Virus record (IMG/VR): IMGVR_UViG_3300006793_000018
Location: 26,301 to 90,300 of that record
Reading direction: 5' to 3' (one strand)
Source: a virus
Length of the DNA stretch: 64,000 nt
In this document: positions 1 through 64,000 of the stretch, piece after piece
How positions within the stretch are numbered: position 1 is the first letter of the stretch
How the letters are laid out: the number at the start of each line of letters is the position of its first letter
The notes under the pieces: generated by a model
Told to the model about the DNA's origin: nothing
The model's database searches: none
Seen by the model: the letters and a program-made list of their open reading frames with translations, nothing else
Translations under genes and position numbers: made by a program

Positions 1-2559
1 GCTCATGTGATGAGTCCTTGGGTTCACGAAGGCGATAACATCGTTGAATCAACAAACCATCATTGGTGGGATCTCTATACGCCATGGGGTGGGGTTGGAA
101 GAAGCGTTGAATCTCTGCGACAAATGTTTGAACAATCTTATCCAAAGTGGTTTGGTCAAGGGTGGATTTCCGATATGCTCATCAACGAGAATGCCTCTGC
201 ATTCATGCAATATGAGCATGACGGAGGAAGTCACTTTCCAAACGCAGTAAATCAGCCAATAGGGGATCCTAATCACCCCTCCCGATCATCAATCAAATCA
301 TCTTTGAATAGTGGAAACTTGTTTGAACAGCGCAGATCAAACTGGAGCCATGGTTCAAACTTGCATTTCTTGCACCCAAGTGAAGTTGAAGGGCAAGGAG
401 GACGGATGATTGTTCCGAGCGACAATCTCATGCTAAGTCGATTGGGAAGATCTTTGGCGAGTCAAGCCGATATGGGTTCTCCTCGAATTGGAATGTTTAG
501 GGAAGAACATCCATCGTCATCAAAGGCTTATTGGGACTCTCACAATGCTTTGTACGCAGCAAATGATATGCATTTGGGGCAAGCAATGTCTAACATGGCT
601 ATGCAAGTTATGAAGCAATTTGGACAGCAAGCGATAAATCCTGATGATCCTACAAATCCTGAGCAAGCCATGATCGCAAGAGGAAATCTCCAACAAGTCG
701 CAAGTGCCGCAGATTTTGCTTTGAAAAAGATGCCAATGGGCGAAACATATCGTGCTTTGGCACCTGGTTATGATCAAATGGGCAACATGAACATGACAGT
801 CAAACCTATGGGTCCAGTCCATCCGATGTCACATGCTACATCACCTCCCGTTTATAACACTGGAAACACACACCTTTGGGGCCACGAAATGCCAGCAACA
901 CTTACTTGGAAGCATGATCCAAAACAAGAGGCGATTGTTTTTGGGATGACGGAAGAACCATTCCAAATTATGCAGAGAACTGCTCATGAAAATCACGTTA
1001 AGGCAGTATTGCCTGAGTTGCTCAAACTACCTGTTGGTGCAAAGCAAAGAGACATTCAAGCATTAAGTTCTCTTGATGGACGGGGGCTTTCTCCTTTGGC
1101 AACAGGAGATATTCACAAATCGGAAGATTACAAAGCAACAGGCGTATTCAAAACTAAGATCATACCTGCTTTCACCGTACAATCTTTGGATGAAATCGAC
1201 AAATTGAAAGGTTTTTCGGGAGATTGGATCGTACAAAAAATGCCTTTGGGCGAGCGTATGTTCATCCAAAAGAAAGGAAATCACATAAAAGGCGGAAAAT
1301 TGCCAAGCGAGGTAAAGAAGGATCTTCGGCAAATAACTGGAGATTTCACATTCGATTCTTACTTTGAAGACAATAAGTTGCATGTTCTTGATCTGTTGGT
1401 TCACAAGGGAACTGACATGCACATGGAGCCACTCGAAGACCGAATCAATGCGTTGAGGACTTTGTACGACTCAACAGATAATGTTCACTTCCCAATGCCA
1501 AGGAATTGTGTATCCACCGATAAAGATGGCTTGGCTAAGGCAATAAGCCCGTGGGATGGAGGGGAACTGTTGCTTCGGGATTCAACATCGACTTTCATGA
1601 AAGAGAAAGAGGTACATCCAAAATGGGTTCGCTATGCTAAGGACAGCATTGCAAAGTCATTTTATCCGCCGATGCCCGAAATTATAGCGTATCCAGATCA
1701 GATCAAATTGGTTTATCCCTCAATACTCGATCCAGTTGTGATCAAAGGAACGTTTCAAAATTCTGTTTTCACAGTTGATAGCATTGAGGGGAATGAGGCA
1801 TTATTTGCAAAGTCCGAAAGAGATGCTCCAATTTGGGGTCCAGTTGCTATTGCCTTGCTCAAGGAAGGTGCTGCTGCTGCTGCATCGGGCGGCGGTGGTA
1901 CAGTGACATCAACTGATTCTGGTACATTTAATCCAATTCATTCATCACAAAAAAGACGCCCTCGTAAATTGAAGATAGCCAAGAAATCTATTCTTCGTGC
2001 GCCAGCAATCGAAGGAGTTGGAGAGCAAGGCGACAATGTTGCAAGCAGGATGGGAAGTGTGAGGAGAGCGATCACCAGTGATAACAAAGCAAAGACAACT
2101 GAGAAGTTGTTGTCCATGGTGAAGGGGTTGAATAAAAAAATGCTTGAGATGTTCGCAGGTGAATACGGCATTGAACGAACGGATGATGGAGAAAAGTGGA
2201 CTGTTAATCAAGCGATTGACGATGACATCATCGAACGAATGTTTCCTCGAATGAATCGAATTTCACCAGATGGTGGCGCATGGGCGGGTATGCAAGCCGA
2301 TATTACTGCCCCAACGGGTCCAACTGAACTTTTGGACGATAGTGCTGTCACTTTTTATGATCCTAAACAAGAGGAAGAACCCGTTGAACAAGATCCGGTT
2401 TTTCATCTCAAAGTGAAGAACGGAGATGATCAATCCACAAGCCTTGACGTGGCTGAGGGTAAGGCTACATTGCGTATGCCAAGAAAAACAGAAACAGAAC
2501 TGCAAGAAGAACAAGAAGTGCAGCCCAGTGATCGTTCCGAGACAGATGATTCATACTGA
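1..2559 (+). CDS. Large head-module protein (5'-truncated by the window) with a degenerate ATP-dependent DNA ligase-like nucleotidyltransferase domain
   Basis: Frame is open to base 1 (GCT CAT GTG ATG). Ligase-like segments WIVQKMPLGERMFIQK, LHVLDLLVHKGTDMHMEPLEDRINAL and ELLLRDSTSTFMKEKEVHPKWVRY. Lies directly upstream of the prohead protease. Confidence 0.65.
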   Translation, partial: AHVMSPWVHEGDNIVESTNHHWWDLYTPWGGVGRSVESLRQMFEQSYPKWFGQGWISDMLINENASAFMQYEHDGGSHFPNAVNQPIGDPNHPSRSSIKSSLNSGNLFEQRRSNWSHGSNLHFLHPSEVEGQGGRMIVPSDNLMLSRLGRSLASQADMGSPRIGMFREEHPSSSKAYWDSHNALYAANDMHLGQAMSNMAMQVMKQFGQQAINPDDPTNPEQAMIARGNLQQVASAADFALKKMPMGETYRALAPGYDQMGNMNMTVKPMGPVHPMSHATSPPVYNTGNTHLWGHEMPATLTWKHDPKQEAIVFGMTEEPFQIMQRTAHENHVKAVLPELLKLPVGAKQRDIQALSSLDGRGLSPLATGDIHKSEDYKATGVFKTKIIPAFTVQSLDEIDKLKGFSGDWIVQKMPLGERMFIQKKGNHIKGGKLPSEVKKDLRQITGDFTFDSYFEDNKLHVLDLLVHKGTDMHMEPLEDRINALRTLYDSTDNVHFPMPRNCVSTDKDGLAKAISPWDGGELLLRDSTSTFMKEKEVHPKWVRYAKDSIAKSFYPPMPEIIAYPDQIKLVYPSILDPVVIKGTFQNSVFTVDSIEGNEALFAKSERDAPIWGPVAIALLKEGAAAAASGGGGTVTSTDSGTFNPIHSSQKRRPRKLKIAKKSILRAPAIEGVGEQGDNVASRMGSVRRAITSDNKAKTTEKLLSMVKGLNKKMLEMFAGEYGIERTDDGEKWTVNQAIDDDIIERMFPRMNRISPDGGAWAGMQADITAPTGPTELLDDSAVTFYDPKQEEEPVEQDPVFHLKVKNGDDQSTSLDVAEGKATLRMPRKTETELQEEQEVQPSDRSETDDSY

Positions 2560-2582
2560 TTGTTCTCTTTTCGTTTTGAAAG

Positions 2583-2594
2583 CATTCATATACC
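2583..2594 (+). promoter_or_regulatory. Archaeal TATA-like box (TTCATATA) upstream of protease/capsid operon
   Basis: TTCATATA at 2585-2592, about 25 nt before ATG 2618; preceded by a T-rich tract (2559-2577) that may terminate the upstream transcript. Confidence 0.55.
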
Positions 2595-2614
2595 ATTGCT
2601 TGATTTAGGATAGG

Positions 2615-4003
2615 TTGATGACGGCAGCAAACCTCTCAGTATCCTCCGCAACATGGTCTGCGGATGGCTCTGATTTTTTGCTAAAATCTGCTGCATCAAA
2701 CGGCGATCTATTCGTCGCAGGATATGCATCGGTCGATATGGTCGATAAGCAGGGAGATCGTATCCCAGTCCCTGCGCTAAAGAAGGCATTCAATCAATTC
2801 ATGGGCAACAAGGCATTCCGCAATGTCCAGTTGGCACACTCTGGCATCCAAGTTGGAGAAGTTGTTTCCGATTACAAAGATACAGAAGGCCGACTTTGGA
2901 AATCCGAAGTCGATGATCATGGATTGTTCGTTGTTTGCAAGATCCGCAACGACATTCAAAAGGCACGTGAAGTGCAGAAGCAAATCCGCAATGGAGAACT
3001 ACGGGCGTTCTCAATTGGCGGTCAGGCACTATTTCGTGTGTCGAAAACAACCCCCGAACTCGGTACTCATCGTGAGATTACCGACCTTGAACTCCATGAG
3101 ATCACACTCTGCAAGAAGGGAATCAACCCTGAAGCAGCGTACACGATCCTAAAAATGGACGGAGATGACAACATGAGCAATACAGAAGTGTTAAACGAAA
3201 TTAAGGCAGGACTTTCCGAAGTTCTCAAAGAATTGAATGAAGGAAAGTCGGATGCAAAGACTGACGACAAATACATGAAAAATGTCGATTGTGACGATGA
3301 GGGCAACCCTATCGGACAAAAAGGCGATGACAAGATGAAGAAAGCCCAACAGGACGACGCTCTTGCATACATCGATACCCTCGAAAAGTTCGCTCACCAA
3401 TCTGGTGTTGATCTCGACGGACTCCGTGATCACTTTGGTTTGGAGAAGGCTTACCTTCCAGAACAAGGATCTGGCGGATACTCTCACCGAGGACAAGGCG
3501 ATGAAGTTGGATCTGGCGAAGATGCAACCGAACCATCGTACCCATCTCTCCCAAGTCCTGGCGGCAACCAATATGTGATCAAGGGGCCAAGTGTTCCTAA
3601 CATGAACATGGGCGCACCATCGGGCAACCAAAACGTCATCAAGTCCCTCACCCCAGAAACTCTGGAAAAGGGATACCGAACCTACGCTGCCCTTCGTGAC
3701 GAAGAAGCCGTGAAGGGTCTTGTCGAAAAGGAATGGCAGGAACGCTACAACGCAGAAACCGCACAGGCTCTCGAAGTTCGCAAAGCCAACGATGTCGGCG
3801 CACAAATCCACGCTCTCCGTGAAGAGATCTCGATGCTCAAGTCAGAGAATGTCGATCTCCAAAAGAGCGCAACCCCTGTGCCATCCGCACCAACCACTTC
3901 CATCCGAGTACCAACCCACGATGAATTTTCCCAAATGGGATCTGACCTCGAAGGCTGGCGAGCCGCAGAAGCACTTGCTATGCGAGCATTGCGAGGGGAA
4001 TAA
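2615..4003 (+). CDS. HK97-type prohead protease fused to a C-terminal scaffold
   Basis: AGYASVDMVDKQGDRI, QLAH (His), VDDHGLFV, RAFSIGG (Ser), LHEITL..INPEA; charged coiled-coil C-terminal half; directly upstream of the MCP. Confidence 0.9.
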   Translation: MMTAANLSVSSATWSADGSDFLLKSAASNGDLFVAGYASVDMVDKQGDRIPVPALKKAFNQFMGNKAFRNVQLAHSGIQVGEVVSDYKDTEGRLWKSEVDDHGLFVVCKIRNDIQKAREVQKQIRNGELRAFSIGGQALFRVSKTTPELGTHREITDLELHEITLCKKGINPEAAYTILKMDGDDNMSNTEVLNEIKAGLSEVLKELNEGKSDAKTDDKYMKNVDCDDEGNPIGQKGDDKMKKAQQDDALAYIDTLEKFAHQSGVDLDGLRDHFGLEKAYLPEQGSGGYSHRGQGDEVGSGEDATEPSYPSLPSPGGNQYVIKGPSVPNMNMGAPSGNQNVIKSLTPETLEKGYRTYAALRDEEAVKGLVEKEWQERYNAETAQALEVRKANDVGAQIHALREEISMLKSENVDLQKSATPVPSAPTTSIRVPTHDEFSQMGSDLEGWRAAEALAMRALRGE

Positions 4004-4024
4004 TCAAAACAGGAGAGATGAAGA

Positions 4025-5179
4025 ATGACGCAAGGATACATCCGAACAATCGAAGACATGGAACGCCTTTACTACGGTGCTGGCGCAGGATCGAACGCAT
4101 GGGCATACAGTGGAACTGACCTACTCAAGGCAGACTCACCTTTGATGTCCTCAACCGCTGGAACTTACAACGCCATCTTTGGCCGTAAGGTTTGGTCGCA
4201 ACTCAACCAAGAATTCAACGCTTTCTCAATTCTTCCTAAGAAGCCTTGGGAAAAGAGTGGATGGCGTGTCGTGACCGGCAAGCCTGACGAAGCCAGTGGA
4301 CTTCCTGAAAACGGAACCCTCCCTGACTCCACCAAGCCAACCTTCCACGAAGTCAGCACCAAGCCAAAGACCATTGCAAGCAAGTTCGACTTGAGCGAAA
4401 CCGCAATGTTCCTTGCAGACAAGGACGATGGACTTGGCGATGCACGTGCTGTGATCAAGATGGAAATGTCGAAGTCTCACGCTGAGTCGATCAACAAGAT
4501 GCTCCTTCGAGATGTCAACGTCGTCGCTGGAAACAACTTTGAATCCATTGACCGTGCAATCTCCTCCTCCTTCGTTGAGAAGTCTGGAATGTCCGACATC
4601 AGTTCCGCAGCAGTTCACAACCAATACAGTCTCACCCGTGACTCCTCTGGTGCTACTTCCCGTGAATGGTACGACGCCAACGTCGATGCTGGTGCAAACG
4701 GTGCTTCCAACGAACGCCCTCTCACCCTCAACATCTTGGATGGAATGTTCCGAGCAGTTTGGGAACGGGGAGGTCAGCCAAAGGTTATCCTCACTGGATA
4801 CGACACTGTTGAGAAGATCCAACAACTCCTTCAACCACAACAACGGTTCACTGAGATGAAGCGCGTCACGCCTTCCGTCAACGGTGTTCAAGGTGTTCCT
4901 GGTATGGATGCTGGATTCGTCGTTGCAACATACAACGGCGTCCCGATCATTCCTTCCAAGGATGTTCAAGATGATGGTCTTTCTCGACTATACTTCATCG
5001 ACACTGACTACACCTACTTCTGCACGGCTAAACCAACTCTTTACCACGAATCTGGTATCGAAACTGGCGATCCATTCGGTATCAACCGTCTTGGACAAGT
5101 CGGCCTATTCCACACAATGGGCGAACTCTGGCAACTCTTCTATGGCGCACACGGCAAGATCCGAGATCTTAGTGCCTGA
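4025..5179 (+). CDS. Major capsid protein (HK97 fold)
   Basis: 384 aa, follows the protease, strong SD (AGGAGA), strongly biased codon usage; capsid-like segments (GLPENGTLPD, KPKTIA, GGQPKVILT, TYNGVPIIPS, HGKIRDL). Confidence 0.9.
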   Translation: MTQGYIRTIEDMERLYYGAGAGSNAWAYSGTDLLKADSPLMSSTAGTYNAIFGRKVWSQLNQEFNAFSILPKKPWEKSGWRVVTGKPDEASGLPENGTLPDSTKPTFHEVSTKPKTIASKFDLSETAMFLADKDDGLGDARAVIKMEMSKSHAESINKMLLRDVNVVAGNNFESIDRAISSSFVEKSGMSDISSAAVHNQYSLTRDSSGATSREWYDANVDAGANGASNERPLTLNILDGMFRAVWERGGQPKVILTGYDTVEKIQQLLQPQQRFTEMKRVTPSVNGVQGVPGMDAGFVVATYNGVPIIPSKDVQDDGLSRLYFIDTDYTYFCTAKPTLYHESGIETGDPFGINRLGQVGLFHTMGELWQLFYGAHGKIRDLSA

Positions 5180-5206
5180 AGACAAAAAACATGGAGATGA
5201 TGAAAC

Positions 5207-5596
5207 ATGGCAAACACAAACCTAACAAGCGGAACAATTGTCGCTGATGTCCCAATGTGGGCTGGCGTACTCGAAGAAAGCAACACCGACTGGCTACAAG
5301 AGCCAATCGGTACGAACACGGCTGCTGGCGCAGTTCAAATGATGATCATTGATTTGGTCGTCACAAGCAACGCCGCAACCGTCTTCGATCTTGCTGATGT
5401 CGCAACTGGCACTCGACTGGATTTCCAGGGCGACACCGCCCACGGAGCAGCCGTTATTGCTGTCCTTGGCATTGAGAACCGAACTGGTGGACACGAAGAC
5501 ATGACCTTGGTACGTGGAGAAGGAGCGCAAGTTCTCTTCACCGCACCATCTGGCGTTTCAGGCGACACAGTTCGATTGACCATCATGTACCGTTGA
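5207..5596 (+). CDS. Putative capsid decoration/minor head protein
   Basis: Beta-rich 129 aa ORF immediately after the MCP with similar codon bias; SD GGAGATGA. Confidence 0.5.
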   Translation: MANTNLTSGTIVADVPMWAGVLEESNTDWLQEPIGTNTAAGAVQMMIIDLVVTSNAATVFDLADVATGTRLDFQGDTAHGAAVIAVLGIENRTGGHEDMTLVRGEGAQVLFTAPSGVSGDTVRLTIMYR

Positions 5597-5597
5597 G

Positions 5598-5975
5598 GTG
5601 ATCCCTTTGGGATACACAATCACATATGTCGGCGCAAAAGCGTACATTGAATTTGACGTCAACGGAACAAGTTATGGTTTCGCACGTGGCGATCCCAAAA
5701 CAAACATTCCAGACTCATGGATCGAAGAACGAATTCTCGGCGGCATTGACAACGGATCAACTTCTTGGAAAGTTGTCAGCGATGTTGCTGAGAAAAAGAC
5801 TGAGGCCATGAAAGAAGTTGTTGAGGCTACCGTCGAACCCGTTGAGGAAGCAGCACTTGCTCCCGAAGATCTTTCGACATTATCCCGTGCCAAATTGATG
5901 GCTTTGTGCAAGGAACGAGGCATTGATGTCTCTAACCGCGACAAGAAAGCCGATCTGCTTGAAAAGTTGGCATGA
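5598..5975 (+). CDS. Protein with C-terminal SAP/HeH (Rho-N-like) helix-extension-helix domain
   Basis: LSTLSRAKLMALCKERGIDVSNRDKKADLLEKL; start codon uncertain (GTG 5598 or TTG 5607). Confidence 0.65.
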   Translation: MIPLGYTITYVGAKAYIEFDVNGTSYGFARGDPKTNIPDSWIEERILGGIDNGSTSWKVVSDVAEKKTEAMKEVVEATVEPVEEAALAPEDLSTLSRAKLMALCKERGIDVSNRDKKADLLEKLA

Positions 5976-5984
5976 GGGATCTAA

Positions 5985-6512
5985 ATGGCAAACAACAGGC
6001 AATCCATTACAGATGGCGAGAATTATCTTTCTCGAAGCCGTGTCAATCGCCACGTGATCACCCTAACGGGGGAATCCCCAAATCAATTAGTGCCTCTTAA
6101 TGGTAAAGTGTCTAAGGTCGTTGTTGATGCATCGGATGCATCGTTGGATGTTGGATCTGGAAACACTGGTGAACTCAAATTTCTTATGGACATCGAAGAC
6201 GGATCGGCAACCGAGATTCCTTACTTTGACACGATTGGAAAACTGAACTACACTGGCGCAGGATCAGGGCAAGTTGCTTTACTCGAAGTCACACCTGGTT
6301 CAAACAAAGGAACAGCCTCAGCCAAGAATTCTTTGCATTTCTCAGTCACAACAACTACGGCAGCAGAATCGGGTGGTGTTGCGATCAACGAACCCGCCGC
6401 ATGGAATGGCTTGGTTTGTGGGCAAGTGAGAGTTTTTGCAGATGTTGACCCAGGTAGCGGAACCGTTCTTGCTCCAGCATCAGTCATTAGAGTCATTATC
6501 TTTATGGAATAA
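5985..6512 (+). CDS. Hypothetical virion protein
   Basis: 175 aa beta-rich ORF in the head module. Confidence 0.55.
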   Translation: MANNRQSITDGENYLSRSRVNRHVITLTGESPNQLVPLNGKVSKVVVDASDASLDVGSGNTGELKFLMDIEDGSATEIPYFDTIGKLNYTGAGSGQVALLEVTPGSNKGTASAKNSLHFSVTTTTAAESGGVAINEPAAWNGLVCGQVRVFADVDPGSGTVLAPASVIRVIIFME

Positions 6513-6522
6513 GCATCTTTTA

Positions 6523-6540
6523 TGAAAAGAGATATAAACA
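6523..6540 (+). promoter_or_regulatory. BRE/TATA-like promoter (GAAAAGAGATATAAAC)
   Basis: Purine-rich run plus TATAAA about 24 nt before ATG 6562 in an AT-rich intergenic gap. Confidence 0.55.
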
Positions 6541-6561
6541 AAAGAACACTGAGGAATATAC

Positions 6562-6933
6562 ATGGCAGTTGAAGTTGAACAGCAAGGAAGAACAAACGTA
6601 GCAGGAAACAGACTGACTGTTTCTTTGAAAGTAGCAGATGACGATACCGCTTACATTGCTGGAGGCATTGCTTTCGATGCAAATGAGTATGTTGGAAATC
6701 CAGATATGGTTCATATCGAATCGGCTGCTATCGGCGTTATGTTCACCTATGATCGAGCAAACAAGAAGATCAAGGCATTCGTTGAACGAGATGATGCAAA
6801 CGCCCACGGTGTCCCTGATAGCGGTTCTGCACCAATGCCACTAACAGAGGCAATAGGAATGGATCTTTCAGGAGATATTGCCGCTGGAACAGGCATTATC
6901 CTACGAGTCATGATCACTGGCACACGTGCATGA
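6562..6933 (+). CDS. Hypothetical virion protein
   Basis: 123 aa ORF, SD GAGGA. Confidence 0.55.
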   Translation: MAVEVEQQGRTNVAGNRLTVSLKVADDDTAYIAGGIAFDANEYVGNPDMVHIESAAIGVMFTYDRANKKIKAFVERDDANAHGVPDSGSAPMPLTEAIGMDLSGDIAAGTGIILRVMITGTRA

Positions 6934-6947
6934 GGGGGTGAAACCCC

Positions 6948-7262
6948 TTGGCTCGAATGAAGACAGGCCATATTGATCTTGAAACCTCAATTGAGATCAA
7001 CAAGCGAAGGCAATCTCGCATGTTGGAACTCATGACGAATGCTGGATCAATAGCAGAAGATCAATCTCCATTCAGCCATGAGAACATGGCAAACGCCCAA
7101 AAAAAATTCATCAAGGTCGATAACAAGCGTCGATCCGACATCCAAAACATTGGATCTGGGACCAGATGCACCGCATGTGGTTTGCTTCATTTTTGCTGGA
7201 CGCCTGAATGTGCGGTTTGTGGCGAGGCGATGCATTTCAATATGGGGAGCCACCACAGTTGA
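6948..7262 (+). CDS. Small protein with C-terminal Zn ribbon
   Basis: CTACG...CWTPECAVC; TTG start after GGGGTGA SD. Confidence 0.6.
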   Translation: MARMKTGHIDLETSIEINKRRQSRMLELMTNAGSIAEDQSPFSHENMANAQKKFIKVDNKRRSDIQNIGSGTRCTACGLLHFCWTPECAVCGEAMHFNMGSHHS

Positions 7263-7279
7263 ATGCGGAGCGGAATTGA

Positions 7280-8872
7280 ATGCCTCAAGTCTTCAACCCA
7301 GGACATAGACCAAGTGCGCCGCTTGATCCTACTGCTTTGGTGTATTGCACGGCTGACGAGGTAGCAGAGTTCTTGCAATTGCCACTTCCCGACCCAATTT
7401 CATTGTCAGCCGACACTACGATCACAACAGGAAAAATCAACATCCCTATCAGCGGCGTCGAATACCGAAGGTGGAAAATCGATGCCACTACAAACATCAC
7501 GGTGTACGATGACGATGACCCTATTGGCAAAACCTACACTGTTCTTGACGCAATAGGGGGGGGCAGCGGCAATGTTCATGTTCGAGCAACACAGGCAGAT
7601 GATGGAACGTCCTTTACAATTGCCAAAAACGCTCAAATTCAAATAAATCACGCTTTAACAAACAGCAAGGAGAGGGGTTTGACCAAATCTCATGTTGAGA
7701 ATTTGATCCTCAAGAAGCAAGACTACATCGATCAAGTATGTCGTATGTCTTGGCGTCCTCGAATCGTAGTCGATGAATATCAAAATTTTACCACTTTCAA
7801 ACCATATCGAAGGCGATACTACACGGATTATGTCGGCGCAGTTTATTTGAGGCATCGTGCAATTCAAAGAATACTTCGACTTGGCGTTTGGCAAAGCGAC
7901 TATTATCGTGAATTGGGCGGTGCAAGAACATGCATGAAGGTCAAAGAGCCAACAGAGATTGGTGCAGCAGGTACGGAAAAAATCTTCATTTGCAATGGTA
8001 CTGCCCATACTATCGCAATGCAAAACGGAGCAAGTTCAAACCAATGGCAATCGGACTTTGGAGCAAAAACCATCGCCCAAAACATTTCCAATCTGATCAA
8101 CAAAGATGTCGCCACTTCCCGATCAGCAATTGCAATAGGGGATTTGAAAGAACACGACAAACAATTGTACCTTCACGACGAATTTTTGGCAGTTGCAAAC
8201 AGTGATGAGGGTGATGGAAAAATAGTCATCACATCGTTGCGATCAACAGAAGAAGGTGAATCAAACACCATTGCAACGACCAATCCTGATGTGTTTGTAT
8301 TCTCTTTAGGCACAGATGTCTCAGCAAATATCACCTCAGTTGCAGGAGCCAATTTCACAGTCGATGATGCAGGGTCATTTACCAAAACAAACGGTTTGGT
8401 TTATTTCACAATAGGTTCGACCACACACATTGCTCGATGCACCAGATCAGGGAACACCTTCACAGTGGTTGATGATGCAACAGGAGGAACAATTGCTGCA
8501 TTAGCCACAGATGTCATTGTGAAGCAACAACGCTTGAACGTTGATATGAATGACGAAGAACGCCAATACGATTGGTGGTCGATGGAAGACAACGGAGCCA
8601 TAATGTTCAACAACCAATATCCATTTTATGAGAATCATTCGTTGAAGGTGTCCTACATTTATGGTGAGCGTTATCTTGACAAGGTGATCAAAGAAGTGTG
8701 TATCAAAATGGTGGCAATTGACATTATTATGACGGATGACTACACTGTTCTCTTTCCAGAAGGTTCGTCCAATATCGATCTAAACGCAAAGATCCAAAAG
8801 ATGGAGGAGGAAGTGAAGCGAATGCTTGTTCCATATCAAGAAACCATCATTGTCGCAGGGATGGGTGGTTGA
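7280..8872 (+). CDS. Head-tail adaptor (gp6/gp15-like) with large inserted domains
   Basis: N-terminal YCTADEVAEFL and C-terminal LKVSYIYG..VIKEVCIKMVAIDI typical of adaptors; position between head and tail genes. Confidence 0.65.
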   Translation: MPQVFNPGHRPSAPLDPTALVYCTADEVAEFLQLPLPDPISLSADTTITTGKINIPISGVEYRRWKIDATTNITVYDDDDPIGKTYTVLDAIGGGSGNVHVRATQADDGTSFTIAKNAQIQINHALTNSKERGLTKSHVENLILKKQDYIDQVCRMSWRPRIVVDEYQNFTTFKPYRRRYYTDYVGAVYLRHRAIQRILRLGVWQSDYYRELGGARTCMKVKEPTEIGAAGTEKIFICNGTAHTIAMQNGASSNQWQSDFGAKTIAQNISNLINKDVATSRSAIAIGDLKEHDKQLYLHDEFLAVANSDEGDGKIVITSLRSTEEGESNTIATTNPDVFVFSLGTDVSANITSVAGANFTVDDAGSFTKTNGLVYFTIGSTTHIARCTRSGNTFTVVDDATGGTIAALATDVIVKQQRLNVDMNDEERQYDWWSMEDNGAIMFNNQYPFYENHSLKVSYIYGERYLDKVIKEVCIKMVAIDIIMTDDYTVLFPEGSSNIDLNAKIQKMEEEVKRMLVPYQETIIVAGMGG

Positions 8873-9137
8873 TTTGATTATCATCGCCGTCGTTGCAAAT
8901 CATGATAAAATTATGAAATTGTCAAAGGAGTTGTCTGTTTTAGCAGACGATGCCATAAATGGGGGGGTGCGTGATCTTGAAGAAAAGATGCTTCTCGAAG
9001 AGAAAAAAATGAATGAAGCGGATGGTCATGATTATACTGAGGAACAGTTGAAAGAAATTGTTGCAGCGAGGCTAAAAAACAATCATTTTTCTCGCAATAT
9101 CGATGACAAAATACAAAAAATGAAGGAGGTTATGTGA
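8826..9137 (+). CDS. Hypothetical neck-region protein (true start probably downstream, e.g. 8870 or 8913)
   Basis: Helical ORF coupled to the next gene. Confidence 0.45.
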   Translation: MFHIKKPSLSQGWVVDLIIIAVVANHDKIMKLSKELSVLADDAINGGVRDLEEKMLLEEKKMNEADGHDYTEEQLKEIVAARLKNNHFSRNIDDKIQKMKEVM

Positions 9138-9574
9138 TGGCAAAGGATGCAATTGAGTCGATCCGTGATCTGCTGAATGCCCAATGGAACCTTTCTCCAA
9201 AGCCTTCGATTGAAGACATTGCTGTTCTTGATCGGGGCGAGGGAAAGCGAACTCGTCTTCAAGACCAAGACGTGATCCGTATTTTTGAAACCGCTCACAA
9301 TGAAGCGCAACCAGAATTGTTGTTTGACTTTGTAAATATCCATGTCAATTTAACCATCGATGTTCGTACATCAAAGGGGAGAAAGAGACTGGGCGCACTT
9401 CGAGATGAGGTTCGGCGGATCATCCATAAGTTCCGAAAGGGCAATGGAAACGACTTTGACAGGGTTATCTTCAAGACGAGAACCGATTTGTCGGATCGTA
9501 GCAAGGGGTTATTCCGATACACACTTCAAGCAGAAGTTATCACATTCAGCGAAGTTCTGGAAACAATCACATAA
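9134..9574 (+). CDS. Putative tail terminator/completion protein
   Basis: 146 aa, directly before the tail tube; pattern IRDLLNAQW...LTIDVRT...EVRRII...FRYTLQAE. Confidence 0.6.
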   Translation: MMAKDAIESIRDLLNAQWNLSPKPSIEDIAVLDRGEGKRTRLQDQDVIRIFETAHNEAQPELLFDFVNIHVNLTIDVRTSKGRKRLGALRDEVRRIIHKFRKGNGNDFDRVIFKTRTDLSDRSKGLFRYTLQAEVITFSEVLETIT

Positions 9575-9588
9575 AATGAGGCGATAAA

Positions 9589-11745
9589 ATGGTGAACACG
9601 ATATTCAAGGGCGACATTGCAGAAGTGTCATGGGGCAAAGAGACTGGATTGATTGCAACAGGAGATACAACGACTGATGGATGGGCGTCCTCCGCCCCAG
9701 TTGGAAACACCAGTTTGATCACAATTGGATCAGATGCACCTTGGGTGGCAACGGGTCCAGTCCTCCTAATTCCAGAGAATGCTTTGGTCGGCTGTGTTAT
9801 GACAATCAGCGCGGGCGGGAATTTTGCTTCCGATGATTTTGCAACCACCCGTCGAACCTACTACATCATTGCAAGTGATCAATCGGCAGGTACAATCACG
9901 GTTCAACCTGCATTGGTAAGTGGCACAGCAATCGCAGCAGCAAATGATGTGATGAAAATTCATTCCATCCGCTGCCCAACATTTGACTCTGCAACTCAAG
10001 TTCGCACGGATCAATTCTTTGGACTCCTTGATTCTTTCAGCCTCCCTGAGCCTGAGATTGATGTTCGACAGCAACACATCATCGGCATGGGTCGAGATGT
10101 GAACGTCCTTACAAGCGGCAAAGAAACCCTCGCTGGAGGAAGCATGTCGCTTAACGCTCACACCCTCCGCTGGTTGAAATACGCACTTGGGGGCGTTAGT
10201 TCTCGATCAAACAATGGAGAGTTATCTCACGCCACAGTCGCAAATACAATCCTAACCGCTCGACCTCTTCATCTCAAAGATGCAGTTGCAACCCTTTTAC
10301 AGTGTACCGCTCAAGTGGTTGGAGCAACAGGAGTTGACACAATTACGGCAATTGCAGGTACGGCCATGACTGGTTTGGGTGTTGATAAGGCTGGCAAGAA
10401 TTTGTTGATCGGTTTGACTTCATCAACTCATGCCACTCCAACAAGCATCACACTTGGAGCCGCTTATACGACGGTTCACGATCAAGTCTCTGCTGATGGC
10501 GGCATATTCAAGCACGTCAGCACAGGAGGTGCTTTGACATACGGATCATACACTGAACTTGTAGGAGCGAATGTTAATGGTTGCTTGGACATTGATACAG
10601 GTGCGGTCAATAACGCCCGAACCGATGGTACGCTCGCCCTGCTTCCAGCGATCACGGCAAGCATCGCAATCGATGACATTCGAGTAAAGGTCGGAACGAC
10701 CACGGCGGCAAAATTCACGGCTGGCGAATATATCGGAATCATTGACAAAAATAGCCATTCCATACCTGGTGCTGATGCAACTTTGCCTACGGTATTCAAG
10801 CATGAAATCCGAAGAGTCATCGCAGCGGTTGGTGATTATGTCTATGTTGAGGAACCATTCCTTTTCGCACACACTCTTGACGAATGTGGAGTCGAGAGGC
10901 TTTCATATCTCGATGACGATAAGCGAGGAAGCCCTCACATTGATTCAACCACCAAGGAATTGAAGAATGGCGTATCTCACACCATGTTTGGTGGCACTCG
11001 TTTGCCAACTTTCATGATTGAGCAATCATTCCGATCAACGGATGAAAGCCCAGGAACAAATCAGTTGCTCCGACTGTATAACGGTTGCAAAATTGAATCA
11101 GCAACTGTCAATGCAAACAGCGAGGGTGAATTGAAAATGGATCTATCCTACGAAGCAACTCGGCACTACACCGATACTGGCGGAGATATGGTTCCACATC
11201 GTATGTTTGAAACAACTGCAAACACAGCAGCAAATCGTAAAGTGAGTGGAATCGCTGTCAATGGTGAAAAGCCGTATCTGTTCCAAGACATTTCAATTGA
11301 GGTCTTTGGCGCACCAGTTCTCCGTGGCACTCAATTTGAGTTCCAGATCACAAACGGAAATGAAGCAAGGCATTACATCCGTGGGTATGAAGGGAGCGCA
11401 TCGGATTCCGATCATGTCCAATTGGGAAGCACCTCAACAGCATTTGAGATCACAGAATCAAAGAGAGCATACGCCTTCCGGTTCTCAGCCATCGTTGAAG
11501 ACGACCGACTCTGGGAGCAAGTTCGCACTCGAAAGCACCATCTCAACTCAAATGACATTGTTCTTCGCTTGAAGAAACGAGGATCACACGCTACGAGGGA
11601 ATCGGCAACCATCACCCTCGAAGACTACACCATCGTGAAAGCAGATCACCAAGTACCTGATGACAAAGGAGCCGTCATTGTTGAAGTTGATTTGCTTGTG
11701 CGCCATCTTAAAGTGGAAGAGAACTCACCTTATTTGGCACTTTGA
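9589..11745 (+). CDS. Major tail tube protein with inserted decoration domains
   Basis: Tube-like motifs (EVSWGKET, LKYALG, LPTFMIE, YNGCKIESATV, FEFQITN, ITESKR); position before chaperones and tape measure. Confidence 0.7.
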   Translation: MVNTIFKGDIAEVSWGKETGLIATGDTTTDGWASSAPVGNTSLITIGSDAPWVATGPVLLIPENALVGCVMTISAGGNFASDDFATTRRTYYIIASDQSAGTITVQPALVSGTAIAAANDVMKIHSIRCPTFDSATQVRTDQFFGLLDSFSLPEPEIDVRQQHIIGMGRDVNVLTSGKETLAGGSMSLNAHTLRWLKYALGGVSSRSNNGELSHATVANTILTARPLHLKDAVATLLQCTAQVVGATGVDTITAIAGTAMTGLGVDKAGKNLLIGLTSSTHATPTSITLGAAYTTVHDQVSADGGIFKHVSTGGALTYGSYTELVGANVNGCLDIDTGAVNNARTDGTLALLPAITASIAIDDIRVKVGTTTAAKFTAGEYIGIIDKNSHSIPGADATLPTVFKHEIRRVIAAVGDYVYVEEPFLFAHTLDECGVERLSYLDDDKRGSPHIDSTTKELKNGVSHTMFGGTRLPTFMIEQSFRSTDESPGTNQLLRLYNGCKIESATVNANSEGELKMDLSYEATRHYTDTGGDMVPHRMFETTANTAANRKVSGIAVNGEKPYLFQDISIEVFGAPVLRGTQFEFQITNGNEARHYIRGYEGSASDSDHVQLGSTSTAFEITESKRAYAFRFSAIVEDDRLWEQVRTRKHHLNSNDIVLRLKKRGSHATRESATITLEDYTIVKADHQVPDDKGAVIVEVDLLVRHLKVEENSPYLAL

Positions 11746-11746
11746 T

Positions 11747-11760
11747 AGTGAGCCTTTAAG
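11747..11760 (+). promoter_or_regulatory. Conserved viral promoter AGTGAGCCTTTAAG (copy 1)
   Basis: Identical 14-mer on - strand at 48973-48986; both lie 24 nt before an ATG. Confidence 0.7.
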
Positions 11761-11784
11761 ACAAATACAGGACAGGGATTTATC

Positions 11785-12153
11785 ATGCGAATTGTAGGAT
11801 TTGTGATGTTTAATGGGCAGAGAGTACCAGTTGACTGGTCAATTGTAGGAACTAAGATCGAACACGGAGTCGGCTTAAGTGCAGATAATGTTCAAATGTT
11901 CATCAATCTTCCAACTTATGTTGATGAATCAGGAGAAGGATTGGCTCAGGCTGTTGAAGAAGTTGTATCGACCACATCAGGAAAATATGGCGATATGCTT
12001 GTGAACGATCTTCGTGTGATGTTGAGTCAAAGAGATCTCCCCACATACGGCAACAAAACAGACTTAATTGCACGTTTGGTCAAAGACGATGCAACCCCAG
12101 TTGTTGAAGAAGTATCAACTACCGAAGAGGTGAGCGATGATGGCGAAGCGTGA
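11785..12153 (+). CDS. SAP-domain protein
   Basis: YGDMLVNDLRVMLSQRDLPTYGNKTDLIARL matches the SAP consensus. Confidence 0.75.
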   Translation: MRIVGFVMFNGQRVPVDWSIVGTKIEHGVGLSADNVQMFINLPTYVDESGEGLAQAVEEVVSTTSGKYGDMLVNDLRVMLSQRDLPTYGNKTDLIARLVKDDATPVVEEVSTTEEVSDDGEA

Positions 12154-12496
12154 TGCCTTCATCCTCAGCAATACTCCGACTGAACATCTCCTTGAAACTC
12201 CAATGGGGGAATTGGTCGTTTATGTCAAGCAACTTTCTTGGGTTGAACAGCAAGACGCTATGTCTCGCTTTGTTTCTTTCAAAACAGACTCCGAAGGAGT
12301 TGTTGCACCAGACATCGATTTGGGCGGATATTGGCGGTATGTTTTGACCAACTGTGTGGTCGAAACCGAACCCGCCCTTTCTAAGAAAGATCTTCTAAAC
12401 TTGCACCCCGATGTAGGAAATGCAATCCGAACCGTACTACCTGATCTCAATCAAATTATTGGTCAATTTGCAGGTGGCGTTAGCCCTTTGGAGTAG
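12137..12496 (+). CDS. Tail assembly chaperone (gpG-like)
   Basis: Between tail tube and tape measure; ends in the slippery heptamer C CCT TTG. Confidence 0.75.
   Translation: MMAKRDAFILSNTPTEHLLETPMGELVVYVKQLSWVEQQDAMSRFVSFKTDSEGVVAPDIDLGGYWRYVLTNCVVETEPALSKKDLLNLHPDVGNAIRTVLPDLNQIIGQFAGGVSPLE
12484..12490 (+). other. Programmed -1 ribosomal frameshift site CCCTTTG
   Basis: In-phase X XXY YYZ heptamer just before the TAG at 12494; the -1 frame is closed by TAG at 12481-12483 and open from 12484 to 12846. Confidence 0.8.
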
Positions 12497-12846
12497 GGTA
12501 CGAGGATTTGGTTGCTTTTCTTGATGAAGATCTGCCAGAAGAGGATCGGCCTCAACTCAATCTTTCCCAAGCAACCATTTTATCGTACCAAGCAATTACA
12601 TTCGCCCTTGGAACGCATTTCAACTGCCCCCCCCATTTTTGGGATGATCAGCCTCCAGATCGGGTTCTGCTCGATTACATGATTGTGCGAGCAGCCGCAG
12701 ATAAGAAGGCGGAGATGCTCGAACGGATGAAGAAACAGGCAGAAAGGCAAATGAAACACGGAAGAGGCAATAAGGGGCAACCACTACGCACAACAAGCGA
12801 TGCCGACTTCTTTGAGCGTCATAATCAAAAAATAAGTGGTGATTAA
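12484..12846 (+). CDS. Tail assembly chaperone frameshift extension (gpT-like)
   Basis: -1 frame reads PFGVGYEDLVAFLDED...LGTHFNCPPHFWDDQP; no ATG at its 5' end. Confidence 0.75.
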   Translation, partial: PFGVGYEDLVAFLDEDLPEEDRPQLNLSQATILSYQAITFALGTHFNCPPHFWDDQPPDRVLLDYMIVRAAADKKAEMLERMKKQAERQMKHGRGNKGQPLRTTSDADFFERHNQKISGD

Positions 12847-14269
12847 GATCGGACAACTTGACGAATATGTTTCATCTCTCGCTAAGATGAATGTTCTCAA
12901 CAAGAAAAACGCAAAATCAGCAAATCTTCTCAACATTCAATACAAACTGATGCAAAAGACATTTGGCCCATTTTTAGATCTGTTTATCGACACCAAAAAC
13001 ACATTTGAAACTGCCAAAGAAGTGCTTCCTAAATTCACCGACGAGGTGGAAAAGGTGGGAGAGGCTGTTGAGGTGGCAATGGGTCCAATTGGGTTGATGT
13101 TGAAGGCAATTCGTATGATGAACACTTCTATGATCATGATCTTAGGTATTTTTGCCGCCGTTGGTGCTGCGGTATATTTGCTTTCGTCTTACGTAGGAGA
13201 GGGCGCAGGGAATTTTGAAATTCTCAACAAAGTCGGTGAAGCATCTAAGGGATTATTCGCAGCGATCAAGGATACTTTTGACACACTAATGGGGGCGTTA
13301 GGAGGATTTGATTTTGAAGGCACAGCAACAGTTGTGTTGGCAGGTTTGCAGGGAATTTTTGATGGTTTAGGGATGATCCTGATCGTATTTATCACTCTTT
13401 ACACAGAGATTATATTGGGAATTGGCACAATCGTACAAAAGATGGAGGAAGCAGGTATGATCCAAAGAATAATCGATTCAATTGGGGTTTTGGTCGGCTC
13501 AGTTGCTGTTGCTTTTGGGTTCATCTTCTCGGCTCTTGATGAGACTGGATTTACCTTTGAAGACTTACTCGACGGTATTCGCTCGTCGTTTGACATGGTG
13601 ATCAAATTTCTTTTCAGTAGCGGCCTCATTGAATTTGTAGTGAGGGTGATCGAACTGATTTCGGCTGTTTGGTCAATTATTATCGTTGTTTTTGGCGCAC
13701 TTGTGTCGATATACATCAAAGTGTGGGCGAGACTCGGACCTCCGATGGTTAGGTTCGTCCTTGCTGTATTCGCATTCTTGGATCCAATTGTTCGGATTGT
13801 CACAGGGATTTTAGGGGTGATTATGGACAAAGTGATGCAATTGATTACTTGGTTATTGCCGTATTTCTCCGCAGGAATGGGTACGCTCATGGAAACACTT
13901 GAACCCATCATCGATAAGGTCGCATGGCTGATAGACGGAATTAGTTCCGTGGTCAGTAGCGTTGGTGGCAAGATAAGCGGTGCTGCTGACTACTTGGGAT
14001 TCAGCGATGGTGGAGTAGCAAGCGGTCCATCCAGTGGCTATCCGGTAGCATTACATGGAACAGAAGCAGTTGTTCCACTTCCTGACGGGCGAACGATCCC
14101 TGTTTCGATAAAAGGCGACATGGGCGGTGGAGGAAGCACAAATAACATCACCATTAACGTCAGCGGAGGAGGCAATGCAAAGGAGATTGCAAAGGCTGTT
14201 AGTGAGGAAGTTAGCAAGGTCATGCGAACCAAATCACGTGGCAATTCCTACACAAGGGGCGTGATTTGA
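12836..14269 (+). CDS. Tape measure protein
   Basis: Long amphipathic/hydrophobic helices; C-terminal FSDGGVASGPSSGYPVALHGTEAVVPL and NNITINV motifs typical of tape measure C-termini; follows chaperones. Confidence 0.85.
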   Translation: MVIKIGQLDEYVSSLAKMNVLNKKNAKSANLLNIQYKLMQKTFGPFLDLFIDTKNTFETAKEVLPKFTDEVEKVGEAVEVAMGPIGLMLKAIRMMNTSMIMILGIFAAVGAAVYLLSSYVGEGAGNFEILNKVGEASKGLFAAIKDTFDTLMGALGGFDFEGTATVVLAGLQGIFDGLGMILIVFITLYTEIILGIGTIVQKMEEAGMIQRIIDSIGVLVGSVAVAFGFIFSALDETGFTFEDLLDGIRSSFDMVIKFLFSSGLIEFVVRVIELISAVWSIIIVVFGALVSIYIKVWARLGPPMVRFVLAVFAFLDPIVRIVTGILGVIMDKVMQLITWLLPYFSAGMGTLMETLEPIIDKVAWLIDGISSVVSSVGGKISGAADYLGFSDGGVASGPSSGYPVALHGTEAVVPLPDGRTIPVSIKGDMGGGGSTNNITINVSGGGNAKEIAKAVSEEVSKVMRTKSRGNSYTRGVI

Positions 14270-15519
14270 TGCCAATGATCCAATTGATCCGTCGTGATGG
14301 AGGGGTTGTTGAACTGGAAGCGACTAATATCTCCTTATCAGTTCAAAGAAACATTATCGGTCCTCACCCGATCCCTCTGTTAGCCACACGTGCAGCCTTA
14401 GACCTGAACACTCCATCTCTCGCCATCACCGTTGAAGGAGTGATTAGTGATGACGAAAAACCAACCCCTGGTGTTGGAGCAAACATGAGCATAGATTTGT
14501 CACTGGCATTTGGCGCAGCAGGTGCAACTTCTTGGTGTGGATCATTGAATTTGCTTTGGAGCGCAATGATTGACGAGATGGAGGATGTCGTTATTTCTTT
14601 CCGCACAAAGGGTCAAGTTGATGCCGGTTTGGGTGAAAAAAATCAATTGTTTTTGAAGAACGGTAGCGCATCAAACGTCGTTGACACCACCAGCATCATT
14701 TACACGGACATATCCTCGACCACTAATACCAGCACCCTTTCAACTGCGATTCAAAATGCTTTGAATGGATCGAGCATCAAGGTCGATGGAATTACAACTG
14801 CATTTACGAACGTTTGTACCGTATCTTCTAAGGCAGGACAAGCAGCATCGATTTCGTTTGAAACTCAAAATGGATCATCAGGAGCATACGCAAATGAATT
14901 GATTGAGATTGGAAACGATGTAGTGGGTGAATCAGGAAACATACTCGTCGTGGTTGAGAAAAGTGCGTCAGCAAGTTCTCAGTCTTGGACAAATCAATTC
15001 TTCGTATCTAACATGCGTGGTGGAGTGGATCCTGTTAAATTGACAAGAGGAGATAAATTGCAAGATCTTCTCAACATGATTGTCAACCCAAGTGTGGGCG
15101 GGGGATTGATTAGCCCACAAGTTTTGGCAGGTTCAATGATTGATTTGCCAAATTCAATAGCGTCAGTTGATTCATCACAGTTCTTAAACATTGGAAATGC
15201 AAAAGCCGTGAGAAAATATATTGTGGGGATCAGAATCCCTTACGAATCCCTTGCATCTTCCGTTAGTGGGAATCGAGAGTTGAGGCAATTTTTGATACCT
15301 TCGGGACCTGGCACTGATATTTCTTCTAACTCGAATACTGAGATTTACGATCCGTTTGAAACAATCAACAACAAGACTGTTCGCCCAAGTCCTTTCACCA
15401 ATCAAGGGGTCGCAATCCCTGCCGTGGTTAGCACCTTTGATCCTGGTTATGAGGCCGGTGATTCTGTCTGGAACTACTCTCTCACCATGCTCCCAGTTGA
15501 ACAATTGATCGGGTTGTGA
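14266..15519 (+). CDS. Distal tail/baseplate hub-like protein with insertion
   Basis: Directly after the tape measure; N-terminal (ITVEGVISD) and C-terminal (FDPGYEAGDSVWNYSLTM) Dit-like segments. Confidence 0.55.
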   Translation: MMPMIQLIRRDGGVVELEATNISLSVQRNIIGPHPIPLLATRAALDLNTPSLAITVEGVISDDEKPTPGVGANMSIDLSLAFGAAGATSWCGSLNLLWSAMIDEMEDVVISFRTKGQVDAGLGEKNQLFLKNGSASNVVDTTSIIYTDISSTTNTSTLSTAIQNALNGSSIKVDGITTAFTNVCTVSSKAGQAASISFETQNGSSGAYANELIEIGNDVVGESGNILVVVEKSASASSQSWTNQFFVSNMRGGVDPVKLTRGDKLQDLLNMIVNPSVGGGLISPQVLAGSMIDLPNSIASVDSSQFLNIGNAKAVRKYIVGIRIPYESLASSVSGNRELRQFLIPSGPGTDISSNSNTEIYDPFETINNKTVRPSPFTNQGVAIPAVVSTFDPGYEAGDSVWNYSLTMLPVEQLIGL

Positions 15520-17861
15520 GATACATGGCAATGCACACTCTTCGTTCAAAGGCAATCCGATTTAACGGATTTACAGACGGTATTGTGGTTCCAACAGGCC
15601 AGTTCAAAGAAAGCGGAATCAACTTGCTTAGGCCCACATACAGCGGATCAATAAATACAACGAAGAGCCATGCGACCAAGATCGGAAGAATACATTTTCC
15701 GGCTGAGAGCAACCCTTTGAACGCCATATTAGGACCGTTCACCATTGAAGCGTTTATCGTTCCCAATTATGGCGGAACAGTTGTTTCAAAGCCAGGGTGT
15801 TTCTCTTTGAAAGTCGGAGATCCGTTCAAGAATGCGCCCATAGAATTCAGTGTTAATTGCATAGGGCGTGTATTTACAGTTGCTACTGCTTTTGACATCA
15901 ACGTTCTTCTCGAATCTCATTCTGGCACATACTCTGGAGGGCAGCACAAACCAAGCGATCTAACCGAAGGAGCGCAGCCTTTGATGATGGTTTCCGCACA
16001 GTTCACTGGGGATGAGATGAAGATTTTTGTCAATGGAAATTTGGTTGCTTCCCTGAATCTTATTGAAAATCGTATTTTGGACAATGTTTCATCCGATCTC
16101 TTCATTGGAGGGAGAGGAGGCGAATACAGAGGATTGATTGAGAGTGTTCGTATTTCAAGAGGCATCATAGAGCCTTCCGTACAACCTTTCTTTGTCCAAG
16201 ATCAAACAATTGGTTTTTGGGATTTTAATGATGAGATTCACATGCCGAATGTGCATTTCTTCAACAATCGAAATGAAACGGCTGGATCTCAAGGAAGGGA
16301 CTCTTCTGTCTTTACCTCGCTACTCGAAATTCCAATGGTCATGCTTGGGTATGATTTTCAAAATATCAATGATTATGGCTATTTCAAGGTGTACGAACAT
16401 CCCGATCATGCATCAGGTAAAAACGATGAATACTCAGCCCTTGAAAGATTGGCATCTTACATCACAGGGCTTGATTTACCAGATGTAAAAAAGCAAACAT
16501 GGTATGCATCCAGTCTTAATGTCAACTCATCCACTTATGGATCAACAACGGGTTCGTTGGATTATTTAGGGGCTGATCGCATTCGACAGTCTTCATTGAA
16601 TGCGGTGATTAACCAATCGGGAACTCATCCCTTGACCGGACTTTCACAAACTGCAAGCGCACGTTTAGTTAATCTCAGCACTGGAAGTACGGTTGGAACA
16701 GCCGTTGTTTCGGATCTGGATCCTATGGTAAATCCGATTGAAAGAATACGAATTATTTCCTTAGATTTTGCAAATAATCGTATTGTTTGCCAGTCGGTCC
16801 ATTTGGTAAATGATGACACTGCGTCAGCAACTATTGAGAACAATCCCAAAGGTCAAGGTTTGATATTTGACCACGCAGATGGCACTCCTATTTGGCTCAC
16901 TTTGGGGAATGGAGATTTAATCATTGACCCTGGGAACAAAGACACATCTGCCGCTGTCGCAAATATGACTACTCGTCAAAAAGACGCATTCACACGTGCC
17001 GAATTTACTCAAGGACAACGATTTGAAGATCGAAGCAGGAACAGAAACACCGCTTACTTTTCATCGACTCAAAGCCGAATCACAACAGGTACTGCCGCAT
17101 CGATTTCAATCAATCCTGAACCCGATCCTCCAAAGGACAATTTGCTTATGTGGATCAATGTAGGGGCATTAACTGGAGTATCGGACGGAGCAACGGTTTC
17201 TTATCTTCCTGATCAAAGTGGGAATGATTTTTCACTTTATACGATAGGAACATGGGTGTATGAGGAAAATAGTGCTTCATTCAACTCCAAACCTGCTTTG
17301 AAATGCACATCTTCCGATGGGGCTTTGATGAACATCGGAACAAACGATGGAGAATCAAAGCAAATTATTCATGCAGGTACATCGTTCACAGCCTTTTGGC
17401 TTGTTTCAGCGCGTTACAGTGGAGCATATAATACTGATCTCATTGGGCAAAACGGAGGCTTGCCTAAGACATTTTTTGGCTTCGCAGCGTCTGCCGGAGG
17501 CTCCTTTTTGACCAACAACGGGATTACAACTACAAATGCATCCTCAACAAGCCTAAGCGAACCAGGTTTGTTCTCTGCAACATTCGATGCTACAACTACA
17601 AATATGACAGTTCACTACCACTCTGCGAACGAAACAACCTTTGTTGCTAAGATCACCGGACCCGTCAATTTTGATAACTCTCTCTTCACCATTTTTGGCC
17701 GTGGAGCATCATTCGATCCAGCCGCTAAAACGGGAACAGCGACGAACAAAATACTTCAACACAGCGAATTGGCAGAATTCATTCTTTACGAAAAGTCCAT
17801 GAATGACGCCGAAAGGCAACAAGTGCAGGGGTATTTCCTCGACAAATATACGGTGATATGA
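15516..17861 (+). CDS. Tail protein with two LamG/concanavalin A-like domains
   Basis: FTIEAFI, MKIFVNG, LFIGG, YRGLIESVRIS, GFWDFND; C-terminal LLMWIN...DQSGN...LAEFILYEKSMNDAERQQVQGYFLDKY. Confidence 0.75.
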   Translation: MRYMAMHTLRSKAIRFNGFTDGIVVPTGQFKESGINLLRPTYSGSINTTKSHATKIGRIHFPAESNPLNAILGPFTIEAFIVPNYGGTVVSKPGCFSLKVGDPFKNAPIEFSVNCIGRVFTVATAFDINVLLESHSGTYSGGQHKPSDLTEGAQPLMMVSAQFTGDEMKIFVNGNLVASLNLIENRILDNVSSDLFIGGRGGEYRGLIESVRISRGIIEPSVQPFFVQDQTIGFWDFNDEIHMPNVHFFNNRNETAGSQGRDSSVFTSLLEIPMVMLGYDFQNINDYGYFKVYEHPDHASGKNDEYSALERLASYITGLDLPDVKKQTWYASSLNVNSSTYGSTTGSLDYLGADRIRQSSLNAVINQSGTHPLTGLSQTASARLVNLSTGSTVGTAVVSDLDPMVNPIERIRIISLDFANNRIVCQSVHLVNDDTASATIENNPKGQGLIFDHADGTPIWLTLGNGDLIIDPGNKDTSAAVANMTTRQKDAFTRAEFTQGQRFEDRSRNRNTAYFSSTQSRITTGTAASISINPEPDPPKDNLLMWINVGALTGVSDGATVSYLPDQSGNDFSLYTIGTWVYEENSASFNSKPALKCTSSDGALMNIGTNDGESKQIIHAGTSFTAFWLVSARYSGAYNTDLIGQNGGLPKTFFGFAASAGGSFLTNNGITTTNASSTSLSEPGLFSATFDATTTNMTVHYHSANETTFVAKITGPVNFDNSLFTIFGRGASFDPAAKTGTATNKILQHSELAEFILYEKSMNDAERQQVQGYFLDKYTVI

Positions 17862-20800
17862 TGTCTGATCTCAACGAACCAACAGAGGAGGGATATTCGG
17901 GGATGGCGGGTATGACCGCTTACAACCACGTTGAGGCTGACTTCTTTTTGAGCAAAGTTCCAGCGTTTGATAGTCAAGTGGTGAAACAAACAATCCAAGG
18001 TGTTGTTGACGAATTTATTATGAAAACGGATGAGGTCGCACTACAATCGGTTTTCTCCGAAAATCAACCCGTAAAGATCACAGAAACGGTATATTCCAAA
18101 GAAACCAAAAGCGTGATCAATAAATCTTTGACCTCGTATGGAGTTGGTGATTCAGGAAAACCTTTCAATCGTATTGTCATACAAGCAGGAGCGGGGGAAT
18201 ACAACAATTCTCTTTCGAGCAATGTTTCATCATCAGTTCACGATGAGATTATAGCCATAGCCGTTGAAGACATACGGCCTTTCATGATTAAGGGGCTTGA
18301 CATTGATTATGAATCCGAAATCGTTGATGGAAAGCCAAAAAACGATGGATATATTCGTCATTTGACCCCAGTTGACAAACCGCTAATTGCTTCGATCAAG
18401 TCACCTTCGGTATTGACTTCAAACGGTGGCCCAAGCCGGATCCTAATTTATTATGATGCTATTGATCTTACAGGAGAAGTCGTGGCTGGCACAAGTCTGC
18501 CCAAAAGCGATTTCAATGAAAGCATGAGTAACTTCTATGCTGGAACAAAGAAGCCATACTTAATCGTCCAAAAAACCGTTCCAGCCGCCTCCACGGTCTT
18601 TGACATTGGCGGAACCCCTCGAACATTATCGGACATCCTTCTCAAGCCCTACATATCCCCTCCTGCGGCCAATAACGACGTGCAACTTGAGATAACTGCC
18701 GCTGGAGGTTTGGTCAGCATCCCATCTGCCAACTTCAAACGGCCACTTCATTCTCATGCATTGAAATCTCATGGTCAAGGTGGGAGAATGGAATCGCCTT
18801 ACATTGATGTGAGCGAGTGCTTTATTTCAATGAAGAACTCAATACTTGGATATGGCCGTCCGAGAGCAGTTGATAATCCAAACATACCAGATCAAACATC
18901 TAACCCATCTCATCATGTCATGGTCATAACTCCCTCAGTTGGGTCCAACCTAAAACAGCACAGTTCGACAAAACAAACCCCTTCTGGGCTTTCAAGATCA
19001 AGTCTGCAAGTTTTCAATGTGATCGATAATACACTCTCATTCAATGAAAATCTTGTTTTAGTCGTACCTTCAAATCATAGCCGACATGCCGTGTTGGATG
19101 ATTTTATGACTTCGGCTAATTCAATATCTCCATCGCTGATCACAATCGAAATCGCATTGTTGACTGGCCGTGCTGAACAATTCAATGTTCAAGTTAAAGG
19201 AAATGCGGCTGAGTTAGAAGTTCGAGGCCGTTCCAAATTGATGGACTTTTCTAACCAACAGGTTGATCGAGATTTGAACATGGGGGAGTCGATTCCAATC
19301 AAGGAGATTGGAGATTTAGGAACTCCAACAACTACCTTGTCACTTGGCGGTTTGGGGCAAGGAGGAATAGACGCCAAGCCCATATGGGACGAACATAACA
19401 ACCTCGCAGGTTGGAAAGATCGAATCATTGGAACTGGAAACCCTTCTGTTCGGAATGATAAGCAAACATCAACTCATTATGCTTCAACAAGGGCTTTGAC
19501 AGAAATTCCTTTGTTCCCTTCAATGTTTTATGACATTGAAAAAATACACGGGGATGGAACCGATTTGGCGCATCCTTATGGGCAAGACTTCACCATGGTT
19601 GTTGATGCCACCATGACCGCAGGAAATCGGCCTCAAGCGCAACATATTGAAGGAAAGAATGCCATTGACTGGGGTATGAGAGATACAATCGCTGCAATTA
19701 GGGTCAACCAAGATGTACCGTTAATCACTTCATTTACAAATTCCTATGCGATCCGCTGTCAAAACACCATAATCCAAGGCGTCGTCACTGGATACGCTCT
19801 CACCATTGGGACCACTAACTCGTACATTCAACTTGACGATACAGAGGCTTTTCAAAACGAAGCAGGTCTAAACATAGACGGGGCTGGAAATGTCAATGGG
19901 AAGTGTTTTGTCACCATCGGTGAAGGAATTGTAACGGAAGATGCCAATAGGCAAGACGTGTCCTACTACATGATGAGAATACACAAAATCGATAACACCT
20001 TGAATCGGATATATCCTGATCTGGCTTATGTGAGATCTTTTGGATCCGACACGTTGAGGACTTTTGATACAGCGGCATTGACAAGAGCAGATGCACATTT
20101 GTTCACAGGCGCAGTTGTGATGTTAGGGGGGGTTATTGCGAATTCCAATGTTCACCCTCAATCTCCAAATTATGATGCCTCAAATCAACAGACTATCATT
20201 GAAGATATTCAAGACGCAGTTCAAGAATGCTTAGGTCAGGATGACCAAGGGGTTCGGACTTACCCCAATTCTCAAGTTTATATGGCGAGAGATTTGATTT
20301 TAATCTTCAATGATCGTGTGAGTATGTCGGGTCTTGAGTTCGACATATACAACGAATTCGGAGGAAAGAATGATGTATATTCAAGATTACCAATTGAGTG
20401 CATTCCATACTTTGCGGGATTGAAAGGAATTAGCAGTTCGGGTAGTTTATCATATGTTACGCCTCAGCAGATTCAGTTGAGAGACATTGCAACAAAATCG
20501 CAGAGTTTTTCAGATTGTGTGAATGAAGTCATTCGTAGGATCAACATGAGTGGACACGAAGAATCAAAGACTACAAAGGGATTTAGTGCTTATGATACAT
20601 ACATTGATGATATTAACGCAAATGGATCTCATCTTGGTTATGTTCGTGCTTTTATGGGAAGCCCTGTGGAATCAAAGGATGGCGAAGAAGGTCTTTCAAT
20701 TGTGATCCATTCCACAGTACCTGGTGCTGCTGGAAGAAATTTCGCAGTATGGTTTGAGAACAGGAGTTCATACGCTTACAGGCCAATACAAGCGTTTGGT

Positions 20801-22747
20801 TTTGGTGGTCTTTTAGCAACGAACAGTCGAACATATGGAGCCAACTCTTTCGCTGCACCCCTTCCGATTGGATCCGATGGAGAAACATTTGTTCCTATAA
20901 CCACATTTACTGGCGCACCACATGGTCGTACTATCGCATGGGCTTCAAACGACATAAGATCATATGATGGTATCGGACAGCGGTACACCGCAAAAACAAC
21001 CAATGTAGGCACATCAGGGAACGCTTATGGCACTTATTCTGCGGGTGTCATTTCAAAAATAAATGTTGAGATCGGAACCATAGATTATTTGGCCCGATCC
21101 AACATCCTTGCAAGCCAAACAAATCAAGATGTCAATATCATCATTAGGATTGGTTCAAGTTTGGCAACTGTCGATGAGGTTGGACCCACAAGTGCTGAAA
21201 CAGGAGTTGTGACGCTGACAAATGTTCGCCCCTATGAGGACGCAAGGGCATTCTATGATTCACTTTATGATAATTCGGGAGCGGAAGTTCTCGGCTTGGA
21301 CGTTGTATTCTTGAATCCATTGATGGACAAAGACGGTATTATTTTCTTCGGAGGAGGGCATACTGGTGTCGTTTTTGATGTTAGCGATGGTACAAACAGC
21401 GACTATTCGGAGGAATACAATCATCCGTTATCCAAAGGCCCAACAGGATTTAGCGGATTCCAAAATTTGGGAGATTTCCAAGGTGCTTCTGCTGTGCTTG
21501 ATTTCACAGATCTTCGCAATGAAGATACGATCAATGACAACACTTTTCGGGGATTTCACCATCGAGATGAGTTGGACGAAAACGGTGAGCCTACTGGATT
21601 ATGCCGAATGTATGTGAGGTGCATTGACAATGCGATACCAAACGAAGCATTTGGAATAGGGAGTTTTACACAAGATAACACGGAATGGCGTGAGGATCTG
21701 TATAATCGCAAAGTACGCCTTACATCAACTGGTTTTGCTACAACCACCCCAACAATCACTGATGGCATTGAGGTGACAGGGGGATCGAGTCTTAGGGCCA
21801 AATCATGGTGGCATGAAGACGTGGTTGCTCTATTCAATAACAATGGAGGGACAATCGAAGCAGAACATGGAGAGGTAAAGGAATTTGATCCTCGAAGCGC
21901 ATCAAATGCAAAATGGGGAATATCTGCTGTGATTAAACCAGGAGCGGATTTAACTCATTTCACAGGTCCAATACTACACGGAATTTACAACGATGGAACC
22001 ACGACTCAAGGACATCCATGGGGGTTGCATGTTGCGGGTCAGCCACCAGTAGGACCAGATCAGGAGATGACAGTTGCACTTAGCAATGCAACAGGAGTTC
22101 CCTTCGGCCTTCCTATTGCTACATCGGTTTTAGTTCCTCAAGCCATGCCAAGCGGGGTCTTGAGAGTAAATACTGGTGGATGGACTTTTGTGATGGCAGG
22201 AGTGGACGGAACCACAGGCGAATCATATTGTTACATAGGCAACACCGTTGGGATTACTGATCCAAACGACCCAGGTGCCGGTATGTCTCCTTCAATTCAC
22301 GACTTTTCATTGTGGATGTCAAATGTGCCGGATCAAAACTACGGACCCGCAGCGATTGGTCCTAACAAAAGAAATACCTTTGATACACAATCAAACGGGT
22401 ATGCAGGAGGTGTTGCCGATCACCCTGATGTGCCTTCTGCTTTACAGACTATCCGTGATTTGGATATGGCTACTATTGGGTGTGCTTTGATTGGCGCACC
22501 TTATGTTCAATTTACAGGGGCGCAGAATACCCAAGGAGGATTTCCATGTCCTCCGTTTGTGGGATATTTCAGTGGTATGCTGTCTGGAGCAAGCACATAC
22601 GGAACAATTGATGCAACCGGCACGACAGGAACAAATTCAGCAGGACCGATACACTTTGCTGGATTTTTGTCCGAAGTCGCTTTATGGAAGCGTAGGTTGT
22701 CATTTGCTGAGGCGGATACCCTTTGGGCTGGCCGCAACATTTGGTGA
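17858..22747 (+). CDS. Giant tail/baseplate protein (1629 aa) with C-terminal LamG-like domain
   Basis: Long ORF in the tail module; C-terminal WTFVMAG, FAGFLSEVALWKRRLS. Confidence 0.65.
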   Translation: MMSDLNEPTEEGYSGMAGMTAYNHVEADFFLSKVPAFDSQVVKQTIQGVVDEFIMKTDEVALQSVFSENQPVKITETVYSKETKSVINKSLTSYGVGDSGKPFNRIVIQAGAGEYNNSLSSNVSSSVHDEIIAIAVEDIRPFMIKGLDIDYESEIVDGKPKNDGYIRHLTPVDKPLIASIKSPSVLTSNGGPSRILIYYDAIDLTGEVVAGTSLPKSDFNESMSNFYAGTKKPYLIVQKTVPAASTVFDIGGTPRTLSDILLKPYISPPAANNDVQLEITAAGGLVSIPSANFKRPLHSHALKSHGQGGRMESPYIDVSECFISMKNSILGYGRPRAVDNPNIPDQTSNPSHHVMVITPSVGSNLKQHSSTKQTPSGLSRSSLQVFNVIDNTLSFNENLVLVVPSNHSRHAVLDDFMTSANSISPSLITIEIALLTGRAEQFNVQVKGNAAELEVRGRSKLMDFSNQQVDRDLNMGESIPIKEIGDLGTPTTTLSLGGLGQGGIDAKPIWDEHNNLAGWKDRIIGTGNPSVRNDKQTSTHYASTRALTEIPLFPSMFYDIEKIHGDGTDLAHPYGQDFTMVVDATMTAGNRPQAQHIEGKNAIDWGMRDTIAAIRVNQDVPLITSFTNSYAIRCQNTIIQGVVTGYALTIGTTNSYIQLDDTEAFQNEAGLNIDGAGNVNGKCFVTIGEGIVTEDANRQDVSYYMMRIHKIDNTLNRIYPDLAYVRSFGSDTLRTFDTAALTRADAHLFTGAVVMLGGVIANSNVHPQSPNYDASNQQTIIEDIQDAVQECLGQDDQGVRTYPNSQVYMARDLILIFNDRVSMSGLEFDIYNEFGGKNDVYSRLPIECIPYFAGLKGISSSGSLSYVTPQQIQLRDIATKSQSFSDCVNEVIRRINMSGHEESKTTKGFSAYDTYIDDINANGSHLGYVRAFMGSPVESKDGEEGLSIVIHSTVPGAAGRNFAVWFENRSSYAYRPIQAFGFGGLLATNSRTYGANSFAAPLPIGSDGETFVPITTFTGAPHGRTIAWASNDIRSYDGIGQRYTAKTTNVGTSGNAYGTYSAGVISKINVEIGTIDYLARSNILASQTNQDVNIIIRIGSSLATVDEVGPTSAETGVVTLTNVRPYEDARAFYDSLYDNSGAEVLGLDVVFLNPLMDKDGIIFFGGGHTGVVFDVSDGTNSDYSEEYNHPLSKGPTGFSGFQNLGDFQGASAVLDFTDLRNEDTINDNTFRGFHHRDELDENGEPTGLCRMYVRCIDNAIPNEAFGIGSFTQDNTEWREDLYNRKVRLTSTGFATTTPTITDGIEVTGGSSLRAKSWWHEDVVALFNNNGGTIEAEHGEVKEFDPRSASNAKWGISAVIKPGADLTHFTGPILHGIYNDGTTTQGHPWGLHVAGQPPVGPDQEMTVALSNATGVPFGLPIATSVLVPQAMPSGVLRVNTGGWTFVMAGVDGTTGESYCYIGNTVGITDPNDPGAGMSPSIHDFSLWMSNVPDQNYGPAAIGPNKRNTFDTQSNGYAGGVADHPDVPSALQTIRDLDMATIGCALIGAPYVQFTGAQNTQGGFPCPPFVGYFSGMLSGASTYGTIDATGTTGTNSAGPIHFAGFLSEVALWKRRLSFAEADTLWAGRNIW

Positions 22748-22752
22748 TGTAA

Positions 22753-25700
22753 ATGGCAGATGTATTTCCTCGTTCATTTTATCCAGCCAAATATCGGCTG
22801 ATGGGTAAAACAGCAGATGGTATGCCAAAATCGGGCATCATGTCAATGCACATCACTTACCCTGATACTGAATATGATCATGAAGACATAGAAGATTGGG
22901 AGTCGGGAGTAAATTCGACTGACTGGCGTCAAGGCGTGACGGTGTTGATCAGAACAAACTTGGCGGCGGCATCTTCATCAATAGCAGAAGCAAAAAATGT
23001 CATCGCAGTTGATCTCAAGCAACAACGCATTGATCACGCAAGCGCAGTTCATACTTACGATCTGGGAACAGAAGAAGCAACGCGTTTTATTGCTGCTAAA
23101 ATCAATTCTCGAAGAATCAAAATGGTTGGAGAGCGAGACAAGACATCGTACCTAAAAGCAAGATATGTCCGTCAATCGATGGATCAAAAATACAAGATTG
23201 AGAGCCTTACATACTTCAGTGGATCTTCGGTGATCGCTAAAATCAAAACATTGGGCAGCACAGGCTTCCCAACTGAAATGATTGGTCATTACCAATTAAG
23301 AATTGACGGCACAGGAGGAGGTTCAAAGTATCTCAACATAGGCACATATGATTTGAGTGCGATTCCAACTTTGCTTTACAGAAGTGGAAACTACTCATAC
23401 GTGACGTTCAGTTCCACCGGATACACATTTACTGGAAGCCCATCGGCTGGCGATTCATTGTCGAGCGTCGGTGTGTCTTTGACAACAGATGTTGGAGCAA
23501 CTCACACCGTTGTTTTAGCATGGCAGAAAATAACGCCTCATTCTTACTGGTCGGAAGCAAACTTAGGCCCAGTTGTCCAAGGAGTTGGATCGATTGGACT
23601 TCACAAATTTGTTGCAAAACCTATGGATGGGGGAAACATGGGCTTACCGGCAACAAACCACCACACGAAAAACGGTCGAGAGGCAGTTGCTTTCACAACT
23701 GGGAACGGGTACAATCGATTTAGCATTGAGGGGCTGAATTCGTGCAATATGCCGTCGATACCCCCTCCTGACTATCACATTACTTCGCCTCACATCGAAG
23801 GGATAACCTCTCTGCATCCAAATACGATCTCCGATATTGCTTCAAATCAATTGAGAATTGAGAGGCTGGAGGGGGGCGTGGAATTGCCTGTTGTTTCCAC
23901 AAGTCATAAAATCGCTCTTGAGAATGGATACGAGGGATCCTTCTCATCGGCTACGACAGCATCAATTTACAAGGATGGAGCAGATCCTCATTTGACTAAT
24001 TTTTCAATGGCGACCATCCACCAAACGCACGGGATCAAGGATTCAAATCAAGAAGCCTATGCGCGTCCCTTTAGGATGACTGGTACTACAAATGAGAATC
24101 GAGTGACTGGCCTTAACATCAGCAATGAAGAACGGGTTTTTGATGACATTGAGGTCTTGGATGGTCAAGGCAACAAATTGGTTTTGAAGGGAAAATCGCC
24201 ATGGGGGACGATTATTCGGGATTTCACATTCTCAAATGAACGAGAAAATCCATTAACAGGCTTAGTTGAGGTTGGCCCATCTTCGCCAGGGGGAAATCTA
24301 ACTCCGAATCTCAAGATTCAATTACCATCACAAGATGATATACCAGGCGGTATATTTGTTCGTTCTGGTCATGATCGAGTGCAAGCATGGTCAGACAAAA
24401 CATGGGGTATGGGCGGATTATCAGCCCCAAATCCGAGAAAAGCGGGAGTTGCTGAGAACAGCAATGAAACGTCCCAATTCGATACTCATGATCGAATGCT
24501 CATTTTTCATTGTCAGCGGATTCTTCATGACAAACTGGAACAGTACCATGGCCTAAACCTTCGCGCTGAGGACGGTGGTGCGAGAAGTGGGCAAACTCGT
24601 TTGTTTGCATCGCACAGAATCTCTGATCATGCAGAGAGAGGAAGTGTTCTCAAACAGACAAACAATGGTGTCGAAACTGGAAATTTGATACCTCATCACC
24701 GAATTAGATTTGCTCGATACGGACATTCATTCGTTTCTCCAACTCTTCATCGGGGTACTCCGATGAGCATGAGGCGTCAATTACATCGATCACATGGATC
24801 TGCTTATTCACTGATGTTTGAGGGAGAAACTGAATACAAACACCATGGGTTTGGCAGCGGAGACAACACAAATTCTGCAACTGTTTTTGAGTTGGATACG
24901 CTGGAAGCAAAAGTGAGTTCTTCTTATGCGACAGGATCGTTTGCAGGTGATGGGATACCATTGAGTGAGTTGAAAGGTATGAGATTGCCGGATGTTGACG
25001 GTTCATACACCTCTGTTAATCACCGCAATTGTTTGGATTATCTCTTCGCACCAGGTCAGGAACACACCAAGGCAGAGGGCATAAGCCAATCAGTTGAGTT
25101 CGCTCTTGCTTCTGCATCATTATCAGGATCAAAGTCTGCAACACGCTTGACTGTTCAGGGCGGAACACTGACCGAAAATAATCGATTTGGTACTGCGAAT
25201 GAGTTCATGATCAATGGATTTATGCTAAATCAGTATTTAGGCATGGGTGGGCGTTTAGAACCAATTCGCAAATTAAGCGCAGATAGCACAGGAAATTGGT
25301 TTGTTCGAGGTTTTGCAGAAGGGGTTATCCGTCCACGTGTAGCGACTGAATTGGCAACAGTTCCACCATTGTTCGCCCACGATCCAGAACTGTTGAACAT
25401 GAATGCTGCGCCGGTCAGCCTCAGCAACACTGTTCCAAGCACATCTTTCAATAAACCAAGTGACGCAGATCACGGTTTAATCAAAGACGCCGACACGTTC
25501 AGCGGAGCCAAACCAGATGCTTTCCTATGTAACTGGCTTGCAGAATATAGCCACCCTTCATTATTTGGCACAAGCAGAGAACATTTCTTGATGTTCCGAT
25601 ACCGTGAAGCAGGGATGCCTCGATCAAGAGATTACCCTGCTGTAAATGGTTTGTTCTTAAGAAATGCATCGCACCCAACAACAGATGCTCAACCATTGAA

Positions 25701-28700
25701 GAGTTCGGCTTTTGAACGCCTTTACATTGCTCAATGGCTACAAAATTGGGGATTCAATGGATTAAATGCAAGTGGTCATGGAAATATCGAAGGACTTCGA
25801 GGTGCAGGGGCTGTACGGATGGGTCATTCCACAATTCGTGAGGCAAGTGGGACTCTGCGACTAAGAAGTGAGAATTCAAACGGAAATCGATTTTCGAGAG
25901 GAGAAGGTATTGGAGATGGCATAGATCCCACTAAAGAAATCGGTGTTGTCATGGGCATTGACAAGGATACAGACAATGAAGACTTCAACAAGCAATTCTT
26001 CACGTTCCAACCTTGCGTTGCGATTGATGTTAGTCGCCGCTTGCCTGTGCGATCATGGGGCTTCCGAACCGGATCCGATGCCTTGAATATGCTTGCAGGA
26101 GATCCGAATGAGGCAGATGCAGGAAATTCCCAAGCGATGTTAAACAGTGGCAGGTTCGACGGAGGCATACATGACTCTGTTCAAGACCTTGCATCTCCGT
26201 TCTCAATTTCGGATGGAATTGATTGGGGGAATTACGGAACCACTTTAGGAATTGAACGATCTGTTCCTGTTGGTTTCGTAGCAAATGATTTCACAGTTGA
26301 GGCTATGAAGGACGAAAGAAACATTCGTCAAAGCAATGAATTGCTAAGTCCAAATGAAAAAATTGGTATTGGGAACAGAGTTGGCATCACGCAAAACGGT
26401 ATGCTTTCCCCTCATGTTATGGCATCAGGTGGATGGGATTACGAGTTGGATGATACACGCCCAACCGAACTGCCAATATCAGGAGCCAGTCTTTGGCTGA
26501 AAGCGGATGCCCTCGATCTTCAAGACGGAGATGCAATCACCTCTTGGATTGATTCATCTGGAAATGACATCGAATTTGTTCAAGCAACCGCTTCCGCACA
26601 ACCCACATTTGTCAAAAGCAATGCTAACTTCAACAATATGCCCGTAGTTGATTGTGATGGAAACGATAAATTGCTATCGGCGGCGGGGTATTTGGAGTCA
26701 TTGAATACTGCTCAATTTACTCTCTTTGCAGTAGCGTGTTCGGATACAGATGATAACTCATATCAAGGAATTATCTCTTCTCGACGCGCACCTGTCGGAT
26801 CTCCGAGTCGTCAAGGATTCAACCTTTACGCCAAGTGGTCAGGGACCGATCAATGGGGATTTTGGTGGGGTCAAAACACAGGATGGGGGCAACTTTACAC
26901 TTCTTCTGTTGAGAATCGAATGAATGTTGGAATACCTGATGTCGTTGCTTGCGTGATGAGTGGAGGAGATGGTGCAGGGGCTACTGCCGCTCAAACCCTT
27001 CGAGTCAATGGATGTCAAGAAGCAACAGCAACCAATGCCTTTTGGCGGATGACGGCGGGTCAAACCTCAATTGCGAATGTTCCAAGTCCCTATTTCCTTC
27101 AAGGACAAATCGCTGAGATCATCCTTTATCCAAGAGCATTAACCACAGATGAAATCAAAGAGGTTGAGTCCTACTTGTCACGAAAATATGACAAAAAATT
27201 CACGGCAACTGCTTCGCCTCACCCTGCTTTGTATTATGATCTTAACACAAAACCGTTGAACAAGGGGACGGATCCATGGATTGACTTGCAACAATGGACA
27301 GGATCTGCGTCCTATGATCAAACGCTGTCGCCAAGTGCTAAAATTGCTCAAACAACAGATTTCGTCACTGGATCTCAATTTTATCACCTTCGTGGAAATG
27401 CGTTACACACCAATATGAGGCCGATAACAAAGACGTTGGGTACATATTCGTATCCTCCAAACGGTCAAAGTCAAATTTCGGGTTCTTCATTGACAGTGAA
27501 CGAAGCCATGCCGCTGCTGACCTCAGAAATCTCCGATATAAGACAAATTCAATCGAGGGCAGAACCTCGTCTTGGTTTGGTCATGGAAGTTGAAAGTGAA
27601 AGAATAGAAAATAAGAAGGTCCAATACGGAGTGGTTGGAACAAGGTCTGTTTCTTTGCATTCCGATTTAATGCTTGGATACCACTTCCCTGTCTTGCCAT
27701 CGCACCAGATCAAATCTCAATTGCAGTTAGAAGGCTTCACAGTCGATGGTGCAGGAACTGCAACGGCTGAAAAAGACTTCACCACTAAGCCAACTTGGAG
27801 TCCCGATTCAAATGCTTCAAAAGGAGCAATAGTTCTAACTGGGGATTCTGTACGAATGGATCACAAGACACATGCTTTGGATGCATGGGCTGTCAGAGGT
27901 TCCGCCGATCTTCCAGCGTGGGGAGGAGTGTATATTTTGCGAAAAACATACATCTCACGCAATGGCGAAGACACTATGAAATCTCAAGTTGATTCAAACA
28001 CTGGAAAGGCTGTTGCTTCACATCCAGTTCGCAAATATGTTGACTATATTGTTCGACCAGTTCGACCACTGAAATTGTTTGCTTTTGCTTCCGATCTTTT
28101 ACAAGATGGTTTTGTTTTGGGTCCAAGAGCATCCCTATCAGGAACATACGATAAATACGGATCTCAAATTTTTACGAGAGACAAGAGGTATGGAATCTTT
28201 GAAATGAATGCGGATCGAGATTTGGGAGAGGTTGAACCAATCACTTCGGCAGAAGGTTCGTTTGAGATTTCGTACCCAGATTTCAATGAATTTGATGTTG
28301 TTTGGCATTTAATTCCAAGTGCTAATATGCTTCAATTTGCAAAATCCGACGCTCATCGAATATCAAACGATGAGATCATGCAACCATCCATAGAGCCACG
28401 GTATTCTCAGTCATCCCACGTTGGAGGAGGCGGCAAAATCAGCCAATCGGAAACGCTTTACGACACCTCAAAGGGCATAATGGGCGATCACGCCATACAT
28501 TCAAAGGATGGAGAAATCAGTCAATCACAAGATGCTCTCCGCTTGTATCCGAGGGTGAAGGTGATGACTAACAAAGGGGCTAATGTATATTCCTTGGATG
28601 ATGCGTCTGTTCTTCCAAAAGGGGGCGGCAAGATATTTGCGTTAAACCATTCGGGCGTTTTGACTTACTCATCCATAGAAGGCGATGACATCACGATCTC

Positions 28701-30279
28701 GTCAGGAACCTTGGCAGATCTAACTGGGGCAACTGTATCCGATTATGTTGGCATGACTTGGTATTACACAGATGTTTCGTCCTTAACTGAGGTGGGGACT
28801 CTCTTTGATGCAAGAAGTACGGTGAGGAAACAGGTGGTTGCACCTTCTTTCATCGACAATGCAGTTGTTGTATCAAAAATCCAAAGACACACATGGCCGT
28901 TTTACAATCGAGAGAAGAATACAGTGGAAAAAACAACGCTCTCATTCCAAGGATTACTGCATTACGAACCGTCCGATTTCGTCATGGCTCAACAAAATTC
29001 ATTCTCCTTAACCAACGGTAAGGATCGGGGCGTCATTCAATCAAAGGGTGAAACTCAAAGGATCAAACATGATGGACTAAATATCAATGAATCTCAATTC
29101 CCTCCGCATGTTATCGATGGCAACAGAAACAAGTGGACGGTTGCCAGTGTCAAAAACGATTTAGACACCGACTACATGTCCTTTAATGACCTAAGCGAAA
29201 AGAATTTGAAAGATTCTGGCATCGATATTTCCAACCTTCGAGGAGTTCAGTTAGGAAACATAGGTATGAGAAGCACCGATGCAGCAATGAGATTATTGAA
29301 TGACGCTGGAGGCGACTTTGCCGGTATTCGATTAGCAAAACCAGATCAGGTATCAGTTGGCAACAAAATCAACAAAAACACAGACTCTCATCCGATATTG
29401 AAAGAGCGAAATCAACACAGTGACATATTTGTATCGAGAGATGCAAGAGGTTTGAACACTATGGATGTGATCCGAAATCTCTCTCAAATCGATAATCGTC
29501 AAATAATCAATTACCGAGCAGGTCAACTTGTTTATTCCGACAAGGTGTTTGACGATACAGGTTTGAGTTTAGGTGTGGAAAATGGAGCCGAAGACATCAT
29601 CGTTAGTCGTTTGTTCGATTCACCAAACGAAATTGTGATCGTAGGGGATGTGATTTCTGGAAATGAGATTGTGTTTGTTCGTATTCAAGACAGTGAACGA
29701 ATTAGGGAATCTGCGGCTAACGGAGAAGAAGGTTTGGTCAAGACATTGCGTCAACAGATACCTGGTTTGAAGACAGTGAAGGAAGCAAGATCCATCGCAA
29801 AGGCTTTGCTCTCCCGTGTTGAAAATGGTGCGCCGATGATACGAATAAGAGGTTTAATGAATGCCACATCGGTTTCAGCAGGTGATCTTATTTCAGTGAA
29901 TCTTCCAACTCACGGAGTTGTCGGAAAGTTTGCTGTGTTTGAAGCAGAGCATACTCATTCCACTGGTAAAACAAATCTTGTGATTGCACAGTATGAGAAA
30001 GGTATCGAAGGAATACTCGCAGATCTTCGTACAGAATCTGTTGTGGTCAGTGGATTGAACAGTTCATCAGCAGATGAAAAAGACATCAAAAACATATCGA
30101 TGTCCACATCTATTCAAATCGTTGCAGTTCATCGACTATCTGTGAGGAACACAAATAATACAGGTTTTGTGATAGGTGCAAAACACAAAAACGGCCTTGG
30201 AAGCATAGGTGTTCGGGATAATAACAAAAGGGGTGTACCCCTCGGTTCAAGCAAGAGCCGTAAGTACGTGGTGAAATGA
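22753..30279 (+). CDS. Giant tail protein (2508 aa) with internal LamG domain and C-terminal Tal/hub-like region
   Basis: SLWLKAD...DSSGN...QIAEIILYPRALTTDEIKEVESYLSRKY; C-terminal NEIVIVG...ARSIAKALL...VSAGDLISVNLP. Confidence 0.7.
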   Translation: MADVFPRSFYPAKYRLMGKTADGMPKSGIMSMHITYPDTEYDHEDIEDWESGVNSTDWRQGVTVLIRTNLAAASSSIAEAKNVIAVDLKQQRIDHASAVHTYDLGTEEATRFIAAKINSRRIKMVGERDKTSYLKARYVRQSMDQKYKIESLTYFSGSSVIAKIKTLGSTGFPTEMIGHYQLRIDGTGGGSKYLNIGTYDLSAIPTLLYRSGNYSYVTFSSTGYTFTGSPSAGDSLSSVGVSLTTDVGATHTVVLAWQKITPHSYWSEANLGPVVQGVGSIGLHKFVAKPMDGGNMGLPATNHHTKNGREAVAFTTGNGYNRFSIEGLNSCNMPSIPPPDYHITSPHIEGITSLHPNTISDIASNQLRIERLEGGVELPVVSTSHKIALENGYEGSFSSATTASIYKDGADPHLTNFSMATIHQTHGIKDSNQEAYARPFRMTGTTNENRVTGLNISNEERVFDDIEVLDGQGNKLVLKGKSPWGTIIRDFTFSNERENPLTGLVEVGPSSPGGNLTPNLKIQLPSQDDIPGGIFVRSGHDRVQAWSDKTWGMGGLSAPNPRKAGVAENSNETSQFDTHDRMLIFHCQRILHDKLEQYHGLNLRAEDGGARSGQTRLFASHRISDHAERGSVLKQTNNGVETGNLIPHHRIRFARYGHSFVSPTLHRGTPMSMRRQLHRSHGSAYSLMFEGETEYKHHGFGSGDNTNSATVFELDTLEAKVSSSYATGSFAGDGIPLSELKGMRLPDVDGSYTSVNHRNCLDYLFAPGQEHTKAEGISQSVEFALASASLSGSKSATRLTVQGGTLTENNRFGTANEFMINGFMLNQYLGMGGRLEPIRKLSADSTGNWFVRGFAEGVIRPRVATELATVPPLFAHDPELLNMNAAPVSLSNTVPSTSFNKPSDADHGLIKDADTFSGAKPDAFLCNWLAEYSHPSLFGTSREHFLMFRYREAGMPRSRDYPAVNGLFLRNASHPTTDAQPLKSSAFERLYIAQWLQNWGFNGLNASGHGNIEGLRGAGAVRMGHSTIREASGTLRLRSENSNGNRFSRGEGIGDGIDPTKEIGVVMGIDKDTDNEDFNKQFFTFQPCVAIDVSRRLPVRSWGFRTGSDALNMLAGDPNEADAGNSQAMLNSGRFDGGIHDSVQDLASPFSISDGIDWGNYGTTLGIERSVPVGFVANDFTVEAMKDERNIRQSNELLSPNEKIGIGNRVGITQNGMLSPHVMASGGWDYELDDTRPTELPISGASLWLKADALDLQDGDAITSWIDSSGNDIEFVQATASAQPTFVKSNANFNNMPVVDCDGNDKLLSAAGYLESLNTAQFTLFAVACSDTDDNSYQGIISSRRAPVGSPSRQGFNLYAKWSGTDQWGFWWGQNTGWGQLYTSSVENRMNVGIPDVVACVMSGGDGAGATAAQTLRVNGCQEATATNAFWRMTAGQTSIANVPSPYFLQGQIAEIILYPRALTTDEIKEVESYLSRKYDKKFTATASPHPALYYDLNTKPLNKGTDPWIDLQQWTGSASYDQTLSPSAKIAQTTDFVTGSQFYHLRGNALHTNMRPITKTLGTYSYPPNGQSQISGSSLTVNEAMPLLTSEISDIRQIQSRAEPRLGLVMEVESERIENKKVQYGVVGTRSVSLHSDLMLGYHFPVLPSHQIKSQLQLEGFTVDGAGTATAEKDFTTKPTWSPDSNASKGAIVLTGDSVRMDHKTHALDAWAVRGSADLPAWGGVYILRKTYISRNGEDTMKSQVDSNTGKAVASHPVRKYVDYIVRPVRPLKLFAFASDLLQDGFVLGPRASLSGTYDKYGSQIFTRDKRYGIFEMNADRDLGEVEPITSAEGSFEISYPDFNEFDVVWHLIPSANMLQFAKSDAHRISNDEIMQPSIEPRYSQSSHVGGGGKISQSETLYDTSKGIMGDHAIHSKDGEISQSQDALRLYPRVKVMTNKGANVYSLDDASVLPKGGGKIFALNHSGVLTYSSIEGDDITISSGTLADLTGATVSDYVGMTWYYTDVSSLTEVGTLFDARSTVRKQVVAPSFIDNAVVVSKIQRHTWPFYNREKNTVEKTTLSFQGLLHYEPSDFVMAQQNSFSLTNGKDRGVIQSKGETQRIKHDGLNINESQFPPHVIDGNRNKWTVASVKNDLDTDYMSFNDLSEKNLKDSGIDISNLRGVQLGNIGMRSTDAAMRLLNDAGGDFAGIRLAKPDQVSVGNKINKNTDSHPILKERNQHSDIFVSRDARGLNTMDVIRNLSQIDNRQIINYRAGQLVYSDKVFDDTGLSLGVENGAEDIIVSRLFDSPNEIVIVGDVISGNEIVFVRIQDSERIRESAANGEEGLVKTLRQQIPGLKTVKEARSIAKALLSRVENGAPMIRIRGLMNATSVSAGDLISVNLPTHGVVGKFAVFEAEHTHSTGKTNLVIAQYEKGIEGILADLRTESVVVSGLNSSSADEKDIKNISMSTSIQIVAVHRLSVRNTNNTGFVIGAKHKNGLGSIGVRDNNKRGVPLGSSKSRKYVVK

Positions 30280-30280
30280 T

Positions 30281-30622
30281 ATGCCTGTTCTCGACCCCCT
30301 CAAAGCCGCTTTGACCGATCACCTTCAAACGCTGATCAAGAATTGCACATTGGGTTCGTCTGGATCCAAAGCATCAAGCAGAGACAGTGGGGCAGGAAAT
30401 ACTCAACTGAATAAAAATGTTGAGATTCAAAGAATCGATGATCGAACCATCTCAATCAATGCTTTTTTTGATTCTCAGCAAGCATCGGCTCAACCAATCC
30501 AAGAAGTTGTTTTGCACGGAACAAATGCCCTCGACGCACCTGCATTCCGAACGACGTTTGTCCCGATCCAAAAAAATACAACGAACGAGGTTCGGATTGA
30601 AATTTTGATGGAGGTTCGATAA
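30281..30622 (+). CDS. Putative baseplate/tail-fibre-attachment small protein
   Basis: LGSSG...IQEVVL...RTTFVPIQKNTTNEVRIE resembles tail-collar/baseplate small proteins. Confidence 0.45.
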   Translation: MPVLDPLKAALTDHLQTLIKNCTLGSSGSKASSRDSGAGNTQLNKNVEIQRIDDRTISINAFFDSQQASAQPIQEVVLHGTNALDAPAFRTTFVPIQKNTTNEVRIEILMEVR

Positions 30623-30840
30623 TGACTGAAACATTTGAGATGGCATGGGAATTGATGAAAAGCGACGAGAAGGGCGACAACGCCCCAACCAACCCAGGTC
30701 TCTGGTCGCAAGCCAAATCAAAGGCTCGATCCAAGTTCAAGGTGTACCCTTCGGCCTACGCCAACGGTTGGGCTTCTAAGTGGTACAAGTCCAAAGGCGG
30801 CGGCTGGAAGAAAAAGTCAAAGGGAGGCAAAAAGAAATGA
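30622..30840 (+). CDS. Small basic protein with N-terminal AWELMK leader
   Basis: MTETFEMAWELMKS...PTNPGLW...FKVYPSAYANGWASKWYKSKGGGW. Confidence 0.7.
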   Translation: MTETFEMAWELMKSDEKGDNAPTNPGLWSQAKSKARSKFKVYPSAYANGWASKWYKSKGGGWKKKSKGGKKK

Positions 30841-30878
30841 CTCACGAAGCACTTGAGAAAGCATGGGAATTGATGAAA
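30643..30878 (+). repeat. 18-bp exact direct repeat GCATGGGAATTGATGAAA (30643-30660 and 30861-30878) encoding AWELMK
   Basis: Seen directly at the 5' ends of two adjacent unrelated genes. Confidence 0.9.
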
Positions 30879-31046
30879 GAACGATACACAGGAATGGATG
30901 GCAACCGAACACGTGAGAGGCGTGGCAAATGCTCCGAATGTGGTGCAAAACAGACTTGGGATCCATGTGGTCTTTTGGTACATAGCCCAAGACACTCTGA
31001 TCATGCCTATGCGTTTGAATGCCCCAATTTCCAATACACGGAATGA
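30837..31046 (+). CDS. Small Zn-finger protein with N-terminal AWELMK leader (start corrected to ATG 30837)
   Basis: ATGA overlap with the upstream stop; MTHEALEKAWELMKE...CSEC...C...H..H...C. Confidence 0.65.
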   Translation: MTHEALEKAWELMKERYTGMDGNRTRERRGKCSECGAKQTWDPCGLLVHSPRHSDHAYAFECPNFQYTE

Positions 31047-31052
31047 TTCACC

Positions 31053-31673
31053 ATGATCAACGCCCCCATCTCGGATCTTATCGAAAAAGACTTGAGGCGT
31101 TGGTTCAAAGAAAAATGGGTTGACGTTTCTCGCAAGGATAAGGATGGCAAGCATCCTCCTTGTGGACGTGGCGAAGCAAAGACGGATAGTAAGGGCTATC
31201 CAAAATGTCGTCCTTCAAAGAAGGTTTCTTCCAAAACCCCTAAAACAACGAGGGGTATGAGCCAATCGGACAAGAAAGCGGCTACGCGCCGTAAGCGATC
31301 CAAACCCCAAGGAGTAGGAGGGAAACCAACCATGGTCAAAGCGTTTAGATGTGAGTGTGAAAGTTGCGATTTGCTGTCAAAAGCAATGATCTCAAAGGCA
31401 AAGAAAAATTCCAAGCCATTCCATGGCTACAACCCAAACCGACATAGCAGAAAGGGCGGTTTGAACGCAAAGGGACGGGCAAAGGCCAAGCGTGAAGAAG
31501 GCGCAAATCTCAAACCACCTGTCACCACCAAGCCAAGCAAACTCAAGGCTGGATCAAAGAAGGCTAAGAGGCGTAAGTCCTTTTGCGCCCGAATGAGTGG
31601 AGTCAAAGGTCCAACCAGTAAAGGTGGAAAAATGACTCCAAAGGGTGCGGCATTGAAACGGTGGAATTGTTGA
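31053..31673 (+). CDS. Highly basic two-module protein
   Basis: LRRWFKEKWVD..CGR..YPKCRP module and GGLNAKGR..NLKPPV..RRKSFCARM..ALKRWNC module; very Lys/Arg-rich. Confidence 0.65.
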   Translation: MINAPISDLIEKDLRRWFKEKWVDVSRKDKDGKHPPCGRGEAKTDSKGYPKCRPSKKVSSKTPKTTRGMSQSDKKAATRRKRSKPQGVGGKPTMVKAFRCECESCDLLSKAMISKAKKNSKPFHGYNPNRHSRKGGLNAKGRAKAKREEGANLKPPVTTKPSKLKAGSKKAKRRKSFCARMSGVKGPTSKGGKMTPKGAALKRWNC

Positions 31674-31674
31674 T

Positions 31675-32811
31675 ATGTCGAACACTAATTTGGCAGAAGG
31701 CCATGAAAAGACCGCATCGTCAACATATCAAAACGATGGACTCCGTGACACCGATGTTCTTGCCAGTCCATCTTTGACCAACTTTGTTGAGAACGGTTTA
31801 GGGAACGGGATTATCCCAATCACCCTAAACAGATACGATGAAAGCGACCGAAACAATCCGATCAGCGGAAATGGGTGTGTACGTCCAAACGGCACGTTAG
31901 GATCGACAAAGGAATTGTATGTGGACACTGGTGTTGCCCAACTTGACGGTATGTTTTATGACATTGGATCGGGATCGGTTTTAGACATCGGTGCTACAAC
32001 AAACTATCACTCTTCATACCATGGCGCAGCGATACCAAATGGAACAAACCCAGGGGATGAAGCAATACTCCTGGTTTATGTCGATCCTCGTCTTCCTAAC
32101 AATGTTGGATTCGTTTATGGATCATATGTCGATACTGCAACCGGCTTGTATCCAAGTTCTCCGAGTGCAGAGTTGGTGAGGCAGAACACCATATTGGCAT
32201 CTGTTCGAGTTGGCAAAGGAGCAAGCAATCCCGTGATACATGCAATTGAAGATAAGAGGTCATTCATTCGCCCAGGTCCCGTTCCATTGTCAGCCATGGA
32301 ACATAGCGATGGAAGTAAATCTGGGACGAGAAATGATTTCGTCGCTGGACTTAATGCAGCAAACCTTCCCATCCCCAACTTAGGCGTAATTTATGCCCGC
32401 GATCCTGATGGATTTGTTCAATATCCTCAAGGTGCTGGTCAAACGCATTTATTTTTCCAATCCGATGTATCGCTTGGACGGCCATTTGGAGGAGGCGGAG
32501 AATATCAAATCACGCCAATACATCGGACAAGTAAGACCCCTCTAATTGCTTATCCGCCAGGGCATCCACTTGATCTTAGGTGGGGAGTGGATCTTAAATT
32601 TGGGCCTTTGGTAAGTGAAGAAGACGGATTAACTTCGCTCGTTTGGGTTGATTGCTATGGAGCGGCAGGTGAATCGCTTGGAAGTTTGGCTGAAAACCTT
32701 CACTATAACGTTGGTTCGAGATTATCCCTGCCCGATCCTTTGTCATTGCCCCCCCCGTTAGATCAATCAACACAAGTCGTCATAACCTATGTTCACGCTT
32801 CCCACGTATGA
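31675..32811 (+). CDS. Hypothetical virion structural protein
   Basis: 378 aa Gly/Pro/Asn-rich; ILASVRV...IEDKRSFI pattern seen in tail-associated proteins. Confidence 0.5.
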   Translation: MSNTNLAEGHEKTASSTYQNDGLRDTDVLASPSLTNFVENGLGNGIIPITLNRYDESDRNNPISGNGCVRPNGTLGSTKELYVDTGVAQLDGMFYDIGSGSVLDIGATTNYHSSYHGAAIPNGTNPGDEAILLVYVDPRLPNNVGFVYGSYVDTATGLYPSSPSAELVRQNTILASVRVGKGASNPVIHAIEDKRSFIRPGPVPLSAMEHSDGSKSGTRNDFVAGLNAANLPIPNLGVIYARDPDGFVQYPQGAGQTHLFFQSDVSLGRPFGGGGEYQITPIHRTSKTPLIAYPPGHPLDLRWGVDLKFGPLVSEEDGLTSLVWVDCYGAAGESLGSLAENLHYNVGSRLSLPDPLSLPPPLDQSTQVVITYVHASHV

Positions 32812-32820
32812 GGCGGTAAA

Positions 32821-33027
32821 ATGTCAAGAGCATATCGAGACAAGGTTAGCCAAACGTGCGAAAAATGCAACGCTGATGTTCTCGCTGTACGCATAAACGG
32901 TTTCTATGCGGGAAGTAGGGACAGAATGTTCTTGTGGGAATGCCCTTTGTGTGAGCATGTATGGAAGAAGCCTGTGCCGCTGATTCAACCTATCCCTTCG
33001 ATCAATGGGGGTTTATTGCATGACTGA
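32821..33027 (+). CDS. Small Zn-ribbon protein
   Basis: CEKC...WECPLC; SD GAGGCGGT. Confidence 0.65.
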   Translation: MSRAYRDKVSQTCEKCNADVLAVRINGFYAGSRDRMFLWECPLCEHVWKKPVPLIQPIPSINGGLLHD

Positions 33028-33265
33028 GGCATTTGACCAAGCATGGGACTCCATCGTCAAAGGACGCTTTCGAGGATACACCCGTGCAAACATCGGAGAT
33101 CGTCCAGTACGAGCAGGAAAAGCCAAGGCATGGAGTCAAAGTCGAAAGGTCAAACGTGGCCGTACTGCAAGGCGGTACAAAAGAAACAAATCCAGAGGAA
33201 CTGTGCGACCTGCCATGCGTAGGCAGTTAGGCGCAGGTGGCAAAAGAGCCTCAACAAAGAGATGA
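33020..33265 (+). CDS. Small Arg-rich protein with N-terminal AFDQAWDSIVK leader (start ATG 33020)
   Basis: MTEAFDQAWDSIVKG followed by a protamine-like basic region. Confidence 0.65.
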   Translation: MTEAFDQAWDSIVKGRFRGYTRANIGDRPVRAGKAKAWSQSRKVKRGRTARRYKRNKSRGTVRPAMRRQLGAGGKRASTKR

Positions 33266-34452
33266 TTGAGATGAACGATGATGTCTTTGAGGAAGTATTT
33301 GAGGCACTTCTCAAAGCAGCAGATCGGCTCAATTTTGCTGAACTCTTCGCAGGTTTAGGCGGTTCCTCCCTGATTGAGTTTTTGGGCGAAGGAGGATGGG
33401 GAGGAGCAGCAAAGAAACGAGGACACAATGTCCAAGCATACGAACTGGATCCATCATTGAAACAAGGAGATCCAAATTATCACATTCGAGATGTCATGGA
33501 CATGAATGCAGAAGAGATCATGGATGACTTCGATTGGGAAGGCATCGACGCTGGTGTCGCTTCCTTTCCTTGCAAAGCATTCACTACTGCATCAGGAAAC
33601 AAAGGATGGATTTGGGATAAAAGGTGGATGGATCAGTATTCCGATTTGACAGGGAAGGATTGGGATGAAACCAAATCAACTGGTTGGCATTGGGATCGGG
33701 TCAAACCCCACTACAACAAGAACAGAGGCCAAGGATCCAAATTGGGATTCTCAGGCAACGTTGCAGCCTCAAGCCCAGACTCGTATGAGCGTGATGAATT
33801 AGGACGATATTTGGATATGCAAGGCAAACCAATGATGACTCGAAGAGGAGGAAAACCTGTACCGATGGGCGACGAACAGATCCAGTCGGCCATTGATCGA
33901 CGCGAATTGGGAATGAGTTTATTGACTCAATCTCGCAAATTGTTTGATGACCTAAAAAGTTTGAATCCTGATATGTATCAAGTGTATGAGAACCCTGCGA
34001 CGGGCAGGGCAAGATACACGAACGAATTATCGGATCTCCCAATGAAAACCATCGATGCAGCAGCATATCGAGATCCCGCGCACTCTAACCTCTTTGGACT
34101 TCCTCGAAACGAAAATCTGTTTGAGATGACCCCAGGTTCGCTTCCTGCTTTGAAACCAACGGATCTGTTTGGACATTTCCCCGACACCTTTGTTCCACGA
34201 CCACGATTGCCTCGAAGTCTCAGTGGTAAGTTCTATGAAAAGGCTCCACGTGGATCGAAGTCAGGTATTCAAGGCGTAGGAGATTTGCCAGCAAATACCC
34301 TCTTCCCTGGAAGCCCAACCATTGACAAATTCCATTTGCGATCAGTCATTCCCTATTGGCTCGGTCATGACTTTATTCAATCAGTTGAAGAAGCCCAAGG
34401 CGTCAAACCTCAATCTCCAGTAATTTCCGACGTCAAATTGCCAATGCTTTGA
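33262..34452 (+). CDS. C5-cytosine DNA methyltransferase-like protein (divergent), last gene of the virion arm
   Basis: Motif I ELFAGLGG, motif II AYELD, motif IV SFPCKAF, motif VI VYENP, KPTDLF, RSVIP; long insertion between motifs IV and VI. Confidence 0.75.
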   Translation: MIEMNDDVFEEVFEALLKAADRLNFAELFAGLGGSSLIEFLGEGGWGGAAKKRGHNVQAYELDPSLKQGDPNYHIRDVMDMNAEEIMDDFDWEGIDAGVASFPCKAFTTASGNKGWIWDKRWMDQYSDLTGKDWDETKSTGWHWDRVKPHYNKNRGQGSKLGFSGNVAASSPDSYERDELGRYLDMQGKPMMTRRGGKPVPMGDEQIQSAIDRRELGMSLLTQSRKLFDDLKSLNPDMYQVYENPATGRARYTNELSDLPMKTIDAAAYRDPAHSNLFGLPRNENLFEMTPGSLPALKPTDLFGHFPDTFVPRPRLPRSLSGKFYEKAPRGSKSGIQGVGDLPANTLFPGSPTIDKFHLRSVIPYWLGHDFIQSVEEAQGVKPQSPVISDVKLPML

Positions 34453-35108
34453 ATTGGAATCCTCACCTTTTTGTTTGTACGGTGATCACGAACCAGTATT
34501 TGTGGGCGTCGGAAAATACGATGCGCTAATTCAGCACACCAAACTGCTTCCGTTTTCAACTTCTTTATCCCCTTTCTTCTTTGACCATAATGCCATGAAT
34601 GAATCATCTTCATATGCGTAAATCCAATCAAATCTGCAACATTTATTGAGTTCTCACAAGCATTCCAAAATGCTAACTGAAAGAGTCGGAATCGTTTTCC
34701 TCCTTCCCCGCTGTGTTTTTCGTATGCTTTGAACGATTCCTGCAAAATATCGTAATACTCAACATTTAGTTCAAAATCCTCTTCTGCATTGAGATATTCC
34801 TCTAACAATGGAATCCCAAACTTTTCCAAATCATAGCCTACTAAAAACGAGTCTTGGATGAATTCTTTCAATTCCCAAAGAGGAAGAGGGTTGGTCTTTG
34901 TGTTGTCTTCAAGAACATACGATACATCTGCCTTTCCTTTATCGGAAAAGACATGAAAACGATCATTTTTCCAGATCACAACTGCGGCTAAATTGAACCT
35001 TGAAGGAACGCTATAACCTGTCACCAAATCACTTGCGTCGGTATCCGAAAAAATCGCAATAGGTACAATCTTTTTCTTCGATAAAAATTTCTTAGTTTTC
35101 TTCTTCAT
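34410..35108 (-). CDS. RNase H-fold (YprB/DEDD exonuclease-like) protein, probably degenerate
   Basis: FLVGYDLEKFGIPLL and YYDIL..RFRLFQLA resemble the GYN..FD.P.L and D..L segments but acidic catalytic residues look substituted. Confidence 0.4.
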   Translation of the reverse strand: MKKKTKKFLSKKKIVPIAIFSDTDASDLVTGYSVPSRFNLAAVVIWKNDRFHVFSDKGKADVSYVLEDNTKTNPLPLWELKEFIQDSFLVGYDLEKFGIPLLEEYLNAEEDFELNVEYYDILQESFKAYEKHSGEGGKRFRLFQLAFWNACENSINVADLIGFTHMKMIHSWHYGQRRKGIKKLKTEAVWCAELAHRIFRRPQILVRDHRTNKKVRIPIQSIGNLTSEITGD

Positions 35109-35112
35109 AAAA

Positions 35113-36582
35113 TCACCAGTTCAAAGCAATGAATGCATTTCTCCCGTCCATCAAACGATCAGCGTCAGGAGATTCGGATAACTTCTTCAAGCGTCGTTCC
35201 GCCGTTTTGGTGCTAACGCCTTGATCAACAGCATAGACCTTCTCAAGTTCTTTCTTAGCCACACATTCACGCTTTGATCGAGAATGAACCATCCTGCTAC
35301 ACTTTCCATATGCAATCTTCCATTCGTGCAAAGATGCATCACGCTTCTTTTTCGCCTTGAAATCCTGCTTCTGCTCAAGCCATATGATTAGGTTGTGCAT
35401 GTTGTCGTAAATGATCTCAGTTGCCATCATGACATGATCAGCGGTGATGATCTTGCTGCCCATTATCGTTGCAATGATGTTTGAGAATGTAATCGTATAA
35501 TTTTCGATGTTGGGTATGAATGATGTTGCTGTTTCTTTGATATTTGGATTGGCGATGCCATTGACCAAATCATAATAGTCGGCTGTTGCATTAAGTAAAG
35601 CAGCATGGTATCCTTCCCCCACATCAAACAGATCGTATGCATATTGATTGGCGATTGAATCTCTTTCGTTATCATCCATTTCGTTCCATTCTTGTTGAGT
35701 CGTAGCCGATGCCTTCAACAATCTGTCACGAACCTGATCCTTGCGATCCAAGATAAATTCTGCAATTTCCGAGTACCCCCACACTTTATCGGGTACGGGA
35801 ACATAAGTTCCAGAGATACGATGCTCACTGGTTGTTTGACGCAACTCATTGCTGACATCATTTTGATACAAGAATACACGCTGGAAGAACCCTTTCTCCA
35901 ATACATGGTGCATGATGTCCTTCGGGGGGAAAGTTGTCGCCCAAAGAGATACTCCTGAAACGATGTTGATCGGTGCGCCCTTCAATACCTTTGAAAGATC
36001 ATTTGTGGCAGAACCAATGGGGGCCATTGCTTCTTGCAGGTACAGGATCTTCTCTGAAAAATACGCCTTTCTGTCGTCCAGCAAAACACTACCTTCATCG
36101 AAAAGGAGAGTTTTGTACCCATTAAGCAATCCTTTAGTGACCACATAATTGGTCTTGCCAGTTGGCTTTCCGTTTTCATCCACTTCGGGTTCAGCATCGA
36201 CGTGTCCAAGCAAACCTGCGTCCGAACCAGATGTGAATTTGGCGGTTTCGACCTCGCATTCGATCAGCAGTTTCTTTGTAAATTCATATGCAGCAGACTT
36301 CCCTGTTCGAGATTGTTGTATCCAAAACACATGCACTCTGGTGTCGAGAAACATTCCGTGTATTGGAACTCGAACATAGGGTGCGAGGACTTGGCCTACG
36401 ACATAAAACAGTGAAAGCAAGCCAGCATATTCGTTGAAAAAGGACACCGTGTTGAAACGTTCGATGTATTCTCGAATGAATTTGCTTCCCTTAAACGGGG
36501 ACTTGACTAATGTGTAGTCGTCCCATTTTCTTTCTCCAGAGTCGGTTGATGGTTTCATGAGCATTTGATTCACCTGTCGCAA
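35113..36582 (-). CDS. MCM-like AAA+ ATPase/replicative helicase
   Basis: Walker A QSRTGKS, GSDAGLLG, Walker B LLFDEG, LQEAM, GFFQR; C-terminal wHTH-like region. Confidence 0.65.
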   Translation of the reverse strand: MRQVNQMLMKPSTDSGERKWDDYTLVKSPFKGSKFIREYIERFNTVSFFNEYAGLLSLFYVVGQVLAPYVRVPIHGMFLDTRVHVFWIQQSRTGKSAAYEFTKKLLIECEVETAKFTSGSDAGLLGHVDAEPEVDENGKPTGKTNYVVTKGLLNGYKTLLFDEGSVLLDDRKAYFSEKILYLQEAMAPIGSATNDLSKVLKGAPINIVSGVSLWATTFPPKDIMHHVLEKGFFQRVFLYQNDVSNELRQTTSEHRISGTYVPVPDKVWGYSEIAEFILDRKDQVRDRLLKASATTQQEWNEMDDNERDSIANQYAYDLFDVGEGYHAALLNATADYYDLVNGIANPNIKETATSFIPNIENYTITFSNIIATIMGSKIITADHVMMATEIIYDNMHNLIIWLEQKQDFKAKKKRDASLHEWKIAYGKCSRMVHSRSKRECVAKKELEKVYAVDQGVSTKTAERRLKKLSESPDADRLMDGRNAFIALNW

Positions 36583-36614
36583 GGTAAGCGAACGCGAGCG
36601 TCATATATCAAGCC

Positions 36615-37328
36615 TCATGCTCTTGCCATCTTTACGCGCTCTTGAGGAACTTCTGTTTCACTGTTAATCGCACGAACGATTCGATCTGCACGAACCTTTC
36701 CAATGCCCTCTGTGACCATCAATTCCTTGGCACTGAGCGAAGCAATTTCAATGATCGAGCCATGTTCTTCGAGTAGCCTCTTGGCGATGGCAAGGCTACA
36801 TCCTGCCGCCTGGAGGATGTCGATTCTCATGTCTTCTGTGGCGGTCTTCCGAAGGAGCCGATAGGTTGAGGATGATCCAAGCGTTCCATGTTTCTCAAAA
36901 CGCTTTGCAATGAAACGAGCGGCGAGAGAGGTTGAGTCAAATGTTAGGATCGAAATGTCGTAGTCAGTGGCATATCTTGCTAAAGACCCTGTAAATGAGG
37001 CGAAGGCACGTTGGAAAGGTATTTTCCTCCCTCCCTTTCGTGCAGATCCAACATACTTGTCCAAAGTCCCATGGATCACTAAGTATGCATGGTTGTAATT
37101 GTCTTCCAAATTCTGCAACTGCTTTTCAAGATGTCCTGAATACATGCTTTGCATGTAGTCTTGAATTGTTTTTGCTTCGATTCCGACGTCTGCAAAAGAG
37201 TAATCGGTGATCATCGTTTGTCTCATTTGATGATTCAAATTTTTCTTGTCGAGATATTTGATGATCAGTTTTTCAAGACCAGATCTCTCTCGATTGTCGA
37301 TAAAAAGTACGCGTTGATCGGACATCAT
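36615..37328 (-). CDS. ERCC4/XPF-family structure-specific nuclease with HhH
   Basis: LFIDNRE, TDYSF, GIEAKT..DY, QLQNL, LVIHG; C-terminal EGIGKVRA HhH. Confidence 0.88.
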   Translation of the reverse strand: MMSDQRVLFIDNRERSGLEKLIIKYLDKKNLNHQMRQTMITDYSFADVGIEAKTIQDYMQSMYSGHLEKQLQNLEDNYNHAYLVIHGTLDKYVGSARKGGRKIPFQRAFASFTGSLARYATDYDISILTFDSTSLAARFIAKRFEKHGTLGSSSTYRLLRKTATEDMRIDILQAAGCSLAIAKRLLEEHGSIIEIASLSAKELMVTEGIGKVRADRIVRAINSETEVPQERVKMARA

Positions 37329-37456
37329 TCCTCCTCCTCTTTTCTTTGCTGGAACGCCATTGCATATGCCTTTCGGCGTTTATCTCCGCATTCATCGCAG
37401 AGAACATGATATGATACCTTGGAAACAACCTCATTGTCGCACATTTCACACTTCAT
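37325..37456 (-). CDS. 43-aa Zn-finger microprotein (not in ORF track)
   Basis: Manual translation MKCEMCDNEVVSKVSYHVLCDECGDKRRKAYAMAFQQRKEEEE; fills the gap and overlaps both neighbours. Confidence 0.7.
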   Translation of the reverse strand: MKCEMCDNEVVSKVSYHVLCDECGDKRRKAYAMAFQQRKEEEE

Positions 37457-37703
37457 TGCCAACGCCCTCCGCCTGTTTAGCGATTTCGAGGCTGTTCAAC
37501 ATATCGCAAACCAATTTCGCCCACTTTGGATCAAGAGTCAAAGAAACCATGTTATCAAATTGCATGATCTCACAATAGCCGGATTGAGGATTCACTCGGA
37601 ATGACCAAGTAAGCATTTGTGGAGGCAACTCATTGTTATGGTGTTGTTTCAACATTTCTTCTGCTTTCTTTCGTCGTATTTCCTCGATCTTGTCATCTGT
37701 CAT
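37446..37703 (-). CDS. Hypothetical protein (start corrected to ATG 37703)
   Basis: SD AGGTGA upstream; MTDDKIEEIRRKKAEEML. Confidence 0.55.
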   Translation of the reverse strand: MTDDKIEEIRRKKAEEMLKQHHNNELPPQMLTWSFRVNPQSGYCEIMQFDNMVSLTLDPKWAKLVCDMLNSLEIAKQAEGVGNEV

Positions 37704-37717
37704 GTCATCACCTATTT

Positions 37718-38812
37718 TCATGCGCCCTTCCCATCGTAATAGGGGCATTTGCCTACACACATGCCTTCTGCGTAAATGGTTGGACAGGTTGGTGTCTTGT
37801 AGTATCGATCTGCACCATGGCGGAGATACTTCATTGTTTCATTTGGGTTATAGTCGGCCCAATTAAGTGATTTGATAAATTCATGAGCGAGTCCGATCAC
37901 CTGTTGGTTTGGCACTTTGCTTGTTTTTGGAGGTCTTGCAAAGTTTCGATAATAATCCATGAGGTACATCATTAAGTATGAACGTGGTTTATGGGGGGGG
38001 TTGCTTCCAACTTCACACGCTGCTTGAGATAAACATGGAAGCATTGGTATATTGTTGATATTAGCAATATCGATTTCCAGATCTTCCATTGAAAAGGTCT
38101 TTGATTTTTGATCATATTGAGATGCAAACATTGTTTGAGAATCTCGCTTTGTGATCGTAATTGTCATGCCGCCACCTTCGACTAATTTCATGCCAGGTCG
38201 TGGCGTATGCGCTTGTTCCTCTATGAAAAGCCATCCCTTTTCAAGATCATCCACATTTACTGGAATCCCCCACAACTGTCGTTTGAAGTTGAAAGTATTT
38301 GGAATTCTTATGTGGCGGTCTGGTCGAAAGGAAACCACCGGATCTAATGTTATGAGATTGAATTGCTTGACCCATTGATTTATCACCATTCTTCCAGAGA
38401 ATAACAAATCATTCATTTCGACAGTTGGCAAGTCGTATGTTTGATCGAGTTTTACCCATATATGAAATCCACCGCCAGTGAACCAAATCGCATGTTGTAT
38501 CGACTTTCTCTTCAACATTTTTGACATCAGTTCAACCTCCCTACAACATTTCGTTTGGGCATCGGAGAGGGGCATCTGTTCCAATCTAACCGCTTGATCA
38601 GCGTCAAAGTCCATGACGAAGTGAGGAACAATTGCCGTACTATACTCACAACGATTGCCCTTTGTTTTCAATTCACGAAAACCATACACCGTAGTGGTCA
38701 AATTGGCTTTGCCGTTTGTTGTTTTGAGATAATGCTCCAACTGTTTCTTATTTGTGATCACCTTTCGAGTCCTCATGTCGATTTCCCGTGGATAATGATC
38801 AAATAAAGCCAT
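37718..38812 (-). CDS. Fused archaeo-eukaryotic primase (PriS catalytic domain + PriL C-terminal Fe-S domain)
   Basis: FVMDFD, FTGGGFHIW, RHIRIPNT; C-terminal MLPCL..PPH..R, TCPTI..GMC..KC. Confidence 0.85.
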   Translation of the reverse strand: MALFDHYPREIDMRTRKVITNKKQLEHYLKTTNGKANLTTTVYGFRELKTKGNRCEYSTAIVPHFVMDFDADQAVRLEQMPLSDAQTKCCREVELMSKMLKRKSIQHAIWFTGGGFHIWVKLDQTYDLPTVEMNDLLFSGRMVINQWVKQFNLITLDPVVSFRPDRHIRIPNTFNFKRQLWGIPVNVDDLEKGWLFIEEQAHTPRPGMKLVEGGGMTITITKRDSQTMFASQYDQKSKTFSMEDLEIDIANINNIPMLPCLSQAACEVGSNPPHKPRSYLMMYLMDYYRNFARPPKTSKVPNQQVIGLAHEFIKSLNWADYNPNETMKYLRHGADRYYKTPTCPTIYAEGMCVGKCPYYDGKGA

Positions 38813-38816
38813 AATA

Positions 38817-40148
38817 TCACCACAATGTCATTTGCTTCCTTGCCTTCGGCTTGCTCCGATTTGACAAGTCTGCTGAGTCCATCATATCAATTCTCTCTCC
38901 GATCCATTGCATAACTGGAACCGCCATGCTATTTCCAAGACCTTTGTATCGATGTGAATCAGGGCATTCCTCTGCTGGTTTTCCCTTCCACGGAACTTTT
39001 GTGTAGTTATCGGGAAATCCTTGGAGCCGTTCGCATTCAAGTGGAGTTAGCCTACGAACGATGGCATTTTCTCGAATTGCTGCATAACCTTGCCCCGCTA
39101 ATCCTCCTCCACTTGTAAGGCTCATGTGTCGTTCTGGCGTTTCCCAAATATCGCCATTGCCTTTGCTCACAATACCCGCCACCTCTTTTTGCTGCATAAC
39201 TGCTGGTGCGCCATGACCTCCCGCTGTTCTTAATGGGCAATGGAGATCTCCTGTCAACTCTTGATTGAATAAATCGACGCCTTGTTGCTGGAAGGCTGAT
39301 TTTTGCACAACTAACGCTTCATGCTCAACCCTTTGGTTTCCTGTTCGAGAATAAGGTGGACCGCTTGCCCCCATAGTGGGTCCGACCTTTTCAGCATGAA
39401 TGATTCCCTTTTCCATAATCAAATGAGCATTGGTTCCTAAGCATTGGTTGTTGATCGAGCCATGATGATACATACCTGCCGTCAAAGATCCAGCAGGTTT
39501 TTCTTCACTTATTCCTCTTCCAACAGGTCTGCTCTCGCTTCCAAAGCCGAACGCAGAGAGGGATTGATCTTCTTCCCTCTTTTGTCTGCTCGACGCAAGA
39601 TTCCCCTGGAGGCTCTGCTTGTCAAATAGTACCGCTGCGGCACTTCTCCAATCTCCGTCAGCACATCCGACAACGAAGATTCGACGCCTTCGTTGGGGTA
39701 CTCCGAAGTGTTGAGCGTCAAGAACTCGATAGGCGAACCCATACCCGAGTTTCGCCACTTCTCCGAGGAAGATGGCAAAATCATCTCCTTCGTTTGATGA
39801 CAATAGACCTGGGACATTTTCATAGAGGAACCACTTTGGGCGAACTGCCCCAACAACTCGGAGATAGTGGAGGGCCAAGTTGCCACGTGGATCATCCATT
39901 CCAAGTCGCTTTCCTGCGACAGAAAAGGATTGGCAGGGGCTTCCTCCGACGACGAGATCGGCTGCTCCTTCATATTTTGACCAGTCAACATTCAACACAT
40001 CCTTGAGGTTGGGTACATTTGGATAATGGTGAGCAAGCACCGCAGATGGAAAATCATCAAAGTCAGCAAAGGCAACAGGATCCCAATTGAGATTTCGCCA
40101 TCCAACTGAACACGCTTCGATTCCGCTAAACAGGCTGATATATCGCAC
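38817..40148 (-). CDS. dcm: C5-cytosine DNA methyltransferase (Dcm family)
   Basis: SLFSGIE, GGSPCQSFS, ENVPG, QRRRRIF, RRLTPLECERLQGFP, GNSMAVPV. Confidence 0.92.
   Translation of the reverse strand: MRYISLFSGIEACSVGWRNLNWDPVAFADFDDFPSAVLAHHYPNVPNLKDVLNVDWSKYEGAADLVVGGSPCQSFSVAGKRLGMDDPRGNLALHYLRVVGAVRPKWFLYENVPGLLSSNEGDDFAIFLGEVAKLGYGFAYRVLDAQHFGVPQRRRRIFVVGCADGDWRSAAAVLFDKQSLQGNLASSRQKREEDQSLSAFGFGSESRPVGRGISEEKPAGSLTAGMYHHGSINNQCLGTNAHLIMEKGIIHAEKVGPTMGASGPPYSRTGNQRVEHEALVVQKSAFQQQGVDLFNQELTGDLHCPLRTAGGHGAPAVMQQKEVAGIVSKGNGDIWETPERHMSLTSGGGLAGQGYAAIRENAIVRRLTPLECERLQGFPDNYTKVPWKGKPAEECPDSHRYKGLGNSMAVPVMQWIGERIDMMDSADLSNRSKPKARKQMTLW
39509..39991 (-). CDS. Out-of-frame nested gene within the MTase, resembling the alternative-frame beta polypeptide of M.EcoHK31I-type enzymes
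   Basis: 160-codon same-strand ORF in the +1 frame; C-terminus SSLSDVL..PQRYYLTSRASRGILRRADKRGK. Confidence 0.65.
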   Translation of the reverse strand: MLTGQNMKEQPISSSEEAPANPFLSQESDLEWMIHVATWPSTISELLGQFAQSGSSMKMSQVYCHQTKEMILPSSSEKWRNSGMGSPIEFLTLNTSEYPNEGVESSLSDVLTEIGEVPQRYYLTSRASRGILRRADKRGKKINPSLRSALEARADLLEEE

Positions 40149-40149
40149 A

Positions 40150-41208
40150 TCAATTCCCCTCCGCCTTTTCCTTCATTTCTTTAGGCATGAGATAACGTGC
40201 ATTCTTAGGGCAGTATCCATCGACTTTACACCAAGGCTCACAGATGTACCTCTCAGCGTTTGGAGGCTTTACAGCGAAAGACTTGCCGTTAAAATCGCCT
40301 TTGTATCGAAGGTGTGCTGAAACCATTGCTTTGAGGTTTGCAATCATGCTGCTGACTATGCCAGTTTGAACTCGCTCAACAAAACGATAGATGCGATCAG
40401 GTTCTCCTTCGAGTCCTTTGGTATGATCCCAACCCCAATACTTGATATTGGCTCCTCCCAATTCAGGATCGTCGGATTTGCGTAGCAAATAAACATAGTA
40501 TGCCATTTCTCCTGCCATGCCTTCGTACTTTGTTTTCTTATCTTTCCACAAACCAGTCTTTAATTCATGAACATGCAGATCCCCTTCTGGGCCAACAAAG
40601 AGTCGATCAATTATCCCTGTCAAGTGAACAGGCACAACAACCCCATTTACTTCGATTTCAACGAAGGCATCAACGGTCCTCTCATTTCCAAGTGGCTTGA
40701 AATAAACAGGGTCGCTGTGGAAGAAACGTTTTGCCTCAGCGGTCATCAATCGGGCGAGATGCTTTTCCTCATCCAGAAGGTAAGGATTGCCCGTGTGTTG
40801 AGCGATCTCATCATCCCACCCCTTTGATACTTGACTCGTTGGAATCAATGATTGGAAATAGTCATGGAGAGCCTCCTCTCCTTGATGATCTCGAATCGCA
40901 TGGGCTTCATGGATGTCGAGGAGATGATCGAGGATGTATTCGTATGCATCGTGAACATTTGTTCCTCTTAGCATTGCATCATTTTGAGGCTCCTTTACTC
41001 CAAGAACATATTTGATGAAGTATTGCTGCTCGCAAAAGGTGAATGTTGACCATGATGATTTGGAGACTCGCAGGACAGGCGTGTAAATTTTTCCGTCTTC
41101 CCCCTTGTATTCCTTCATCCCTGGATGCCATGCATAGGTTCCCCTCACATCATCCCTTCGAGGGACGGGCATCAACTTCGGTGGCTTCAATTTCAAACGT
41201 TCTTTCAT
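40150..41208 (-). CDS. Cas4/RecB-like PD-(D/E)XK exonuclease
   Basis: SKSS..TFCEQQY, GTNVH, TGIIDRL, HELKTG, C-terminal CEPWC..YC Fe-S pattern. Confidence 0.8.
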   Translation of the reverse strand: MKERLKLKPPKLMPVPRRDDVRGTYAWHPGMKEYKGEDGKIYTPVLRVSKSSWSTFTFCEQQYFIKYVLGVKEPQNDAMLRGTNVHDAYEYILDHLLDIHEAHAIRDHQGEEALHDYFQSLIPTSQVSKGWDDEIAQHTGNPYLLDEEKHLARLMTAEAKRFFHSDPVYFKPLGNERTVDAFVEIEVNGVVVPVHLTGIIDRLFVGPEGDLHVHELKTGLWKDKKTKYEGMAGEMAYYVYLLRKSDDPELGGANIKYWGWDHTKGLEGEPDRIYRFVERVQTGIVSSMIANLKAMVSAHLRYKGDFNGKSFAVKPPNAERYICEPWCKVDGYCPKNARYLMPKEMKEKAEGN

Positions 41209-41211
41209 GGT

Positions 41212-42198
41212 TTATTCCTCCTCTAAATTTACTTCGATCAAGTTGTGTATTTTCATCTCATTAGGAGATGCCAGCATATCACAGGCAGGTGGTTCTTCAT
41301 CTATGAATTTTGGATTCATTCTTTCAATGGCTTCATCGCTATCGAAATCAGCCAAGGACATTTGTCCAGTGGCAGTGAAGGATACAGCCTTGCAGGAGTT
41401 GCAATCATACAATCCTTTCTTTGGCAAGGGTTTGTACCCCTCTTTGAATCGGCTTTCCAATTCCTCTAACAGGTATCCATCCTTGCCAGGTTTCATTGAT
41501 CTTAGGCCATGATTGCTGACCTTGACACTTTCCTTGTCCCAATGCTTTGCAATTTCCCACAGATCGGGATAGCCACGCCAAAGCGACCACCATGAATCAA
41601 GAGGCTGTTTGATACAATGAAAGCAACCGAGGCGATTGAAATTGACATACAACTCATTGACCAAATTGCGTTCGTCAAGATAGCGCATACAATCGGCTTC
41701 CGACCATCCCCACTCGACCAAAGGGTATCTGTTCTTGTCGTTTCGTTTGTCTTCCTTCTTGCCGACTCTATGGGCTTCGTCGGCGGCAATGCCGATATAA
41801 ACGACGTCGCAATCCGCTTGAGCCTTTTGCAAAGGCTGCACCTTGGCTTCTCTTGCCCAATAGCAAGGGTACGCTCTAAGGGGTGCGCCACGTTGTTTTC
41901 CTTTGTTGTTCCCTCTGGAGATCACACCATAGAACCAGTCGTCCCATGTTCGAGGAGATCCAACAAAATCAACTTTCAAATCCAATTCGGGATATGTTTT
42001 TTGAATGTACGCCTCGATCATTCGGATGTATTCGATCAACTCAGGCAATTCAAATCCTGTGTCTGCAAATGTGATCTTGGTAATTGGGTATCGTTTATCC
42101 CCCTGTGTCCATAACTCAAGCATACGCAAGAGCATGGCTGCGCTGTCCTTGCCACCGCTGAATGCAACCATTCCTGTCTTAGGGAATTCATCCTCCAT
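41212..42198 (-). CDS. PAPS reductase-family (PP-loop) protein, putative DNA modification enzyme
   Basis: FSGGKDS, FADTGFE, CYWAREAK..P, GIAADE..R, YPLVEW, RLGCFHC. Confidence 0.82.
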   Translation of the reverse strand: MEDEFPKTGMVAFSGGKDSAAMLLRMLELWTQGDKRYPITKITFADTGFELPELIEYIRMIEAYIQKTYPELDLKVDFVGSPRTWDDWFYGVISRGNNKGKQRGAPLRAYPCYWAREAKVQPLQKAQADCDVVYIGIAADEAHRVGKKEDKRNDKNRYPLVEWGWSEADCMRYLDERNLVNELYVNFNRLGCFHCIKQPLDSWWSLWRGYPDLWEIAKHWDKESVKVSNHGLRSMKPGKDGYLLEELESRFKEGYKPLPKKGLYDCNSCKAVSFTATGQMSLADFDSDEAIERMNPKFIDEEPPACDMLASPNEMKIHNLIEVNLEEE

Positions 42199-42202
42199 CG
42201 AA

Positions 42203-42481
42203 TCACCGAGTTTTCGTGATCGTATAACCGCTGATGATTGTTGATTCGTGAATGTATTTCAGCACGATGGTGAGAGCGGCGAAGACGTCGTTCATGTGAT
42301 TTCCACTAAGCGACCAATCCAAAAACCAATCGATTTCGGAACCGACTCCCGTGTCAAATGTCATGTCATGCTTCGTGTGCAAAAGACCACGGATGCGGTA
42401 TGCTTCGTTCATGACCTCTGGGGTATGCTCGAACGAGAGGGTGTACCCATGTTCCTGACCAGCCAGTGATGTTTGACTCAT
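42203..42481 (-). CDS. Hypothetical protein
   Basis: Coupled ORF in the replication arm. Confidence 0.5.
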   Translation of the reverse strand: MSQTSLAGQEHGYTLSFEHTPEVMNEAYRIRGLLHTKHDMTFDTGVGSEIDWFLDWSLSGNHMNDVFAALTIVLKYIHESTIISGYTITKTR

Positions 42482-43750
42482 TCACTCAACTCCAGGGATG
42501 ACGACTAATTCACCGTCTTCATTGATCGAAACGCCATCATAGACATCATCAGGATGTCGGAAGGAACCGTCGCTGACACCAGGCCAACCGTTCCAAATTC
42601 CTCCATCATGAGTCCTTTTGAAGAGTACCACTGGAGGAGGGCTGTCGAGGCTTGTGCGGTTCGCTTTCAACACAGCAGTTGCTTTGGATTCACCATTCAA
42701 TGCACCATGGTCATCGCGCATTTCTTCGATGTCAACTGAGATGAGTTGTTGGAAATCACGCTCGGAGTCCTTGAGCCATGCGGGAACATCCGCTCCACGG
42801 ATCTCGTTGCCGTTCTTGTCATAAGACGGCTTGCGGCCCGTGATGCAATACACATGAACAAAGCGACGTGCTAATTCAAGCATATTTGACATGGCTGCAT
42901 TGTAACGATTCTTTCGGATGTTCCAATTGAATCGTCCAATCTTTGTGGTTGCCGCCTTTCCTGCTACGGCGATGCCATCAACGCCCAGTTCAAGGTCTTC
43001 GATCTTCATGACTGTTTCGCAGATGTTCAACCAATGGTCGAGTCCATCGAAACAGAGAGTCTTGAGATAAGGCGTGGGCATCTTCCCGTGAGCAAGGAAG
43101 TAGTCCTCTTGAGCCTCAGCAACTTCCACCGCATAGAGCAGAATGTCCATGGTGTTTTGGAAAGTAGCAGGGAAGTCAAAGGGGACACGGCTTAGAGCCT
43201 TGAAAACAACCCATGGATTGAGGACGACGATATTCGCCGCCTTGTCTTTGTGGTGAGCCATCTTTGTGGTTTCCCCGCCAAGATCAAAGTCCACGTGCCA
43301 GATCTGTGCGCCATTTGCGATTTCCTCCTCTGTGAGGGAGTCCAAGACAAATCCAGTTTTACCTGCCTTTCGAGGGCCATCGACACCTGCAAAAACAAAG
43401 TTGAAATCTCGGAGATTGGTATTGACCGCCTTCGCAATCAATTTCCAAGCAGGGTTGGCTGATTGTGGCAATTGCCACCCGTCTTTGGACGGAGGCTTCA
43501 CCTCAGTGAATCCAGAAACCATGCCTTCTTGATCTCCGACAGGAGGAAGTGGTGCAGGTTCGGCGGGTTCTTGCTCAGGAGCATCGGGTGCTTCATCGAT
43601 CAAAGCCTCAAGAGGAGGTGCTTGTGCGACAGTGACTCCAGTTGAGGAGGTCGAAGGAAGATCTGCAACAGTTGCAGCAGGTTCTCCACGGACGGGTTCC
43701 TTGGTGGTATCAACGGGTTCCCAGTTGTCAAAGAATCCAGTTCCCGCCAT
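42482..43750 (-). CDS. RecA-superfamily (AAA_24/Sak4-like) ATPase with acidic Pro-rich N-terminus
   Basis: Walker A GPRKAGKT, HVDFDLG, LCFDGLD. Confidence 0.7.
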   Translation of the reverse strand: MAGTGFFDNWEPVDTTKEPVRGEPAATVADLPSTSSTGVTVAQAPPLEALIDEAPDAPEQEPAEPAPLPPVGDQEGMVSGFTEVKPPSKDGWQLPQSANPAWKLIAKAVNTNLRDFNFVFAGVDGPRKAGKTGFVLDSLTEEEIANGAQIWHVDFDLGGETTKMAHHKDKAANIVVLNPWVVFKALSRVPFDFPATFQNTMDILLYAVEVAEAQEDYFLAHGKMPTPYLKTLCFDGLDHWLNICETVMKIEDLELGVDGIAVAGKAATTKIGRFNWNIRKNRYNAAMSNMLELARRFVHVYCITGRKPSYDKNGNEIRGADVPAWLKDSERDFQQLISVDIEEMRDDHGALNGESKATAVLKANRTSLDSPPPVVLFKRTHDGGIWNGWPGVSDGSFRHPDDVYDGVSINEDGELVVIPGVE

Positions 43751-45061
43751 TCAAAATCCCTCCGTGTGACCGAGGCTGTTAGCGTCGTCAGGGGCATTCT
43801 GTGCAACGATGGAACGAAGAGGCATGGCATAGACGCTGAGGGCGTCCATGTTGAGGTTGATGTTTCCGTCAGTACCTTGCCATGATCGAGAGCGAACAAC
43901 AGCCCACACTCGGCTTCCCTGAGCAAAGTCCTTCCAGTTGTCTGCCTTCTTGACTTGAAGTGCATGATGGCTTTCAACAAGAACGCGTGGAACGTCAAGC
44001 CAAAGACTTGCCTTTGGATCTTCACGGCGGAGGCTGTTCGAGGTCAATGTGAGGGAATGCTTGAAGCCACCCTCGGTGTAAGCATTCTCCTTTCCAGCAT
44101 AGTCGATGTAATCAACTGTCCCACTGATGGCGAATGTCGGACCCCAATCTCGACCACTTGACAGAATCTTGCGGTTCTCCATGTGATAGTCGAAGGCAGA
44201 GGCCAAATCAACCGTTTCCATGAAGTTAGCCAAGAATTGATCGGGGGAGAAGATTTGAGTCGCCTTTGCGACCATTTGATCTTCAACCCAATCCAAACCA
44301 TAATCTGGATCAAGGTCAAGTGCTTTGAGAATCTCCTCATCAGGTTCAGTGGAACCTGCTGGCTTCCATGCTGCTTCCTTTTCCGCTTTGAATCGGATTG
44401 GGCGGAACAGTTGCAAATCAACCTCTGCGGCAGAGAAAGAACATTCAAGCGTCATTGGAGGCAATGGCCCTTCCGAGAAGAAGGAGCCGGTTGTGTTGCC
44501 GATGAAAAGCCACTTGCGCTTTGGCATGAAGGCTCGCTTTGGTGATCGGTTGTCGGCCTTCAAAAGACAGATGTGAGAGGCTCCACCGTTGATGGCGATG
44601 ACCCACAGCGGAACGTCTTCGCCCTTGACTGATTCCTTGTATGTGATGGCATCGTTGGCATCATAGACAACCCATTCGCCGTCTTTCTTGGAAACACGGC
44701 CAATCGAAACGGTGCGTCCATTGACTTCAATGCCGTAGCGGAGGGCTTGACTGATGTTGACTTCTGCGGCATCGATTGCCGAATCTCTTTGACGACCCAT
44801 TGTGTCGCGTGTGCCGTCATAAGCAACGACCATTCCAACCCATTCTTCGCCTTTGCCACCGGATCCTTTGCGGCGAACACTGTTCACTTCAAATGCAGAC
44901 GAGAAGAAATCGATGTCATCAGGCGACACATTAGCAAGAACAGTACCTGCTTGTGTCCAAATTTCGGGGTAGTTTTCTTTGATGAAGGTGGCGAAGTTCT
45001 CCTTCGTCGTGGCTTCATCCCAGTTCTTGGCGTCCATTACTCTCTTCAATGCTTCATTCAT
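43751..45061 (-). CDS. Putative single-stranded DNA-binding (multi-OB-fold, RPA-like) protein
   Basis: Beta-rich, strongly biased codons, adjacent to Sak4-like ATPase; C-terminal ISGTVDY...GSRVWAVVR...NLNMDALSVY OB-like pattern. Confidence 0.45.
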   Translation of the reverse strand: MNEALKRVMDAKNWDEATTKENFATFIKENYPEIWTQAGTVLANVSPDDIDFFSSAFEVNSVRRKGSGGKGEEWVGMVVAYDGTRDTMGRQRDSAIDAAEVNISQALRYGIEVNGRTVSIGRVSKKDGEWVVYDANDAITYKESVKGEDVPLWVIAINGGASHICLLKADNRSPKRAFMPKRKWLFIGNTTGSFFSEGPLPPMTLECSFSAAEVDLQLFRPIRFKAEKEAAWKPAGSTEPDEEILKALDLDPDYGLDWVEDQMVAKATQIFSPDQFLANFMETVDLASAFDYHMENRKILSSGRDWGPTFAISGTVDYIDYAGKENAYTEGGFKHSLTLTSNSLRREDPKASLWLDVPRVLVESHHALQVKKADNWKDFAQGSRVWAVVRSRSWQGTDGNINLNMDALSVYAMPLRSIVAQNAPDDANSLGHTEGF

Positions 45062-45594
45062 GTTTGTTCACTTCCTTTGCGGGATTCATCCGAAGGGGAG
45101 GGGGGTCTTAAAGACTCACTCTGTTCATCTAACAAGTCAATGATCTCCTCAACCTCTTCGTGATTGTGTGGCTGCGGCAATATGCCATTAAAGTGATCGA
45201 CCATTTTCAACTGATTTTCCATATTGCTCAAATTGAAGTAGCGGCGGTATGCATGGCACAATTTAGAGATGTCTTGTGTACGAACAAATGTGTCACGATA
45301 TTCAAGACCAAGACGTTTCAAATTGTCTTCAACCTGGGGCGTTCGCTTGACGAACCAAATTATGGGTCTTATCTCATACCCACACTGATAGATCGTTGAA
45401 AGTTTGCAACGAATTTGACCACGAATCAAAGTTGCCGACATGATGAACGAGGTCAAATCACCTTCTGCTTGATCCATATGAAGGGGATTATCGTCATCAT
45501 CAACAGGAGATAAAGCAATGTCGCCCCCAATATCATAATGACCGCCATCGGTATTGCTAACCATGAAAATAGCCCCTCTTGTCGTAATGCCCAA
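45058..45594 (-). CDS. Hypothetical protein, possibly a degenerate LAGLIDADG-fold
   Basis: GYEIRPIIWF resembles LAGLIDADG beta-strands but the LAGLIDADG helix motif is absent; start may be downstream. Confidence 0.35.
   Translation of the reverse strand: MGITTRGAIFMVSNTDGGHYDIGGDIALSPVDDDDNPLHMDQAEGDLTSFIMSATLIRGQIRCKLSTIYQCGYEIRPIIWFVKRTPQVEDNLKRLGLEYRDTFVRTQDISKLCHAYRRYFNLSNMENQLKMVDHFNGILPQPHNHEEVEEIIDLLDEQSESLRPPSPSDESRKGSEQT
45107..45120 (-). promoter_or_regulatory. Conserved viral promoter AGTGAGTCTTTAAG (copy 2, one mismatch)
   Basis: 13/14 match to copies at 11747 and 48973; upstream of the putative SSB gene. Confidence 0.65.
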
Positions 45595-45597
45595 TCT

Positions 45598-47064
45598 CTA
45601 ATCTTCTTGCCGATCTCCAATAATATCGCCATATCCATCTTCCCATCCCTTGGATAATACTTCGAGTTCATCGATGCTAACGCAATCGGACAAGCCCGCT
45701 TGTTCGGCGTGACCAGTGATGACCCCTTGAATGTACGCACCGTAGTCGCCCCATCCAGATCCCAATACTTTGACTTTCACAAACACGGGGGAGATCATGA
45801 CAACCTCTTCTCCATCTGCAACTTTGTGTGGCTTGATGAATCTGTTCAGCGAAAACGAAGGTACGGCTTCGATCAACCCCACTGGATAATATGAGTCGCC
45901 ATCTCGAACAGCAACTCGCCATTTCTTCAACTTAGGTGCGGCAAGCGGGGTTTCAACAGTATAAACGCCTCCTACCACTTGGAAAATGGAATGTTTTGAT
46001 GTTTGTGCATTGAGCAAGGCAACCTCATAAATGGAATTTTCATAGGTCAAAACCCCATTGTAGTTCCAAAGTAATACAGGTTGTGATACTCCAACTTTTT
46101 CCATATAATAGGAGGCATCCTTCAACAAAACCATATCTTTCTTTGCCCACTCTGCACAATTGATTCCAGCCCTACGCTTTTCAAACGACATCATGTCACT
46201 ATCAACGTTCAACTGATCGAGAATTTGAATTTCGATGTCTCTCCCTGATGCGTACTCAACAAGGTAAATGCCCTCATCAATTGAAGCAGATTTAACCATC
46301 TGCCGTGTAGCGTCTTCCACAATGACCTTTGCCCCCACGGAGTCGTACATGAAAATATCATCTCGCAGGACATGGAGTGTCATCCATTGCCCTTCTGGTA
46401 TTTCCATGTAGCATTTGCCAAACGGTAAATCATCAATGCTCAAGACCGATGGAGATGGAAGAATCATTGGAATTCCAAGCGCAGGGGTCAAGATCTCTTG
46501 GATGTCTTCTCCCCTGGATAGCCGTTGGCATACTTTTTCCATACCAATAAGAAACGATGCTTTACGAATGTTCCTCATCAATTTTCCGTTTGCTCTTGCT
46601 AAAGCCTTGACAACATCATGTCGGTTGATCGGCAATGGTCTGGAACTCATACGCAACAAAGCGTAAAACAGATCCTCTCTTTCAATTCTTGAAAACAACG
46701 GGCGAAGTAATGCTGCCCTCTCTGCGTTATCTCTTTCCTCATGAAGAACTTGCCGTGTGATCTCAAAGACTCTTTCCGAAATCGATGTTGTTTTGGAAGC
46801 CTTTGACAAATAAGACAACAGATTTATTGGATCTGGATTTGGTTCAACTTCTTCGGGGTACAGATCTGTGAGCAGGAAGTAAATCTCTCGAAAGTCTTCG
46901 TCCGACAACCTAACTTTAGATGACGGGGAATGCATGAGATAAACAATTTTCCATTGATTCAAGTGATTCTTACGAAGCAAATTCTCGATCAAAGAATACT
47001 TCTTTGTTTTCAATACAGGGGCCACTCTCAAAGACTCGGATATTTCCCTGTAATTTGTCGTCAA
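45598..47064 (-). CDS. Degenerate ATP-dependent DNA ligase-like protein
   Basis: Helical N-terminal domain, then PALGIPMILP, CYMEIPEGQWMTLHV (for EKYDG), MSFEKRR, and an OB-like C-terminus (YYPVGLI, PVFVKVK). Confidence 0.5.
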   Translation of the reverse strand: MTTNYREISESLRVAPVLKTKKYSLIENLLRKNHLNQWKIVYLMHSPSSKVRLSDEDFREIYFLLTDLYPEEVEPNPDPINLLSYLSKASKTTSISERVFEITRQVLHEERDNAERAALLRPLFSRIEREDLFYALLRMSSRPLPINRHDVVKALARANGKLMRNIRKASFLIGMEKVCQRLSRGEDIQEILTPALGIPMILPSPSVLSIDDLPFGKCYMEIPEGQWMTLHVLRDDIFMYDSVGAKVIVEDATRQMVKSASIDEGIYLVEYASGRDIEIQILDQLNVDSDMMSFEKRRAGINCAEWAKKDMVLLKDASYYMEKVGVSQPVLLWNYNGVLTYENSIYEVALLNAQTSKHSIFQVVGGVYTVETPLAAPKLKKWRVAVRDGDSYYPVGLIEAVPSFSLNRFIKPHKVADGEEVVMISPVFVKVKVLGSGWGDYGAYIQGVITGHAEQAGLSDCVSIDELEVLSKGWEDGYGDIIGDRQED

Positions 47065-47454
47065 TCAAACACTTCCATTGACTAAATCGTCATACGACGA
47101 CTCATCATTTACCAATGAAAGAATCAAATGTTTTCCCCAATCTGTTTCGACCCAACGCGTATCACCTGCTCGCTTGCGCCTTCTGTCATGATGGAGAGGT
47201 TCACACCTCCGCCCAATGACTCTCATCGATGCGTCTTTCATTTGCGTGAAGGAACGTCTGTTGCCAGTCATATGCGCTATGGTGTAAATGCAATCAACGA
47301 TCAGGGAGTTTGGCGTCCTTGGTGCTTTCAACCTCGCTCCCAACCAAAGATCATAGCAGAAATTTAGCAATTCAATTGGCAATTCAAGATCTATCATCAT
47401 TTGCTCCATCACTTCATGATGTTTTTCAAGCCAGCGTTCAAGCATCTTCTTCAC
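47065..47454 (-). CDS. TFB/TFIIB-like single cyclin-repeat protein
   Basis: IDLELP..CYDLW...PRTPNSLIVDCIYTIAHMTGNRRSFTQM parallels the TFB repeat (L.LP..A..I...GRSP..IAAA.IY......RT..EI). Confidence 0.6.
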   Translation of the reverse strand: MKKMLERWLEKHHEVMEQMMIDLELPIELLNFCYDLWLGARLKAPRTPNSLIVDCIYTIAHMTGNRRSFTQMKDASMRVIGRRCEPLHHDRRRKRAGDTRWVETDWGKHLILSLVNDESSYDDLVNGSV

Positions 47455-47734
47455 CTACTATTGGAACGATTTCCTCTGCATCATCTTCCCACTGATCATC
47501 GTCGTTCACCACTTCGAGAAGTTGTTCTAACAGCACTCTCGCTTCATCCCTTTGAAGCATAAAACCCTGCTTAGTATAGCCCGTGTATCCTCTGATGGAT
47601 GGTATGATTCTGTTCAAGCGTAAATTGAGAACTCTCGTTCCAAATGCTTCACTTGTCATAACATGTAATTCATGACCAGGTTGGAATTGACAAGGGACAA
47701 CTCCGTTCAATCTTGAATTAAAATCTTGACTCAT
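47438..47734 (-). CDS. PC4/Sub1-like ssDNA-binding protein
   Basis: ELHVMTSEAFGTRVLNLR...GYTKQGFML matches the PC4 pattern V..SEF.G...IDIR...PTKKGI.L. Confidence 0.6.
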   Translation of the reverse strand: MSQDFNSRLNGVVPCQFQPGHELHVMTSEAFGTRVLNLRLNRIIPSIRGYTGYTKQGFMLQRDEARVLLEQLLEVVNDDDQWEDDAEEIVPIVGEEDA

Positions 47735-47737
47735 GAA

Positions 47738-48247
47738 TCATTCCTCTTCTTGACGTTGCTTTTTCAATTGCCAGCCCCGATCATCAACGATGACATGGAT
47801 TCCCTTCAAAGCGGGTTCGATGACTTGCTCCTGCTGGCAGCAGGGGCATCTCAGTTCTTCATCAATCAATTCGTAAATCTCGGAAGGAACTGGTTCTTCA
47901 ACTCGTAATATGGCTCCGCATCGTGCATTGCAGATCGAAACATGACCAATCATTTCGTCAGGGATGTTTAACTGTCCATCTTCGTCCTTAGCCAACTCAA
48001 CAGCCTCGTCTATTGTCCACCCAATGTTATCCGCGAGAACCATAATCCAGTGGTGTCGATCAAATACACTCTGCTCAAATTCGTTTTTATTCGGTTTCGC
48101 AAAATGAATTTCGGTTAATGATAACTTCTTATCACCAGTTCTGCGATAGACTCCCACACCAGGGAGGATCCATTTGCCGCCATCCCGTGACAGAGAGTTC
48201 CATAGGTAGTACGCCCATTCGACGTCTTCCTCATTCGGATTGGGCAT
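47738..48247 (-). CDS. Hypothetical protein with Cys motifs (start corrected to about 48247)
   Basis: CNARC, CPCC; upstream segment is better explained by a separate microprotein. Confidence 0.5.
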   Translation of the reverse strand: MPNPNEEDVEWAYYLWNSLSRDGGKWILPGVGVYRRTGDKKLSLTEIHFAKPNKNEFEQSVFDRHHWIMVLADNIGWTIDEAVELAKDEDGQLNIPDEMIGHVSICNARCGAILRVEEPVPSEIYELIDEELRCPCCQQEQVIEPALKGIHVIVDDRGWQLKKQRQEEE

Positions 48248-48380
48248 GGATACCGCCAAAAAACCACCTCCTACATTGTTTGCATCGAAGAGTATCCTTC
48301 TCGATCTTTTCGAGGGGGCAATATCTCTTCCCATTTGGTATCAAATTCTTGCTTCCGCAATCTTCACATTTCATTTTCAT
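48231..48380 (-). CDS. 49-aa Zn-ribbon microprotein (not in ORF track)
   Basis: Manual translation MKMKCEDCGSKNLIPNGKRYCPLEKIEKDTLRCKQCRRWFFGGIHAQSE; SD GGAGGAGG; ATGA overlap with upstream stop. Confidence 0.7.
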   Translation of the reverse strand: MKMKCEDCGSKNLIPNGKRYCPLEKIEKDTLRCKQCRRWFFGGIHAQSE

Positions 48381-48721
48381 TCCTCCTCCAGAAGTGGTGC
48401 AACAATTTTTGGAGCGCGAAGATTCATTCGGAATGATTCTGCCGCTTGATCATACTTCCAACGCCACTTGACATGATCATTATTCAGCCTGTATCCAATG
48501 TTTTTGAGATGTTCTTGAATTGTTGCAAGATGTTCATCCGCAATGGCACGTGAAACAAGGTTTGTTGCATCAACATCAACAACACTCCAACCTGCTCGAT
48601 TTGGAGGCGCAATCATAACCGCAACCTCCCAATCCATTCCAAAGGTTAGGGTTGAACACAATGTCCAAAGTTGCCCTTCATCTTCCTCTTCCCATATTTT
48701 CACAAGAGACGTTGCTTCCAT
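48377..48721 (-). CDS. Hypothetical protein
   Basis: Coupled ORF. Confidence 0.5.
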   Translation of the reverse strand: MEATSLVKIWEEEDEGQLWTLCSTLTFGMDWEVAVMIAPPNRAGWSVVDVDATNLVSRAIADEHLATIQEHLKNIGYRLNNDHVKWRWKYDQAAESFRMNLRAPKIVAPLLEEE

Positions 48722-48948
48722 CGCGTAGCCTCCGAATGTATTCTTTCCTTGACAGCAATAATTCTGTCATCGATCTCGCTGAGGGCTTTACACTTCTCAA
48801 CTCCAATCATTTCATTATATTGTGTGCTTCCTAAGAGCATACCTCGATCAGCAAATAATTCAGCAAGCAGATTCTTCAAAGGAGCAATGAATGATTCATG
48901 CTCTTTACGCATCTGTTCCCGTTTCGCCGCTCTGTCAAAAAGCCACAT
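48700..48948 (-). CDS. Hypothetical helical protein (start ATG 48948)
   Basis: ATG lies 24 nt downstream of the conserved promoter. Confidence 0.5.
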   Translation of the reverse strand: MWLFDRAAKREQMRKEHESFIAPLKNLLAELFADRGMLLGSTQYNEMIGVEKCKALSEIDDRIIAVKERIHSEATRWKQRLL

Positions 48949-48972
48949 GATTCTATCCAAAGGGATATGGGG

Positions 48973-48986
48973 CTTAAAGGCTCACT
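48973..48986 (-). promoter_or_regulatory. Conserved viral promoter AGTGAGCCTTTAAG (copy 3)
   Basis: Identical to 11747-11760 with the same 24-nt spacing to ATG. Confidence 0.7.
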
Positions 48987-49282
48987 CATAACTTTGAAGT
49001 AAATCCCTTATTTCCAGGCTCATGCTCAACTGTTTTGCATTGCATCATATCATCACGTGAAACAGAAATTTTTCTGTATGTCGTATGCCAACTTGAATAG
49101 GACATCCATCTGCCGATCAAATTCAATTTATTTTTTGGATACTTCATTCCACAGTATGGGCAATACTGGAATCCATCAAGAACCCAATCCAGATTAACTT
49201 CGCATCCGCATTTCCACCACCGTGGAATCTTTGCAGATGGCTTTCGAGGACGTGGATCGGGAATGGTGAAAGTCATGCCCAT
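48986..49282 (-). CDS. Zn-ribbon protein
   Basis: KCGC...YCPYCG. Confidence 0.55.
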   Translation of the reverse strand: MGMTFTIPDPRPRKPSAKIPRWWKCGCEVNLDWVLDGFQYCPYCGMKYPKNKLNLIGRWMSYSSWHTTYRKISVSRDDMMQCKTVEHEPGNKGFTSKL

Positions 49283-50046
49283 TCCTCTTGATCCAAACCT
49301 GGCATGGAATCTTCATTGCTTCCGATGACGAAGATCTGCCCCAATAAGTTCATTCCGTCGAATTCAGCACCGCACGACTCGCAGCCATCCACCTCAAAGG
49401 AGTATGCATCCGTATCGTGAGGATGGCCGCAAGCCTCGCAAAAGGCGAAGCGTTCGAGTCCTTTCAGTATTGCTTCTGGTATTGGATCGTATGGCAGGGG
49501 TTCCTCTTCCGAATCCACTTCTCCATCTTCTCCATACAACACGGTCTTGAACAATTCCGTTCCTGATGGCTGTGTCAAATCACGGAATGCCTTGAGATCT
49601 GTTTCCGATGTCATACAATGCCATCCTGCCTTTTCCATAGCATTGGTGAATTTCTTATGCAGGTACATACGCCTAAAGTGTTCTTCGACAGATGTATCTT
49701 CTCTCACCAAAGGATCGTAATTCTTCCTTGCATTGTCAATTGGCATGAGTCCAACGTTTCCATAAAGATCAATGAATACAATAAAATCAAGTGATTTTAA
49801 TGCATGGGGGAGTTCGACCGCTGGCAAGAACGCTATAACCTCCGAGAAGTCTTCAGGATATGAAAGACTATCATCGATCACAGCAGAACGGGTGGAGGGG
49901 TGATTCTTAATCCACTTTTCACTTGGATCCAATTCACAAACAATCACGGACAAGGGTGTTTTTGGAGCATGGGGGAATTTGAACTCGTCAAGCATCATGG
50001 ATTCCCCCTTGTAAGATTGCCTCAGCCACATCTTTGGCTCGGCCAT
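49273..50046 (-). CDS. Hypothetical protein with C-terminal Zn ribbon
   Basis: CEACG...CESCG. Confidence 0.55.
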   Translation of the reverse strand: MAEPKMWLRQSYKGESMMLDEFKFPHAPKTPLSVIVCELDPSEKWIKNHPSTRSAVIDDSLSYPEDFSEVIAFLPAVELPHALKSLDFIVFIDLYGNVGLMPIDNARKNYDPLVREDTSVEEHFRRMYLHKKFTNAMEKAGWHCMTSETDLKAFRDLTQPSGTELFKTVLYGEDGEVDSEEEPLPYDPIPEAILKGLERFAFCEACGHPHDTDAYSFEVDGCESCGAEFDGMNLLGQIFVIGSNEDSMPGLDQEEWA

Positions 50047-50296
50047 CTATGATCATTTTGTTTTCCCCGTTCTCATCAAACGAGATAACCCAACGTGTTG
50101 TTTCCGTGAAGACTTTCTCGCCGTCATCCCCTTCATACCAACGGCGAGGGGGAATCATGTGCATCCAGGTTGGTGGCCGACCATACACGCTATGAACAGT
50201 ATTCCACACACGGTTCGCCATACTCCTTGACTTTGGCTTGCGGTGGAACATGGTCTTTCGAGGGCCGCTGTTGCGCTTTCCAGTGAACGACATCAT
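49988..50296 (-). CDS. Hypothetical protein (start about 50296)
   Basis: SD GGAGGAGG before MMSFTGK. Confidence 0.5.
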   Translation of the reverse strand: MMSFTGKRNSGPRKTMFHRKPKSRSMANRVWNTVHSVYGRPPTWMHMIPPRRWYEGDDGEKVFTETTRWVISFDENGENKMIIDGRAKDVAEAILQGGIHDA

Positions 50297-50415
50297 TCCT
50301 CCTCCCTGTCTTTTTTGCATGTCTTGTTCGCCAACCAATCGTGGCAGAAGCGGAATCCTGATCGTGCAGGTTCATAACAATCCCTTCGATTGCAAGTCCT
50401 GTTGAAAAGCCTCAT
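50293..50415 (-). CDS. 40-aa Cys-rich microprotein (not in ORF track)
   Basis: Manual translation MRLFNRTCNRRDCYEPARSGFRFCHDWLANKTCKKDREEE; ATGA overlaps at both ends. Confidence 0.6.
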   Translation of the reverse strand: MRLFNRTCNRRDCYEPARSGFRFCHDWLANKTCKKDREEE

Positions 50416-50493
50416 TCCTCTTCCTCCCTTGGATAAAACGAATAGCATCTTGCCCGTTGAGGGCATGCTGCGTCACCGCACCGGCAAGTGATC

Positions 50494-50883
50494 TTACTTG
50501 CCAAAATTCGCACCCCTTGATGAAGATGCAGCAGGTTCAATTTGGTCATCAGTGGGAGCGTGTTCGAGTCCAACGTCAGGATAGTGTTCGGAACCCATCC
50601 CTGCAAATTTTCCATGTACCATGGAATGGCATCGCATTTTGAGTTCGATTTGATCGAAGCCACAGTCCGTTGCCGTTCCGCTGTTAGCGAATCGAACGCA
50701 GGGGATTCCGTCTTCTGGATCCACATAGACCACAAGCCCAATGTGTCCTTTCTCTGCATGATGCCATGGGGCATCGGCCTCGGAAGCACCTTCCACGTGC
50801 TTTTCAAAACCAGGTTCAATGATGTCCACCTTAGCCACGACAAGATCGCCAACGATGTATCGGTTCTTGATGAATGCCATCAT
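50494..50883 (-). CDS. Hypothetical protein (SH3-like beta barrel possible)
   Basis: YIVGDLVVA...KGHIGLVVYVD...CVRF. Confidence 0.5.
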   Translation of the reverse strand: MMAFIKNRYIVGDLVVAKVDIIEPGFEKHVEGASEADAPWHHAEKGHIGLVVYVDPEDGIPCVRFANSGTATDCGFDQIELKMRCHSMVHGKFAGMGSEHYPDVGLEHAPTDDQIEPAASSSRGANFGK

Positions 50884-52520
50884 TGACCACCTCGGCCAAT
50901 GAGTTGGGAGATCGGGAATTGATCCTCTGCGGTTCGCTTGGCGGGAGCCTCTGCAACAGGCTCAGGAACAGGTTCTTCCACCTCAGCGATGTCGAGAGCC
51001 GTTCCTTCATAGATGGCCTGTTGAGCAAGGCGTTGTTGAGTTTCCTCAGCCCATTGCTCGTCCTCATTGACACGCATGGCATGGCAATCGCCACAAACGA
51101 AATCGGGAGCCTCCTTGGGGCATTCTTCCGCTTTGATCATCGTGCCACAATCGGGGCAGGGATGTAGTGAGGGATCTGTGTCGTCAAATGCTTTCAGTGT
51201 CCCGTCATAAGGTGGGTCTTCAAGAAGAACAGGTTCGGCATCAGCGATGATGTCTTCCCATTCAGCCTCAACAGATTCTCTCGAAGTTGGTTCTTCATCG
51301 AACAACGCTGCGAGTGGAATGTCATCGATAGTTGTTGGCCCACCGAAAGGCAAATCCAACTTTGAAGCAACCCTAAAGCAGATTGGTCGGCCACGTGCAT
51401 AACGGCCTGTCGGGGAACGCTCACAGGTGATGAGAAGGCGGAGGGTGTCATTCAAGTTGAATCCGAGTTCTGTCCATCCGCCACTGTGTCCATTGTGTTC
51501 AATGTGATCTTCATCCGTGACACTTGCCTCGAATTGATCCAACACTCGCTTGATGGTTTGCACATGACAACCTGCAAGTTCAGCAATATCCTCAATCGTG
51601 AGGTTTGCGTCTTCATCCTCGTTGTCCAACCAAAGAGAGGACATTTGCCACTTGACCCATTCCATAGGTTCTTTCTTGAAGTTGTGAGGGTTGGCTGTAT
51701 CCACTGGTGGCGTTGGGTCAGCGACAACGGACACCAATTCTTCAACCTCATCGGCCAACTCATGCGGGGATGCGTCGTCAGCCTCAGTCAAAGCAGGTTC
51801 AGGATCGGTAAGAGGCGAAAGTACCTCGCTGACCTCCTGTTCCTCTTCAGGGGTGGAATTGTGGGTGATGCTCGAAAGGAGCCGTTCTGCCATTTGGTTG
51901 GATGGCAATTCGGTTGGAGCAGGTTTAGGGTCAATGGGTTGCAATTCTGTAATTTCAATACCGAAATTGAGGACAGCAGAACCATTTGATCGAGAAGTGT
52001 ATTGACGCTTCATAGATTCAAGCATCTCTGCAACTTCAACAGGATGGTGATGCGCTCCCAATTTTTTGGGATTGATCTTCATCTTTCCGTTGTCCTCATC
52101 AATTTCAGCGGCGGCGTCAATGGCTGCGTTGATGTTTTGAACATATTTCCAAACCACTTCTGTGTTGCCTTCAAACAAAGAAAGCATACCATCAAGGAAT
52201 GTCCCGATGAGCCATTCACGTGGTATCGTTGCAGGAGTTCTCTTGTCGCTTTGACCAACGGGAATCGATACCATCGGTTTGCTTTCATGAGAGGGAATCA
52301 GTGTGATCAAACGGTTGCCAGCACGAATTTGGATGTCGGAGCGTTCAACGAGGGCCAAAGGACCTGGGTTGTTCTTCCTTTCTTCCTTGCTCAAGAATTC
52401 TCCTTCTTTCCAGAATTTTTCTGTTAGGACTGTGCCTAACAACTTCAATGCTGGACCCACATCGGGCGGGAGATCGGTCGTTTCATCATCTATCTGCTCG
52501 GCTAAAAATTTCTTGGACAT
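50880..52520 (-). CDS. Acidic multidomain protein with HTH and Zn finger
   Basis: LTIEDIAELAGCHVQTIKRVL (HTH); CPDC..C..CGDC; SD AGGTGA; TATA-like TTCATATA upstream (about 52565-52572). Confidence 0.6.
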   Translation of the reverse strand: MSKKFLAEQIDDETTDLPPDVGPALKLLGTVLTEKFWKEGEFLSKEERKNNPGPLALVERSDIQIRAGNRLITLIPSHESKPMVSIPVGQSDKRTPATIPREWLIGTFLDGMLSLFEGNTEVVWKYVQNINAAIDAAAEIDEDNGKMKINPKKLGAHHHPVEVAEMLESMKRQYTSRSNGSAVLNFGIEITELQPIDPKPAPTELPSNQMAERLLSSITHNSTPEEEQEVSEVLSPLTDPEPALTEADDASPHELADEVEELVSVVADPTPPVDTANPHNFKKEPMEWVKWQMSSLWLDNEDEDANLTIEDIAELAGCHVQTIKRVLDQFEASVTDEDHIEHNGHSGGWTELGFNLNDTLRLLITCERSPTGRYARGRPICFRVASKLDLPFGGPTTIDDIPLAALFDEEPTSRESVEAEWEDIIADAEPVLLEDPPYDGTLKAFDDTDPSLHPCPDCGTMIKAEECPKEAPDFVCGDCHAMRVNEDEQWAEETQQRLAQQAIYEGTALDIAEVEEPVPEPVAEAPAKRTAEDQFPISQLIGRGGQ

Positions 52521-52578
52521 GCTTTCACCTTGCTCATCGGAGCAATCAATCCAAACGGGTGGCCTATATGAATCTGCC

Positions 52579-52905
52579 CTATGGTGTGGGCTTTGGTTGG
52601 TTCAATTTATCGGTGATTCCTCGAATGTAAATTCCAGATTCAAGGTAATCTCGATCAATATCCCAAACGCATATTGGGTACGCATATCCGTCAAGCCCTA
52701 CGGTGACATCGTTTTGATTTGTGATTTTGCGAAATGTTGCATTCTTCCCTAACACGTTGCTGAGTTGATTCGATGTAGCCCCATGTTTCAAGGCAAACGA
52801 TCCACGATGCTTGTTCAATTGATTGAATATGTCTGTTGTCGTCATCGGACCTAAGTCCATCAACATCTCAACAATTCTCGCTCTCATCCGCACTGTTCTT
52901 GCCAT
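52579..52905 (-). CDS. Winged-HTH DNA-binding protein (DUF3860-like)
   Basis: RARIVEML..GPMTTTDIF..LN..KHGATSNQLSNVLGK..F....YPICVW. Confidence 0.65.
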   Translation of the reverse strand: MARTVRMRARIVEMLMDLGPMTTTDIFNQLNKHRGSFALKHGATSNQLSNVLGKNATFRKITNQNDVTVGLDGYAYPICVWDIDRDYLESGIYIRGITDKLNQPKPTP

Positions 52906-52939
52906 GGATTCAAGACAGAATCCACTCACACATAAATCC

Positions 52940-54547
52940 TCACATCGGAGATTTTGCGCCTTCAGGATTCATGCGAATGACATCATCAATTCGCAAGATC
53001 ATAATCGCCGCTTCTGTTGCAGAAGTCAAGGCTTGAGTGTGCAAAGACAAAGGCTCAACCAATCCGGTTTGACGGGCATGGGATGGTGTTTCTGCGTTTT
53101 CGATATTGATATGCCATGGCTCACCAGGTCCGGTGGCGTGGTAATGCAGCAAAGATGAACGTGCATCAACTGGGTCTAATCCCGCATTTTCTGCAATGGA
53201 CTCAGGAATTGACATCAATGCTTCACGATATGCTTCGATAGCCATTCCGACTCTCCCGTTGCCGTGCTTTCGATCCATCTCGTCAACCGACAGTGATCCG
53301 TACAAGTGTGCATGAGTGGCTCCTCCTCCAGGGAGAACCTCTTCATTCCAAGCAAGCCAGCATACCCCAACCGCGTCTTCGAGGGCGCGTTCAATCTCCT
53401 CTGCCACATGGCGAGTTGCCCCACTTGCAATGATAGTTGCATGAGTTTGGTATTTGCTTGATCTCGCCGTGATGAATACCAATTCATTATCGAACTTCTC
53501 GTTTAGATGGTAATCTCCACGGCCCAAGTTATCCTTTCCAATTGGCTGCGATAGCGATGAAACGATGGTTCCACCTGTTTCTTTAGCGAGCGATACCAAA
53601 GAAGACTTTTGCACATTGTCGATCACAACAATTCCCCCTTTCAAGAGATAATGCAAAGCCAAGTCGTCCACCTTCTTTTGGGTGAAAACCACTTCTGCCT
53701 TTGATTCGATGATCTTATCGACCATCTCTTTGATAGCATCCTCTTCCTGTTGCAAGAAAGAAGCCACTTGATCTGGAGAGGTGATTTGAACCTGAGCATC
53801 CATTTTGGTATCCCTTGGCTCAATTCCTGTATCCAAAAGGAGAATTGGAGCGTCTAAGATGTCTTTCTTCATGGAAGGATTGCACAATGGCCTCTCCACC
53901 ACAACACCACTGACAAGCATCGTGTCGAGTTCCCCCTTCCCGCTGGCTGAGAGGATTTGGATGTCTTCAAAAGATTCGACCGCTTGTACCGCTCGATCAC
54001 AGATGTCCACTAAGAAAGACCGAATCCCCTCAGCAGATTTGCCCGTTAAAGACGTTGAAGCGGCGGCTTTGTGCTTTTCTTGGAGTTCTTTCAGTTGAAT
54101 GTCTTTTGTCTTGACCCATTCCTTCAACTCTTTGACACAATAATCACGCGCCATGCGGTATCCTTTGATGATCGTAGTGGGGTGGATATTCTTGTCAAGG
54201 AGCCGTTCTGCCTCAGCCAATAATGCGCCAGCCAATACTACCGCAGAAGTTGTACCATCGAAACACTTGTCTTCTTGTGTCTTGGCGACCTCAACAATCA
54301 TCTTGGCCGCAGGATGTTCAATCCCGATCTCCCGCAGAATGGATACACCATCGTTCGTGATTAGGATATTCCCCGCAGGGTCGATCAACATCTTGTCCAT
54401 TCCAAGAGGTCCGAGAGTTGAGCGGATTGCATCTGCAACTGCCTTCGCTGCTCCAATGTTTCCTCGTTGAGCGGCTGAACCATTGGTCTGTTGCGTTCCA
54501 TTCTTCATGATATACACGGGTTGTTGTGAATTGCCTTGGGGTTGCAT
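52940..54547 (-). CDS. ths: Group II chaperonin (thermosome subunit)
   Basis: STLGPLGMDKM, ITNDG, HPAAKM, DGTTS, EIERALEDA, PGGGA, LRIDD. Confidence 0.96.
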   Translation of the reverse strand: MQPQGNSQQPVYIMKNGTQQTNGSAAQRGNIGAAKAVADAIRSTLGPLGMDKMLIDPAGNILITNDGVSILREIGIEHPAAKMIVEVAKTQEDKCFDGTTSAVVLAGALLAEAERLLDKNIHPTTIIKGYRMARDYCVKELKEWVKTKDIQLKELQEKHKAAASTSLTGKSAEGIRSFLVDICDRAVQAVESFEDIQILSASGKGELDTMLVSGVVVERPLCNPSMKKDILDAPILLLDTGIEPRDTKMDAQVQITSPDQVASFLQQEEDAIKEMVDKIIESKAEVVFTQKKVDDLALHYLLKGGIVVIDNVQKSSLVSLAKETGGTIVSSLSQPIGKDNLGRGDYHLNEKFDNELVFITARSSKYQTHATIIASGATRHVAEEIERALEDAVGVCWLAWNEEVLPGGGATHAHLYGSLSVDEMDRKHGNGRVGMAIEAYREALMSIPESIAENAGLDPVDARSSLLHYHATGPGEPWHINIENAETPSHARQTGLVEPLSLHTQALTSATEAAIMILRIDDVIRMNPEGAKSPM

Positions 54548-54574
54548 GGAATCACCGTATCGGTGTCGCCCTTA

Positions 54575-54859
54575 TCAATCCTCACAACTATCTGGGCCGT
54601 GCTGATGACAGTATGTGTGGTCATCATGATCAGAGCGCATCTCATCAGGGTCGCAATCAATACAAAGGACAACGCCACAATGATGGCACTCATGAACATC
54701 GGAGAATGTACCACATTTAGAGCATCCAGATTCTTCTTGAGGCATTTGATCTTGGAGGTGTTCCGCCGCATCGTAATATGCAGGGCATGTACCTCGGTGT
54801 GAACCGCCACATTTCCCGCATTCATGTCCACCGTAACGCCCCATGTTCATTCCTCCCAA
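54575..54859 (-). CDS. Cys/His-rich Zn-finger protein
   Basis: CGKC..H..C, CSKC, CHHC, CIDC, YCHQH. Confidence 0.6.
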   Translation of the reverse strand: MGGMNMGRYGGHECGKCGGSHRGTCPAYYDAAEHLQDQMPQEESGCSKCGTFSDVHECHHCGVVLCIDCDPDEMRSDHDDHTYCHQHGPDSCED

Positions 54860-55314
54860 AGAGTTGCTATGAAGTTCTCCATGCTATCACAGTAAAAGTC
54901 CACATATTTTTTGCCACTGAAATGGTGTTCTTTGATTGAAGACCAAATGAAATCCGATGCAAGCAGCACCGAATCCTTAGTATTGTTCGAGAACCAGTTC
55001 ATCCCGTAAGCCAAAGCATCGTGAAGTTCCATACCGTGTGGGCTGTTGTCATGATCTCCTCCTGCATCAAGATCAGTGATGACCATGTGCCAGGTCGAAG
55101 ATTGTTCTTGCAAGGTGATGAGATCGAGTTCGATTGTGTTCCAATTGTTGAACTCAAGGAACGCATTCTTTGCAGGTTTATCGACGGATAATTCTGCACC
55201 GAAGTGAACAAAGTTGCCGCACCTCCAGCATTCGTTGTGGTAGCCATCGTTGTCAATAGACACGTGCCACATCTTGCCTCCGCATTGAGGACACGCCAAG
55301 ATGATCGAAGTCAT
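54847..55314 (-). CDS. Protein with N-terminal Zn ribbon
   Basis: CPQCG...CWRCG. Confidence 0.55.
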   Translation of the reverse strand: MTSIILACPQCGGKMWHVSIDNDGYHNECWRCGNFVHFGAELSVDKPAKNAFLEFNNWNTIELDLITLQEQSSTWHMVITDLDAGGDHDNSPHGMELHDALAYGMNWFSNNTKDSVLLASDFIWSSIKEHHFSGKKYVDFYCDSMENFIATLWEE

Positions 55315-55835
55315 TGGGATTCCCCCATCGATGCTATCTCATTCCATTGCAAACGCAAATCGTTGAGTTCTTGTTTCATATGCTCACGCTGAATTGGAAT
55401 CTTTGCCACGATGTAGTCCTGCTTCTCACGGCGCATGTATTCCTCCCATGTGATTTCCCCTTTTGCAAATAAATCCAAAAGATATGCACCAACGCCGCCA
55501 TTCTTGAACCAAGATGCTCTGTGAGATGCCTTGGCTTCTTTAGCAATCTTTTGAGAATGGCTTCTTGTCATTCGGCTCCCAATCACTTTGTAGCCAAGAG
55601 AAATCTGTTCATCGATATAATCGGAATCTCCGAATCGCACCGACATAGTGACCCATGTGCGGAGATCGCCCCATCCACCACAATCGGTGCAGAAGTTGAA
55701 GATGTTGTCCCAACCTTCTTGCCCCAATGCCGCTTTGTCTTCCCTCCATCCTGTGATGATCTTCATGGCTTCTGCTCTGGAGAGCAAGAACTCGTTCGTC
55801 CCACAGCCAGCACAAACCATTCCCTTTGGAATCAT
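55311..55835 (-). CDS. Protein with N-terminal Zn ribbon
   Basis: CAGCG...CTDCG. Confidence 0.55.
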   Translation of the reverse strand: MIPKGMVCAGCGTNEFLLSRAEAMKIITGWREDKAALGQEGWDNIFNFCTDCGGWGDLRTWVTMSVRFGDSDYIDEQISLGYKVIGSRMTRSHSQKIAKEAKASHRASWFKNGGVGAYLLDLFAKGEITWEEYMRREKQDYIVAKIPIQREHMKQELNDLRLQWNEIASMGESQ

Positions 55836-56161
55836 TCAAAATCCTCCATTGACTTTCTCAAGTCCTTTGCTCGTTGAATGACAGGGAAAGCGCATTCCGC
55901 TTGAGCGAACTTTTGACCCACTTCGAGAAGAGGGCCGATGATGGTTTCACCCGATCCCCATTCGCCGCGTTCGAGGTATTCCTTCCCATCTTCCGAAGTC
56001 ATCTTTCTCATCCAAGGAATCGAAAAGACACAGGCTTCAATCGTCGTGAGTATCTCTGTACCGAACTGGCAGCGCATGATGACTTTCTTACCAACATCTT
56101 CCATTGTCCACTTGCGGGTGGTTCCTGCTTGTATTACTTCGGGCTTGTCTTCCTTACTCAT
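55832..56161 (-). CDS. Hypothetical protein
   Basis: Coupled ORF, SD GAGGTGA. Confidence 0.5.
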   Translation of the reverse strand: MSKEDKPEVIQAGTTRKWTMEDVGKKVIMRCQFGTEILTTIEACVFSIPWMRKMTSEDGKEYLERGEWGSGETIIGPLLEVGQKFAQAECAFPVIQRAKDLRKSMEDFE

Positions 56162-56688
56162 TGTTTCACCTCAATTGTTCCCTTCCACCATGTTGGTGGC
56201 AAAGTCCGTGTCCAATACACGTTTCGCTTTGTGTGATAATACCTACGGTACGATCCAACTGGGTCGGATTCGTCCTTGAATTCATTAGGCATAGCCAAAG
56301 GAAACGGCGTGATGTCCCCTGGAGGGAGCCACTTGAAGGCGTCATGAGGGAGAGCCTCAAGCGAGGTTTGACAGGCGTGAACCTTGCCATACCTGCGGGT
56401 GTATTCCGACGCCAACTCTCGACCGTGGCAGTATCCCCACAGCCAATTTGATCGATTCGTTGCAATCCATTTGGTGCATGGGTGGTGTTGGTGGGTCAAG
56501 CCGTATGGCTTCCCTGATTTGGTGAGGAGTTGGTACTCCACGGGTGCGCCGTTCAAGATCAAACCTGCTTGGAGCATTTGATTCATCTCAAGCAACATTT
56601 TGCAAAGGCGACCGTCATCCATCGATTGAGCAGATTTGAATGGACAGGGCTGTCCCAAATCGTTCCTTTCGAGGAGCATTGCGTTCAT
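56158..56688 (-). CDS. Pyrimidine-dimer DNA glycosylase/T4 endonuclease V-related protein
   Basis: KMLLE..QML, THQHHPCTKW, NWLW, EYTRRYGKVH, PLAMP, SYRRYY, WT..PP.W. Confidence 0.75.
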   Translation of the reverse strand: MNAMLLERNDLGQPCPFKSAQSMDDGRLCKMLLEMNQMLQAGLILNGAPVEYQLLTKSGKPYGLTHQHHPCTKWIATNRSNWLWGYCHGRELASEYTRRYGKVHACQTSLEALPHDAFKWLPPGDITPFPLAMPNEFKDESDPVGSYRRYYHTKRNVYWTRTLPPTWWKGTIEVKQ

Positions 56689-57356
56689 TCATTCACCTCG
56701 ATCAATGTGTCGCAATGAGAGCAATGCAGGAAATCGGAAAGGCTCATGCACTCACCAACTGCATGGTGCAAGCAATGAGGGCAAAACGAGGAGATGAGAT
56801 CGATGTCGTTGTCTTCAACATAATCAATCGATTCAATCCTGTGTTCGGTTTTGTGATCTTCGAGGTATCCTGCTTCAAAGGATTCTGCATCAAATCCTTG
56901 GACGCCATTCCAATCGTGCCATGAAGCCATGAGTCCATTGATGACGGTATGCCCTTGAGGGATTCCGCTGTGAATCATGGAATGGAGGTAATGGGTGTTG
57001 AACATTCGATTCTCATACTCCCTGTAAGCCAATCGAATCAAACGGCGTTCGGCACGTGCTGTATCGCCAACAAAGTCGGTTTTGACATAGATCAATTGAG
57101 CGAGAGGAGTGATTTCTCCTCGCTCGTACATTCCCAACGCAACCATCTCAGAGTCGTGATAATCCTCACGGAAGATGTGGAGGTGCTTCTCTGTGATACG
57201 CATCACAGCAGGTACAAGGCTCCCTTGCAGAGCAGGTCGCATCCACATGTTATCATGATACCAATTGGCTTGTTCATCGGTCAAGGTGTCTTGCTTCACA
57301 AGATCGAGGAGTATCCATCTTGCCGTAAATTCAGTTGTTTCAGTCATCGTAATCAC
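56685..57356 (-). CDS. Hypothetical protein with C-terminal Zn ribbon
   Basis: CPHC...CSHC. Confidence 0.55.
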   Translation of the reverse strand: MITMTETTEFTARWILLDLVKQDTLTDEQANWYHDNMWMRPALQGSLVPAVMRITEKHLHIFREDYHDSEMVALGMYERGEITPLAQLIYVKTDFVGDTARAERRLIRLAYREYENRMFNTHYLHSMIHSGIPQGHTVINGLMASWHDWNGVQGFDAESFEAGYLEDHKTEHRIESIDYVEDNDIDLISSFCPHCLHHAVGECMSLSDFLHCSHCDTLIEVNE

Positions 57357-58159
57357 CAGTCCTCCTCACGTGGGAGATACATCTCCAACTCGTCAGGGGA
57401 AAATTCGTGAGGGTGAGTGCGAGCGTATTGCTCCACCACCTCAGCAGTTGTGAGGTTGGCGTGGAGAGGCTGACCCATGAGGTCATAGCCGCCAATCATG
57501 TGCTTTCGGCCACCATTCACATGTATGTGGTCGCCACAGGCGAAGCAATGGTACACATCAAAGGCAGGATGCACTGGCGCACCTGGCATCTCCTGTTCGG
57601 AGGGGTAATGGCGGATGTGTTTGATCATTTGTCGTGAACCACAACATTCGTCATTATCGCAACGGGCTTGATCGACGGAGGAGCAGCGTTCCGTGTCCTC
57701 GTATGGGTTCTCCTTCCATGGGGCCATTGTCAATTCAAGTGGGTTGCTTGCCTCCTGCTTGAGGTTGACACTGTTGAGGTCAAAGACCTTGAATTTGATC
57801 AACGATGGGAACAGAGCAGGGGTTCCCGTGACTCTTGCGCCACAGAGGTGTTCCCAAATGGTGTAGTCCTCGAAATGGATCGTTTGCCCCTCTTCAGGGT
57901 CAAGGTATGTTTCTCGGAGCGTTTCGTATGCTTCCAAGGACGAAGCGAATTCCTTCCTCATTGCGTCGTTGTGGGCTTGCCATGTCGCACGAATCCGCAG
58001 GATTCGCTCACTTTTGATCATGGAGAGAACCATTGCCGCATTCTCAGTGGCTTGAAAGAGTTCATCATCGGATGCACCGGCAAGCGACAACTCAAAGTTG
58101 CGCTTAACCAGATCATTGTTGGAGCGGATGATGTCAGTCACTTTCGACACCCCTTGCAT
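57353..58159 (-). CDS. Hypothetical Cys-containing protein
   Basis: 268 aa ORF; CDNDECC, CFAC. Confidence 0.5.
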   Translation of the reverse strand: MQGVSKVTDIIRSNNDLVKRNFELSLAGASDDELFQATENAAMVLSMIKSERILRIRATWQAHNDAMRKEFASSLEAYETLRETYLDPEEGQTIHFEDYTIWEHLCGARVTGTPALFPSLIKFKVFDLNSVNLKQEASNPLELTMAPWKENPYEDTERCSSVDQARCDNDECCGSRQMIKHIRHYPSEQEMPGAPVHPAFDVYHCFACGDHIHVNGGRKHMIGGYDLMGQPLHANLTTAEVVEQYARTHPHEFSPDELEMYLPREEDW

Positions 58160-58776
58160 GAACCATCACGGGTTCTCGCACCAACAGTTCCGCAACAGGA
58201 TGACACGCACACTTCACGCGGTTCTTCCTCAACGATTCCCTTGGGCCTTCCCTTGTAATTGCTGATACGGTTTTCGGCGGCAACGATAGCATCCTCGTTC
58301 AGTTTCGGCTTTGGCTCAACGAGGAATGGGCCATCCGTGGTGTCAACCCAAATGCCGTTCCGCTGCTCCTCTTCGGTTTGAGCCTCCCAACAGGAATTCT
58401 CGTCATCATCATCAGGAAAGTGATGCTTCATGACATCAGCGACCAGTTGAGCGCAATCTGCACAGTAGTCCAAAACATGGCAATTGATCTCAAACGCCAA
58501 TCCGTTGGTGTCAAATCCTTCTTGGCAGACAATGCATTGGTGAGCCTTGTTGGTTGTACGAACGGCACGAAGTCCTCCTTCGTACACGTACAGAGCCAGC
58601 CGTACAGAGTCCTCGTAAGAGATGCAACCATCATGAGGCTTTACGCTATCCCAGACGGCGTACAACTCAGCAACCTTGGCATCCGACATGGTTGCAAGTT
58701 CTTGCACTTCTTCCAAGTCGGGGCTGTCGCCTTCGAGATAGGCGACGATCAATTCTTCACGGAGCGAAGGATTCAT
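58138..58776 (-). CDS. Hypothetical protein with Zn-finger motifs
   Basis: CIVC, CADC, CVSSCC, CKGC. Confidence 0.5.
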   Translation of the reverse strand: MNPSLREELIVAYLEGDSPDLEEVQELATMSDAKVAELYAVWDSVKPHDGCISYEDSVRLALYVYEGGLRAVRTTNKAHQCIVCQEGFDTNGLAFEINCHVLDYCADCAQLVADVMKHHFPDDDDENSCWEAQTEEEQRNGIWVDTTDGPFLVEPKPKLNEDAIVAAENRISNYKGRPKGIVEEEPREVCVSSCCGTVGARTRDGSCKGCRK

Positions 58777-59180
58777 TGTGATTCCTCCTTTCGCCCGTAT
58801 AGGGCTTTGAAGTTCTCAACAATCTGCCCGTTGATCAAAACCGATGTTCCAAAGCGTGGGTCATTGGGATAATGAATTGCATTCAGAAGGTCGTCAATGT
58901 CCCCAAAGAGAGCGTTGAGAACCTCGTCAAGGGTACAAGCCCCGTTGTAATCAGGGAAGCGCAGGTCGCTGTCGATAATGGTCTTGGGGAGCATCTCAAC
59001 GATGCGTGAAGGGAGGGTGGATTGCTCCAACTCATCCAAAGCGGCGTTGATGTCCTTCTTGAGGTCGTCATCGATCATTGAGGACTGGGAGTCCGTGCTG
59101 AGGGTTTCCTCCAACACATTCCAGTGTTCAGTCGGTATGCAGATAATCGTGTGTTCAATCGGTTCTTCTTTGCTCATCAT
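58773..59180 (-). CDS. Hypothetical protein (start about 59180)
   Basis: SD GAGGTGA before MMSKEEP. Confidence 0.5.
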   Translation of the reverse strand: MMSKEEPIEHTIICIPTEHWNVLEETLSTDSQSSMIDDDLKKDINAALDELEQSTLPSRIVEMLPKTIIDSDLRFPDYNGACTLDEVLNALFGDIDDLLNAIHYPNDPRFGTSVLINGQIVENFKALYGRKEESQ

Positions 59181-59269
59181 AATCACCTCAGTATGGCAGG
59201 TACGATTGCTCGTCACCGCTTTCCATTCCATCGTTTCGTTCTTCGTCAGTTCGTGGGTCTTTTTGCATT

Positions 59270-59677
59270 TTATTCACTTCCTTTTTGTTTTCTGGTTGGG
59301 TAGCCTTCGTCATCAGTTCCTGAGATCGAAGGGTCAAGCGTCCAGCCGCTTGGTGTCCATAGGGGATAGTCATCATCGAGGTGATATTCGGGCATGGACT
59401 TGATGTGGGCAATCGCTTGGCTTTTGGTCGCACCGTTCTTTGGACAGGTTCCAACCACCAGATCCATCACATCTCCCCAACGATTGAGTTGGTTTCCATC
59501 AATGTCAAAGATTTCAACAACCATGACACGGTTTGAACCCCACTCCATGGAGTAGTGATGAACGCAATCATCCCACTTAATTCGGGCATAGGACATATGA
59601 CCATTCGGAGTCTTAGTGGTGGTGAGATGATAGGACTTCTCACCGTGCTTGCTGTTTCCTTGAACCATGTTAATCAT
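59270..59677 (-). CDS. Hypothetical protein
   Basis: ORF downstream of a promoter-like element; SD GGAGATGA before ATG about 59668. Confidence 0.5.
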   Translation of the reverse strand: MINMVQGNSKHGEKSYHLTTTKTPNGHMSYARIKWDDCVHHYSMEWGSNRVMVVEIFDIDGNQLNRWGDVMDLVVGTCPKNGATKSQAIAHIKSMPEYHLDDDYPLWTPSGWTLDPSISGTDDEGYPTRKQKGSE

Positions 59678-59747
59678 CTCCGCAGGATTTCATCCGAGGG
59701 GGGCTGTCTTTATGAAGATCTCCGTATTCTCTTTGACCACCATCCAT

Positions 59748-60236
59748 TCAAGCATTCCTCCTCTTTAGCATTGGATGATTCATCAAAGCGGCAAGTGGAT
59801 TGGGTTGGGCGGTGATTCTGCACCGTGGGTACTCACTGCACCCAAGGAAAGCACCGTGGCGTCCTGCACGTGTCCTGAGCGTTCCTCCACATGAGCAGGG
59901 GCGTTCCTCGAACTGAGGGTTCAACTTGTGAACTGAATCGATTCGATCAAGCAGGTTCTTCCTCCAATTCTTGGTGCGATGAACGCGCTTGCAGGGTCTG
60001 AGGAAAACATCCCCTCCAGGGCTGACAGCAACGACACGGATGGCGTCCTTGCCGACATCCCTGCCGACATCACCAGTTGCGATGGTGGAATACACACGGA
60101 CAAAGCATCCATGGTCGCCAAATCCCTGGTCGTACACGGCTTCCTTGCAGGGGTGATTGGGTTCAACTTGATCGAACCCAAGGTGTTCCATGAAGGCGTC
60201 AAATTGAGCCTTTGTGATCTCAACGAAGTTGCTCAT
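59748..60236 (-). CDS. Protein with C-terminal topoisomerase I-type C4 Zn ribbon
   Basis: CSCGGTLRTRAGRHGAFLGCSEYPRC; N-terminal VRVYSTI..GRDVGKDAIRV..KRVHRTKNW. Confidence 0.7.
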   Translation of the reverse strand: MSNFVEITKAQFDAFMEHLGFDQVEPNHPCKEAVYDQGFGDHGCFVRVYSTIATGDVGRDVGKDAIRVVAVSPGGDVFLRPCKRVHRTKNWRKNLLDRIDSVHKLNPQFEERPCSCGGTLRTRAGRHGAFLGCSEYPRCRITAQPNPLAALMNHPMLKRRNA

Positions 60237-63007
60237 TCGCTCAACTCCTCAAATGCCTCAGTTGGAGTGTCATTTGGGGTGTCTGTCCGTGGAGCGTCAA
60301 GCACTCCAGCGACGTCGTTATCGACGGCAGATTTCATGGCAGATTCAAGATCACAATACCAGTTCTGTCCAGCATCAACGACGATGTTCCACTTCTTAGC
60401 CCTCGTCCATGCCACATAGCACATATTGGCCTCATTGACAGCAGATTCAACGGATGCTTTCATTGATCGGGGAGACATGAATGCTGGCATTGTACCATCA
60501 TCAGTCTTGATGGAGTCAATGATGAACATCACATCAGCCTCTTCACCTTTGAAGCGGTGAATGGTGGAGATGTGGACGGCTGTACCGCCCTCCTCAGTGA
60601 ACAGGGTGTTCTTCACCCAGTCGGACAAAACCGTGGCGAATTTACCTGTTGTGGGCTTGTCTTCACGGCGACCGAAATACAGATTGACGAAGGCAACCAT
60701 GAGATCAATGTTCGCCGCCAATTCCTCGAAGTTGGAGTCGGATGCGATGGCCTTGGCGTGTCCTCCATGCAGGTCGGTGAACTTCTGGACGGCGTGTTGC
60801 TTGAGTTGCTCCAACTCCTTGATGGCGGTGCGACGGGTCATCCCAGAGGCGTCCCTGTCCTTCCAGCCCAGTCCAATGCGAGTCAACTTCTTGACGGCCC
60901 ATGTGCCGCTGAGAATCTTGTCAGAGGTACGGGTGCGGTTGGCGGTGGCGGCGAAGGCTTGCGTGACCATGCCGTCCTTGCCTGTTGGCGTTGAAACAGG
61001 GATGCCCTGCTTGACAAGTCCAATGAGGTACTCTGCAAGGGGTGCTTTGAGGCGAGAAACAAGACCAAAGGTGGTATCCGACCCAAGGAGGTTTTGCGCG
61101 CTCACAACGGCCTTGCCAACCTCGGCAGGGCTGATGGTGATGGGCAGCGGTCCACGCGGCCAATTGAGGTGTCCGAATTGATCGGCAACCAATGGGTGTG
61201 CAGGACTTTTGTGGTTGTGATAATTGGTTGCAGGAACTTGATCTCCCCACACCTCATGGACTTGAGAAAGGGCATCAGCACAAGCAACACGGGCAGAGGC
61301 GGCAACCATCTCAGTGCCACGCCAGCAGACGGACTGTGGGAAATAGGTCGCACCAATCTGTGTGGCGTTGTCGTGAAATGCCGAACTTGAGGCTCCTGCA
61401 AATAGGTAAATTGCCTGTGAAATATCTCCGCAGATGACAATGTGAGCATCAGTTGCAGTGAGCCTCCAAACGAGTTGCGCCTTGAGTACGCTGAGGTCTT
61501 GAACTTCATCGATGAACATACACTGGATGCGCTGAGAATCGGGCAGAGAGAGGTCAAGAGCATGAGGGAGGTACACTTGGTCATCCATGGTCAAAAGACA
61601 GGCTCCTGTGCCTGTTTCAGCCTCATCCAGATCAATGGTGATGTCCTCGACAGGGCGTTCATATCCATCAAGACGGATGTCGATCTCGTCCTGCTTGAAC
61701 ACCAGGCTGAGAACGGTGATGAGGTCATCAAGACGCTTGGCTTGAACCACACGGATTCCCGTAGCACGGTCGTATTTTGCCCAAGGTGCGATGCGCTTGC
61801 CATCGACCTTGTACGTGCCTTGCTTGCCGAATTGACGGCCAATCCAAGTGCCATCCAACTTCTCCTTTTGGCCCTCGTTCTCGAAGGTCATGACGATGCG
61901 TTCGTTGGCGTCCTGAGCGATGACAACTTTCGTCACAGAATCGCCCTGAGTCTTGAGGGACACGGACTTGAAGTCGTTGTCCTTCTTAGCAACAGGAGGG
62001 AACACGGTGGAGGCCACACGGAGAATCTGCCAATGGGCTTGATCGACCTTGGCAGGGTCTTTGGTGCGAACCAATTCTTTGATGGTGTTGGCGTTCTCCC
62101 AATACTTCTCATGGCGAGAATCCTTGACAGGAACGACAGCATCAGTCCACGGGTTGGCATCGCAATGAGGGCGGTGCTTGCCACGCTTGAAGGCCGAGTG
62201 GATGCCAAGGGCGAGGACAGACATGGCGAGGCGACAGGCCACCCTGTCACCAAAGCCACCGATGGCGTTGTCATCCCAACCTTGGTTGGAACCGACGCGC
62301 TTGACGATGGCAACGGCCTCTGTGATCTCCTCATCCCATTCCTCCTCCGTGGAGGTGCGGATGGCGAAGAAGTATCCGTCATCGGTGGTGTCGATGCCCA
62401 TGGTTCGGGGTACAAAGCCCTCGTTCATGAGAATGGTACACAAGTCCCTCAATCCGTAAGAGAGGTCGTTGAAGGCGTGAGAGGTGGTCTTCAAGTCCAA
62501 CTGGTTGGCACAGATGACCAAGGAGTTGAGGTTCATCCCGTACAGGGAGGAACCAAGCGCACCAGAGAGGACAATGCGACAGAAGCGTGTCCAACGGTGT
62601 TCACCTGCATCGAGGAGATCGACACGGCTGAAACCCTCTGCCTTGGCCTTGGCCGTGAGCAGAGCGTGTCCTCCAGCGTTGACGGTGTTCCTGTTCCCAA
62701 GGATGTGGGCATTGAGTCCGTACTCCTTTTTGAGTTCAAGCAGAGCGTCCTTTCGAGATTGAGCAATGTGGGTATTGAAGGCGGTGCTACTCGTCCTGAT
62801 GGTGGGGTCGAATCGTGCCACGGTGCGCTCCATTCCATTGATGAGCGAGGACTTTCCAGAACCTGCAACAGACGAGATGGCAATGCGAGCAGGGGCTGCT
62901 CCTCCAATGATCTTCTCAGCGAACTCATCCAAGGATGACCATTGCTCAGTTGACCAAGAGTTCCCGTTTTGATCTGTTCGAGGGATGATGGCGTGATGGA
63001 AACTCAA
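60233..63007 (-). CDS. Superfamily 1 (UvrD/Rep-like) helicase with large insertions
   Basis: SVAGSGKS, AFN, IDEVQDLS, GDISQAIYLFAGA, CWR, STIHRFKGEE, YVAWTRAK. Confidence 0.88.
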   Translation of the reverse strand: MSFHHAIIPRTDQNGNSWSTEQWSSLDEFAEKIIGGAAPARIAISSVAGSGKSSLINGMERTVARFDPTIRTSSTAFNTHIAQSRKDALLELKKEYGLNAHILGNRNTVNAGGHALLTAKAKAEGFSRVDLLDAGEHRWTRFCRIVLSGALGSSLYGMNLNSLVICANQLDLKTTSHAFNDLSYGLRDLCTILMNEGFVPRTMGIDTTDDGYFFAIRTSTEEEWDEEITEAVAIVKRVGSNQGWDDNAIGGFGDRVACRLAMSVLALGIHSAFKRGKHRPHCDANPWTDAVVPVKDSRHEKYWENANTIKELVRTKDPAKVDQAHWQILRVASTVFPPVAKKDNDFKSVSLKTQGDSVTKVVIAQDANERIVMTFENEGQKEKLDGTWIGRQFGKQGTYKVDGKRIAPWAKYDRATGIRVVQAKRLDDLITVLSLVFKQDEIDIRLDGYERPVEDITIDLDEAETGTGACLLTMDDQVYLPHALDLSLPDSQRIQCMFIDEVQDLSVLKAQLVWRLTATDAHIVICGDISQAIYLFAGASSSAFHDNATQIGATYFPQSVCWRGTEMVAASARVACADALSQVHEVWGDQVPATNYHNHKSPAHPLVADQFGHLNWPRGPLPITISPAEVGKAVVSAQNLLGSDTTFGLVSRLKAPLAEYLIGLVKQGIPVSTPTGKDGMVTQAFAATANRTRTSDKILSGTWAVKKLTRIGLGWKDRDASGMTRRTAIKELEQLKQHAVQKFTDLHGGHAKAIASDSNFEELAANIDLMVAFVNLYFGRREDKPTTGKFATVLSDWVKNTLFTEEGGTAVHISTIHRFKGEEADVMFIIDSIKTDDGTMPAFMSPRSMKASVESAVNEANMCYVAWTRAKKWNIVVDAGQNWYCDLESAMKSAVDNDVAGVLDAPRTDTPNDTPTEAFEELSE

Positions 63008-63324
63008 GCAATCAACTCCGAACGAACAAACACGGCTTCATCGCCGTCGATCTGCATGATGATGAGGTCGTCCTTGGTTGCACCGTACTCCTCAATGAGA
63101 TGAGGTACATTGGTGCATTCAGCGGCAGAGTCTGCGAACATCTCGAAGCCCTTGACAGGGGCGAGAGAGTCCCGTGCATCCCAAACAGAGATGTCCCCGT
63201 CGAGTTCGTACTGCTCACGCCAATCATCGTCCATTTGGACATTCCAGAACATCGTCCAGCCGTTGCCATCGTGGAGGTCAAGGCCGACCTGCGCCAAATG
63301 ATCAAGGTCAATGTTGATGCTCAT
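63004..63324 (-). CDS. Hypothetical acidic protein
   Basis: Coupled ORF with ATGA overlaps. Confidence 0.5.
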   Translation of the reverse strand: MSINIDLDHLAQVGLDLHDGNGWTMFWNVQMDDDWREQYELDGDISVWDARDSLAPVKGFEMFADSAAECTNVPHLIEEYGATKDDLIIMQIDGDEAVFVRSELIA

Positions 63325-63998
63325 TCAACCACCTCGTATGGGACTGTGTTGTTCGCATTATCCAGTCCTTGATGGATGAGGTGCTGGAGGCAATCTCTCG
63401 CATCGGAGATGCTTTGCTCCATGAGGAGGAACTCAATGCAATCCTTGGCCTCATAGAGGTCATGCGCCATGGTGAGGCGGTTGCAGTTGGGGCAGACATC
63501 AGCAGACAGGGCGAAGTGTTCACCCTGATCCTCAGTCCATGTGCAATTGGTATGGATGCAGTAGTCCTCGCCACCATCGACCACAACACGGCTGTTGATC
63601 GAATTCCCATGACCAGCGTTCTCAGCACGGCTGTCACAGTCTGGATGAGGGCATTCGGTACGGTTGGCAGGGTCAGCCTCGAACGACGCCACAGAGGGGG
63701 TCGCAGAGTGGCAGAAGCGAGGGTCGGGCTGAGGAGGCTGAGGCGGTGATGGAGCGTCTTCAACGGCTTGGAGGAATTGCTTGACAATGGTCCTCCAAGT
63801 GGAGGTGCGACCTGCGTTTTGACGGCTTGCAACGAGGTCATTGAAGCCCTCTTGAACAGCGTCTGTCCATTCAGTCTTGAATGGTTCTTCGAGATCATCA
63901 GCGAGGTCGCTTGTACCTGTATCAGCATACCAAGCCTGGGTTGCTCCTCGCTTCCAATAGGTGTATCCTGCGTAGTAAGATTCGGTTGTTTCAAAGGT
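63321..63998 (-). CDS. Hypothetical Cys-rich protein, 5'-truncated by the window end
   Basis: The frame of 63321..63692 stays open to the window edge (TFETTESYYAGYTYWKRG...); CPHPDC, CIHTNC, CPNC. Confidence 0.55.
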   Translation of the reverse strand, partial: TFETTESYYAGYTYWKRGATQAWYADTGTSDLADDLEEPFKTEWTDAVQEGFNDLVASRQNAGRTSTWRTIVKQFLQAVEDAPSPPQPPQPDPRFCHSATPSVASFEADPANRTECPHPDCDSRAENAGHGNSINSRVVVDGGEDYCIHTNCTWTEDQGEHFALSADVCPNCNRLTMAHDLYEAKDCIEFLLMEQSISDARDCLQHLIHQGLDNANNTVPYEVVE

Positions 63999-64000
63999 GC

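What the first reader, a model, noticed from the sequence alone, without database searches (positions are those of the whole stretch)
33262..34452. A C5 DNA methyltransferase in the structural arm with the leader directly before motif I: possibly virion-packaged and co-ejected
Seen: the MTase is the last gene of the + strand late arm, coupled by ATGA to a leader-bearing basic protein. Its acidic leader ends in LLK-AA only a few residues before the first catalytic strand (LNFAELFAGLGG). It has ENP rather than ENV and a long low-complexity insertion between motifs IV and VI. A second, canonical Dcm sits in the replication arm. Inference: this copy could be packaged and delivered with the genome, or act during packaging, to protect DNA from host restriction before any viral gene expression.
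Basis: inference. Interest (0 to 1): 0.8.

Follow-up and report, generated by a model that had tools for sequence, protein, structure and literature searches.

The report
Address-tagged DNA methylase in ocean archaeal virus
A virus of abundant ocean archaea ends its particle-building genes with a very divergent DNA-methylase-like enzyme and a protamine-like protein that both carry the short peptide tag this virus puts on many unrelated proteins, probably a label for loading them into the virus head, though neither loading nor methylation has been measured.

Summary
ORF 33262-34452 has a C5-methyltransferase fold (AlphaFold pLDDT 91.5; Z 14.0 to DNMT3A, 12.7 to M.HhaI). The catalytic Cys, ENP and the SAM motifs are conserved, but motif VIII is K-P-T-D, not QxRxR. 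Its own Pfam score is below threshold. The motif IV-VI insertion is real but not low-complexity.

Homologues keep the leader (12 of 12 with an N-terminus) and the position: last gene of the tail-fibre strand in 8 of 9 related loci. Compact relatives of about 225 aa start directly at motif I.

New here: the enzyme pairs with the upstream pI-12 basic protein. Of 64 related viral loci with that protein, 15 have this C5-like gene beside it (3 fused to it). Another 14 have an unrelated Dam-like N6 methylase instead (1 fused), mostly tagged too. The genome also holds a third, tag-like C5 methylase.

The tag ends in hydrophobic-hydrophobic-Lys, like conserved motifs in the capsid protein and prohead protease. 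Head loading and co-ejection remain inference. This scan noted the tag in this genome (e1-6111536, e1-6111548) and the Dam-like version in another magrovirus (e1-6091207).

The parts
33262..34452 (+). C5-methyltransferase-fold protein, 396 aa (ENP / K-P-T-D subfamily). Motif I is F29-G33 (33346-33360), catalytic Cys104 is at 33571-33573, ENP at 33988-33996, and K298-D301 at 34153-34164.
   Evidence: invariant C104, E243, N244, P245, K298, T300 in 106 sequences; family profile to M.HhaI, E 5e-10; pLDDT 91.5; Z 14.0 DNMT3A, 12.7 M.HhaI.
33262..33315 (+). Leader or tag of the methylase, residues 1-18: an acidic amphipathic helix ending L-L-K. A possible alternative start is at 33271.
   Evidence: helix 6-19; pI 4.05. 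Orthologues keep the pattern F-x-x-hydrophobic-W-x-x-L-x-K.
33020..33265 (+). Tagged protamine-like basic protein, 81 aa from the ATG at 33020 (ORF opens at 33005). It has pI 12.0 and 25 K/R in the 67 residues after the tag, and is the conserved partner of the methylase.
   Evidence: 64 related loci; a methylase adjacent in 29 of 64, fused in 4.
30622..30840 (+). Tagged small basic protein, 72 aa, with a weak DUF5872 N-terminal part.
   Evidence: (PF19197, E 1.1e-4, below cut-off).
30837..31046 (+). Tagged small Cys-containing protein; the tag has L in place of F.
   Evidence: (orthologue in L001).
31053..31673 (+). DUF5872 + DUF6321 basic protein, 206 aa, with no clear tag. It is conserved in the module.
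   Evidence: (PF19846 1.4e-15, PF19197 3.4e-11).
31675..32811 (+). Conserved 378-aa protein of unknown function in the same module.
   Evidence: no family; homologues in L002, L004, L008-L011, L018.
32821..33027 (+). Small zinc-ribbon-like protein, conserved just upstream of the basic protein.
   Evidence: (weak DUF7479, below cut-off).
2615..4003 (+). Prohead serine protease (S78) fused to a scaffold-like C-terminal part. Its conserved hydrophobic-hydrophobic-Lys motifs are G-S-D-F-L-L-K24, Y-T-I-L-K180, V-I-K323 and V-I-K343.
   Evidence: PF04586, 1.2e-9; 36 sequences; K24, I178, L179, K180, V321, I322, K323, K343 invariant.
4025..5179 (+). Major capsid protein. About 35 N-terminal residues end ...A-W-A-Y-S-G-T-D-L-L-K|A.
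   Evidence: PF17236, 6.2e-9; 33.7% identity to HVTV-1 MCP; 94 of 120 homologues have W...LLK|A or S; sampled others have G-S-E-L-L-K|A.
38817..40148 (-). Canonical, untagged Dcm-type C5 methylase in the replication arm.
   Evidence: PF00145, E 1.3e-57, residues 1-420.
34410..35108 (-). First convergent gene of the replication arm. It overlaps the methylase 3' end by 43 nt.
   Evidence: A comparable overlap of 41 nt is seen in L002.

Best explanation
ORF 33262-34452 encodes a very divergent, probably active SAM-dependent C5-pyrimidine (most likely DNA cytosine) methyltransferase. It belongs to an uncharacterised subfamily with ENP in motif VI and K-P-T-D in place of QxRxR. With the upstream protamine-like protein (pI 12) it forms a two-gene module, sometimes fused into one gene, at the far end of the magrovirus structural gene string. 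Both proteins start with the lineage's amphipathic helix tag ending in Lys, which this genome puts on about 11 otherwise unrelated + strand proteins. The most likely mechanism has four steps. (1) The tag docks the proteins into the assembling prohead. (2) The S78 prohead protease removes the tag after the hydrophobic-hydrophobic-Lys. (3) The basic protein and the methylase stay with the packaged DNA. (4) They enter the next cell with it, where the methylase modifies or shields the incoming genome against restriction. Shown here: the fold, the conserved catalytic residues, the tag and its conservation, the gene pair and its fusions, and the swap with a Dam-like enzyme. Inferred: DNA as substrate, head loading, cleavage, ejection and the anti-restriction role. 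The confidence given is for the whole chain including head loading; the fold and the tagged methylase-basic protein module taken alone I hold at above 0.9.
For: Fold and residues. With a 106-sequence alignment the model has pLDDT 91.5 and pTM 0.90. All top Foldseek hits are C5 methylases, with 39 hits at E <= 1e-3. VIA-align gives Z 14.0 to DNMT3A (220 residues, 3.9 A) and Z 12.7 to M.HhaI, spanning model 21-381 and chain 10-324. The family profile hits M.HhaI at E 5e-10 over motifs I-IV. C104, E243, N244, P245, K298 and T300 are invariant, and G31, D77 and P103 nearly invariant, in 106 sequences. Compact relatives pass the Pfam PF00145 threshold.

Tag. 11 of 96 ORFs carry the pattern, against a mean of 0.54 in shuffles; all 11 are on the + strand. 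The tag is kept in 12 of 12 homologues with an N-terminus. The compact forms of about 225 aa start at motif I without it.

Position. The gene is last on the tail-fibre strand in 8 of 9 loci. No copy of the candidate promoter motif lies between 11747 and the gene.

Module. Of 64 loci with the basic protein, 15 have the C5-like gene adjacent (3 fused). Another 14 have a Dam-like PF02086 methylase adjacent (1 fused; 6 of 6 tested pass the Pfam threshold). Fused forms have one tag; split forms have one on each protein.

Cleavage logic. The tag ends like the conserved motifs G-S-D-F-L-L-K and Y-T-I-L-K of the protease (K24, I178, L179 and K180 invariant in 36 sequences) and G-[ST]-[DE]-L-L-K|A of the capsid protein. 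After a cut at K18 the protein would start 5 residues before strand 1, much as the compact relatives do.

Precedents. T4 internal proteins share only a capsid targeting sequence (PMC3012670, passages read). The N-terminal 30 residues of P1 DarB suffice for head loading (PMC9024508, abstract and section 3.3 passages read).
Against: No direct evidence of particles, cleavage or activity exists, because the virus is uncultured. The protein's own Pfam score fails the threshold (14.1 against 22 bits). Neither the 11-sequence profile against PDB sequences (best E 0.82) nor hhalign against the window's canonical Dcm (probability 4.4%) is significant. Motif VIII lacks QxRxR and motif X lacks G-N, so the substrate could differ from DNA cytosine. 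In some relatives the Pro before the catalytic Cys is shifted (S-P-Q-C, S-P-V-C). The tag is not always N-terminal: it is internal in P0016 and P0025 and internal or C-terminal in some L002 ORFs. This fits a docking helix but not a simple cleaved leader. In L008/L072, L079 and L070 the methylase lies on the replication-arm strand. In 31 of 64 basic-protein loci no methylase is found within 4 kb, so the enzyme is dispensable. By the strict pattern only 19 of 29 adjacent methylases show a tag; most of the rest have degenerate versions. The conserved L-L-K motifs lie in generally conserved segments, so they do not prove cleavage. Kinetically, a few packaged methylase molecules could hardly methylate a 90-kb genome before restriction acts (own reasoning).
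Confidence: 0.45

Rival explanations
1. The methylase is an ordinary cytoplasmic late enzyme. It methylates newly replicated viral DNA before or during packaging, helped by the basic DNA-binding protein. The shared tag serves another purpose than head loading: recruitment to an assembly or replication site, recognition by the virus-encoded thermosome, or timed proteolytic activation or removal.
For: Phage methylases normally act in the cytoplasm (general knowledge). The enzyme is dispensable: 31 of 64 basic-protein loci lack an adjacent methylase. The tag is internal in some proteins. The virus encodes a thermosome subunit (PF00118, E 3.2e-132). Several relatives carry the gene on the replication-arm strand. 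Tagged genes also cluster at the very start of the + arm, far from the head genes (genome 346-6385).
Against: This reading does not explain three things: why the untagged canonical Dcm sits in the replication arm while tagged methylases sit on the structural strand; why the tag ends in the same hydrophobic-hydrophobic-Lys as conserved motifs at the domain borders of the protease and capsid protein; and why a split of the fused gene is accompanied by a second tag.
Confidence: 0.33
2. The protein has the C5-methyltransferase fold but acts on something other than DNA cytosine, for example RNA, as DNMT2 does. Alternatively it is a catalytically inert DNA-binding or structural head protein.
For: Motif VIII QxRxR is replaced by invariant K-P-T-D, and motif X G-N by [RK]-S. 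Neither Pfam nor NCBIfam recognises it at threshold. DNMT2 tRNA methylases are among the fold and profile hits. No member of the subfamily carried a functional name in the sources read: of 44 cluster members read, 8 had a source label, and those seen were either 'hypothetical protein' or gene-coordinate text.
Against: The catalytic Cys and the E-N of motif VI are invariant in 106 sequences, and the SAM motifs I-III are conserved, which argues against an inert protein. The same genomic slot, including fusion to the same basic protein, is filled in other viruses by a Dam-like DNA adenine methylase, which argues that DNA methylation is the selected activity.
Confidence: 0.15
3. The packaged enzyme acts on host rather than viral DNA. 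For example, it could mark or protect the host chromosome, or reprogramme host gene expression right after entry.
For: Only the precedent that injected enzymes often act on host targets, such as T4 Alt (recalled, not read here), and the kinetic problem of self-protection (own reasoning).
Against: No evidence specific to this locus. The pairing with a protamine-like protein that would coat the packaged viral DNA points to the viral genome.
Confidence: 0.05

Closest known systems
Prokaryotic and eukaryotic C5 DNA methyltransferases (M.HhaI, M.HaeIII, DNMT3A/B catalytic domain, prophage CP-933R enzyme PDB 3G7U; Pfam PF00145)
   Same: Same fold over the whole catalytic domain (Z 12.7-14.0). Motif I F-x-G-x-G-G, the acidic residues of motifs II and III, motif IV P-C, and the E-N of motif VI are present. 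Like DNMT3, it has a small target-recognition region.
   Different: ENP instead of ENV, and K-P-T-D instead of QxRxR. Motif X is [RK]-S-V-I-P instead of G-N-x-V-P. There is a roughly 90-residue structured insertion between motifs IV and VI, a 10-residue insertion in the glycine loop, and an N-terminal tag. The protein's own score is below the Pfam threshold. No activity data exist.
Capsid targeting sequence (CTS) of phage T4 internal proteins IPI-III and Alt
   Same: A short N-terminal peptide shared by otherwise unrelated proteins, several of them enzymes or very basic proteins. It ends at a motif that recurs in the head proteins. T4 internal proteins are diverse and share only the CTS (PMC3012670, passages read).
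   Different: The sequence is different: F-x-x-A-W-x-x-L-x-K rather than the T4 type ending in Glu (T4 site recalled). The protease is an HK97-type S78 enzyme rather than T4 gp21. The host is archaeal. Loading, cleavage and ejection are untested here.
Phage P1 Dar anti-restriction system (DarB with DarA, Hdf, DdrA/B, Ulx)
   Same: A head-packaged protein that protects incoming DNA from restriction and is directed into the head by an N-terminal signal of fewer than 30 residues (PMC9024508, abstract and section 3.3 passages read). DarB has methyltransferase-like motifs (recalled, not stated in the passages read).
   Different: DarB is a 250-kDa multidomain protein, whereas this is a 44-kDa single-domain C5-type enzyme with a separate protamine-like partner. 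No sequence similarity was found: tblastn of the protein against 50,697 phage records gave no match at E <= 1e-3.
Tagged Dam-like methylase plus protamine-like protein in another magrovirus
   Same: Same tag, same basic partner, same slot. I reproduced the arrangement in IMG/VR loci L020-L030, L043, L067 and L073-L078.
   Different: The enzyme class differs: D12 N6-adenine (PF02086) there, C5-type fold here. The two are alternatives in the same slot rather than homologues.

Membership tests
C5 cytosine DNA methyltransferase superfamily (PF00145) | Score above the curated Pfam threshold | tested here: not met
   E 0.031, 14.1 bits against a cut-off of 22, residues 24-115 only. There were no NCBIfam hits. 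Compact relatives found with the family profile do pass: P0035 scores 49.8 bits.
C5 cytosine DNA methyltransferase superfamily (PF00145) | Catalytic-domain fold | tested here: met
   Model pLDDT 91.5. Z 14.0 to DNMT3A and Z 12.7 to M.HhaI over model 21-381. Top Foldseek hits are all C5 methylases.
C5 cytosine DNA methyltransferase superfamily (PF00145) | SAM-binding motifs I-III (F-x-G-x-G, acidic residue after strand 2, Asp of motif III) | tested here: met
   F29-A-G-L-G33, E61 and D77 are present. They align to M.HhaI motifs in the profile match at E 5e-10. G31 and D77 are nearly invariant. M.HhaI residue numbering is recalled.
C5 cytosine DNA methyltransferase superfamily (PF00145) | Motif IV Pro-Cys nucleophile | tested here: met
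   S-F-P-C104 is present. Cys is invariant and P103 nearly invariant in 106 sequences. In some magrovirus relatives the Pro is shifted.
C5 cytosine DNA methyltransferase superfamily (PF00145) | Motif VI E-N-V | tested here: inconclusive
   E-N-P is present, with all three residues invariant in the subfamily. The catalytic Glu is kept and Val is replaced by Pro. The effect is unknown.
C5 cytosine DNA methyltransferase superfamily (PF00145) | Motif VIII Q-x-R-x-R contacting the target cytosine | tested here: not met
   The corresponding strand (299-305) carries invariant K298-P-T300-D, with no Arg pair. Residue-level equivalence to M.HhaI was not derived from coordinates.
C5 cytosine DNA methyltransferase superfamily (PF00145) | DNA cytosine-5 methylation activity | not testable with these tools
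The only indirect support is the swap with Dam-like DNA methylases in the same slot.
T4-type capsid-targeting-sequence cargo | Short N-terminal peptide shared by unrelated proteins of one virus | tested here: met
   11 of 96 ORFs carry the pattern against a mean of 0.54 in shuffles. About 11 convincing carriers were seen across.
T4-type capsid-targeting-sequence cargo | The peptide ends at the prohead protease's cleavage motif | tested here: inconclusive
   It ends in hydrophobic-hydrophobic-Lys, like conserved motifs in the protease-scaffold and capsid protein. The real cleavage sites of this protease are unknown.
T4-type capsid-targeting-sequence cargo | The peptide is necessary and sufficient for encapsidation, and the cargo is present in virions | not testable with these tools
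   The virus is uncultured and no proteome was available.
T4-type capsid-targeting-sequence cargo | Sequence relationship to the T4 CTS and gp21 protease | tested here: not met
   The protease here is PF04586, the HK97-type S78 family. The tag sequence is unrelated to the T4 CTS (T4 sequence recalled). The resemblance is analogy, not membership.

The most novel reading that the evidence does not exclude
Magroviruses pre-load their heads with a DNA-modification kit. The kit is a protamine-like DNA-coating protein plus an interchangeable DNA methylase (C5-type or Dam-type), each addressed by a Lys-terminated helix tag that the HK97-type prohead protease removes. This would be the first capsid-targeting signal and the first injected anti-restriction cargo described for an archaeal virus. 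The ENP / K-P-T-D enzymes would be a new functional branch of C5 methylases.
Probability: 0.35. Interest if true: 0.8.

Novelty: new variant of a known kind. Interest (0 to 1): 0.62.

Why it matters
[quoted passage not shown] If the reading holds, it matters in four ways.

1. A portable address tag would assign a location (head interior, injected) to about a dozen unknown proteins per genome.
2. It would extend the T4 and P1 idea of injected anti-restriction cargo to archaeal viruses.
3. It gives a short peptide that can be tested directly in heterologous procapsid assembly.
4. The interchange of C5-type and Dam-type methylases on one basic partner is a natural experiment on which activity is selected.

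Separately, the ENP / K-P-T-D enzymes form a sizeable uncharacterised branch of the C5 methylase superfamily: 201 cluster representatives at E <= 1e-3. Standard annotation largely misses this branch.

Tried and rejected
Direct sequence tests that gave nothing:
- The 11-sequence profile against PDB sequences gave a best E of 0.82.
- hhalign against the window's own canonical Dcm gave probability 4.4%.
- NCBIfam gave no hit for the window protein.
- tblastn against 50,697 phage records gave no match.

The first structure prediction, with 11 sequences, was poor (pLDDT 53.6) and its Foldseek search was weak (best E 2e-3). Only the 106-sequence alignment gave a usable model.

Complex prediction, with the protease-scaffold (36-row alignment) against methylase residues 1-32, returned 'no answer' (ipSAE 0.00 and 0.00, controls not run). 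This is neither support nor evidence against. Capsid protein and portal were not tried because the cap is one job.

The look-up of sequencing runs for 29500-36000, kind rna, listed no RNA holder, so read laying was not used and nothing can be said about timing of expression.

I used the search for related loci on IMG/VR instead.

HVTV-1, the closest cultured relative by capsid protein, showed one pattern match in the 55-102 kb part examined (L003 position 362, a W-G-containing start unlike the F-x-x-A-W tag; I judged it chance), so no convincing tag. The first 55 kb were not examined.

Literature:
- Three magrovirus papers (PMC5434244, PMC11706807, PMC10160649) were searched by term in their main texts. 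'methyltransferase', 'methylase' and 'leader' each occur 0 times.
- The search 'capsid targeting sequence' + methyltransferase + virion found 0 papers.
- The search 'methyltransferase' + 'packaged into the capsid' + restriction + phage found 5 papers, none relevant by title or abstract.
- One search failed on a term that was too short and was not repeated.
- The HK97 cleavage-site search found no usable source, so cleavage after Lys by HK97-type proteases is recalled only.

Readings considered and rejected:
- The tag as a nucleotide-level start signal. Orthologues vary the residues while keeping the hydrophobic pattern.
- The long P0004 form as a true fusion. Its N-terminal extension resembles the alternative-frame ORF over the basic gene.
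- L031 as 'fused'. This is an artefact of stop-to-stop ORFs.
Full report
WHAT IS THERE. The window is the right-hand 64 kb of a 90.3-kb single-contig genome. It is a tailed archaeal virus. It has an HK97-type prohead protease fused to a scaffold-like part (2615-4003, PF04586, E 1.2e-9). Its SU10/HK97-type capsid protein (4025-5179) is 33.7% identical to that of haloarchaeal virus HVTV-1. It also has a long run of tail genes, and on the other strand a replication arm with a thermosome subunit, an ERCC4 nuclease, a PD-(D/E)XK nuclease, a PAPS-reductase-like protein and a canonical Dcm. This matches the published description of magroviruses of Marine Group II archaea, including the 33% capsid identity to haloviruses and the thermosome gene (PMC5434244, passages read).

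ORF 33262-34452 (396 aa) is the last gene of the + strand. From 11785 onward all + strand ORFs are 12 nt or less apart or overlap. Co-transcription with the tail genes is therefore a reasonable inference, but it is not shown. The ATGA overlap with the upstream basic ORF is real. An ATG at 33271 fits the usual register of the tag better.

IS IT A METHYLASE? On its own the protein is barely recognisable:
- Pfam PF00145 gives E 0.031, below threshold.
- PHROG 363 gives E 9.7e-6.
- There is nothing in NCBIfam.
- The 11-sequence profile finds nothing significant in PDB sequences, and hhalign to the window's own Dcm is not significant.

An HMM search of 1.84 billion cluster representatives found 201 relatives at E <= 1e-3. 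These comprise a few long, mostly tagged forms and many compact proteins of about 210-270 aa. The compact forms begin directly at motif I. They share S-P-P-C, E-N-P, K-P-T-D-L-W, P-R-G...G-x-Q-G and an I-P motif near the C-terminus, and they pass the Pfam threshold over motifs I-VI, for example P0035 at 49.8 bits.

A 106-sequence alignment has invariant C104, E243, N244, P245, K298 and T300, and near-invariant G31, D77 and P103. Its profile hits M.HhaI at E 5e-10. With this alignment AlphaFold gives pLDDT 91.5 and pTM 0.90. Foldseek returns only C5 methylases at the top. VIA-align gives Z 14.0 to DNMT3A and Z 12.7 to M.HhaI across the whole domain.

So the fold, the SAM motifs and the Cys/Glu catalytic pair are in place. 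Three things differ:
- ENP replaces ENV.
- The Arg pair of motif VIII is replaced by invariant K-P-T-D.
- Motif X is [RK]-S-V-I-P.

The roughly 90-residue insertion between motifs IV and VI is structured and of normal complexity. I therefore file the protein in the C5-methyltransferase superfamily by fold, as a divergent subfamily whose substrate is not established.

THE LEADER. Residues 1-18 form an acidic helix ending L-L-K, five residues before the first strand. In this virus the Trp of the consensus is Phe. Orthologues restore the consensus F-x-x-hydrophobic-W-x-x-L-x-K, and the more distant ones carry it twice. All 12 of 12 homologues with an N-terminus have it; P0008 is a fragment.

Among 14 more distant long forms that I read:
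- 8 start with the tag or a degenerate version.
- 2 have it internally, just before the methylase domain (P0016, P0025).
- 4 lack it as called (P0019, P0020, P0022, P0028). The loci of the P0019 type show an in-frame upstream W...A-L-M-K variant.

Genome-wide, 11 of 96 non-overlapping ORFs carry the pattern in their first 25 residues, against a mean of 0.54 and a largest value of 4 in 1000 shuffles. Two of these look like chance. Two small tagged ORFs (30622, 30837) fell outside that ORF set. All carriers are on the + strand.

THE MODULE. The gene order is tail fibre, a 113-aa protein, tagged small proteins, a DUF5872/DUF6321 protein, a protein of about 380 aa, a zinc ribbon, the tagged basic protein, the methylase, and then the convergent replication arm. 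This order recurs in L001, L002, L004, L009, L010, L011 and L018. In L011 the tag is broken by a one-base frame shift. In L008 the gene sits at the same junction but on the other strand. The tag-less P0022 type lies among small ORFs with no tail genes nearby (L006).

In P0014/L004, P0024/L018, P0027, P0033 and L066 the basic protein and the methylase are one polypeptide with a single N-terminal tag. Where they are separate, each has its own tag.

- C5-like in 15 loci: 10 directly downstream, 3 fused, 2 on the opposite strand.
- A D12-class N6-adenine methylase in 14 loci: 12 downstream, 1 fused (L067), 1 on the opposite strand. PF02086 is above threshold in 6 of 6 tested.
- Nothing within 4 kb in 31 loci.
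- Flank too short in 4 loci.

By a strict pattern 19 of these 29 methylases have a tag before the catalytic domain. Nine of the other ten have degenerate or frame-shifted versions, and for L070 I did not inspect the N-terminus. Two unrelated methylase folds, in the same slot, tagged and fused to the same basic protein, make DNA methylation the most likely selected activity. They also tie the enzyme functionally to the basic protein and the tag.

HOW IT MOST LIKELY WORKS. The tag ends in hydrophobic-hydrophobic-Lys. The same ending is conserved in three places:
- Before the protease domain (G-S-D-F-L-L-K24).
- After the protease domain (Y-T-I-L-K180-M), and twice in the scaffold part (V-I-K323 and V-I-K343). 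In 36 homologues of 65-95% identity K24, I178, L179, K180, V321, I322, K323 and K343 are invariant.
- At the end of the 35-residue N-terminal segment of the capsid protein. There, 94 of 120 homologues have W...L-L-K followed by A or S, and the sampled others have G-S-E-L-L-K|A.

HK97's own protease cuts its capsid protein after a Lys; this is recalled, and I found no source. By analogy with T4 internal proteins (PMC3012670) and P1 DarB (PMC9024508), I read the tag as a head-loading signal removed by the prohead protease. That would leave the protamine-like protein and the methylase inside the head with the DNA.

This step is inference. The one complex prediction allowed gave no answer, no RNA data could be listed, and the virus is uncultured. 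Several observations count against a simple leader model: internal tags in some proteins, methylases on the replication-arm strand in 3 loci, and the fact that half of the basic-protein loci have no methylase. Kinetics also make full self-methylation after entry unlikely. A cytoplasmic late methylase whose tag serves another purpose therefore remains a serious rival.

NOVELTY. Capsid-targeting tags and a packaged anti-restriction protein are known in bacteriophages T4 and P1. I found no mention of methylases or leaders in the main texts of three magrovirus papers, and no paper in two targeted searches. Supplementary tables could not be read. Within this scan, the tag in this genome (e1-6111536, e1-6111548, e1-6111537) and the Dam-like version in another magrovirus (e1-6091207) were already noted. 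New here are:
- the proof of the C5 fold;
- the ENP / K-P-T-D subfamily;
- the fusions;
- the C5/Dam interchange in one slot;
- the third, tagged C5 methylase.

I rate it a new variant of a known kind, with interest 0.62.

Noticed in passing
L012:2487-3821 (+), that is genome 2487-3821, outside the window: A third C5 methylase, 444 aa. PF00145 gives E 3.2e-9 over the C-terminal half and PHROG 116 gives 6.5e-12. Its motifs are more canonical (S-P-P-C-Q, T-R-N-R, Q-G-F, G-N-V-V-V-P) and it has a tag-like N-terminus. So two of the three C5 methylases in the genome are tagged and lie on the + strand.
   Followed up: partly
L012:346-6385 (+), genome coordinates: A cluster of six tagged ORFs at the very start of the + arm (starts 346, 1757, 2487, 3861, 4241, 5252). 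One of them (4241-5239) matches Pfam GP88 (PF17338, E 6.4e-21). The others, apart from the methylase, have no family. A further tagged 471-aa ORF (17270-18685) sits directly before a 478-aa ORF (start 18691) that I did not identify.
   Followed up: partly
window 34410-34452 and L002:11400-11440: The methylase and the first convergent replication-arm gene overlap tail to tail by 43 nt here and by 41 nt in the 34%-identical relative. The two arms therefore meet without any intergenic terminator region.
   Followed up: no
window 38817-42198 (-): The canonical Dcm is followed on the same strand by a PD-(D/E)XK nuclease (E 9.1e-19) and a PAPS-reductase-like protein (E 7.5e-11). This could be a DNA-modification or restriction-like cluster in the replication arm.
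   Followed up: no
L002:7907-8161 and L002:5651-6352: Tag-like peptides also occur at the C-terminus of a small Cys-rich ORF and inside a 233-aa DUF5872-type ORF. The motif may therefore work as a position-independent docking helix, or mark internal processing sites.
   Followed up: no
P0016 and P0025 (metagenome proteins): Two long forms carry a conserved Cys-containing N-terminal domain of about 160 aa ahead of the internal tag and the methylase domain. If the tag marks a cut site, this domain would be released.
   Followed up: no
window 30622-31673 (+): DUF5872 appears split. The 72-aa tagged ORF matches profile positions 1-49, and the 206-aa ORF matches 54-110 followed by DUF6321. In L002 a single 233-aa tagged ORF holds the first part, and in L011 a 479-aa ORF joins DUF5872/DUF6321 to the basic protein's C-terminus.
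   Followed up: partly
The protease-scaffold and capsid protein each have more than 1,300 relatives at E <= 1e-10 in the 5.8-billion-protein set, whereas the methylase has 13 at E <= 1e-3 by the same word-seeded search. The methylase is a fast-evolving or patchy accessory gene of an abundant virus group.
   Followed up: partly
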